Assembly (NCBI GenBank): GCA_046563655.1
Contig: CM102286.1
Span: forward strand, 2,232,001-2,296,000
DNA length: 64,000 bases
From: Yuukianura sp. NJ FZ-2021
Taxonomy: Eukaryota
Direction: 5' to 3'
The notes under the pieces are model-generated. The model had not been told where the DNA came from and did not search any database. It was given only the letters and a program-made list of their open reading frames with translations. Positions 1-64,000 of this stretch are shown here, piece after piece. The position numbers and the translations under genes were made by a program. Within the stretch, counting starts at the first letter, position 1, and each line of letters starts with the position of its first letter.

Positions 1-1745
1 TTTACTAAATTTTAATCATCAAAACATTATCCAAAATTACTTCGGTTTTTGAAGCTAAATTTGAAGCCAGCAATACAGCATACATTTTAACTGTTCAGCT
101 CTTACACCATGAGCTGATACCTAATGTTGTGTTGTATGTGGGAGCAATAACTTACACATTTAATTAGTAATTTATCATCAGATGATGTTAGAAATTAAAA
201 AAGTTTAGTTTTTGGTTGAAGTAAACTTGGGCTTCTCATCTTTTCTAATTGTATCCACCCGTTTTACCCAGCCGATGGGTACATTTGTAGGCACCAATAT
301 CCAAAACAATACGGCATTTCAGCGGCAGCGAAGTAACCTCTGAATTTAATTGGGAAGGTTTCTTTACTGTTTGAATCAGTGAATGCACTTTCAGTTTCTC
401 GTGCCGAAGCCGAGTTATCTAACACTCTCTAGGAATAATTAAATCAACCAATAAACACTGCCGGCATGCATTCCAAGGTTAGCTTTTGGTCGCTAGTTAA
501 ACGTATTGATTTGAATTGCTGTGGGTACGAATGCACCCATTCAATTTTGAACCATTTGTTTTAACCCAGCTACATTATCTGGAGATTTATGGTAAATCCA
601 AGCAAAACAGGTTATAGGCCTCTCCTTGTTCCCGTTTCTCACAAAAATAAACATCCTTCCTTGATAAAGACTCGATTGATTGAGTACTAGGTACAAACAA
701 AGTGCGTATAAAGTAGTAAGTTGGCATTGGCAATAAATTTCCTTTGTTTAGTGTGTCCTCATTGTTCTTCTGCTCGGAGTGTCCAATATTAGCAACCATT
801 GCAATCACCTAGTCGGTAGCTTTGATTCATTCCACCTCTAGTTCATCGTCCTAACATAATCCACAACTTTTAACAGCCAACTTCCATTATGTAACCTGCT
901 GACTTAACTACGTAACATTTATTATGTATTGACGTACCATATGTACCAAATACCGTAAGTTTAACATATGCTGCTGGGCATATACAGTGCTGCTCTCTCA
1001 TTAAACCAGTCACCTAAAAGTAAGTCAAATGATAAATGTACCGTACAGTATTACCGTCACCGTATCAGACCATATTAAAGTAAAGTTCAAGTTTTTGTCC
1101 TTTCAGCAGAAGTCAAAGTGCACGACACGAGTTGGGGATTAGAACATCTTGGACCAGGGGTTGATAGATAACCGCGAATCATTCTGTTATTGGCTAACTG
1201 CAGAACGTCAGCATCTAACCTTAGGGATCATCAATCACGCAAGTCACGTATTTCATGTGAGTTTGTTTACCAATTGTCGCCCTCGCTCTGGTTTGGCGAG
1301 TATCAGACAAAAACAAAAGGCCAAAGGAGGTCAAATGAAAACTGCAGTAGGTTTAGCTTATATGGTATTCCTGTTTGTAACATTTTCTTGTTATTCCTGA
1401 CATGATAATAATAGTGTAAGTCGTCATGCTAGTACTTCATACCAAGTTAACGTCATACTTCATACCAAGTCGTGATATACTATATAAAGGCATAGACGAA
1501 ACGCGGAAGAGGTCATTCGAAATATTGACGCACGTACTCATTCTCGTAAACCTTGATTCTGTAGTTACTACAATGAACAAAAGCCCTCAGGTAGTGATGA
1601 AGTTTATCAACAAGTACACCGAGGGTATTGAACTCTTGAGGAGGAAAGTTACCAGTTACCTTGGGTATCGGGAAACGGCCATTAAATTTATAGTACCTAA
1701 CGAGTTCATACATGCCCAACGCAAGTAAAGGTTGTGCTATAAAAC

Positions 1746-2042
1746 GCAGTCTTCGGGGGTTTTGGATCCGCTCCCGATCATTTTGGCATAACCCCCGTTC
1801 CGCTCCCGTTCTTCTCATGAGATCAGAAGATTCTGACCAGATTACCGATCTCGGTATTTAACATTAGGAGCGGGGATCGGGTGCATGAAATGATCGGAAA
1901 TCAGCCTGTACCGGTGTCGCCGCTCCCGATCCTTGCCAGCTGTGAGTGGGAACGGGAATGAACATACAGATCATTTAAATTAGGAACGGGATCGGGGATT
2001 GCACGGGAGTGGGGAACCGTAGCGGATTTCCCCGAACTCTGC
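1746..2042. mobile_element. MITE-like element (~297 bp) with imperfect TIRs and CGGGATCGGG/CCGCTCCCG sub-repeats
   Basis: Ends GCAGTCTTCGGGG...CCCCGAACTCTGC; flanks ATAAAAC / ACAAAAC (near-7-bp TSD). Confidence 0.6.
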
Positions 2043-3174
2043 ACAAAACCCTGTCGTCAAATGCCAACTTGTCTAGAGTTTGACGGTACTAAATTTAATC
2101 GTTGTTAGAATTAGGAAATAATGGGGAAATGGAAACATTGGTTAGGCTGCATAGATTTAAGTATTCTTTATAACGTTTTGCCTACCCAATCTCACACCCC
2201 TTTTTCCCTACTCCCCTACTCTGTTTTTGCATTAGAACTTCTACTTCGCAATTGACAATTTAGCAATCTGCAGATTCAGCATGGTGGCCTGACTTATTCT
2301 GTTAATATAGCATGGTTTTAGTTAGCTCACTCGCAGTCGTTCTAAGTATGCCACAGCGCAAACAGTTAAGTCAGCAGACTTCGTTCAGTTCGGCCGTTCG
2401 GTCAGCTAAAGTCCCAGAGACTCTACTGTGCTGCAATTGCTGGAAATAGTCACTTGTATTTACTGAGTTCTGTGATATCTAAAGTGTAAAGTGTCTTTCA
2501 ATTCACTTGAACATTGCTTTACAAGATAAAAAGTTATCGACCAAGGTCAGATCACTTCTTAGCAGCACTTTAGCTGTATGATCCGTTTTTTAGGCTACGA
2601 AACAGTTAATACTACAGGAAAAATCCTGGAAGCCCAGTTCCATTCTTACCTAGTGTACTATTTAAGTTGCGGTAATTTTCGAAAAACGTATTTAATCAAT
2701 CTACACCCATCTCCTGATTATCTCGGGATTGATATCGGCATAACGTAAGTGTCGGAATACCCTATATAATTTATCGTTACGCAAACGCAGTGTGACTAAA
2801 ATGTTTCCGTTGCGCTGGATCAAGCCAGTTTTTAGTGAAATATAAACAACCGTCTTGGTATTTGTTAGAAATTGTTAGTTTGGAAGTTTCAGTGTTAAGT
2901 TCCAACTAATTGGATGTTGAACAATTACTGGGAACATTACGGTACACGTAGTTCTTATTCTGGAATTGCGTTGCTGGAAAAACTGTAGTTTGGAAATTAT
3001 CTTTTTAAATTCTAATTAGTTTTTGTTTTGTATTTTTTCAGAACGCAAACACCAAATTAACAAGTCCGGAACGTTCCTAAAAAAGTCCAGTTGGAAACAC
3101 TGAAAACTTCGTCAGAATTTTAACCACTCCGAATTTCTTTGTTTGACAAGAACTTCAATCAACACAAGAGTAAA

Positions 3175-6100
3175 ATGGACAAAGAAGACAATGACAAGAA
3201 GCCGAAAAGGTAAACAATTTTTCGAAATTTCAGTTCAGCTTTGACATGTACCACATTCGGGTTTTCCATAAATGGAAGTTTTGTGCTGGAATTTAGTAAA
3301 ATTAGTAACACACTTAAGTGAGGATTTAAGTTGAACTATCAGTTAAACACATAGTCGAGGTTAGGATGGACGAATTTTGCATTACTTAGCCATCGACTTC
3401 AATTTGAACTGGGTAGTTTTCATTTCTTTAAGGGAGAATCGCAATGGTAAAGTGAGGTTTCTTTTTAGACAGATGCGGTGGTAGAAGCTGAATTAATCAT
3501 CTTCTATTTGCCATTTTGTGCCATTTCGTAGTTCTCCTCAATGTTGTTATTGTTATGTTGCATTTTTGTTTGTTACGACTAACAATTGTAGTGCTGAAGG
3601 TTTTTCTAACGTAAACAAAAAAATAAATCTCATCTCAAGGTTAAAACGGGCGTCGGCGTGAGTCAGCTCATCATTATGTTCAACCAACTGCAATTGAATG
3701 CAATGTTTTTTGTTGTTGCTAAAAAGCTGTTTTATTTGTCAGCTAATGTCGTCTGCTAAAATTTCCAATTGCGTTGATTGTATTTTCACTCAAACCTTCC
3801 AGTTTAAACAAACTTCTCGAAATTTAAACTGCGCTGTTCAGACGTAAATTGGTATTTTTTTTCCGAAACTTTTTTTTCGTCTGGTGTTGTTGTTTAAAAC
3901 TACTGCGTAACATTTTTACGTAAAGACCAATTAAATTGCATTTTTTCGTAACCTTATCTTTAACCATCCCCGTCCGGTTTGAATTTTTTAAATAAAACGG
4001 ATGTTTACATTTAAATTTCGCACACTTTGGATGATTTAGGTTAGGGACCTACGTTGTTATTTTCTAAAGTAAAGTATTAGCATTCAGTTCAGCAGTTCAT
4101 GATGCTAGATTAGGTTTCATGGCTTTTGTTTAATGTAGTGAGTGTCATATTTGGTAACTCCGTTGACGTTAACAGAATAATTTACCAACTTATATACTAT
4201 ATTAACTATACTAGGCTAGAGCTTGGCAGTGGATACATTGCGGTCGAAACACGAGTAGGAGGCGGCGATACTTGACACCAAAATGTTTGTTGTTTTGGAC
4301 TTTGAACTGTGAAACTCCAACATTGAACATCACATTGTTTGGTCGTGTAAACTTTCTATTTGTTCATCGACAATCGTCTAACTTTAACAATACTAGTTTT
4401 CTCTGGTTCTGTAGAGTTTCCAAACTTCTACGATTTCCTAAATGACGCACATCAAATCATAACATGAAATTTCTAAAAGTCTTTGCTTCAACTTATTGCA
4501 ACTTTGGCACATCATCAATAATTTACTGCTCTATGACCTCGTTAATCCCTAATTTAAGTTAGTCAATGAAATGCAATTAAAGTTAATGGATGAAATCATA
4601 ATTTATTTATAATGACAGTAGACATTTGGCTAGCCTTTTTATCTTACAGAAATGAGATCATAAAAATGAAATTGATGGTGAAATATTCTAATTTGTTAAA
4701 ATTTTGATGCTTCATTGATTGATTAATAATTGAGTTTGATCGTTTTTTTTATAGTGGAGGGTCCAGAAATAGCGAGAAGCGACGGGAACGCTCGAAAGTA
4801 GCCGCAAGATGTCGCCGCGGAAAAGAGTCGGAAATATTTTCAGACCTTGCTTCCTGTTTACCACTTCCTGACCACCTTAGCAAAGCATTGGACAAGGCTT
4901 CAGTTGCACGACTAGCCTTGACTCATCTTAAGCTTAATTGCATGATGTCAGAACGTGAGTAAATTGACAATCTTTGACCTTCAAAATGTGCAGCATAAGG
5001 AAAAAAAATAACGTGGTGTTTTTGTTTTCTAGTGTTTGGAAGCACGTCAGAAGGCTCCGAGGAATCAGAGTTTGATAAATTCTTGAACCAAGCAATGGGT
5101 GGCTTTGTTTTTGTGGTTTCGGCTGATGCAGATCTTGTTTACGTTTCGGAAAGTGTGTCAAAGTGCTTGGGATTGGCACAGGCAAGTAAACAATAAATGA
5201 ATAGGAGTTGGAAATATTTGCGTCATAATACCGTATACATGCTAAACCTGTTGACGTGAATAGACCTTGTATGATACTTATCGAATTTTTACTTTGTTAT
5301 TGGTAGTGTGAAGTAATGGGTCAAAGCATATTCGAATTCACACACCCGTGTGACCATGACGATATTAAGGGGTTAATAGCCCTAAACAAAAGCACTCCCA
5401 AGGATCAACCAATCACACGCTCAGCATTTTTCCGAATGAAGTGTACAATTACGTCTAAAGGAAGAAATGTTCACCTTCGAGCTGCTTCGTACAAGGTAAT
5501 TTGCCAGGAAGGTGAATAACCAGGGATGTCAAAAATATTTCAAATATTAAAAATTAAAAATATTTATTTTAGTCTCCATACCCGTAATGTTATATTATTT
5601 TAACCCTAAATAATATTTTAGTTTTTTTTTGTTACTAAAAATATTGATTTATTTGCCCATGCCCTTAATGTTAAGTACGTAAATGTTTGGACATTTAAAA
5701 AAATTATAATTTTTTTTGTCAATATTTCGGGGGTTTTTAGCACATATTTTCGACATCCCTGCTCATAATCTATGTGATATCGGGATTACCGTAGCTTTTT
5801 TGGCAAAAAGTTTTTGTTTTTATTTGGAATGACTTGAATGGAATGAAATCTTTTTTCTTGTTTTTTTAGGGCGTTGCTTGTAACGGTCGCCTGTACTGGA
5901 ACGAGGAGGATCCAAAGTCACGTTGGTTTGTTGGCATTGGAGAACCACTTTCAGATCCCACCGACGTAAATTTCCCACTGAACAAACAGGCATTTGTGAC
6001 GCGACACTCGATGGACATGAAATGCGAAGATGTTGCTGGAAACGTTGAAGAGTTCGTGGGCTATGAACCGGAAGATTTGATTGGGAAATCGTTCTATGAT

Positions 6101-8470
6101 TTCCATCATGCGGTTGATGGAGAATTCTTGTCAGGGAGCTTGAAAGCTTGTAAGTAAATGAACTTTAGAAACACATTTTTTGAAACAATTTTTGCATTTT
6201 TTTTTGTTTTGGTTTAGTATACTCAAAGGGGCAAATTCAGACGGACAGATACAGATTTTTGGCGAAAACTGGAGGCTGGGTGTGGTGTATCACACAAGCA
6301 ACTGTACTCAAATCCGAAAATGGATCCAAACCCAATGGCATCATTTGTCTCCACTTCGTTACTAGGTAAAATATATTATGTAATGTATTGGAAACTTTTT
6401 ATGAAGTTTTAAGCTATTTCCAATCGTTTTCCAAAAAAAAAATTTTTTTTTTTCGGTGGGATACTTCTGATTTAGAGAGCGCAGCTAACTGTTGCGCAAT
6501 GAGACGTTCCACTGTATATCCATAACTTAACTCTTTTTGTTTGGTTTTCAGTGGAGTTGAAAATCAAGATGAAATTGTTTCTGTACTTCAATCGAAACCT
6601 GCTAATCTGTCATTGGAGTCTGTCAATATCCAAACTGAAGCGCTCCAACTTCAAGATATCTTTCCCGGAGCTGGATTTAGCAACCCAACACCCAATACCG
6701 CGAAAATATTTGCACCAAAAACAGAAGATATGGATTCAGGGTTCCTTATGCCCTACGAAGATACGATGATTGGTAATTCAAAGTTCGAAAACTATAAATT
6801 GGGAAGGAATGTACCAAGTTTTTATTAATTTGTGCTTATTTTGAAAATTTCAGTGAGCAAGGAAGAACCAGAGGACTTGACCCATTTGGCTCCCACTGCA
6901 GGAGAAGATTGTGTCCCACTCTGCGTTCCACTGCTGGATGATTTGCTTAGATCCTACGAAGAAGCTAACTTGTCCTTCACACAGTTTGGCAATTTCATTG
7001 ATATTGATGCACCGGAAATTCCGTTTTTTACGAATTACGAGTCATCACTGCCAAGCAGCGCAGAATCATCATCTTCAGATACTCCTCTTCTGATTGACCC
7101 AGTTTCACCTTCGTCCTTGTCACCACTTTTTCTGCACACGGATCCACAAATTACTAATGGTCTTGAGGAGCCTACTGTGTCGTATGTTCCATCCCCACCA
7201 CAATTGTTCGTGTCGCCTGGTCCAGATAGTAGACCATTAGTGTCAGATGAATCGCTGCGAGAGTATGGAACGCTGGAAGATGTGTGTTGTCCATGGGACC
7301 AAGACCTTGGTGGTCTCAAAACACCGGAATCAGGAGCAGACGAATCGATTTTGGACGAACTCTCAGAATTTAGAGCTCCGTATATTCCAACAGATAGTGG
7401 AGAAAAGCTATGTTCAGCGGCACCCATATTCAACATTTGGCCAGAACTTGAATTTCTGACGTAAGTTGTGCTGAAAAGTGTTTTCATTTTAATTATTCCT
7501 TATAATTTGAATTAATGAATCATTTTTTTGGAAACAGGTCACAGAGAATTGAGCTGAATGATGAAGCATGTGTCCCACTGGCTCCGCCTGGAATTGGAGG
7601 TGGGACGAGAGTAGATACTGGCTTCTCGACGTAAGTTGTGTTAAAAATTATTTTCAATTAATTATTTCACACAATTTGAATTAATGAAACTTTTTTTTGA
7701 AAACAGCCCACAGATAATTGAGCTCAGTGATGAAGTTTGTGTACCACTGGCTCCCCTGGATTTGGAGATGGGACGGCAATAGATACTGGCTTGTCGACGG
7801 AACAAGCGCAAAGAACTTCAAAGTTCTCAGAACAGAACATCGATCAAATCACTTGGACGATGGACATTGGATCAATCTTTGCTGCTAGAAAGCCAGAGGA
7901 CAAACCTCGTGTCATGACGAAGTCTATTTTTTCAACTCTTGATTCTCCGCCAGTCAAAGTGCGGAAAGTGGCTACAGTTACGGCGATGCCACGCGAAGAT
8001 TTGGTCGGACACGCTGAAGCAAACACGGATATTCGGAAGTGTCCGTTTCTGGAGTCTTATAGAACCTTGAGGAAAGCTGGAACTGGACCGGCAATGAAAA
8101 TTGCGAAGGTGGGCGTAGGAGATCCACCAACGAAGCCACCGCCAAGCGTAGACACTTCCAAGGCATTTAGGATTCTGGGTGGAACTCAAGGCATCGGTTT
8201 GATACGTAAAGTAAGTGTAATTGGAATGGGTGTAGATCGAGAGTTTTTGAAAAATTGCTAACGTTTTTATGTTTTTTATAGCGTGATTTGGGTGGATCGC
8301 TTGTACTGCCAGGAATCGATGGACGACTGCCAACATTTTATGAGTTGACGCAGCAGGACTATGAAATGATGGTTCCGCTTCTAGAAACGTCACTGTTGCA
8401 AGGATCCGAGTTACTGAATGCTCTTGATTCAGTAAATGATACTGGCAGTGGATTTATCCCCAGCATGTAG
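3175..8470 (+). CDS. sima: Hypoxia-inducible factor alpha (bHLH-PAS; HIF-1alpha/Similar-like), multi-exon
   Basis: Manually spliced exons 3175-3209, 4755-4954, 5033-5181, 5307-5495, 5870-6149, 6218-6365, 6552-6772, 6854-7460, 7538-7630, 7707-8210 (1-nt frame break near 7753-7756), 8282-8470. bHLH RNSEKRRERSKVAARCRRGKESEIF..LDKASV; PAS-A GQSIFEFTHPCDH..RMKCTITSKGRNVHL; PAS-B FVTRHSMDMK..KGQIQTDRYRFLAKTGGWVW; NODD LTHLAPTAG (6877-6894); CODD RAPYIP (7372-7389); CAD-like LTQQDYEMMVP..LLQGSELLNALD. Probable 5' UTR intron 2745-3041. Confidence 0.93.
5521..5761. mobile_element. hAT-like MITE (241 bp) in a HIF-alpha intron
   Basis: TIRs CAGGGATGTCAAAAATAT / ATATTTTCGACATCCCTG around an AT-rich core; TSD degenerate. 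Confidence 0.7.
7461..7798 (+). repeat. Tandem duplication of an intron + exon segment in HIF-alpha
   Basis: 7461-7630 and 7631-7798 both start GTAAGTTGTG, share AATTTGAATTAATGAA..AAACAG, and encode the similar peptides SQRIELNDEACVPLAP.. / PQIIELSDEVCVPLAP.. Confidence 0.9.
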
Positions 8471-8686
8471 AGAACACTCTCCCCAAAAGGTGGACAGTGT
8501 AAGACGTGGACAAGCGTAGTGAAAAGAGTGTGGATAGGGCCTTCGGTGTTCATTTTTTTTAGTTTTAAAGTAACCTTATGCGAAAATTAGAACCAATTGA
8601 AAAATTTTAGTTGGTTGCATGTTATTCTTAAAAAACAACTTATAATTTAGTTTAGTTTAGTTAACTTATAGTTTAAGTTGAGTTAT

Positions 8687-9005
8687 TAGGGAGTTTGCGT
8701 TATAAAGAGATTATAGAAATTATGAAAATTATAGAATTTAGGAAATCCCACCTCTTTCAACCCACTGTCGTACGTTTTGCAAAACGGCTTGTGTGATTGG
8801 TCGATTTCAAATTTGTGACGTCACTTTACAAAATTTTCGCATTATCGAAATTATAGACCATGCTTATAAACTTTATTAATCATAAAAATTTGAAAAGTTA
8901 CGTCATAAATTCTATAATTTCTATAATTCGCCCGCTATAAATTCTATAATTCCTATAATTCGCCCGCTATAAATTGTACAATCTTTTTATAACGCAAAGT
9001 CCCTA
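8687..9005. mobile_element. MITE (~319 bp) between the convergent HIF-alpha and seipin 3' ends
   Basis: TIRs TAGGGAGTTTGCGTTATAAAGAGATT / AATCTTTTTATAACGCAAAGTCCCTA; internal TTATAG/CTATAA sub-repeats; partial flanking duplication TTGAGT. Confidence 0.7.
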
Positions 9006-9265
9006 TTGAGTGGAGGTTGAGAGCATTACGAATGATTATATTTCGATCACGTTATTCAACCAATCGTAAACTGTTCAGACATCCTCTGCATTTGTCACTT
9101 GTAACAACCAATCGGTTTTTAATTAAACTTCACATTTATATTCTGGGTTTACATTTATATGGTGTGATTATAGTATGCGTAAATCATGTGACCGAAGACT
9201 TAATTGAATTGACTAAGAGGTAAACAATCGTTACAGACGGACTAGAAGTGAGAATTGTTAGCAAA

Positions 9266-11896
9266 TTACTTGGAATTCTTGCGTCTTCTAACATCCCCTT
9301 GACCTTTGTCCTGGTCGTCTTCAATGTGCTCAATCATATGTCTTTCCCGCTCTTCACCACTTCCTTCTTCCACGACTTCAAATTCACTAGAAGTTTTCCG
9401 ATCAGAGATATCTTCACTGCTTGTGCTGCTGCTACTGCCGCTTATCTTGCCTTCTGGCAGTTTTGGTACGACTTGGTCACCATACATGTCTTCATCATCG
9501 TCTACAAGTTTCGGTGGTTCGTCATCCGGTTCGATCGACTCGGAGTCAGCATCTCCTTGTCCCTTTTCGAAGTAGGGGAGTTCCAAATCTTCCTTGTCGA
9601 CTAGTGATTCTTTCCGTACTCGGACTGGTTCGGTCTCTGCAGCAGCCGTTTCTAGACAAAGAATTTCATAATGGATCGTCTGAAAGGAATTATTAATAGT
9701 CGTTCTGTTCATAAACTTACGACTCGCGCTCTGGAGGCGCTCCTTAGCCTTGGCATGACGGACTTCGAGAGTTCTGGACAGCGCAGTATCGTAGCCAACG
9801 TGGACACTAGGTTGACTAGGTTTGAAGAATTTGAACCAAGAGAGAAAAGCGATGATGCTGAGAAAGAATAGATTTGTGCAAGTTCCCATTACGGCGGAAG
9901 TGAGTGGCCAGTGGAACATGAGGTATCGGAGACCAGTAAAATGGGCATGGATCTTGAGGGAAGCTTGGTAAACTTCAATATTGTAACTTTGGATTTCAAT
10001 GAAGGCTTCCGTTACTGGATTGTTCTACCAAATACGAGACACAGTTAGCGATTGATCACAGCTTCTTAAGTATGATAAAGACAGAAGAATTCATACCCGA
10101 TCTTCTTGGAAGTTGGAGAACAATTCAATTGATAGAGTTTGTTTCTCTTCATAAGATCCAGCAAGGACGAGTGGGTAAAAGAAAATGGTGGAAAGCAAAT
10201 GAAGGAAACTGGACTTGTATTGAATCAATGATGAGCGACATGACTGCTCAACCGATTCCCCGTCTTTGCTCCGGAGACGAGCACAGGTCATGAACATGCC
10301 CTGGTTCCTGTTGGCAGGAGATTCGGGCAGTTCCAGCTCCAGAAGTATCTTGTAAGGCTGGCCAACCATCAGGAACTGCTCTCGCTTTGTTAGCGTTACA
10401 TTTGCTGATGGAAAGTCGCACATGGCTCGGGAAGTTCGGTCGCACGATCTCCTGTTAAAAACACAAGTTAAAATTCAAAAGTTAATCTGTCGTCGTCATC
10501 ACTAAAACTAAAGTCTTACGTAAACTGAAGATGAACTGGACGTGTATGTGATACAGGGGGAATGTAGGAGTAGTAAAAACTGGCGTACAGGAAAATGGAC
10601 ATCCATAGCAGTGCTGTCACTGTCAACAGTACGAGGATGGCCTTGTAAATCGTTTCCTGCAAAATGGCGAAAAAATACAACGTAAGAACCAAAATTTCAA
10701 TTACTGCAGTTTAAGCCGTAAAGGGCAACGTAGTTCGCTTATGGGACAGAGCGGACCCGTACGATTTGGCTGAAAATTTAACCAGCTGTTCTCGAGACCT
10801 ATAGGAACAACTTTTGTACAGGGCTCAAACGGGGCATCAAACGGTTTGACCTCCAGAGGTCACCAAAGGTCAAGTGGTCATCCTATGACGACACGCCTTA
10901 AGTAAGGTGTCGTTGGAAAGCTCTTGACCTTCTGGTTCAGAAAATGTATGGGTATTAATACTTTGGTTCAGCCGTTTAGCCGTAAGAGGTCACCGAAGGT
11001 CAACTATGAAAAAAGTTGCAAAGTACCAACAAATGAAAATCGTTCTATGACAACCGACAAAATGACCTATACAAAAGTTGTTCCACTCGACAAGATAAGC
11101 AACTTTTCCCAATGAGATTTTTCTCTACAATGAACAGCTGATAAGATACCCGCCAAGACAAAAACTGCTAAAAGTAGATTGCAGGTAGGACATTCGCCAC
11201 GGTAAAATGAAATTGGACAACAACGATGGTTGTACAGCTCTATATTACCCCAGTACATGCAAAGGGTTCAAGAAAGCAACTTCTTAAAAAAATATGCTAA
11301 CGTTTATATCAAAACTGTAGGAAAAGAATCAGGTTCCGTTTTACTGTGGCGAATGTCCTACCTGCAATCTACTTTTAGCAGTTTTTGTCTTGGCGGGTAT
11401 CTTATCAGCTGTTCATCGTAGAGAAAAATCTCATTGGGAAAAGTTGCTTATCTTGTCGAGTGGAACAACTTTTGTATAGGTCATTTTGTCGGTTGTCATA
11501 GAACGATTTTCATTTGCTGGTACTTCGCAACTTTTTTCATAGTTGACCTTCGGTGACCTCTTACGGCTAAACGGCTGAACCAAAGTATTAATACCCATAC
11601 ATTTTCTGAACCAGAAGGTCAAGAGCTTTCCAACGACACCTTACGTAAGGGGGGTTGTCATAGGATGACCACTTGACCTTTGGTGACCTCTGGAGGTCAA
11701 ACCGTTTGATGCCCCGTTTGAGCCCTGTACAAAAGTTGTTCCTATAGGTCTCGAGAACAGCTGGTTAAATTTTCAGCCAAATCGTACGGGTCCGCTCTGT
11801 CCCATAAGCGAACTACGTTGCCCTTTTAATTATGCTAACCTGTGTCCCGCTCAAGGTGTTAATTATGTTGTCTCTCAATTTCGTTAGCCCGAACAT
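9266..11896 (-). CDS. Seipin: Seipin (BSCL2 homologue), lipid-droplet biogenesis ER protein
   Basis: Minus-strand exons 11896-11840, 10656-10520, 10451-10097, 10024-9721, 9651-9266. [64 protein letters not shown] and [20 protein letters not shown] are characteristic seipin segments; acidic C-tail ending RRRK. Confidence 0.93.
10720..11826. mobile_element. 1.1-kb palindromic (foldback/MITE) element in seipin intron 1
   Basis: Arms 10720-11207 and 11339-11826 are colinear inverted copies (488 bp each, about 8 substitutions seen, no indel) around a 131-bp spacer; no coding capacity. Confidence 0.9.
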
Positions 11897-12660
11897 TGTT
11901 CCGTTGACTTTGACTACTATTATGTTTCAGAAGAAAGGTAAAATTAGAAATGTTCAACTAATTACTAATTGTATGGTTTCTTCTACCTAGTACTAGAGGA
12001 GTTGGACTTCGATCAGCTGATCGTTGGACTCAATTGCTGTTATCTTATCAGTAGTGATGAGTGGCTCTAACGCAGTGGTGATCAGCTGATACGGCAGTTT
12101 TTAGTCGTGCGGGGGTCAGGGGCAACGGCAAAGAGCAAGATGACCTTTGTCCATGGATTAATTAATCATTGCAACTGTCTCTTCTTTAGCCCCTGGACAC
12201 TGCGTTTGCAGTAATCAAATAACTTCCGACCCTGGCTTTAAGTGGAGACTATGAAGGTGTTAAGAATGTCAAAGTGTTACCAAACACCAAAGTGTTTAGG
12301 CCATGGGGGGCTTAAAAGGGGGTGCTGAGGGGCGGGGCTAAATATGCAAATTAAGGCTCTACACAGCACATCGGGCATAGACTTTCCCTTTTTTCGCGTG
12401 TCTATTCACAGTTTTCCTTCTCCCATTGTGCTATAGTATGCCTGTCTCTGCATGGATTTCCTTTGCCTCTCTCCTCCAACATCAGTTTTTGCCTGCACTC
12501 CCTCCCTTTAGCCCATTCATTTCACTGTGTAACTCGCATTTTCAAAAGTTATTTATTCAGTTTATAAATAAACATCATCAACAACAGTGGAGTGTCAATA
12601 AGAGATGAGGATCACACTAATCCAACTGGAAATCACAGCGGAATAAAACCTATATGTAAG
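11897..12660. promoter_or_regulatory. Divergent (bidirectional) promoter region between seipin and gek
   Basis: Head-to-head start codons ~1.2 kb apart; CAGCTG E-boxes (~12015, ~12083), GC box 12329-12338, octamer ATGCAAAT 12344-12351. Confidence 0.6.
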
Positions 12661-13083
12661 TCCATGAAACAGACGACCGACACACGGCGAAAGTGAAAAG
12701 GAAAGGTATGAACGGGATAAACCAGTTATCGATTACCTCTACACACTAAACAATCAAGTTACGTACGACACACCTTCACCAACAAGCAACGGTGTTGACA
12801 TTCTTACCTCTGTTGTGCGAAAACGGTTTCCTGGAGGTGGCTGAATCAATACACTTGTAAAAACGGAGTGTTCAAAATCGATTAAAAGGTTAGTAATCTC
12901 GATCACATGAATCGAGAGCTGAAATCTACTGGTGATTAACAGTTTCCTTTGTGTTAATTACAGGTACTGACGACGACGAGACAGTGGTTCGTTTCAAGTC
13001 ATCGGTCGCTTATAAGAATTCGGACGAGTATGAAGCTGTAACGGAGTTCTCGTACGACACAAGTTGATCTTTCGGTAACCACC

Positions 13084-24587
<11,504 letters not shown>

Positions 24588-26502
24588 TTTGGGCGACAAC
24601 CACCGTGAAATTGTGAAATGATAACGCAAAGGCTGGGGAAAATTCGGAATTCCAAAGTTGCTGTTTTGAAAACTCGGGAATTCCAAAGTTGCTGTTTTGT
24701 TTTGCGACGAAAGTGCACAAGAGTTGTGAGTTGTAGACGAAAGTAGAAGTGAAGTATTTAGAAGATTCTTCAAACGCAAGGTGAGAAGACACGTTTTAGC
24801 AATGTTTTTCAAAGTGGTGATGCGATAGGCTACGACGTTGTTGTTTGATTTTTGGCCCTAAACGGAGACAATACTATGCTCTGTATCTGCTCTTCCATTT
24901 GCAAAAACTTTGAAATACTCTGGATTTCTCTGGAAAAGTAGAAATCTAAAGTACCATGACCTAATTTACTTACCTTATGCCTTACATTATGCTAAAATGT
25001 ACACAATGAGCATTTAGGAGTCTTCTTCAGTTGACGTATTTGAAAAATGGCGGGCATTAGCAGTGTACATGGCGTAAGATTTAACACGGACAACGAAGTA
25101 GCCGGTCTTTTAGGTAGAAAATGTTAGTCGTTCAAAGATCGTTTGTATACACCAGCCCAGGAGACACAGAATCACAAAAACGTAACTCGGGTATTTCCTA
25201 ACTTTGTCAGAATTAATTATTATATTAATTAAGTATTAACATTATTTAATTAGTTTTGTTGAAATTCAACAAGCATGGTTTAGATTTGTAAAAATCAAGG
25301 AACCTTTTTGTCTCCTATCGAATGTTTAAGGAGACGTTCGAACTGTACTTACGAGGTTACTGTTTGTTTCGAACGATTTATGAATTGAGAGTTCAACTTT
25401 TTGACAAAAACAACTAATTGTATTTGGAGTCCTCTTTTTTAGCTTTACTTTGTGATATGTGATTTTTTCTTAATTTGTATTGACAAAAATGCTGAGTTGA
25501 TTGTGTTTTTGACTAAATGGGACGACAAAATGGCCCAAGCAACACAAGTTCACAGGTCAAGTATTACATATAGCCAGTTTGTATTATTGAAGAAATACCA
25601 TTTGGATAATAGAGTTAATTTAATAGTTTGAAAACTAAGACTAAACTTTTCGTAGAATGTTCTTTAGGCAGTAATTAATTAAGTTTCTCTTGACGTTTCG
25701 TGTTATTAGAGTTTTTTTTTAATTTTCCTCACCGGAAAAGTTCTTGAAATAACACACGCTTACCTAATATCACAAATTAAATGAAGGAAATTGAAATAAA
25801 ATAATAAATTGTTCGTAGAGATGTAAATCATTGGCGTAGTTTTCAATGGCAACATTTTTACATCGTTTTTCTTAGCATGGGTAACAAGTCAATGAAACTT
25901 AACTAAAATAGGTACTTACTAACCAACCTTATTCTTTTTTTTTGTAGGTGTTACAGACCCGAGATTTGAAACTGCATTCCAGAAAAGCACTTTTTCAAGG
26001 CTATGAGCATCGACGGATACTGGATGTGAAAATGCGTTAATCACTCACTCATCTCCAAATCGCATTACTTGTTGGTTGCTGGTTGTAAACAATACTGTAT
26101 TTACGTTTTTTTTTTTGTTTGGACATGTGTTTTCAGTTCTATCCAGTTCATTTTGTTCATGTGTACTAGTTTATTTTTTACGTTTTGCGCTTACGATTTA
26201 TTAGCGTATCTGCGACTCCGCCTATTTACACTTTTGTTGACAGGGATCGGCGGGGTATAAGTTTCGTGGAATGGGCTGCACGGATATGATACGAGACGAG
26301 GAGGGGAGGGCTGAAGAGGAAGACATAGCAAGAGGATGAGAGGAGAAAATCAAGGCGGCTTGCTAGTAATCAAGCTTTCAGTCAGATGTGAAGTACAAGT
26401 AAACAGTCTGCGTATAAGGTTGTATTGGCTAATTAATCAATCGTTTTAGGAAAGGGCTGCATTAACCGACGTGCTGGAACTCCAGCGATTGTCGAATGCG
26501 AA

Positions 26503-29500
26503 ATGGTAAGCTATTATTAGGATTTGTACTTCAAAAGTTATTTACGACCTTGTTGAAGAAGAAGCCGCTTTCTGTTTGTACGGGCGGAAAACGTTACACC
26601 TACGCTTTAACTACATAGTGAATTTATTTGTATGTTACAGCAAGAAAACGATCCGCCATATTTGACTGTCGGGACGGAAGTGAGTGCCAAGTACAAAGGG
26701 GCCTTCTGTGAAGCCAAGATCCGAAAAGTTGTGAGAGTCGTCAAATGCAAGGTAAATATGATTAACAATGATTTTAAATGACGTTTTTTTATCAGTGACT
26801 AGTAAGTGAATACGAATATGAAGAATTAAAGGGTCCATGCCATTACATCGAAAAAAAGACATCGAAAGAAAAGACATCGGAGAAAAAGACATCGAAAAGA
26901 AACACATCGAAAGTAGAAACACATCGAAAATATAAACACATCGAAACAAAAGACATCGAAAAAAAGACATCGAAAATGCAAACACATCGAAACAAAAGAC
27001 ATCGAAAACTAACCTCAGCCAGCCAAACTACGTACGCAATCACTATTGCGTGCTTTACCAAACCTAACGCCGCGCCTTCGGCGCGGAAATTCCAACGAAA
27101 TTTGTGCGTGCAGTTTCAGTCTAAAAATGAAAACTTTAGGTTTGGCGCTAAGTTTGGTAAAGGACGCAATAGTGATTGCGTGCGTAGGTTTGGCTGGCTG
27201 AGGTTAGTTTTCGATGTCTTTTGTTTCGATGTGTTTGCATTTTCGATGTCTTTTTTTTCGATGTCTTTTGTTTCGATGTGTTTATATTTTCGATGTGTTT
27301 CTACTTTCGATGTGTTTCTTTTCGATGTCTTTTTCTCCGATGTCTTTTCCTTCGATGTCTTTTTTTCGATGTAATGGCGTGCTTCGGAATTAAATGTTAG
27401 TAATAAGTGAGTTGTTCTTTCAGGTAACATTCAAGTCTGGACTGGGCAGTGTTCTCTTGTCAGATGACCAAATCAAAGGAAGTCTTCGGGTAAATTCATG
27501 CAAAGTGTCATGTTCATCCTGATTCTTATGATAACTTTATAGCGCATTAACTAAAAAGATGTTCTATACAGGTAGGTGCAAACGTTGAAGCGAGACACCC
27601 TGACAAGAATGCCTACATCGAAGCAGTAATTAACAAAATACAAGACTGCAGTCAATACACAGTTGTTTTTGACGATGGAGATATAACAACTCTTCGTCGT
27701 TCTGCTTTATGTCTCAAAAGTGGACGACATTTTAATGAGAGCGATACCTTGGATCATTTGCCACTGACCCATCCAGAACATTTTAGTAATCCTGTTGTAG
27801 GAGGCAGGCGGAATGTTCGGAGGAGACGAGATGCATTGTGAGTCTTCTTTTTATTAACCTGATTCAACCATAAAACTGGTTCTTTAATTTGATTTCGGTT
27901 GCAGGTCGGATGATATTGGGGAAGGAGATGACAGCGGAGATGATGAGTCGTTACCGTCAAGCACCAAAGGAATGTCGCAGTTCAATCAGGACGACGGAGA
28001 CGTCGATATTGGAAAAGTAGTCTGTGTGGAAATCACGGACAAGAAGAAGGGAAAAGATAGTTGGTTCCCTGCTGTCATCGTCAGTCCTTCGGCTCAGGAG
28101 ACTGTCAAGATTCGGACCAAAGATGAGTACCTTGTCAGGTCATTCCGAGATGGACGATAGTAAGTGTATCTTGTTGACCTTAAGTTTCCTTCGATGCCTG
28201 ACATTACTTAATGTCATTCTATCATTTTAGCTATACAGTTCCAAAGAAGGAAATCACAAGTTTTTCGAAAGACAGCCACGGTCTAAAGAACGATGCGAAT
28301 TCAAACATTCTCAAAACCGGTAAGGTCATGGTTTAAACAGCATAAGAGCAAAAAGTGAAACATTTTGTAATTGCCTCCTACTGTTTTTAGCTATTGAGAA
28401 GGCGATTCAATTCATTGACAAGAATGAGCTGCCAGCACATTGGGACAAAGATATCCTGTTTTCCGCTGTTGACGATCCCACTGAAGAAATTGAAGATCCC
28501 GGAGAGGGTTCCGAGTCAGAAGTAAGTTTTCCTCTTTTTATTAAGAAAACCAATGAATTCTTAACGAAACTTCATGCATTTCGGACTTCTAGGATTCGGA
28601 GGAAGATTCTCAGGCGGAGGAGAAGGACTTATTTGTGGCTAAATTGTACAAGTACATGGAGGACAGGGGAACACCAATCAACAAAGTACCTATAGTGTGT
28701 AACCGAGACCTGGATTTACACAAACTATACAAAGTGGTAGTTGGACGTGGCGGCTACAACAAAGTGACTAATTCCAGTCAGTGGAAGTCCGTTACGGTTA
28801 AGATGGGATTCGGCTCCATGCCAAGCACGTCCACGATCAATCTCGTCAAGCAAGGATACAAAAAGTATGTAAACTAAAATTCCTAAGTCTTTAATGATCA
28901 AGCTTATCGAAATTATTGCATTTCCTTCCATTATTTCCAGGTTTATCCACAACTTTGAAGAGTTTACGCGAAAATTGGGCTGTAATTTTCCTGCTGGAGG
29001 TTCTTCTACATCTGCACGAGCTAATCGAATTATGTTCAGAGATCGGCATACTTCTAGTTCGTCAAAGGAGTTGAAGAAAGCAGAGGAAGCCAAGGCTGCC
29101 CAAAAAGAAGCCATCAAAGAGCCTACTCCACCAGTGGAAGTTGTGGCTCCAACAATCGAGTCAACGCCTACGGTTGCCCCACCGACTCCGACCCCACCAC
29201 AACCTTCTGTATCAGCAGCAACTGAAGACATAGAAGCCAAGAAGGTCGATGATGCCGAAGAGATTCCACGGAGAGCTCGCAGTCGCCAAGAAAATCGACA
29301 GAAAACGAAGGAAGAAGAGATGGAAGAGAAGGAAAAGGGAGAACAGACTCCGAGTCCTGTGAAAAAACGAAGACGAATGGCGAACAAGGACAAGGAAGAG
29401 AAATCGTTGCCAGTAGTCACTACACCAGTCGTGCGAGCAGTATCGGAACCAGCATCATCAACATCTTCAATATCTACGCCTATAATGGCTCCTGCTTCTC

Positions 29501-32500
29501 CCACGAAACGAAGTATTGGAAGAGGCAAATACAAGAGGAAAGACGAGAAAAAGGAAATGCTGGAGCCAGTTATTCCACCCGAAGAGTATCCGACTGGCAG
29601 AGAATTTGTTGGGAAGGAGATTCAGATACAAATAGGCGATAAGCTCAGCGTTTACTATGGGAAGGAATCGGAGGGAAAGAAATACGAAGCTAAGGTAAGT
29701 AACTCAAAACTTGAATTTCAAAAATTTCATTCAGTACTTTTCAAAAATTACACTTCATCAGTTACTAACTTTCTGCAAATTTAATAGGTTGTTGACCGAA
29801 ACGAAAATCAAGAGCTGTTCTTTGTGCATTATGCTGGCTGGAATACGCGTTATGATGAGTGGATCCCGCGCTATCGAATCGCTGAAAATTTAAGTTTAAG
29901 GACTGAACAAGTAACTTCAGTTCCACAAGGTTGGTACTTGCAAAGCTAATTTTTGTGAATTTGAATTGTAATTTCTAATCTGAATACTAATGTTACCTTA
30001 ATTGCGACGGTTTTATTGGATTCATTCGTATTGCTTTGTGATCGTTTAAAATACGTTTAGTAGCTTTTTGCTTTTTTAGCACTGTGTGGCTCTTCGCTTA
30101 GTGTCTTACTTTTATGCATTTTAGGTAGGATTTGTGCTTTGGTAGTGTAGTAATGGTGTTGATGAATTTGCTATGTTGGTGTTCATGTAATTACTAACGC
30201 CTAATACTAACAATCGGTACTGAATTTCAGATGAGAGGAATGAAACTTGTCGAAGAGTAAATAGAAAATTTAACGCTTCTCTTAAAGGTCGCGGTCCATC
30301 TCAGTCGTCTACGTCTGATGGAACTGTGAGTGATTCAGGGACGCCTGGAAGTTTCAAGGGTCCAACCCCTGGGGCTAAACCTGCCAGAAAGAAACTAAAG
30401 CAGCCGACAATGTCAACTCCCGCCAGTGCAACCAAAACCAAATCCAATGTTACGCCGAGAAAACGTTTGTCAAGTGAAGGAGACGCGAAATTGACAAAGA
30501 GAACAAGGAAAAGAGGCAAGTTATTTTATCGCTAGCTCTTTTTGATTTTTTAAACAGTTTAAACAAAGTTCTCAGTTTTCTTATAAGTTAAATTTGTTTC
30601 AGCACTTTCAGGTGGAGAACCTACGGGAGATTCGTCAGAATCCGAAGGAAAGGCAAAACCATTGAAACGCATTCGAAAACCAAAGAAAATCTATGACCCA
30701 GGAGAGGGTGATTGGAAAAACAGTGTTCCAAGTCCAGATATTTTGGATTTCTCTAATGAAGAAAGACGTAAAGAACCAACTCAGTCGAATCAAGTAATTG
30801 ACTTGAATAAGCTACGATCCGAAATGAAGGGAATTGATAAAATGGTCAAAGTTTCTGCTGTTGTACCGGAAATGGCCCAAGTCACCTCGGAACTTCCTGG
30901 AAAAGGGACTGAGTTGGACACAAAACTGGAGATTCGTGCTTTTTCGAAGGCAGAGACGCCTCGGGCTACTATCGAAGCGGAAGCAGAAACGAAACTGACC
31001 AAGGAAGAAGTGTCAGCGATGCTGCAAAATGCTGAAAAGAGTGTTGAAATTCCAAAGGAAGAGAAAGTTGATGCTGATACGGATGTGAAACAGGAGAAGA
31101 TTGTTGAACGAGGGCCTAGTCTGAAGGAAACAGCGAATTCCGACAAACTAAAGTTGTTGCCGGAAGTTGATGTGAAGGAGGAGGCTGAAGAGTCCAAACC
31201 TAGAGGCAAAGATGGCGGCGAGGGACCTCCTGAAGCAAGATGTTAAACCTACGGAAGATGCTGAAGTTGAAATTGGGAAGCCTGCGCAGATCGAAAAGGC
31301 GAAAAATAGTATAATGGAAACTATTGAGCAAGTATCGTCTAATACTGCTGGAGTTAATCAAGTCTCATCAATTGACATTATACCTGCACCGTCATCGAAA
31401 GCTACGAAAACACTGGCAGAACCAATCACTAGTATTCCCCGTCCACCACTGCCAGCTCTACTGAGAGCATCAGCTCCAACACCAGTAAGTTAGCATATAT
31501 AAAGTCAAATTGTTCATGAAACGACAATTTTTTGTCTAAAACAATGTATATGCGACGATCCTTTCTGTACATACAACGCTTTATGATTGTTTTTGCTTTA
31601 CTGTTTCAGATTTTACCAAATTTGATTCCACCGGTTCGAAGCACCACACCAATTACAATTACAATTCCACCGCGAGCTCAACGACCAATTTTAATCAAAT
31701 GTCCAACTCCTACAAGTTCAACTATTGCGGTTCCTACTACAATAACAATCTCTACGCCTTCTTCAGCTCCAGCTCCAACGCCACCACAGCTGATAATAGC
31801 CAAACCTTTGATTACTATTCCGAAGAGTCTGCCAGCCACTGCGAAACTGACAGGAATGGACGAAAAGGAGAAAGATTCTGCGCAGGTCCAGCAACAACAG
31901 CAAATTCAGACAGTAGCATCTCCTGTCCCACCAAAGACTTCATTGGAAAAGGTGTCACCTACTATAACCTTGATAACGACAACTTCACCTGTAAAAGGAG
32001 CTGCGTTAACTGCTGGACAAAGTACTCCAACGGTCCACGTTCGGCCTAAACTGACAGAAACTGGGCCTAAACTGGCTTCTTACCCGACAGCACGTATTCG
32101 AGCGCCTACTGGAGTAGGTTCTGGGCAACTATTACCGTTAACTCCTGGATTTGGCGGAGTTAAGAAGCGGAGGAAGGTAAGTAAACAAATTGTTGAGTCT
32201 TCTGGCTCCTCGGATGAGCAGGAAGCGAAGAGACAAAAACGACAAGTTTATGCTCCTAAGACTTTTAAGCAAGTTACCTTGCAAGTTAATCAGCCACCGA
32301 AAACTTCACAAGGAAGTTCTGTAACTCCGGCAGCAACTACGACTATTTCTACTACAATAGGTGCAGTAGTTGCCTCAGCATCGACTTCATCTTCAACTTT
32401 GACTGGTGCACCACCAACTCTTGCACAAAAGAAGCAACAAATTCCTTCTGCCAAGGTGACACCGATACTGAAAGTGCAGTATGGCTCGGAGAAGAGACCG

Positions 32501-33773
32501 ATGTCGCCAGGAGGAAAAATTGTTTCTGGAAAATACACAAGAGTGGAACCTCTGCTTAAAGTTGTCAAGAAACCGGCAGCTTCTGCGTTGAAATCGGCAC
32601 AACCGCCAGCATCCAGTAGTCAAGTATTGCCAGCATCCAGTACTCAAGTATCGCAGGCTCAACAACCACTTGCCAAAAAAGTACAACCAGTGGCAGTATC
32701 TTCGCCAGCACAAGCACCAATGACTCCAATATCACGACCCACTCTGCTGTCTGAGTCCGACCAATTCAAAAGCTCCGTCGTTGCTCCGCCTATCCAACGG
32801 TCACCTTCCCCGCCAACAATACAACTGCCTGAACTGGAGTCTCCGATGGAAGAGCAAGAACCGTTTGTTCCGTTCAAATCGTTGTTGCCACTCATTAACA
32901 CCACCGCGACTCCACCAACAGTCGTTCCTGACACGTCCAATGTTAATGTGTTGAATGTCAAGAGTGATCTTACTCTGGAGGTCAAGAAGGAAATTGCCAC
33001 AGAGGGAGACAAGAACTTTCCAGTTTCGGCTTTTGAATCACGTGGGGCGTTTGGAACTGAAAACGAAAACGAAGATGAGCAAGACACGAAGCCAATAATG
33101 TCCACAGGGTCAATGGAACACCCAGCTCCAGGAGAGGAATCTTGTCACTCCTTGCTTTGCGAAGAAGAAATTCCTGGAAGTCCAACGCCAGGAGCAGATT
33201 CCAAACCGTTTCTATTTGAAGACACGAATGCCATGGAGTTCCCACCGCACAAGATGACTCTACCGGTTGGCAGAGCTGAAAGTGTGCTGAACCAAAGCAT
33301 ATTTTCTTCACCGCCAACAGTAGTGCCACCGACGGAGAAAGCACTCGCATCTTTTCCGGTGACAACGTCGGCTACTCCAACCAAAACTGGTGATTCAGTG
33401 CTTGAGACGACATCGACCACAGTTTCAACGGCATCTGTGGCGCAAGAGAGAGCATTTACGGCAGTTAGCTCGATATCGGCCCTTTACAGGCATGCATTTG
33501 ACAAGGATTTGGTAAAACCGAAACAACTTTCCAGTGGAGAGGAAAACCAGGTTGAAAATTCACCGCTGCCAATGTCATCGACTAGCAGCATTTCGACGGG
33601 ATCTCCTCGCGCGTTAGTTTTAATGTTAACTTTAACCGTATAGTGGCGTAGTTAAGTTTATGTTAACCTTTGAATTTCTTAAATTACAGGGGAGACGGTG
33701 AGACTAAGCTGAGCAGTGGAGAAAACAAGTCCAAAGAGCCCTCGGATACTGACAGCATTGACTGTTTACCAAA
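26503..33773 (+). CDS. ARID4: AT-rich interactive domain protein 4 (ARID4A/B, RBBP1; hat-trick-like), 3' end lost in assembly gap
   Basis: Exons 26503-26505 (ATG only), 26641-26751, 27424-27489, 27572-27837, 27905-28159, 28231-28319, 28391-28521, 28593-28864, 28941-29694, 29788-29929, 30231-30515, 30603-31485 (frame break ~31190-31246), 31610-33612, 33690-gap. Tudor [36 protein letters not shown]1NT/PWWP-like [34 protein letters not shown], chromobarrel [13 protein letters not shown], LxCxE (LLCEE, 33152-33166). Confidence 0.94.
26831..27386. mobile_element. Foldback (Mutator-like) non-autonomous element, 556 bp, in an ARID4 intron
   Basis: 8-bp TSD GAATTAAA (26823-26830, 27387-27394); ~230-bp inverted arms built from tandem ACATCGAA(A)n units; short central spacer. 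Confidence 0.85.
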
Positions 33774-33873
33774 NNNNNNNNNNNNNNNNNNNNNNNNNNN
33801 NNNNNNNNNNNNNNNNNNNNNNNNNNNNNNNNNNNNNNNNNNNNNNNNNNNNNNNNNNNNNNNNNNNNNNNNN
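33774..33873. other. Assembly gap (100 N)
   Basis: Run of 100 N between an ARID4 exon and an internal GNPAT exon; true gap size unknown. Confidence 0.99.
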
Positions 33874-36155
33874 TACATCCGTCGTCGATTTGGCGGGGAT
33901 CCACTGTATTGGGCTCTAATCAGCGAGTATGTGAAAACAGCTGTTCTGGAAGGCGGGCATCCACTGGAAATGTTCGTCGAAGGAACCCGAAGTAGAACTG
34001 GGAAGTCACTCAAACCCAAAATCGGTCTTTTGTCAATAATTTTGGAACTGGTCAGTTCTGGTCAAATTCCCAACATTCTTATCCTGCCCATCAGCATGAG
34101 TTACGACCGTACCCTGGAGGAACGGCTATACGCTCATGAACTTTTGGGGCAACCTAAGCCCAAGGAATCAACAAATGTAAGGACATGCAAAATTTTTAAG
34201 CACCGATTAGCTTTCATTTACTTATGGAGTGATTAATTTTTGTTGTACTGTGTATACAGGGCCTCATGAAAGCTTTAAAGTGGCTGGGAAGCCAAAGTTA
34301 CGGCTCAGTCTACGTAAACTTCGGGAATTTAATTTCCGTCCGAGAAATGCTCGAAGCCAAGTCAAATCCTGTCACAAGTATTCGTGCCGAACAGTATCTC
34401 AAAAGTGTTCAAGAAATTGCTCTCAAAGTAGTATTAGATCAACAAGCAAATCTAGTCGTACCGATCATTGGAGGAATTTCGTTAATTGTCATTTCAGAGG
34501 TAACTAGTGAAAACACTTAACCTTCAATTACTAATTGATTATCCTTGCTCTTCTTAACCAACATTATCTTGTTTCTGATTCCAGTTAGCAAGAAATGATG
34601 CATTTGCAATGCCCTTGAAGTCTCTCCTTCAGCGTCTCGAATTTCTTCAATTTTTGTTGAATTCAAGACATTCCCGGTTTGGGTATCCACTCATGCGCGA
34701 ATCGCTGGAATCCAATGTCCGTTATATCATCAGCGTACATCCATCTCTGCTCAGTATTACAACGGAAAGTCCAGGCGGTGATCTCGTCGTTGGAAAATTC
34801 GCGTCTGGAGATTCAATTCAGTTGATGGTGTTTCAACATTATACAAATCAAATCCTCAACAACATTTTTCCATTATGTATCGTGGCTCTTCTGGATCAAG
34901 TTGACAACGTCATAAGTCCTCTGGAAAATGCAAACAAAGACTCAAGTATTTCAAATTCCTCGTCCGAAGTAGAAGGAAACTACATCTTTATGAGAGAAGT
35001 TTTTCAAGAGGATTTTCTGTACGAAACGAGTACAATTAGGCAGGTAATTGTGACTTTAGGTGTAGTACTTGCACTATTTTACTGGCGGAAAAAAACATAC
35101 CGTAAAACTTCTTATACAAACCCCGGCGTCTTTTTATTTTTCGTGCCTCCAGTCCTGGCTTGTATTCCCGGAGAGTACTGGAGACCCGACATGTATTGAG
35201 GAGGTATTTATTAGAAGTTTTACGGTAATGCTTTGGTGGTTTGTTGTAATACAGCTGTGGAACTGTAGGTTTAATACTTTCCCATGGTCATTTACATAGT
35301 AAACGTTGTTTAAAGCATCTGGATTGTCTGGAAAGCAGCAGAGAGGTTTTACAGCTCCGTCGCTTTGCCTCCTTTGTTTGTTGTGACATGATACTCTTGA
35401 GAAATCCCACACAGACACTTGTGGCTTGTTTCGACTCAAAATTCACACACACACTACACAAACCAAGCCGCTTTTAAGAGCATATGCTGTCAAACTAACA
35501 ACTTAACGAAAACTAGATACTAAAAACTTAGCGAAATCTAAAACAACTTTATGTCCACATGTCAACTTACTTTTGTGTTATTAGCTCTACTGTGTAAATG
35601 TTAATGAAGTAAATTGAATACATAATGATAAATTTTTCAACTTGAGTTTCAAAAACTGTTTGGTTTTGCTTTGCAGGAACTGGAGTGGGCATTGACCTTG
35701 TACAATTCGTTGAAAGATGCTTCCAAGTGTGAACGTGTTGGAAATACTTGTCGTGATGGAAGCTTCGAATCAAGTACTGCTGAATATGGACACTTCTGTG
35801 AGCTACAAATCCTGCGCCGTGCTCTGGAACCTTACTTTATGTCGTACTGGGGAGTTGCAAAAAAGCTGGAAGAAGTAAATTTTTTAACATTCAAAATGTT
35901 AAAATATTTCAAATTCAGGTTTTCTGTGATGATTTCTAACATGAGGTTTCAATTTGTTTTGACGTTTTAGATAACTCGGATCAATACGGCGACACGTTAT
36001 GAAATGAAGGAATTTGGGATTTCGTGTCAAAATTTTCTCACAGAGGAAATGAATTCTGGAAAAATTATCAATGCCTATGGAGCTCTTTCGCTGGAAACAA
36101 TTTCCAACGCACTTTCTTCATTTGTTCGATTTTCAGCTTTGGAACGAGTCAAAAT
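33874..36155 (+). CDS. GNPAT: Dihydroxyacetone-phosphate acyltransferase (GNPAT/DHAPAT), partial: 5' part in the gap, terminal exon not located
   Basis: Exons <33874-34176, 34260-34499, 34585-35043, 35677-35874, 35971-36155. IRRRFGGDPLYWALISEYVK..FVEGTRSRTGK..PISMSYDRTLEE..ELLGQPKPKEST|GLMKA matches the acyltransferase motifs of GNPAT; C-terminal YGALSLETISNAL segment. Confidence 0.88.
35098..35227. mobile_element. TA-flanked Tc1/mariner-type (Tc2/pogo-like) MITE, copy 1
   Basis: TA|CCGTAAAACTTCT...AGAAGTTTTACGG|TA in a GNPAT intron. Confidence 0.8.
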
Positions 36156-37409
36156 GTAAGTGTCTAAAAAGAACTAAAACTAAAAACTAAAGAAAAAGAA
36201 GTAAGGTGTCGGTGTAAGCAAGCATGCATGCATTGAGAGAGGCCACGGTTTAAATTTTATAATTTATGATGTTGGCTTGTTCAAAAGAACTCAAGAGTCT
36301 GACATATGAGCATTTTTCGAATTTTGTTGTTTCATTTTTTTTTTTCGTTTTTGTACTAATATGTCTTCGTTTCATGTCAAATTTTCTGAAATTATCATTG
36401 CATAATGTAAAGACTAAAGAGGGTTTTGTTTTTATTTGTTAACCAAGTTGATGTAAGATTAACTTTTTTTAAAAGGTTTTTTTAGTATTGCCTTTGATTG
36501 ATAAAGTTGCGACAGTTTTAGTAGAAGGAGCTTTCTTCTATCCACTTTGGGTTTTCGTTCTTATCTTCCGCTCCTTGTTCTAAATGTTGCTCTCCAATTC
36601 TGTTTTTTTTTTTTACTTTTTCTGACTCTGACTTTCTGACGTGCTGTGAATTTGAATCTTTTGTGATTTTGATTTTTTTTCTATTTGTTTCAAAGGGAAA
36701 ACGGGTCTTTTGGAATTGTCGTGAGAGATTCCTGTCGTCTAACTTCAATTTCCAACCGCTTTGGTAAGTTCCAGTTTTACTTTTTATTTTTTACAGTCAG
36801 TAGAATGGTGATAATGGATTAATCTTTTCGTGAGAGGCAGACTGTGTGTTTAAAAGCGAATGGGGGGATATATGACGCATAATTAGTGTTGTACTGTATA
36901 CTAAGTAAAGTGATTCAAATGCATTTTAGTCTTAAGTTTGCTAAAGTACGACTAAAAATGTTAAGTTGTGGTTACCCCGAAGAAGGGAGGCTTTTCTGGA
37001 ATATTGTCTGTTGAGGCTTGACTTGAAGTTTTTTTTGAACAGGAAATTGAGATAATATACTTGGACTTTGTTAAGCTCAAGCCCAAAAAGTTTAGTTTTC
37101 TTAATAGGTTGCATTTGAACTGGACTTTTTTTGGTTGCTTAGTTTTAGTTGAAGGAAAAGTTAGTCCAAGGAAACATAAACTGGAGTGATTTGTCTTTAT
37201 TAGTGACCAAGAATTGAAGCTAAGAAGAGTTGCATCTTTCACCACCACTTCCAATTCCAAGTATATTTCTGTGGTGTGGTTGACTTTCTACTTTTGTGGT
37301 TTTTGTAACTTGTTCAGTGTTATTATTAGTGTTACTCTGTTGGTTTTCGTAGAGCGCCAATTTATATCTCACAGAAAAATATCTCGAGTTCAGTAGGTTT
37401 GAGACAGTT

Positions 37410-37760
37410 TTTGTAAAAATATTTTGGCACATTTTGGGGAGATATTTGAGTCAGATATATTTTGAGGGATATACTTTGGGCAGAGATATTTTGAGATACT
37501 TTGGCCAGAGATATTTTGAGGGAGATACTTTGGCAAGAGATAGTTTGATGGAGATATTTTGGCAAGTAGCAAGAGATATTTAACAAGAAATATTTTTTGG
37601 AGAGCATTCTTTGAGTGGACCGTCTATTTTTTGGTATTTTGGTATTTTGATGTAAATATTTTTTTGATCTTTTGCTTAATAGTTTTTGATATTTCGATGG
37701 TATATTTGTTGATATTTTGATGTAATATTTTTTGATATTTTGTTTAGTATATGTTTTGTT
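37410..37760. repeat. Degenerate tandem repeat (GAGATA(T/C)TTTG.. / GATATTTT units)
   Basis: Repeated ~14-15-nt units visible directly; possibly one arm of a decayed foldback element. Confidence 0.7.
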
Positions 37761-39231
37761 CTAATCAAAATCCAGAGATGTTTGTGTTTTAGTAACAGAT
37801 TTTGGAACCTTCTGTGCATCATTCAGTTGGTTGCAAATGTAATCTGAAGGGGAGTGTTTTCCCGGATCTTTTCGTTTCATCATAATTAAGCGAAGGGAGG
37901 AGTACCCAGCAGGGAGATGTTAGCTCCTGCCACGGTTTTTCTGGAAGATCCTCTGATTGAGTTTAAGCTTAAAAGGAAGCGAAGGCAACGTTCAAAAAAA
38001 TCCTGTTTCAAGTCATGCAGGCACAAGGGAGGGAGGGGACTTAAAACTAACGAGAGAGAGTGAGTTGGATTGAAAATTTTGAACAAGGACTTTTCTAAAA
38101 GATTTTTTTTTATTTTGATTTTGATTTTAATAGAGTGGAAGTGGAGAGTGTTTTAGGAAGCTGTTGCTCGCTGGGAAGAAAAAATGAGGAAGCCATTCCC
38201 GTATTTCATCTTTTTTTCAAAGTTCGGATCATAAGATCAGCAGTAGCTAAATGGGAAACTGGCAGGCAGCGGGAAATTCCTGTTGGTTTTTACAGTTTTC
38301 AAAAAAAATTATGTAATTCAAAAATTTTCGGTGTCAATTCTTGCAAAATTGAGGCATTTGCAACAGTTGAACTTTGCGAGGAAAATTGTTGTAGATTTTT
38401 TTTTTCATTTTGTGTTTCTTTTTGATTTTGATTTTCAACTTCGTTTTCATTTTAAAAGTTCCACAGATTTTGACGATATTTTTTTTACATTTTAAGTTTG
38501 TTTCAAATTTTGACCAGTTTTCGTTTTCATTTGGAGTTTCTCGCCGATTTTTCAAGTTTCTCAGTAAAATTGTATTTGTGCTGCTCGAATTTTGTGAGAT
38601 TCGGAAAAGTTAGGTCTTCAATTGTTAGATTTTTGATGGAATGGCTTAAGAAAAGGCAACGTAAAGCAAGGCACGTCGCCTTCACTTCTTCTTCTATTTG
38701 CGTTTGGGGATGAATGGAAGGCTGGAGAAAGTTGGGTGATGCTGGATGCTGGTCTGAGACTACTGGGACTGATGTTGGTTTATGAATCGATAGAGAGATG
38801 AGCGTGGAAAGTTCTCCGGTGTTGAGGCTCTTCTGGATTCGTCTGGCGAAGGAGAGGGAGTGAATGGGAAGAGATCAGATTAGATGAGATTCTGTTCCAG
38901 AAGGGAAAAGATGCGATTCAGGCGTCAGCTAGGGTCCTTGGGACAACTTATACTACTTTTTTCGGAGCTTCGCTTAGGTTAGGCTAGGAAAAAACCGAAT
39001 TTTTCGGACAGACTGAGACCCTAAAATGGCTTAAGGGTGATGCTGAATCTGAGAGGTTCACACTTGACTGGATTCCCCAGATGTGATCTCTGGTCACTTA
39101 TAAAAGTGAAAGTGCTTGAAAATTGGAATTTTTCAGCCAATTTGTTCAAAAAACTAGATTTTAATGGGATCTATTTTAGTTTTTTGGGTTTTTAGAGTCC
39201 ATTTAGGAAAAGTTTGCAGAGGAAGATGGAA

Positions 39232-39602
39232 TACAGTAGAACTCTCTAATAGCAACTTCGATTTTTCCGGCGTGATACCGTAAAAGTTAAGTTTTTGGAG
39301 GGTTTCAGGTTAAATGAATTACGTTTGGGTGTTCTATATACGCCTCTGACGCAATGTAAAGGGAGAGTTTACGGTATTAGAGCGCGTTTGATAAGAATTT
39401 ACGGTATCAGAGAGTGAGACAGAGAGTTGTTGTAAGACAGTTTACTATCAACGCTAGTTGCTATAAGAGAGGTTTTTCTGTATATTTTTCTGTATACAGC
39501 GAGTTCGTATAAGAGAGAATTTTCTGTATAGAGCCAGAAATTGCTGTGAGTGAGGTTTTTGCGTATATCAAAGTGAGTTGCTATAAGAGATGGTTTACTG
39601 TA
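39232..39602. mobile_element. pogo/Tigger-like MITE remnant with tandemly amplified right end
   Basis: TA|CAGTAGAACTCTCTAATAGCAAC ... GTTGCTATAAGAGATGGTTTACTG|TA; further right-TIR-like copies at ~39427, 39457, 39502 and 39540. Confidence 0.6.
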
Positions 39603-41706
39603 TACTTTATGTTCAATGACGCTAGAAATGGTTTGGATCCGGACATTCTGCAAACATTTGTAACTTTATCTTGGTTGACTTAATTTCAAACCAGGAAAAT
39701 GTTAAGTCCTGTTGTAATCTGGGGCTCTCCTTAGCAGTCTGAAGTGGATTTTGGAAGGAGAAAAAACAGTATTTGCGTAACTGATATCTGCAGAGGAGAT
39801 GAAGTTTAGGTTAAGTTTTAATAAGGAAAGGCCAAAAACTAGACTTTGGCTGAAACTTTAGGTTAGGCTTTGTTCAAAACTAAAATTGAGCCAAGGGCTG
39901 TTGGACTTTGGACTGTGTGAGGCATGTTTAACAGCCTAGGCTGTGACTTGCAAGTCTAAATAAGAGTTGTCTTGGCCAGGTTCTGGAAGAATGGAATTTG
40001 TTAAGGGCTCAAGTGATTCTGCTGCTGGAGACTCGAGCTCATCTTCACTTTTAAAAGGAGATGAGATCTCCTGTGTGAGATTCTTGGGAGATGAGGAGAC
40101 TTTAGTGTGAGATGTTATCCAAGAAGTAGGCTTGGTTCTGTACAGATGCCAGGGTTTGTACATGTACAAAGTGTACAGAGGAAGAATGAGTTTCATTTTC
40201 TGGTGAAAGGTGATGACCTCCCGTTTCTTTGGATTGGACCAACTGCCTCGTGAGGCTGGGACTACCTAAACCTAAGACGAGGCCAAATTAGCATTTTCTT
40301 AACAAAGAAATTGGAAAACCGAAACGTTTCTAGACGTGGAACAACAATCCTTAAGGTTCCTGGAGGGTTGAGCAGGATCCTTGGTTAAGGCTCGTCCAAG
40401 GGCCCCCTTTTTGTGAAGGTTCTGGAGGCCCTTGGTTAGCTTAAGTTATGTTTTTTGTTCACTTTAGTTATAAGATGGTCCTTAAGGGCTGGAAAGGTAG
40501 ACATTTGTTGCTCGCTGTGCTCCAAAGTTATTGTTTGGGTTATGACCTTGTCTAACTTATAGAGGAGAGACTTGACATGGATTTTATCCCTTAAGGTTTA
40601 AATTGCTATACATTTTAAAGTTTTTAAAGTCTCAGGCCCCTTGGAAAGGTTAATGGAGGCGGGAAAAGGATGATTTTTAAAGATTTTATTTGTTTGGGTA
40701 CTTAATAATTTGAAGTACCCTCCAAAACTATGGTGAACCTATGAGTCACGGTCATAGTATTTGAAAAAAAAACTGAAAAAACGACTATTTCATTTAATTT
40801 TTGAAAATTCCGGGGAAATAATGAAAGGGTTAACGTGTTTTTTGGTTTGATTTTTATCAAAATCCGGTTCATGCTTAAAGGGCCCCTCCAATTCCAAATT
40901 TTCGAATGTGCTGTAGGGTAGGTTCAAAATTTTCTGAAATGGTTCAAAATTTTGAGAAAGGTTCAAAAATTTGAACAAAAAAATATGATTCTAAAATGGC
41001 TTGGTTTTTGGCTGGCGCCAGAATTTTGGTTTTTGAATTTATTTGGAAAATTTTAGAAAGTCAACTTGGATTTTGACCTGAACGGGAGTATTGTTTAGAA
41101 GGTACATGAATTTTTAAACTGTTGTAGACGGCGGGTTTAACATAAGAAAGTGTCGGCGTAACTTTCAAGTTTCTTGGCTTAGTAAAAGTTTATGATTGTG
41201 TCGTTCCTGTACCGTGAAACCCCTTGAACGAAAACCTATTGTCCATTCTTCTACGAAAAAGCATTTGCATTTTAGAGCCATTTTCGCTTGCACTGTTTTT
41301 TTGGAAGTGGATTTTAACATTGGGTTGTGAAACTTCTTTGTTTCCTTTTTTTTTAAACTTGAGCCCAGTCGATTGTTGAAAATTAACATTCTTGGAGGAT
41401 GGATTTCCTTTGAGTGTTAGGTTTTTAGTACTGTTTATTCAGTTGGTTCAGATAGACGTCAAATACTGGCAGTATTTTGTGATGCTTGGAAAAAAAAATA
41501 AGGGTTAAGAGCCTATTGTTAAGTTTAAAGTAATTGTTAAGTCTAAAAATATTTAACTTTAGGCTAATTTGATAATGCCTGGACGTGTCTTGTGTTAATT
41601 ACCTTCAGTTGGAAAGAGTTATGCTCAAAAATAATATGTTCCTTACACATCTCGCGGGAAGATTTGAAAAAAATTGAAACATGAAGATACGTGGAACAAG
41701 AAAAAG

Positions 41707-41791
41707 TTTTGTTGGAGCCAGCTTTCTCAGTGGGTCTTCCAGACAATTTTTTTTAGTTCTGAGATCATTGTGAAAGCTGATTCTGATAAAA
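41707..41791 (+). ncRNA. bantam: bantam microRNA precursor hairpin (mature 3p 41760-41782)
   Basis: 41760-41782 = TGAGATCATTGTGAAAGCTGATT, the common arthropod mature bantam sequence. The 5p arm CCAGCTTTCTCAGTGGGTCTTCC (~41718-41740) pairs with it; basal stem 41707-41717/41781-41791; CNNC (CAGC, 41799-41802) ~17 nt downstream of the mature 3' end. Confidence 0.96.
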
Positions 41792-43056
41792 CGTGAATCA
41801 GCCAACAAGCGAAACTCAAAACCTAGCCTTAGCCTAACCGAAGACGGCATTAAACTACGATTAACATAATTAAAAGTTAATTTTATTTAGTCGCATTTAT
41901 GTAATTTTAATCAGAGTGTGAAAGAGAGTGAGAAAATTTTGGTGTAATTGGACAGTTGGAGTTTGAATGTCTCTAAAGCAAATCGAATGTGAAATTTTAA
42001 AAACCTGAATTAAAAAATTTCCGAAATGTATTTATTTATTGAATTGGTTTGAATTTTGTTTTGTTTGAAGATCGTTTGGTGGGCGGAGACTGGCAGCGGA
42101 ATGGAAACACGGAAAAACACTCTGGCTGGAATGCTGGGAAGACGGAAAATGCTGGAGCCATTTCTTGTGACCAAGTTCAGCTTCAGCTCCGATCGAAACT
42201 CTAATCAGAGGAAATGGACTCCAGTATAGCTTTGGGATGCTGGATGCTGGATGCTGCTGGTGGGAAATGATCATTAGATTCATTTTAGATGAAGGTTTTT
42301 AGTAAAAGGGCCAGTTTACTTACTACAAAAGCATTTGTACTGCACGAGGAATGCTGGGAGAAAGTTTGCACAGCTTTCTCCACCGCCGTAAACCAAGGTT
42401 GGATTTGCTGCTGTTCCAAGTTTTTAGAATGCTGGAATCCTTGAAATCTAAATATCTGGGAGGCCAAAACCTAAAACCTAACTTACGAAAAACACAAAGG
42501 AGAACAAAGGATTTGAGTTTGAAGAATAATTCTACCTGTTCTAGTGGAGTTATAGTCATTTTGTAGCAATATGCGGAAAAATGTATGAATTAGTTAACAA
42601 TATTGTGGAAAGTTGTTTCAACTTTTGTGCACTTCTTCCTTTTCAGAGGATTTTAAGTTGGGTTTTAGAAATGTAAGGTTATAGCACGTAGGAGAGCAGC
42701 TCACAGCGATATCAGGGCAAAATGCTATTCTCTGCTGTGTTTGTGGATTTATGTTCCAGAAGGCGCTCCCCTATTATTCAAAAGTGAAACGCCTAATAAA
42801 ACTAAAACGTAAAGTTTTTAGAAGTTTTTCGGGGTGGCCATATTGTGTTTCCAGCAGAAGCTTCATCTAAATTCTAAATTCTTAAACTTAGGTTATGGCA
42901 GTGGTAATGCTAGGTTTTTCGTAATCTCAATAGTTGTTCATTGCCCAGAAGTTTACCGGTAGTTTACGGAGAGAGCCGTAACGATACATATTTAAGTCGT
43001 GTGTGGTGTATACAAAAGTGGAGTAATTGGATGTTGGTTGGAGTTAAACTGATGTC

Positions 43057-43245
43057 TACCGTAAAACTTCTAATATGAGCCCCGGCTTGTATTTTTCGCG
43101 CCGGAAGACTTGCCTGTATTAGAGACTGGCTTCTACTACGAAAAATTTCTGGTCTACATGATGTAGATTACTTCGGGCTTACAGTAATTGCCATCCATTA
43201 CCGGGCTTGTATTGGGGACTGGATTCTCTTAGAAGTTTTACGGTA
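43057..43245. mobile_element. Same TA-flanked MITE family, copy 2
   Basis: TA|CCGTAAAACTTCTAAT...TTAGAAGTTTTACGG|TA; shares CCCCGGC and GGCTTGTATT sub-motifs with 35098-35227. Confidence 0.8.
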
Positions 43246-46200
43246 ATTAGGTTATTGTAGTTGTTGCTGGAGAGACGCATTTATGAGGGTTGTAGAAATG
43301 CTAAAGTGGAAGTGAAAGTAAAATGCAGAGCTGGAATGGCTAGTGCTAGTGCTTTTGTGTTTTTAAGGTGACGCTGCTAGAATCCTGTTGGTTGTCGGAA
43401 TCCTTCAGTGTAGCTGTTTCCTTTTACATTTTCATAGGTTCCAATTAAGGCTTCAAAGTTCTGAGCTGGTTAGGCTACGTTAGGCTAAGGCAGAGCTATG
43501 TTAGGTTGGAGCAAGAGACGAGAGCTGAAGTGGTGAAAGTACTTTTGAGGAGAAGCGGGAGAAAAATTAAGTTGGAGACTTTCACTGGCGTTTGTCGCTT
43601 TGCTTAAGAACACTTCCGTGAGACTTTCTCTTATTCGCTTTGGGAAAACTAAGAAGTTTTGGAGGAAAAGACGGAAAGGAGGAAGGAAGACATCAAAATT
43701 ATGAAGATTTTGATGAAACGGGACCAAAAAGAAGATGCTGCAGCGAGATTTTGAATTGCTTGGTGTTTTTTTTTATACTAGTTTTCCTCTTTCTATTTTC
43801 TTTTTTAAGGTTTGTTCCATTTTGAGCTAGAAAATGGAGAGTTGGCGTGTGGAGAATAAATGGAATTAGGTGTGGTAGTAAAGGACGTTCATAAAAAGGC
43901 TGGAAATCCATTCTTTCTTTGGTCATAGTGAAAGCAAAGAATAGAAATTGTTAGGGTATGTTTAGCCTAACCTCTTTCAAACGACATGGAACGGATGAGT
44001 GACACTTAAACTCGGTTTTGGATAAATCGAAATGTTTTATTTGATTTTTTTGACCTTATGACCTCCTGGATTTAGTTTGGATTCTTGTTTTCATGAATTT
44101 TTGTGGGTACGTTTTTTGATTTAAACATTTTTGTAGCTTATTTTTCGAATTGATGATTTTAGGTTGAGATTTTTAGGTGTTTTTTTTTGAAAAACCTATT
44201 TAGATATTTCGATTGTTTCTAGAATAGTTGAAATAGAGTGACTGTCCTCTGTATGCTACGAATAAAAGTCGAAATTTTTGGACGTCATGTGGGTTTTGCA
44301 ATTTTATTTTTAAGCTTAATTCAAAAGTTGTTTGTGGGAGGCATTGAAATGGAAAATTTGAGGAGACATTGAGTGGAAGAATGGAGAAAGCTGTTTTTTT
44401 AATAAGTGAAATCCAATGACAGCTTGGAGGTGGTTTCAAAAGAGAAAGTGAAAGCAAAAGTTAATCAAAGGAATACTAAAAATTCATTTTTGAAAAAAGA
44501 ATCAGCATACGCTTTTACATGTTGGTACTAGTTTTAAAAATTCAGGAGGAAAAATCAAATCGAATTTTGCTTTTTGAAGTTTTTCGACTTTACGGCTTCA
44601 TCACAGTCATAATTGATCAACTCTTGCATAATTTGCTATTTTTACTGGTTCTTGTACACTAAATTTTGCTTGTGCTTCTTTTTTTTTTTTTGCTTTCACT
44701 CTAAGAAAAAAAAGTAGATAAATTATTTCTAGAGATTTTTCTACTCGAAAAGTTTTTCAGTGTAGGTTTTAAAAATTAGTTTCAGACTGACGTGTCAAAA
44801 CAAATTAAGAAATTTATGGAATGTTTAAATCTTTTTCAAAATTTTTCTTTTCAAAATCTCTAAAAGTTCTAAAAGTTTTGAATTTCGTTAAAGATATGTT
44901 AAGTTCTGTTTTAAAATTTTGAAACAAACGTGTACAGTGCTCTAAAACTGTTCTTTTCCCTTTGGTTTTTGGGATAATGGTTGTCATAATTTCTTAAAGT
45001 TGACATTCTCCTATTTCCTGCCACTCTGCCAGTTTTAATTTTAAATGTTCCCTCCTCCAAGGCATTCCAGTTCCTTTGTTAATAGACTCTTTGTGACAGG
45101 ATTCCCACTGTACTTAGGCCCCATTCCCTCCGAAATGTTAGTGCCTCCAGGACTTCTTTTTTCCCTTCACTAGTCATGATCATAATCTCAAGGAAATCTT
45201 AAGGAAAGGGTTTCGTCTGTGCAGCGCCACTTTCAAATAGGAAAGCTTTTCAAATGAAGTGAACAAGGAAACAACGGGAACTGGAATGCTGGTGAGGAGT
45301 CAGCATTCAAACATTCAAACGTAAACGACTAATGGTACTTCAGCACCAGAATAAAATGGAAAGAGGTATGGAGATGTCTGGGTTATAACTGTTGGGTAGA
45401 TTGCCTTGCTCAGGATTTGGAGCATGGATGTGAAGGTGTGAAAATTTTTGGAAACATGCATATTGCATACTTTCCTTTGGCGTCGACTTTTTTTGAAAAA
45501 TATTTTGATATACAGTTGTATTTGTAGAGTTTCCAAGAAGCTTTTATAACTTTTGAAAACAAAAAGGTTAGGTTACATTTTCCATAGCATATTTTTCGTA
45601 ATAGTACGATGGATTCTGCGAAAACTTAACAAAAGCTGCAGACTACAATGCAATGCGCATGAACAAACGAATTCCAGGATTTTGGAATACAAAACTTTCA
45701 GAATAAAAAAAATTGATCAATTCTAGGAGAAGTTTGCTCGTCATGTGGGTGTAGGAAGGAAAAAAAAATTATTCTTGGAAAAAATTTGCTTTTCAATTTT
45801 TTCGAACTTGTATTACGTAGGTTGCGTTTTTTTAAATTTTGACAATGCTACAAATTTTTGGTGCAACGGAACCTAGGCTATGCTGGTCTAGTTAAATTGA
45901 GTACTTGGTTAAGCTTAGATTTTTTACAAAATTTTGAATTGAGCTAGCTTTACACGAAAATGGAACTTTTTGAAAAATCCCGGGAAAGGTGGAAAATATA
46001 AGACATTTTGGCAGGGTTCGAAAAGTTTACTAAAGTTTTCTGTTCACATTGAATTTTGGTTGTATTTTTGTGCATCCGCCTGTGACTGCCTTAACGTCCG
46101 CTTGTTTGAAAGTTAGTTTGGGCAGAGGATTCTGTTGGTTGGATTTTGTGAGGAAAAGGGAGGGAACGTTGAAACGATCTGACATTGGAGAAGAAGAAGA

Positions 46201-48181
46201 AACCATTTGAACCCATCAATTTTCCACTACACACACCAAAGGCAACTTACAGGGAATTCGAATATTTCAGAGGCACAAGAGGTTTCACTCTTCGCTTCAA
46301 AAAGAGCTTATTCCAGTGCCCATACTATTATTTCCTCAAATTCTAATCTCTTTTCCTCATACCCAGTTTACTTCTTCAAAGGAACTCAAAAAATAACATA
46401 TTTTTCAAAAAAAAAAGTCTCAAAGAATTTTCAAAGAATTTTGAAATCTAAACAAAGTACTAGGTATCGACCTTCAAAAAAAGAAATTCCGAGCTCCTGA
46501 TGTCAAAATTCACCAAGAAAAAAAATTACGATGTTTTTGACACTTTTCGGGGAAATCTTCGGTAGAAATTTTCTTACAAAAAATTTCAAAAAAGTTAGCT
46601 TAGGGAGAATTATTTCAAGCAAAGTTTTCTCGTTTTAATTTTTTTTGAATGTATTGTGAGTGTAAAATTTTTTGTCAAAACACAGCATAAACAAAATAAA
46701 CTGATTTTTTTTTTAAAAAAATTTCTTCATGTATATTTTTCATCATAACTTTTCTCTTAAAAAAACTTCGGTTTGTGGCGAAAATTAGAATTGAGTTACT
46801 ACCATCACAGTTTTGGTCTTTTGTTAAGCTAGGTTAAGACTGAAAAGTTAGTTTTTTTGGGATTCAAAGAATGCTGGATAAGAAAAAAGGTTTTTGTAGT
46901 AAAAGTGAGAGCGTTTTTATGAATAAGTGAAGAGAGTGAAAGTGAAGCCCTGTGTTAGGGTTAGTAGTTTCCCATTGTACACTTTCAGGGAAAAGGGAAT
47001 GGAGAAAGTTAAAGTTTAGTTGATGAGTCGTGCGTGCTTCAAGTAGGCAAAATGGATGACTGCAGTGGGCGGGAAAATTTCAGAATTTCTTCTACAAACG
47101 CAGCTAGCAGTATTTCCGTCTGGCTTTTTAGTTATGCAGTTCCCAGACCCACCCTCCCTCCTGCATATTGGATTTGCATCATAACATTATTCTGATTGTG
47201 TCGATTTCCCATTGGTATTGACGTACTAAGATGGAAAAATACAAACCTAAAGTTAGGTCTAAGTCGCTTCCCGTGCTTTTTGAAAAGTCTAAAACCCACA
47301 AGCGTACTTGTGAATTCTTTTGAAGATGGCTAGGTTTGCACGAAGTAAAAAACGAAGTTGGACACAAAACCTAAGTTTTTATTTAACTAAAGAAGAAGCT
47401 TCTTTCTGGCAGTAGTAAGAGTCGTGTAGTGTCTTAAAGCATGAGAACTGTGAGCAGAATAATAGGAAAAGGGCAAGTTTTCGTGATGCCTGATGCATTT
47501 TTCCTTGTGAATTTTCGGTAGGAACCACATTGTGAAAAGGAAAAGGTTTCTCGTCTGGCTCTTGCTGAGGCTTTGAGGCTTTTACTAACGTTTCTGCCCA
47601 TACCTACAGTTGGAATGAAGCATTTCCTCAGTTTGTAGTCTACAAAGTTTCGATAGCATACTCTCAAGTTAGGGTTTCCGTACAACTTTGTCAGCAGTAA
47701 AGAGGTCAACTCCATTTTTTAGAATTCACGAATTTGGAATTTTGGACTCTTTACATTTTTGAATAAGCCAATAAAATCAATTATGGTTAAAAAGAGTCAC
47801 TAAAATTTTGTATTTTTCTTGGCGCACAAAATTTTGGTTTTTGGATTTGTAGAATTTTGGTTTAGAGAATTTTGATTATACTGTATTATATTTTTGGAAA
47901 GTTTTGGCTTTGATGTGTAGACTTTTGGCTGTTATAATCAAGCAAAGAAGTTGAAATTCACACTAGTTAAATAATTTCAGAGTATTTTTTTTAAGAAGTT
48001 GATCCGATTGCTGTTGACTTTTTTTTCGCCTGGTGAACTGAGCGGTTTTGGTGCCACAAAAAAAAAGTTTTTCCGAGCGTGGCCCTTTCTCGTCTGTTCT
48101 GCTGGTCGATCCATGACATTGGAAGTTCTTGTGTGTGGATTGAGGCTGACTGTGGACTGTGAGACACATGCTGAGTGGCTC

Positions 48182-51100
48182 TCAGTCTGGAAAGAAGTCC
48201 TCAACCTAGCGTGCGTCGTTTTCTAAAAAGACTCTGGACACAAGAGTCAATTCTACAGTGAACATATAGAGAAAAAAAATATCAGTGTAGAATTGAAAAA
48301 GTGAACATACCAGCCGAATTTTCATCAAGTATTGAACCCAAATCCAGCGTCTAATCATAGTATTCACCAAGTCCTTTCTTAGTTACTCCCTCCAAATTTC
48401 AACTTTTCAACAACAACGTCTGTAGCCAACGGGCGGAATTCAAAACAATTCAAGAACAAAAAAGTTTTTGTGGAGGAGGGTTAAATAATTGAAGGGCCCT
48501 GGCAGGTCAGTCTTATTTTCAAAAAATTTCGGAACTGGCGTCGAAGCTACTTTTTTCAAAAAAGGAGACTTAAAGTACCCAGCCCTTTTCTTCTTCTAAG
48601 GAAATCCAATGTGTCCAAGGAGACTTTAATCTTAAGAAAAATACGAAATCCGCCTCTCACAAGTTTCAATTACAAAACAAAAGGAAGACAACGACGACGC
48701 AGTGTCAACTATTTTCATCTTTTTTCTTTTGGAGTAGGCCCTTAAGTACCCCCCTGATCAAAGTGACATTTTTGAAGTTTTTGAGAAACTGTTCTGCGTA
48801 GTCGTCACATCCTTGTAAATGACCCCATGTCACCCCGTGTTTCCAAGTTTACAACTTTAGTTTCCTCATAGCCAAGTGTTGAATCACACATACAAGGTAC
48901 TACAACTTTTTGTCGCCTACGTCAAAACATTTTTTGAGAGTTTTTGATGTTACTGTCCATCAATTGCATTTTTACATTTTGTAAAAGTTAGTTTTTTATG
49001 AAGTGGTTTCGTCCTGCTAAAACGCCATCAAATTATAAAACAAACAACAAAACCACATGAATAAGCTCTTTGCTTAAACCAAAGTTGAAACTGAGATTAT
49101 GAAAAAGTGAAGTGAAAGGCATAAAAAGTGAACAGGTTAGAAATTTTTTGGGTTTTGCTTCATTGCATTTTTATCATTCACGGCTCTCATTATTGGCGAG
49201 TGAATTTGAGTTTTTTGAAAGTGGAAAATACACTGACTAAAGAAATTGCAATTTTTGGGTTTTGGATATTTGTCAAAATTTCGAGTTTTACTCACGTTCC
49301 GGTTTCTTCCGTTGAGTCATCCATTCATTTTTGGAAATATTTGTTGTAAGTAACCTTGGGGTGAAATCCGCTCCCTTTTATGTTCTTGTGTTTGGTTTTG
49401 TTCTTTATTGCTCATCTTCAAATCCAAATTTTGAAAAAAAAAAAAAAAGTCAAAATTTTTTCAGAATTTTAATACAACGAAGAGCTAAGGGATTTTGCTT
49501 TGGCGGATATTTACAACTTGTATGTTCATTTGTAAGTCAAGAGAGAGTAATATTGAATGGAAATTTTAGTCTAAACAAAAATTTATAGTCGTAATTGATA
49601 GTCTTTTTGCAAAGAGAATCTTTGTTCAAATGGCTTATCAATAAAGAGACCGAAAAGAACAATAGAATTGAAGAGTGCGTTTTCTGCGCGTCCCATTTTT
49701 TTTTCATTACTTATTACTTTATTTTAGTGTCGTGGTCTATTGGAAATTTTGTACTTTCTTTTATTTTTTCCTTTCGTGTGTTTTGCTTCGCGTGGGAAAA
49801 GTTTTTTGACGAAAAATTCTGTGATGCTAGATTTTGATTTCCATTTTTGGTGTATTTTGATGTTTCGTTTTACATAATTGTATAGTGTGTTGTTATTTTG
49901 AAATTTTGTGTTGCCAATTTTATAGAAATTGAAAAATATGTTTTTCAGTTTTCTGTTCCAATTGATTTTTCTTACTAACCTCACATAACCTCAAATTTTG
50001 AAAAAAAAAATATAACCTTGGTCTGCCTGATTTTTGGAGCGAAGACCTTTTTTCTTCTTTTCTTCGGTTCTACCCCAAATCTCACGAAAAACTAAATCAA
50101 ATTTTCTGTTCAAAATTGGGTTAACGTTTTGGTTTTTTTTTTTTGTAGCTGACTTTTGCCTCTCTGAATTTTGTCACATTTAACCTTTTTAGCTTAACAA
50201 AGTTTCATCAACCGAATTCCTACAAACAAAATTGTTTTTAATTTTTGAATCGACTTTTCTGAAAAGTTTAGGTTTAGAAAATTTCAAAATTTTGAAAACT
50301 CTTGAGGAAATTCTGTTTTGTTTTAAGTAGGTTTACGAGGTCAGAGAAGGAAAAAGGACGGCGGCTTTTAGTAGTAGTCCTAACTATTTTGTTTGAAGAC
50401 ATAAAAGCGTAGTTACACTCTTAAAGGAGGGAAAGGTCATTGAGGTCATTTCGGTGTTGTTTTGTCATTCCTAATTCTGTTTCTCGTTTCTTCTTATAGG
50501 TTAGGAGATTAGACTACTACGACTTGAAGTTAACGTAAGAGAAACTGAACACAGAATACTAAAGTTGGAAACTGTGAGACACAACACAAACTACATTTAC
50601 TGTCAACCTTGGTGACAACGTCGGAGGTCACCTAATACCGAAACCCTAATTAAAGTTTCCGTTTTTCGAAAACTGTTTTCGGAAAAGGCAGAAACAACTT
50701 CCAAGACAGAATAAAGTTAAAGTGGTTTGTTCCTCACGTTATACTTCAGTTTTTGTGTGCAACCTAACCAAAAGGAACGAAAGTCGAGAGGATCCATTGA
50801 TCGTTCCAAGTCGTCTCCAACTACAACTCCCCACGGTCTGTCCAAAATCGGCAAAACTTCATCTCGTCATCATCATCATCATCTTAGTCGTCGTCTTCTG
50901 CAGAAAAACCTCACTTTTGCTCCTTCTGCACAAAAACTTCGCGAGAGGTTTTAGTTTTCGCTGAAGCGACGCTTGTCGTGCATCCTGTGTGTGAAAGAAC
51001 GCCGTCATTCCCTCCGTTCGTTTCGTTCTTGTCAATTATCGAGTTTTCCAAAGTGGAACCAAGCCAGTTTGTTCATGTGCTGCTAAGGCTGAAGCGGATG

Positions 51101-51677
51101 CTGAGTTCTTAAAGCTTCATCTCTAAGACTTAGTTCATAGTGTCTTCCATCAGTTTCAGAATCAAGAATCTCACGTGCGGTGAAACTGAGAAAACAGAAG
51201 ACTGACTACGAAGAAGAGGATTTTGAGACTCATGAAAAGTGAATGAAGGTGGATCTCTTAAAAGATCAGAATTTAATCACATCAATTCTTTCGAGGAAGA
51301 AGAGAAAAACTTCATGTCAAGAAGATCAAGTCCTTACTCACTTAAATGCAGTTGAAACGGAGGAAATACTGAAGAAACTGAGGAAATACTGAAACGGAGG
51401 AAATTGTTGCGAAAGTGAGGAAATACTGAGCAAATCGAGGAAATTCCGAGAAAATTTGAGAAATAGTGAACGGGCTGAGGAAATTGTGGGGAAAGTGAGG
51501 AAATACTGAGCAAATCGAGGAAAGTGAGGAAATACTGAGGAAAGTTGAAAAATACTGAAGAACCGGAAATACTGAGGAAAGTGAGGAAATAACGAGGAAA
51601 GTTGAAAAATACTGAAAAACGGGAAATATTGGCGAAAGTGAGGAAATACTGGAGAAAGTGAGAAAATACTTCGGAAA
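48182..51677 (+). promoter_or_regulatory. Probable transcription start and long 5' UTR of the uncharacterised gene
   Basis: Inr-like TCAGT at 48182, donor CAG|GTCAGT at 48506, and branch/polypyrimidine/TAG acceptor at 50499 opening an exon that runs to the ATG at 51678. Inference from motifs only. Confidence 0.45.
51355..51675. repeat. Purine-rich minisatellite (GAGGAAATACT / GAAAGT units) directly upstream of the 51678 ATG
   Basis: Many GAGGAAATACTGA-type units over ~320 bp. Confidence 0.85.
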
Positions 51678-54600
51678 ATGTTGAGATACAACAACAGTAG
51701 TGGAATAGGTGCTGTCAAGCCGGTTGACTACTACCGCCCTCTTACAGTTGACGTAAGTGTTGAGTATGAGTTACCAAAGGAAGTGGCCCCACCGAAAGGC
51801 AGTGCCCCACTTCTTATCATCCATCCGTCAGCCTACTTCCGTTCCAAGCCAAATTCAGCCACTTCGTCCCCCACCAAACCCAGCCACCATCAATCCACCT
51901 CCAGAGCCACCACCAGCACTGCTCAGAGTCAGCAGCGCTTAGGTGACATTGCCTCTACACTCTACTATTTATCAACCAATGGCCTTCCCCCGCCGCCACC
52001 AAACCAAAATTCATCTCCGCAGCAACATATCACTGGCAGTAGTCGTGGAGCCAACCGTGGCCTCACCGCGGCCGATCCAAATACCTCCAGAATCACACGA
52101 TCTCGAACGGCCAAGGCCCAAAACTGTGATGACTACCGAAGTAGACTCATGTCGTTGACAGCATCAGCATCATCCACCACAACTGGAACGGCTCAGTCAA
52201 TGAAATTTTCTGAGAACGTGGGTGGGAGAGGCGGAGTTATCAAGAAAGTGGGACATTCGCAACAGAACCACCAAAGTCTGAATCAGTTTTCACAAAACCA
52301 CTTGGACGGAAGTGGTGGCGGTGGATACTTGGCTGCCGGTTATGGTCCAGTTCCAATGGATTCGTCCTCTTCTGTCCCAACTACAACCTCAGCAGTACTG
52401 TTCACTCAAGGTCAGCAACCAGCTCCTCAGCAGCACAGTCGCACTACTGCTAGCAACAAACGCCTGCGCATGATGAATCAACAACAACCGACAATGTATC
52501 CCCCAAACACCACCAATTCAAGTGGACTCATGCTGGAACCTTTGAATCTCGCTCTCACGCCCACACCTCAACTTCCCACTGCCTACAACAATCAGCCATT
52601 TTCAACTTTTTTAGGCTACGGTGGTCTCCAGTCGGCCGTTCCGCCTGGACGACCAGGCAACAACAGTCCGTCAACGACCTTGACAGGTCAAACCAATCAA
52701 GCTTACCCACAACAACCCCAGCATTTGACCAGTTTCCAACAAAATCATTTCCTAGCATATGCCCAGCAACAACAACTTCAGCAGCAGCAGCGCCATCTTG
52801 TGACAGGAATGGCCAAGGAGGGCCCTGTACCTGTGGACAAGGGCTCTGGGTCTGACAGTGGCGTTTGTTCTGAAAATGATTCAGACGTGTCTCCTCCCAT
52901 GGCAGCGGCGCCTTTTTCAAATACAACCTCAGCTTCAAGTCAAATGTCGAGGAGATCGAATCTCACAGCCTCTCAAGAATTCCCTGGCGCAGGTAAGGAT
53001 TTTCTAACCTAACTTGAAGCCTAGCCTAACTTATAGCCTAGCCTTAAGAAATAGACTTTAGATGCGTAGGAGCGCGCGTTTGTTCAAAGTCCTTCCACTC
53101 TCCTCTCCAATTTCTTTGTTCTGTTCTGATCTTAAGAATGTTCGAAAGGCGCTTCTTTCGTTCCAGGCGGATCAGAAAAGAAACTCATAAGAAGTTTTCC
53201 TGAGCTGAGGGCTTCGTTTTTTCTAAATGGACTTTTTTCGTTTTTTGAAAAAAGCTTTTCTGGTTCGTGTAATATATAAGAATGGATCCAAGGAGAAATG
53301 ATGAATGTCTCTTTTCCGAGAGGGCCGAAGGAAAACGTTTTTCCCCTTACAAGTTCGTGCAAGTTCCAAGCTCAGGCTGGAACCTCGCCCTTAAGTCTCC
53401 CGGCAAAGGGCTCTCTTCTTTTCTTTTGGCAGCAGAATTCCGTGTGTCTTGAAAAAAAATTAGAAAACGGTTCAGTTTTGAACATACCGGTTCGCCCACG
53501 GTGTCTTTACAAAACAAACTTCCTCATTTTCTGGTTCTCTAATTGTAAGTCTGAACGGAAACGCTAAAACTCAAATGCTACCGCCTAAAATACGCTGGAA
53601 TGTTGGTCATGTTCTCATCTTTTAAAAATTCACATAGAGTTTCGAAATTCACACTGGTTAGTTTTAGTTTTTTTTTTTCTATCTTTCAGCTATTTTTGAG
53701 CACTCAATACTCAAACAAATTTGTTTCTGACATAAAAATGAAAGTTTGGATTTTCAAAATTTGGGTATAAAGACGCTGGTTATATTAGAAATTACAGTTA
53801 AAAAAAATTTGTTCAACTAACCAAACTTTTGTTCAATAATTTTTAGCGCCATTTATGAAACTGACTTCAGTTAGCTAACTTAACTTAAGTTAGTTAACTC
53901 ATAAAACGTAAGAAGAGCAAATTGGTTTGAAGTTTTGCGCCTGTGTCGACATTTTTTTTTATTATGTGTACAATTCCAAGAGTTTATTTCAGCAAGCAGC
54001 GAAGAACAAATACAAGTCTAGTAAAGCGTCTTTTTTCACTTTATGTTTTCAGTAACTTGTGCAAATTTCCTTTCGGAAAGTTAAGGAACGACAATTGAGC
54101 TTCACTTTTAGTGTCACTTTTAAAGGCTTCTCGAAGGAAGTAGAAAATTTTAAAAAAGCGAAAAAATGACAAACCTATACTTTGTGTTTCCTGCGTCCTT
54201 TTAACTTTTTTTAGAGTCTCTCCATGATATTTTTATTTAACAATTTTTTTAAACAAGAAAACATTATCCATCCTCCACCCTTTCCTCCTGCTGCAGTCAA
54301 ACATTTGGCCTCCTTCGACTAAAATTGTTATTTAACAAGCGTCAAAATTTTTTGTAGCTTTTTTTTTGTAACATGGATATGAAGAAATCCATAAATTCAA
54401 GTCCACAGCCCAACTTTGTTTTTTCTATGGGAAAGGGAGATGCATAAGCGTGGAGTAGTTACGACAGACGACGACAAAAGGCTTCACATACAATAGATAT
54501 TAATGCAACTTCCCGTTTGAACTTCTGCAGCGATCACCAGCGTTCGTTCGCAACGGTTCGTGTTTCTGGGGGAGATGAAAGAAAATCTAACTTTTCCCAT

Positions 54601-57600
54601 CAAAACTACACTATTCAATTCCAAATTCTGGTTTCTAGGGCTAGCTGCTAGCTGCAGTAGGTTTAAGTACGTTTGAAGTGTTGACGAAGTTCTGCCTAGC
54701 CCATACTTCCCACTACGATTCAATTGATGTTTTTGTAGAATGATAATTTTAAGTTCCCAGAACTTGAGTTTGAATAGAACTAACGACGACGGTAGAAAAG
54801 TTAAAGACGGAGGTGTTATGATTTACAAAAGATTTCAATAGAAATAACGTCATGCCAAAGTTAATTTTGTGGAACTGGTTAGGTTTAAGTATTTGCGGTG
54901 GAGGCGGAGTCATGAAAATACTGGCAGTACTTGGGGTTAAAGTCCATTAACTCCGGTCCAATCAGCATCCAAAATCTGTAGCATTTTATTGTTAGTGCTG
55001 CCGTAATGAAAAAGTTGAGTAATTTTTCTTCTGAACCGCTTCCACACAGTTTTACTACACAAATTTTTTTTTTACTGTCGAGAACACATTAACCAGTAAC
55101 TAACTAACTGAATTTCCATTTTTCTCTTTTGTTGCAAAAGAAATAAAACTCTAGATTTAATTTTTTGGATCTTCAAATTCCCAATGCGAACTTTGAAAAA
55201 AAAATTTTTTTTACTAATTTAACTAATACAGGTTTTGTCAAAAAAAGATACAAAAATTCGCAACAAAAATCCTAGAAAGAAAAAGGAGGAGGAAGGGAGA
55301 AAATTTGATGAAATTTTCACTCTTACAAAAAAGTTTTAGTTTTTTTTTCAAAAAGCCACAACTGTACTTTGAGAAGGTTTTAATCAAAAAGGAGGATTTA
55401 ATAAAAAATTTGGGCTAAAAATATTCAAGGTCAAGGTCGTTCATAGTTCAATGCACTTTGTGATCCATTCCGGACTTTGTTCAAACAATTCTATACTTTG
55501 TAAATTGAAAATTAGAAAGTAGAATATTTTGAATAGGCGGCATTAGCTTCATGATTTCAAAAATGAAAAAGTGAAGAGACGAGAGGGAAGTATGAAATTC
55601 GTGTTCGTGGATTACTAAACATGAAGTGACACGAGAGAGAAGCTTGTTCTTTGTTAAGGATCCAAAAGGAAGAAGTAATTTAGAAAATAATCCTTCATAC
55701 AGATCCATTTTCAAAATGGTTTTTGTGACTCCAACAGGATGATCGTCGTGTGTGGCAACAACGTGCCCCTCATTGTTCTTTCAAAAACGTGTATCATCTG
55801 GAGAACTCTGTTTCCAAAATTTTATTTTTTGAATTTTCCCTCGTCCTAAGCCTCGGTTGGTCGTCAGAGTCATAGATTTTTCCAGCTTCCCTTTCAGCTC
55901 CACTCCAGCACTGTTTCCTGTACCGCTGATTTCCTTTTTCAAAAAAATATGGATAGGGAGAGGATGTGTCTGGTTGTGATAGTTTCCATTTCCATTTGGT
56001 TTGGCTACTATACTGCCAGTATCATGCTGCCGAGTTTTGCTCCTATACTGGCAGTACTATAATGCTGTCGAAAGCCCATCTCTCTTTTCTTCCGAATCTT
56101 TGACACTTCCCTAGGGTATGCGTCTCCCCCTCCGTAGTTAATCCTAAACTGCTGCGGCTAGATACAAAACTAACTACCGTTTTTAGATTTTTAGAAAAAA
56201 TCGAGATTGAGTTGCGCTTGCGCAGGAGTTGAGATTTTGAAAAGCTTTCTGTTGAAACTGGAGAAAAGGATTTTGAAAATTTTGCCGTTGCAAACTGAAG
56301 GAGGAAATTTTGAAAAGTTGGCCGCTGCTACATTGAAGAAAGAGATGTTGAAAATGGTTTTGTTTTCAAACAGGATCTAAAATTTTTTGAAAAGGAAACT
56401 GGTTAAGTTCGGCTTATTTCGAAAGTGGCTGAATTCATTCCCCCAAAAACTGGTTTTTCGAACAAAACTTTTTTTTTCAGATTTTTTCAACTGTGAACTA
56501 GAGTGGATTTTTGAGTCAAGAGGAAATATATTGCCTTAAGTCTCTCTTTCCTTTGATGTAGCCTCCAGTACTGGCAAAAGGTGCTGAACTTTGAAAAATT
56601 TCGCCACGATTCGATTTTTTCAAAATTTCAAAAAATTCTAGACAGGATTTTCTAAAAGTGAAGTCGTAAAGTTACTGTTGCGCTGAACATTTTGTTAGAT
56701 CCTTGGGAAGATCACTTTCGTTATTTTGAAGAACATTTTTATTAGTTACAGTTTTGATTAGACGGATGAAGAAAAGCTAGAGTTGTTGGAATTTTGAAAA
56801 GCAGCGCTTCAGTTTCCAGTGCTCTTAGGAGTAAAAAAGAAAATGAGCGTGAGGCATGCGGGAATCGAACCCTCAGCCCTAACTTTTATCGTTTTCTTTG
56901 TTTCCATCGAGGCAGGGCCCTTAGTCAGAAGGGCCCACTCTCCCTTGGAATAAAGTTTTTATGATCTTCCTATATAAAATACCCTTGGCATTTGTTAACT
57001 TTTTGTCCAAGGCCTGTCAGGACTAGGGAGGGGCTCTTTTCGTTTTTTGGAACAGAGAACTTTCTGAATTGAATTATTGGATAAGGGAGTGCAGGAAAAG
57101 CAGCACACAGCCATTCCTCCCTGCTGTCTTGATGAACATTTCTCTCCTAAAAGAATCCAATTTTGATCGCATGAAATTTTTTCGGGACGGGAGACAATTT
57201 TTCCGGGAGGGAACCTCTAGGAAAGCGTTTGGCAGAACAAAAAAACTAATGAGGGTAAATGTAAAATTTTGAAAGTTCCCTATGGGAAATATTTTTTTTC
57301 GGTGGATACAGAAGTAGCGACGGCAGAAAATGGAGAAAGGGGGAACAAGCAGAGAAGCCTGGGAAATGGAAATCGGAAACCCACTACCACATGCTCACGT
57401 AATTAAATGCCATTTGACAAAAATTTCGAAAAGTTGCGGGCTTATTGGGCCTAACACTGAAACATTATTGGTGAGCATAAGGCTTCAAGTGCGCATGCGC
57501 AAGGCTTCTTTCTTTTGTGTCAGTTGAGGAACATTTGGAAAAGTAGCGCCATGGGATAACGTTAGGGAAAGTGTGGCGTTTCCCTCTACGTTTTCCGCTT

Positions 57601-60600
57601 CTTACTTAAAGTTTCCCACTGCTTTCACCAAGCCCAAAAATCCAAATTTTTTTCTCCTGCCTATCTTGGTTTCAAAAATTTTGAAATTTTAAAGGCTTCA
57701 AAGTGTAGTTTTTTTAGAATTGGAAACCTTATAAAGTGGGGAAAACAAAAAAAAACAAAAAAAAAACGCATTTTGAGTGAAAATGAGGATTTGGCTGGAG
57801 AAAGTATGGAAGAGGGTTGATTTCCGCTTTCTTCTTTCTACTCTGCTGTACTTTTTGAGCGTCTTGAAATAAGGTTTTTGTGTACAAAGACTTTTGTTAA
57901 GGTTAGCTAAGGTTTCTATTCTGTTAGAACTCCATTCCAGTATTTGGGAAGAAGATTTATGAAATGGAAAGGAAGTTAGGCAGAGGGGAGATTCCCCCTT
58001 CATTTCACACTCTTGTTCTCTGCTTCTGCTTGCTAAGAGGGATGAGAACGGTAGGAAACCCGGGCATTTTCGGTTGTAGAGCTGAAGGAAGGCTAGGTTA
58101 GGAGGAGTCGGTTCCCCTTGGTTATTCGTTCCTTTTATTACTCTCAGAATAGTTATTAGGAAGTTTAGTCTCGGATGCTGCTGGCTATCTAACTGCTGGC
58201 AACAAGCTAAAAAGCAACATGGTTGCTCAATTGGAACTACTGGCTGGATGAGGTTCTTCACGCGCCGTGTTTTGAATTCCGAGAACAACTTGGTGATTTT
58301 CCCGCGAAAAATTTCCAGTTCTGCCATTTCAGGCGATACTGCGCAGACAACTTTATCATATGACTTTAGAGCAAAGCTCGGCAGGAATTCTGAATTAAGA
58401 ATTTAAGCATACTATAGTTTTGCATCGAGAAAAAATTTCTTGCAGGACTCATTTTGACTAATACCAAGATTTGCCCAGGGGCAAAATTTTAGAGCAAATT
58501 TTGACTGAGGAACACAATTTGTCTGACGACAAGAATTTGGGAAGCAAATTTTGAGTAGCAACAAAATAAAGCAAAATTTTCCTAAAAATTTTGACTTAGG
58601 ATGAAAATAGGGCTTTGCTTTTCATAAGTTTTGGTGATTTTTGGCAACAATGGACAAACCATGAAATGTACAGTGTTGCCATTGTAATTTTGCCTTTAAT
58701 TTAAAACTCTGCGTTAAAAACCAACAAACCGGAACGAAATGATGGTACTTGCACTTCCATTCATTAGTAGCTTTAAAGTCCTTAGGTCCATGTCATTTGA
58801 TTTTAGAGTAGCCTGAGCAACTGCAAATGTTGGTAGTTAAGGACAGGAATTTAAGTAAGGGAAGAGACACAAAACTACATCGACTATTTGAGATAGAGGA
58901 CTTTGAGCAAATAAAACATTTAAGAACTCAAAATCCGTTTTAGAGTTTTGGAAGCACCTAAAACGGGTTTTTGGACAACACACGAAAAGCATCCATTTGA
59001 AAATGAATACTGAGAATTAATCAGGATCTGTCGTCTAGTGAGCACAGGTAGGAAGGAAACGAAGAGGCAGATGTGAAAATGCATAGGAAAATGATCCATT
59101 CATCCCAATGGACCAGGCAAAAAAAAATGTTATGGAGAAAGCACCAAAACTCGTTTTTCTAATTAGTCAATTTCACTCAAACAAGGACTAAATGAACTCT
59201 ATTTAAAAAAAATAACAAAAAAAAGTTGTTTTAAAAAGTTGTTTTAGAACGCAATTCAGGCATTAATTCTTTCCAAGTTTTTCAATTCAAACAATTTGAC
59301 TCATTTCGGGACAACTTTTTGTCAACAACATGCATTTTGTTTCGTTTTCTTTTTGCTGGAGAAAGTTGTGCCTTAAAAATTTTTCTGCCTTTGTTTTTGC
59401 TGTGTTATCTTTTGCTGTTTTTCACGATTTCGGGTGTTTGGTTTTAAATTTCGAGTTTTGATTTTGAATTTTTTTTTTACCTTGGTTTCTGATCGTGTTC
59501 AAATGGCGGTTTTGGTAACAAAAAAAATCGTTTCAGCAGTGTTTTTTTTATGTTTTTAATATCGATAGCGTGCCATTAGTAATTTTTTCTCCAATACAAA
59601 AAGCACCGGATACAGAAAGAAACCATTCAGGCATGAAAAAATTTCAGTACATACAAAGTTCACCTGGCCATTATAAAGAAAAATCACCCGTTTTTACCAA
59701 TTTTTGGTTCGAAAATTTTCCAAAAATATTTCTTTTGTTTAAATTAGTCTTGTCTAAAAATTTGAAACAAACAGAGGAAAGAGTAGATTGAAAAAATTTA
59801 AAATGTTCAAACTCCCTGTTTTTTTCCCGCTTCTTCCCTCGGGAAAACCTCATAGTCGTTCTACCACATTTCGTTTCATTGGTATTTCACTCTGCTTCTG
59901 TTTAATTTTGCTGAAAGCATTTATTTGCATTGGATGGTTAGGTTAACTTAACGAAACAGCAGAGCAATGGCGGTGGCAGCCGCAAACGTTAAGCTATTCT
60001 TAGGTCAGAAACTACCAGCAGTTATCTTATCGACCAAAAAGCAAAGGCAAACCACGCTGAACGCTGGTTTCAGCTCTACGCTGCTCAAGAGTTCATAATT
60101 TTCTGGATTCTGTGTCCACAGAGTTATAACAATGCTAAGTTGATAAGGACACTTTCAACCCTAAGTTATATACAAAAAACAGAGCACATTGTCTCAAAAT
60201 TTAGTTCAACCTAAAGATGACCTCCATGACCTCTGAACACATTTTTCAAAAAGGTTTTTTTGAAACTGTCATAAAATTTGGACATGGTTGAGCAGAATTT
60301 TGAAATTTCCGAGGTCTAATGAGCGGCAAAGCTGAAAACGGAGCCGTTTTGCTCTTTGGAAAGGCTGTTACTGTAATTGGACTTTTAAGAGTCAAGGATG
60401 TTTTTTGAAGAGGGAAAATTTTGAAAAGTTGAAAAGAGAAACAGTTTTTGACCTGATTCATGATTCTTGTGACTTTGTAAAGGCTTTCTCAAATTACACA
60501 CCTTTTTCATAATTGAGCGAGGGAAAATGAAATATTGAACAAAAAAGAAATGGTTTAGGCCTTTGGGGATGAGGATTTCAAAAAAGTAATTTCAAAATGG

Positions 60601-63184
60601 AATCCAATCAGGCAGGGAGAACAGGATGCGGTTGAGAGTCAGAAGCTCCGATTTCAAAAATGGCGGCCAACTTTGAAAATTTGGTAACGAGGAGATCTCG
60701 GTATGTTTGTTCCATGTGATAACTTTGTAGGCTTTTAGATTGTAAACTTTGTACAGACGGAAATTTGTGATTGCAAAAAGTGGTTTCCCACATCTTCGAT
60801 ACTGTGTTTTATTGTGCAAGCTTATTTTCAAAAAAACGGCTGTAGTGGAAAGGGGTGATGAAAAATTGCTGAAAAAAAAACGAAATACTGCGCCTGCGTA
60901 AACTTTTTTTTTCCAACGGCGCCATTCAACAACTCTGACTTTATTCAAAATTTGAGAAATTTCTCAAAATTTTTTGCAAGCTGTAGACATATTAAATGCA
61001 TGTTATCTCAAACGTCACCGAGAGGTAATTGACCTTCACAAAATTTGTCAGAAATCTAACGGTGAAAGCAGATTTGTTTTCTGGAATCATTGATTTTTTT
61101 AAATTTTTTAAAAAATTGAAATTTGTTTTTTTTTTCTGGGCTCGGTTTTAGTCTATCCATGAATTTGAACCGGATTTGAGTGATAATTTTGTCCAGAATG
61201 TTTAGGTTTGTCCAGAAGAGGTCAGTGACCCCCTGCTCCAGGACGTTGTTAAGCACAACTTAGAAGTTGGTTTCCCGTGTGGCCTTGTGTACTTTCCATA
61301 CTTTGTTACTGTGAATGTGAATCCACTTTATTAGGATCTTCCTGTGAAATAACTATGCTGTTGTTATGTTAAGGCTCATGCAACAACCATTCATCTGATT
61401 CCACCAGATGCTTTAACTTCCTTTGGCCTTCCAAGTACCACAATACTTCCAAGTAGCAGGATTGTACAATTGTGTACACCCTGTATACAGTCACAAAGGC
61501 AAAGGAAAGGATCTCAAACCTCAGAGGGAGTTTCAAAATTTCAAAAAATAAAGAAAACTAAAATCTTTCAAGATTTTCAGAAAACCTTGAGATGCAGGTC
61601 AACGTTTAATTCGAATAACTTAAGAAAAGCATAGCTCTGAAGGTCTTCAATTGTTCAATTCAAAATTCAAACTAAAAATTCAGTTCAGTCAAACAAAAAC
61701 TTCAAAATTCGTGAGAACTTCAAATCAAATTTCACTCCAAACATAACCTAATTCAGCTGCCAGATTTAAAACAAAGTTTGTTAAATTCAAAATTAAGTCC
61801 AAAATTTCCAGAACTTTTTGTAAAAAGATTCGAACCTTGAAAGCATGATGAAAAAGTCTGGAAAAAAACAACGCCAGCGCAAACCAGCGTCTTGTGGAAC
61901 TTCTTTTTCTTTCGTGATCTGAACAAAAGGAGAAAACGATTTTCGATTTTTTTTCTTTCAAAACTGCCGCCATGCTCGTTGCTCGTTCTCAGTCTTATGG
62001 ATGGATTTGAATTTTTAGCAGGAGAAAGCGATTTGTTTTAATTTTTTTGGCACGATATGATGGATCGATGGGTGAAGAAGATTCCAAGTACATATTCGGC
62101 AGAACCAAAGAACCAAAAAAAGCTTCTCTTCAGCTTCAGTAGAAAGATGTGCAGTGAATTAGTAATGATTTCGACAGTACTTTTGTTGTTCATATCTTAA
62201 CTTTCTTCACAAGACATAGCTAGAGTCTTTAATAACGTTGTGAAGCAGTGCTGTGAGTTAGCATATAACCTTAAGTTGTGAACATAAAGCTTCTGGTGCA
62301 GCGGGAAGATTCAAAATCGGAATGTATTCCTTTGTGACTCTCCTTTCGTCTTTCCTGTTCGTTGGTTGACTGATTCCGACATTTCGCTTGCAGCTACATA
62401 CTTTTTGTGTTGTAGAGAGCAAAAAGGCTCCAGCAGAGCAACATATTACGATGTACTGTCCTGTTGAATTCAAAATCTGCAAGCATCATGTTCACAAACG
62501 AGGAAAAAATATTTTTGTATAATTTTGTTAGGTTGAACACAAGTTGAAATCATGTTTAGAAATCACAATTTGAGTAGTTTTGTAATTACAGTTTGTAATT
62601 AATCGAAGTACAGTATGAGCAAAGTCAAAAATCAGTCAATAGGACCCAGAGGAAAGCTTTTTACGTAGTAGGATGTTTTTAGAAAAAGTTTTTTGAATTG
62701 ACGCGGGCGGGTTTTTACTAAAAGTAATGGATTAGAGAAGCGAAACCTGAAACCCCGTTGCATCTGTTCTAATGAACCTCTTTTGTTATGTTTTTCAGGC
62801 TGTTACTGCTGTTGCTGCCCAAGTACAAGTACAACATCCTCCTCAACACGGAAAAATTCAAAGGTCACGGTCAAAGGTCACACCAATCAGATCCAACAGG
62901 CAGCTCCCGCTCCAGCATTTCAAGGACTGAGTAACTATGGAAACTTGTTCAATGTGATTCAACAGCAACAGCATCAGTTGCTAGGGGTGGAGAATTGTGG
63001 CCCTATTCAGCCCCACGGCGGTTCCCCCATGGATTCCAGCGCCCCACCACTTTTGCACCACCAACAGCAACAGCAGCGGAAGTGGCTCGGCTCTGTTACC
63101 ACGACACTTCTGACTGAAGGCCTCACTAGTTTCGCTGGTGGACCACAACTGGCCAGCACCTTTGGAAAACGCTACCAAGTTTGA
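51678..63184 (+). CDS. Uncharacterised ~566-aa Q/S/T/P-rich protein, two coding exons (51678-52992, 62799-63184)
   Basis: 444-codon ORF starting GAAAATG, ending at a strong donor AG|GTAAGG (52993); strong acceptor TTTTTCAG| at 62798 joins in phase 1 to the 62783-63184 ORF of similar composition. Compact complex N-terminal segment YYRPLTVDVSVEYELPKEVAPPKGSAPLLIIHP, remainder low complexity. Confidence 0.8.
55425..55457. promoter_or_regulatory. FTZ-F1/ERR-type site next to an hsp27-type ecdysone response element
   Basis: TCAAGGTCA 55425-55433; AGTTCA-A-TGCACT 55445-55457 (IR1). Confidence 0.55.
61023..61231. promoter_or_regulatory. Pair of IR1 ecdysone response elements
   Basis: AGGTAA-T-TGACCT 61023-61035; AGGTCA-G-TGACCC 61219-61231. 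Confidence 0.55.
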
Positions 63185-64000
63185 ATAACATGGGAATCAT
63201 ATGGACACACACAAATAGCGTATAAGCTATGCTAACTGGACGCACATGAGGGGAGAATCGTTCCAAAAGTTTTGAAATCTTATTTCGAAAATAGAAACTA
63301 CTTTTTGAATGTGCGTTGTTCAAAATAGAACAGAAGCAGAGGAGGAAGAGGGGGAAACGGACTGTAAATAGACTTGAATAAATCGATGATATTTTTTAGG
63401 ATTTTGTGACGTTCGTCGTCACAATTGGTTCCCTGCTGCCACACTACACGCTTCCAGCCTCCTTTCATTCATTTCCTAACTTATTCCAGCGCATACTGTC
63501 CCATTATGTTGCAAAAACTGTTTTCAAAATGCATTTTCAAAAAAAGTTTTTGTTAAAAACAAGAATTTTGTATACACGCTGAAAAATGTGTCCTCTTCAA
63601 TTCTTCGATTGCAATTCTCCGTAATTTACACTTCGAATTAACTGTTTTGTGCTTTGTGTAGTTTATCTGTTAATTTATTTTTAAGTCCAAAATCAACTAA
63701 AATTTGTAGTTTTTGGGGTAAAAATTGTAAAAGTGCCAGCCAATTTTTTGAAAATTCTTTGGAGGAGTAATACATATAAAAATAAGACTGAAATTTTGCT
63801 TAAGTAAGATTCGTGTTACACGAAAATAGAAAAAGAACATGGGTTTCCAGGATGTAACTTTAGGCTGTAATTACTTAACATGGGTTCCTCTGTTAACTTT
63901 TAGCTTGTAATTCACTTTAATTGTTCACAATTTTGTTGTTCAGTTTACATGTAACAATCACTGCCTAGATATTCTACTTTAAACATGGCAAAAGACTTTT

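What the first reader, a model, noticed from the sequence alone, without database searches (positions are those of the whole stretch)
8282..8470. HIF-alpha C-terminal activation domain retained but FIH-target asparagine replaced by Met
The last exon encodes LTQQDYEMMVPLLETSLLQGSELLNALD, which aligns with the HIF CAD (human [29 protein letters not shown]). The position equivalent to Asn803 is ATG/Met (8369-8371), while the p300/CBP-contacting LLQG.ELL.ALD helix is intact. Inference: an FIH-insensitive HIF-alpha controlled only by prolyl hydroxylation, possibly with FIH loss in this lineage. Caveat: one deleted A plus one inserted G could convert AAT GTT into ATG GTT.
Basis: partly seen in the sequence, partly recalled or inferred. 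Interest (0 to 1): 0.7.

Follow-up and report, generated by a model that had tools for sequence, protein, structure and literature searches.

The report
Springtail HIF-alpha without FIH-target asparagine
A springtail-type hypoxia-inducible-factor gene keeps its C-terminal co-activator-binding tail but has methionine where the oxygen-sensing enzyme FIH normally hydroxylates an asparagine, a lineage-specific form of a loss already known in other invertebrates.

Summary
Window 8282-8470 (+) is the last exon of a compact HIF-alpha gene (about 4755-8470). It encodes a CTAD-like tail in which ATG 8369-8371 lies in the column of human Asn803.

The Met is not a sequencing error. Three independent relatives (L001 genomic, L002 and L003 transcript-like) carry E-[M/I/L]-M-V-P with the same ATG. 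Synonymous sites are near saturation (pS 0.75-0.85) while pN is 0.17-0.23.

A HIF-alpha tree places the window among springtails. The unnamed sister P0003, Folsomia and Orchesella keep the canonical EVNAP, so V-N-A to M-M-V is derived in one subclade.

The most likely reading is a CBP/p300-binding CAD that FIH cannot hydroxylate, with oxygen control left to the two retained prolyl-hydroxylation motifs.

Two limits:
- FIH presence could not be tested, because no genome is held.
- As assembled, the CAD is out of frame. Exon 9b is one base short in a C-run (7753-7756), giving a TAG at 7780-7782 from the canonical acceptor. This may be an assembly error, a rescue by splicing, or a real truncation.

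CADs without a target Asn are already described (PMC6488082), so interest is modest.

The parts
4755..4954 (+). HIF-alpha exon 2 (bHLH). The short first coding exon was not located.
   Evidence: Pfam bHLH_HIF1A 63.7 bits. AG/GT boundaries. Aligned to P0002. The search for exon 1 was unsuccessful.
5033..5181 (+). Exon 3 (start of PAS-A), with a GC donor.
   Evidence: The donor dinucleotide is GC.
5307..5495 (+). Exon 4 (PAS-A).
   Evidence: 78% identical to P0002. AG/GT boundaries.
5870..6149 (+). Exon 5 (PAS-B, first part).
   Evidence: Pfam PAS_3 and PAS_11, sub-threshold on the split exon. 76% identical to P0002.
6218..6365 (+). Exon 6 (PAS-B, second part).
   Evidence: PAS_3 25.7 bits and PAS_11 25.2 bits..
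6552..6772 (+). Exon 7 (linker).
6854..7460 (+). Exon 8 with both prolyl-hydroxylation motifs: NODD LTHLAPTAGED at 6877-6909 and CODD EFRAPYIPTD at 7366-7395. It ends in phase 2.
7538..7630 (+). Exon 9a, 93 nt, phase 2 to 2. It is a tandem duplicate (with its intron) of the 5' part of exon 9b.
   Evidence: Alignment A1 of the two units. Identity is 64/76 in the intron part and 78/92 in the exon part. It reads open in frame.
7707..8210 (+). Exon 9b. The C-run at 7753-7756 is one base shorter than in 9a. From the canonical acceptor the frame ends at TAG 7780-7782. The conserved downstream frame (7734-8210) is reached only with one more base or from the AG at 7734-7735.
   Evidence: The downstream frame is 51% identical to P0002. 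The related locus L001 has an intact phase-2 junction.
8211..8281 (+). Last intron, 71 nt, phase 0.
8282..8470 (+). Last exon: a CAD/CTAD-like tail. E-M-M-V-P lies at 8363-8377, the Met in the Asn803 column at 8369-8371, the LLQGSELLNALD helix follows, and the stop is at 8468-8470.

Best explanation
The window holds the HIF-alpha (sima-type) gene of a springtail-lineage animal. In one subclade of that lineage (the window plus three unnamed relatives) the FIH target triplet V-N-A of the C-terminal activation domain has become [M/I/L]-M-V. The rest of the domain is kept: Leu at -8, Asp at -4, Glu at -2, Pro at +2, and the LLQG-x-[D/E]L[L/I]-N-ALD helix.

Inferred mechanism: the tail still docks on the TAZ1 domain of CBP/p300, but FIH cannot switch it off because there is no asparagine to hydroxylate. 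Oxygen control of this HIF-alpha would then rest on prolyl hydroxylation of the retained NODD and CODD motifs and on degradation.

Shown here: the substitution, its conservation under purifying selection, its derived state among springtails, and the retained prolyl motifs.

Inferred, not shown: CBP binding, FIH refractoriness, and whether this particular assembly makes the CAD at all, given the one-base frame problem in exon 9b.
For: Sequence and alignment
- The Met codon is at 8369-8371.
- A tool-made alignment puts that Met in the Asn803 column of solved human CTAD chains.
- All 4 clade sequences have Met there, with 25 invariant columns including E, M, V, P and SLLQG.

Independence of the relatives
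- L001 is a genomic contig with the same exon structure and the same seipin neighbour.
- L002 and L003 are intron-less contigs.

Selection
- Last exon, window against L001, L002 and L003: pS 0.85, 0.75, 0.77 and pN 0.17, 0.23, 0.20.

Phylogeny
- Window+P0002 has support 99, adding P0003 gives 99, and the 7-row clade with Folsomia and Orchesella has 100 (SH-aLRT, quick tree, 32 rows).
- P0003, P0006, both Orchesella and Folsomia all have DCEVNAP.

Motif counts
- 42 of the 120 listed HIF-alpha hits have VN[ATS]P.
- Of the 78 without it, only P0002 keeps the alphaB flank (1 of 78).

Other
- The NODD and CODD motifs are present.
- Asn-to-Ala CADs of human and Tribolium stay active and largely escape FIH repression (PMC6488082, section 8 passages).
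Against: - As assembled, reading from the canonical acceptor of exon 9b stops at TAG 7780-7782, so the CAD is out of frame.
- The Pfam CTAD score is below the curated cut-off in the window (20.9 bits), L001 (23.3) and L002 (15.8), against 25.
- CBP/p300 binding, FIH action, and the presence of FIH or of a second HIF-alpha gene in this genome were not testable.
- The springtail placement rests on one gene tree made with the quick method.
Confidence: 0.6

Rival explanations
1. In this genome the CAD is not part of the main protein. A real one-base deletion in exon 9b truncates HIF-alpha after the CODD, giving about 620-650 residues of the model without exon 1. The downstream CAD exon would then be a recently orphaned remnant or belong to a minor isoform, comparable to CAD-less isoforms known elsewhere.
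For: - The frame from acceptor 7707 ends at TAG 7780-7782.
- Exon 9b lacks one base relative to its duplicate 9a (CTCC-CCTGG).
- The relative L001 has an uninterrupted phase-2 junction, so the expected frame is the one that breaks in the window.
- A CAD-less Hif-1alpha isoform exists in locusts (PMC9427102, passages).
Against: - The downstream frame stays open for 159 + 62 codons and is conserved: 51% and 60% identity to P0002.
- In the last exon the window has no private change at any column where the three relatives agree (alignment).
- The deficit lies in a homopolymer run, a common site of assembly error.
- An AG at 7734-7735 would restore the frame.
- The relatives L002 and L003 are continuous reading frames through to the CAD.
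Confidence: 0.2
2. FIH still regulates this CAD without hydroxylating Asn. It might bind the retained alphaB segment and compete with CBP, or it might modify another residue.
For: - The FIH-recognition flank is unusually well kept (L at -8, E at -2, P at +2) in a CAD that lacks the Asn (1 of 78).
- PMC6488082 (Discussion) notes that lack of hydroxylation does not preclude an FIH-CAD complex, and that other springtails have FIH hits (S1 table).
Against: - The same paper urges caution about competitive binding.
- The -1 Val, described there as strongly influencing the catalytic rate, is also replaced.
- The flank is equally explained by CBP contacts.
- Nothing here shows that FIH exists in this species.
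Confidence: 0.07
3. The gene is a divergent paralogue. A second HIF-alpha with a canonical EVNAP tail in the same genome carries the FIH-regulated function.
For: The genome could not be searched, so a paralogue cannot be excluded.
Against: - The window, L001 and P0002 behave as orthologues. They form a tight clade nested beside P0003 within springtails, and the seipin microsynteny is shared between the window and L001.
- No second close relative of P0002 appeared among the 568 hits, 120 listed.
Confidence: 0.08
4. The Met codon is a sequencing or assembly artefact of AAT/AAC.
Against: ATG stands at this codon in four independent sequences, with synonymous differences in the neighbouring codons: GTT/GTC, and CCG/CCA/CCC/CCT.
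Confidence: 0.01

Closest known systems
Human HIF-1alpha C-terminal activation domain with FIH (PDB 1H2K) and CBP/p300 TAZ1 (1L8C, 1L3E)
   Same: - Position at the extreme C-terminus.
- L-T-x-x-D-x-E ... P flank.
- LLQG-x-ELL-x-ALD-x-V helix, by the residue-by-residue alignment.
   Different: - V802-N803-A804 is M-M-V.
- There is one residue less between Pro and LLQG.
- A 12-residue extension follows the ...SVN end.
- No asparagine is available for hydroxylation.
Canonical springtail HIF-alpha (Folsomia candida, Orchesella cincta, O. dallaii; unnamed P0003, P0006)
   Same: Same gene family clade (support 100) and same domain order. The tail aligns column by column.
   Different: These keep DCEVNAP and pass Pfam CTAD in the precomputed domains. 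Folsomia and Orchesella cincta are listed with FIH hits (PMC6488082 S1 table).
CAD-like tails without an FIH motif in Apocrita, Obtectomera and some bivalves (the 'green' class of Hampton-Smith et al. 2019, PMC6488082)
   Same: The alphaC helix is kept and there is no target Asn. The predicted result is CBP binding without FIH hydroxylation (section 5).
   Different: In those taxa the alphaB region is described as noticeably disparate. Here it is intact except for the triplet (1 of 78 non-canonical hits keeps the flank). FIH status is unknown here; it is absent in Apocrita and present in oysters.
Tribolium castaneum HIF-alpha CAD and FIH (tested experimentally in PMC6488082)
   Same: A hexapod CAD that activates transcription. 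Its Asn-to-Ala mutant (N856A) stays active and is much less repressed (passages). That mutant is the laboratory analogue of the natural Met.
   Different: Tribolium has the Asn and is an FIH substrate.
Locust Hif-1alpha2, a CAD-less splice isoform (PMC9427102)
   Same: It is a possible analogue if the exon 9b frame break is real: a HIF-alpha with the ODD but no CAD.
   Different: The locust form arises by an alternative 3' splice site and polyA site, not by a frame break (passages).

Membership tests
HIF-alpha (bHLH-PAS, HIF/Sima group) | HIF-type bHLH domain | tested here: met
   PF23171 bHLH_HIF1A, 63.7 bits against a 27-bit cut-off, on exon 2.
HIF-alpha (bHLH-PAS, HIF/Sima group) | Two PAS domains | tested here: met
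   PAS_3 25.7 bits (cut-off 25.6) and PAS_11 25.2 bits (cut-off 25) on exon 6. The other exons are sub-threshold because the domains are split by introns. Exons are 76-85% identical to P0002 and L001.
HIF-alpha (bHLH-PAS, HIF/Sima group) | Oxygen-dependent degradation motifs (NODD and CODD prolines) | tested here: met
   LTHLAPTAGED (6877-6909) and EFRAPYIPTD (7366-7395) are conserved in P0002 and L001. This is by sequence only; hydroxylation was not tested.
HIF-alpha (bHLH-PAS, HIF/Sima group) | Groups with HIF-alpha orthologues in a tree | tested here: met
   7-row springtail clade, support 100. All 31 other rows are HIF-alpha hits. No Sim, Trh or NPAS outgroup was included.
HIF-1a_CTAD (Pfam PF08778) | Score at or above the curated cut-off | tested here: not met
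   20.9 bits (window), 23.3 (L001) and 15.8 (L002), against 25.
HIF-1a_CTAD (Pfam PF08778) | CBP/p300-contacting alphaC helix LLQG-x-ELL-x-ALD at the C-terminus | tested here: met
   LLQGSELLNALD aligns to [12 protein letters not shown] of the solved chains. SLLQG, L, N-A-L-D-S are invariant in the four clade members.
HIF-1a_CTAD (Pfam PF08778) | FIH preferred target L-x5-[D/E]-V-N (as given in PMC6488082, section 5) | tested here: not met
   L at -8 and E at -2 are present. Position -1 is M (I or L in relatives). The target residue is M in 4 of 4.
HIF-1a_CTAD (Pfam PF08778) | Encoded in frame with the rest of the protein | tested here: inconclusive
   Out of frame as assembled. It is in frame with one more base at 7753-7756 or from the AG at 7734-7735. 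It is in frame in L002 and L003.
HIF-1a_CTAD (Pfam PF08778) | Binds the TAZ1 domain of CBP/p300 and activates transcription | not testable with these tools
   No CBP sequence of this organism was available. No complex job was run.
CAD-like tail without FIH motif ('green' class, PMC6488082) | alphaC conserved, alphaB disparate, no target Asn | tested here: inconclusive
   alphaC is conserved and there is no Asn, so both of these are met. alphaB is not disparate: the flank is kept, in 1 of 78 non-canonical hits.
CAD-like tail without FIH motif ('green' class, PMC6488082) | FIH gene status of the species | not testable with these tools
   No genome is held. No Pfam match to any JmjC or cupin family at E <= 1e-4 (150 ORFs), 0.01 (7 ORFs) or 1 (window exons); 5 of the 162 window ORFs of 75 aa or more were left unscanned.

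The most novel reading that the evidence does not exclude
The conserved Met (with a second hydrophobic residue, often Met, before it), buried where Asn803 sits in the TAZ1 interface, could act as a non-enzymatic or Msr-reversible redox switch. Oxidation to methionine sulfoxide would add an oxygen atom at the site where FIH adds one to Asn, and would release CBP/p300. This springtail subclade would then have replaced asparagine hydroxylation by methionine oxidation as the second oxygen/ROS input to HIF. Nothing here tests this. It rests only on the strict conservation of Met within an otherwise intact alphaB segment.
Probability: 0.04. Interest if true: 0.7.

Novelty: new variant of a known kind. 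Interest (0 to 1): 0.33.

Why it matters
HIF-alpha has two oxygen inputs: prolyl hydroxylation, which controls stability, and asparaginyl hydroxylation by FIH, which controls co-activator binding. Comparative work has shown a patchwork of CAD and FIH loss among invertebrates. In those cases the whole alphaB region has usually decayed.

Here the change is close to a natural point mutant. The FIH and CBP-contacting flank is kept and only the V-N-A triplet is replaced. The sister springtail lineages keep the canonical motif, and by a published table they also keep FIH.

This gives a clean natural pair of close relatives, with and without the Asn, for two questions:
- Are the so-called FIH-recognition residues really kept for CBP binding?
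- Does FIH persist once HIF is no longer its substrate?

It adds a case rather than a new principle.

Tried and rejected
- Own genome. None is held, so neither FIH nor HIF-alpha paralogues could be sought.
- Reads. The look-up of sequencing runs listed 6 runs: X1-X4 from one sample with shares 0.35-0.70, X5 at 0.17, and the RNA run X6 at 0.11. No run was laid, so the shares are not used as evidence for anything.
- A third protein search with the exon 9b frame (7734-8210, near lengths) found nothing among 16 candidates. No fragment from the same species bears on the frame break.
- The representative search gave 9 hits. Six of them (P0123, P0125-P0129) are repetitive proteins without the motif and were discarded.
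- Three of the six metagenome loci (L004-L006) are long contigs. Their ORFs share LTHQDYEMMVPVLES by chance with the search pattern, and I rejected them as bacterial look-alikes.
- Oysters. By eye their tail can be read as E-V-[M/I] at the Asn column, but MAFFT puts E there. I make no claim beyond the paper's statement that they lack the motif.
- Alternative frames or donors that would bypass the frame break. Frames 0 and 2 from 7707 stop within 15 nt (by reading; one search prints the models).
- The first coding exon. A regular-expression search upstream gave only two implausible 4-codon candidates.
- Tandem Repeats Finder did not report the 170-bp duplication. It was shown by direct alignment instead.
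- Earlier scan notes: three look-ups, nothing returned.
- Literature. 'factor inhibiting hif' + 'collembola' gave 0 papers. 'springtail' + 'hypoxia-inducible factor' gave 5 papers, 4 listed, none about the CAD by title.
- Graham & Presnell 2017 (PMC5470732). A term search found only a reference-list hit, so it is cited only through the locust paper's account.
Full report
**What is there.** The + strand of window 4755-8470 carries a compact HIF-alpha gene with short introns.

- Exon-sized open frames score as bHLH_HIF1A (63.7 bits) and PAS.
- They align in order to an 822-residue unnamed protein, P0002, found with the last exon as query. It was the only hit of 55 candidates, at E 8.4e-13.
- I derived a model with AG/GT boundaries, plus one GC donor at 5182. 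The exons are 4755-4954, 5033-5181, 5307-5495, 5870-6149, 6218-6365, 6552-6772, 6854-7460, 7538-7630 (9a), 7707-8210 (9b) and 8282-8470.
- The short first coding exon was not found.
- Exon 8 holds both prolyl-hydroxylation motifs: LTHLAPTAGED at 6877-6909 and EFRAPYIPTD at 7366-7395.

**The observation.** Frame 1 of 8282-8470 gives 62 residues and a stop, including LTQQDYEMMVPLLETSLLQGSELLNALD. The other frames are closed.

- The two Met codons are 8366-8368 and 8369-8371.
- Pfam's HIF-1a_CTAD model matches at E 2.6e-4, but at 20.9 bits it is below the 25-bit cut-off.
- A profile of the four clade sequences finds the solved human CTAD peptides 1h2k_S, 1l3e_A and 1l8c_B at E about 2e-3, and a CITED2-HIF fusion chain at 3.6e-4.
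- The printed alignment places ...D-y-e-l-m-v-P... on ...D-C-E-V-N-A-P..., and LLqGsdLlnaLD on [12 protein letters not shown].
- So the second Met lies in the Asn803 column, the -1 Val is also replaced, and the +1 Ala is Val.
- Antisense open frames over the region have no family match.

**The Met is not an error and is conserved.**

- A search of 1.84 billion representatives with the exon gave 9 hits. Three are true relatives: P0122 at 78%, P0002 at 60% and P0124 at 66%. The other six are repetitive proteins.
- A metagenome scan with the four-sequence alignment returned six loci.
  - L001 is a 5.5-kb genomic contig with the same exon-intron layout and the same convergent seipin neighbour as the window.
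  - L002 is the P0002 transcript contig.
  - L003 is a 1.1-kb transcript-like fragment.
  - L004-L006 are chance look-alikes in long, apparently bacterial contigs.
- The four tails read E-M-M-V-P, E-I-M-V-P, E-M-M-V-P and E-L-M-V-P. Twenty-five columns are invariant, among them the Met, Val, Pro and SLLQG.
- At the DNA level the Met is ATG in all four, while the neighbouring Val and Pro codons differ synonymously.
- Nei-Gojobori proportions for window against L001, L002 and L003 are pS 0.85, 0.75, 0.77 and pN 0.17, 0.23, 0.20. The tail has therefore been under purifying selection across a divergence at which silent sites are saturated.

**Whose gene, and the direction of change.**

- With P0002 as query, 568 proteins scored E <= 1e-30, and the best 120 were listed. 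The nearest named ones are springtails: Orchesella dallaii, O. cincta and Folsomia candida.
- I built a quick maximum-likelihood tree from 31 of those 120 hits, chosen by me to span arthropods and molluscs, using the first 450 residues of each. I added the window's exons 2-8, joined in the script (32 rows, 428 columns).
- The tree gives window+P0002 (support 99), then P0003 (99), then a 7-row clade with Folsomia, P0006 and the two Orchesella (100).
- All five other members of that clade have DCEVNAP. The M-M-V state is therefore derived within one springtail subclade.
- The organism is inferred from this one gene tree only.

**How unusual it is.**

- Of the 120 listed hits, 42 have VN[ATS]P followed by the LLQG-type helix.
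- The 78 others are mostly Lepidoptera, Hymenoptera, Hemiptera, Daphnia and oysters.
- Only P0002 among them keeps the alphaB flank [LI][TS]xxD[YFCA][EDQA]xxxP. Among the canonical ones, 41 of 42 have it.
- Hampton-Smith et al. 2019 (PMC6488082; I read the abstract, sections 5 and 11, passages of section 8, and two rows of the S1 table) sort HIF-alpha tails into four classes.
- One of these, the 'green' class, covers Apocrita, Obtectomera and some bivalves. It keeps alphaC, has a disparate alphaB and lacks an FIH motif. It is predicted to bind CBP but not to be hydroxylated.
- The authors also note that FIH-targeting residues might be kept for CBP binding in some organisms.
- The present tail is a cleaner case of that idea: strong conservation of the whole CAD with only the target triplet replaced. 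It does not fit any of the four classes exactly.
- The same paper shows that human N803A and Tribolium N856A tails remain active and largely escape FIH repression. This is the experimental basis for expecting the natural Met form to be FIH-refractory.
- As I read the column layout of its S1 table, it lists FIH hits for Folsomia candida (55% identity, E 5e-94) and Orchesella cincta. FIH is therefore ancestral in springtails.
- I did not see the figures, and I searched the supplements only for four names.

- Between exon 8 and the large exon 9 there is a tandem duplication of about 170 bp (intron plus the first 93 nt of the exon).
- Identity between the two copies is 64/76 in the intron part and 78/92 in the exon part. 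There are 2 synonymous and 9 non-synonymous codon differences, so there is little constraint on this linker.
- The upstream copy (9a, 7538-7630) is a clean phase 2-2 exon.
- The downstream copy, the start of exon 9b, is one base shorter in a C-run (7753-7756; CTCCGCCTGG in 9a against CTCCCCTGG in 9b).
- Reading from the canonical acceptor at 7707, with or without 9a, the frame ends at TAG 7780-7782.
- The frame that continues into the conserved SKFSEQNIDQITW... region and the CAD is offset by one. It is reached only if a base is missing from the assembly, or if the AG at 7734-7735 is used as acceptor (exon start 7736). That AG has no pyrimidine tract of its own.
- In L001 the homologous junction is an uninterrupted phase-2 join. 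L002 and L003 read straight through.
- The downstream window frame is open for 159 + 62 codons. In the last exon the window has no private change at columns where the three relatives agree.
- I therefore favour an assembly error or a very recent or heterozygous variant (about 55%). Rescue by the downstream AG comes next (about 20%), then a real truncation (about 25%).
- I could not check this. No fragment of the same species was in the protein database.

**FIH.** No whole genome is held. Of the window's 162 open frames of 75 residues or more, 150 were scanned against Pfam at E <= 1e-4. Seven further frames in and just upstream of the HIF-alpha region were scanned at E <= 0.01, and frames covering most HIF-alpha exons at E <= 1. 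None matched a JmjC or cupin family, and five frames were left unscanned. The scan found seipin, an MRCK-type kinase, an ARID4-like gene and a GPAT-like acyltransferase. Whether this lineage lost FIH (as in Apocrita) or kept it for other substrates (as in oysters) is open.

**Verdict.** The mechanism proposed, a CBP-binding tail that FIH cannot switch off, with oxygen control through the prolyl sites, is the best reading at about 0.6. It is inferred from sequence and from published Asn-mutant behaviour. It is a new variant of a phenomenon already described. The frame break in exon 9b must be resolved before anything is said about this individual genome's protein.

Noticed in passing
window 7461-7800: A tandem duplication of about 170 bp (intron plus the first 93 nt of exon 9) creates a new in-frame 93-nt exon (9a, 7538-7630). 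The copies are about 84-85% identical in both the intron and exon parts. The breakpoints lie at the shared GAC|G microhomology. The related locus L001 has a single copy.
   Followed up: yes
window 7753-7756: A one-base deficit in a C-run of exon 9b, relative to its duplicate, puts the conserved C-terminal 221 codons out of frame. It may be an assembly error or a real frameshift.
   Followed up: partly
window 5182-5183: The intron after exon 3 appears to use a GC donor (CAG|GCAAGT) rather than GT.
   Followed up: no
window 9269-10474 (-) and L001 3863-4951 (-): A seipin gene lies tail-to-tail just downstream of HIF-alpha, in both the window and the related metagenome contig L001. This is conserved microsynteny.
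   Followed up: partly
window 13361-24435 (+), 27888-33640 (+), 33667-34517 (+): Neighbouring genes by Pfam on open frames are an MRCK-type kinase (Pkinase, KELK, C1, PH_MRCK, CNH), an ARID4-like gene (RBB1NT, ARID) with a 707-codon open frame that has no family match, and a GPAT-like acyltransferase.
   Followed up: no
L004-L006, about 3900-4297: ORFs on long metagenome contigs (apparently bacterial; no family scan was run) carry LTHQDYEMMVPVLES, a chance 13-of-17 match to the CAD core. The PDB entry 2q3l (uncharacterized protein) matched the same profile stretch at E 0.028.
   Followed up: no
window 16001-20000 and 36001-44000: These are stretches of strongly positive GC skew (0.20-0.30 in 2-kb windows) with few long open frames. 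The cause was not examined.
   Followed up: no
proteins P0051, P0081, P0090, P0093, P0103, P0115, P0121 (Lepidoptera): Some lepidopteran HIF-alpha tails have a variable [DE]-x-N-x-P about 20 residues before the retained LQGTSDLL helix. It may be a decayed remnant of the EVNAP site. It is not conserved among species.
   Followed up: no
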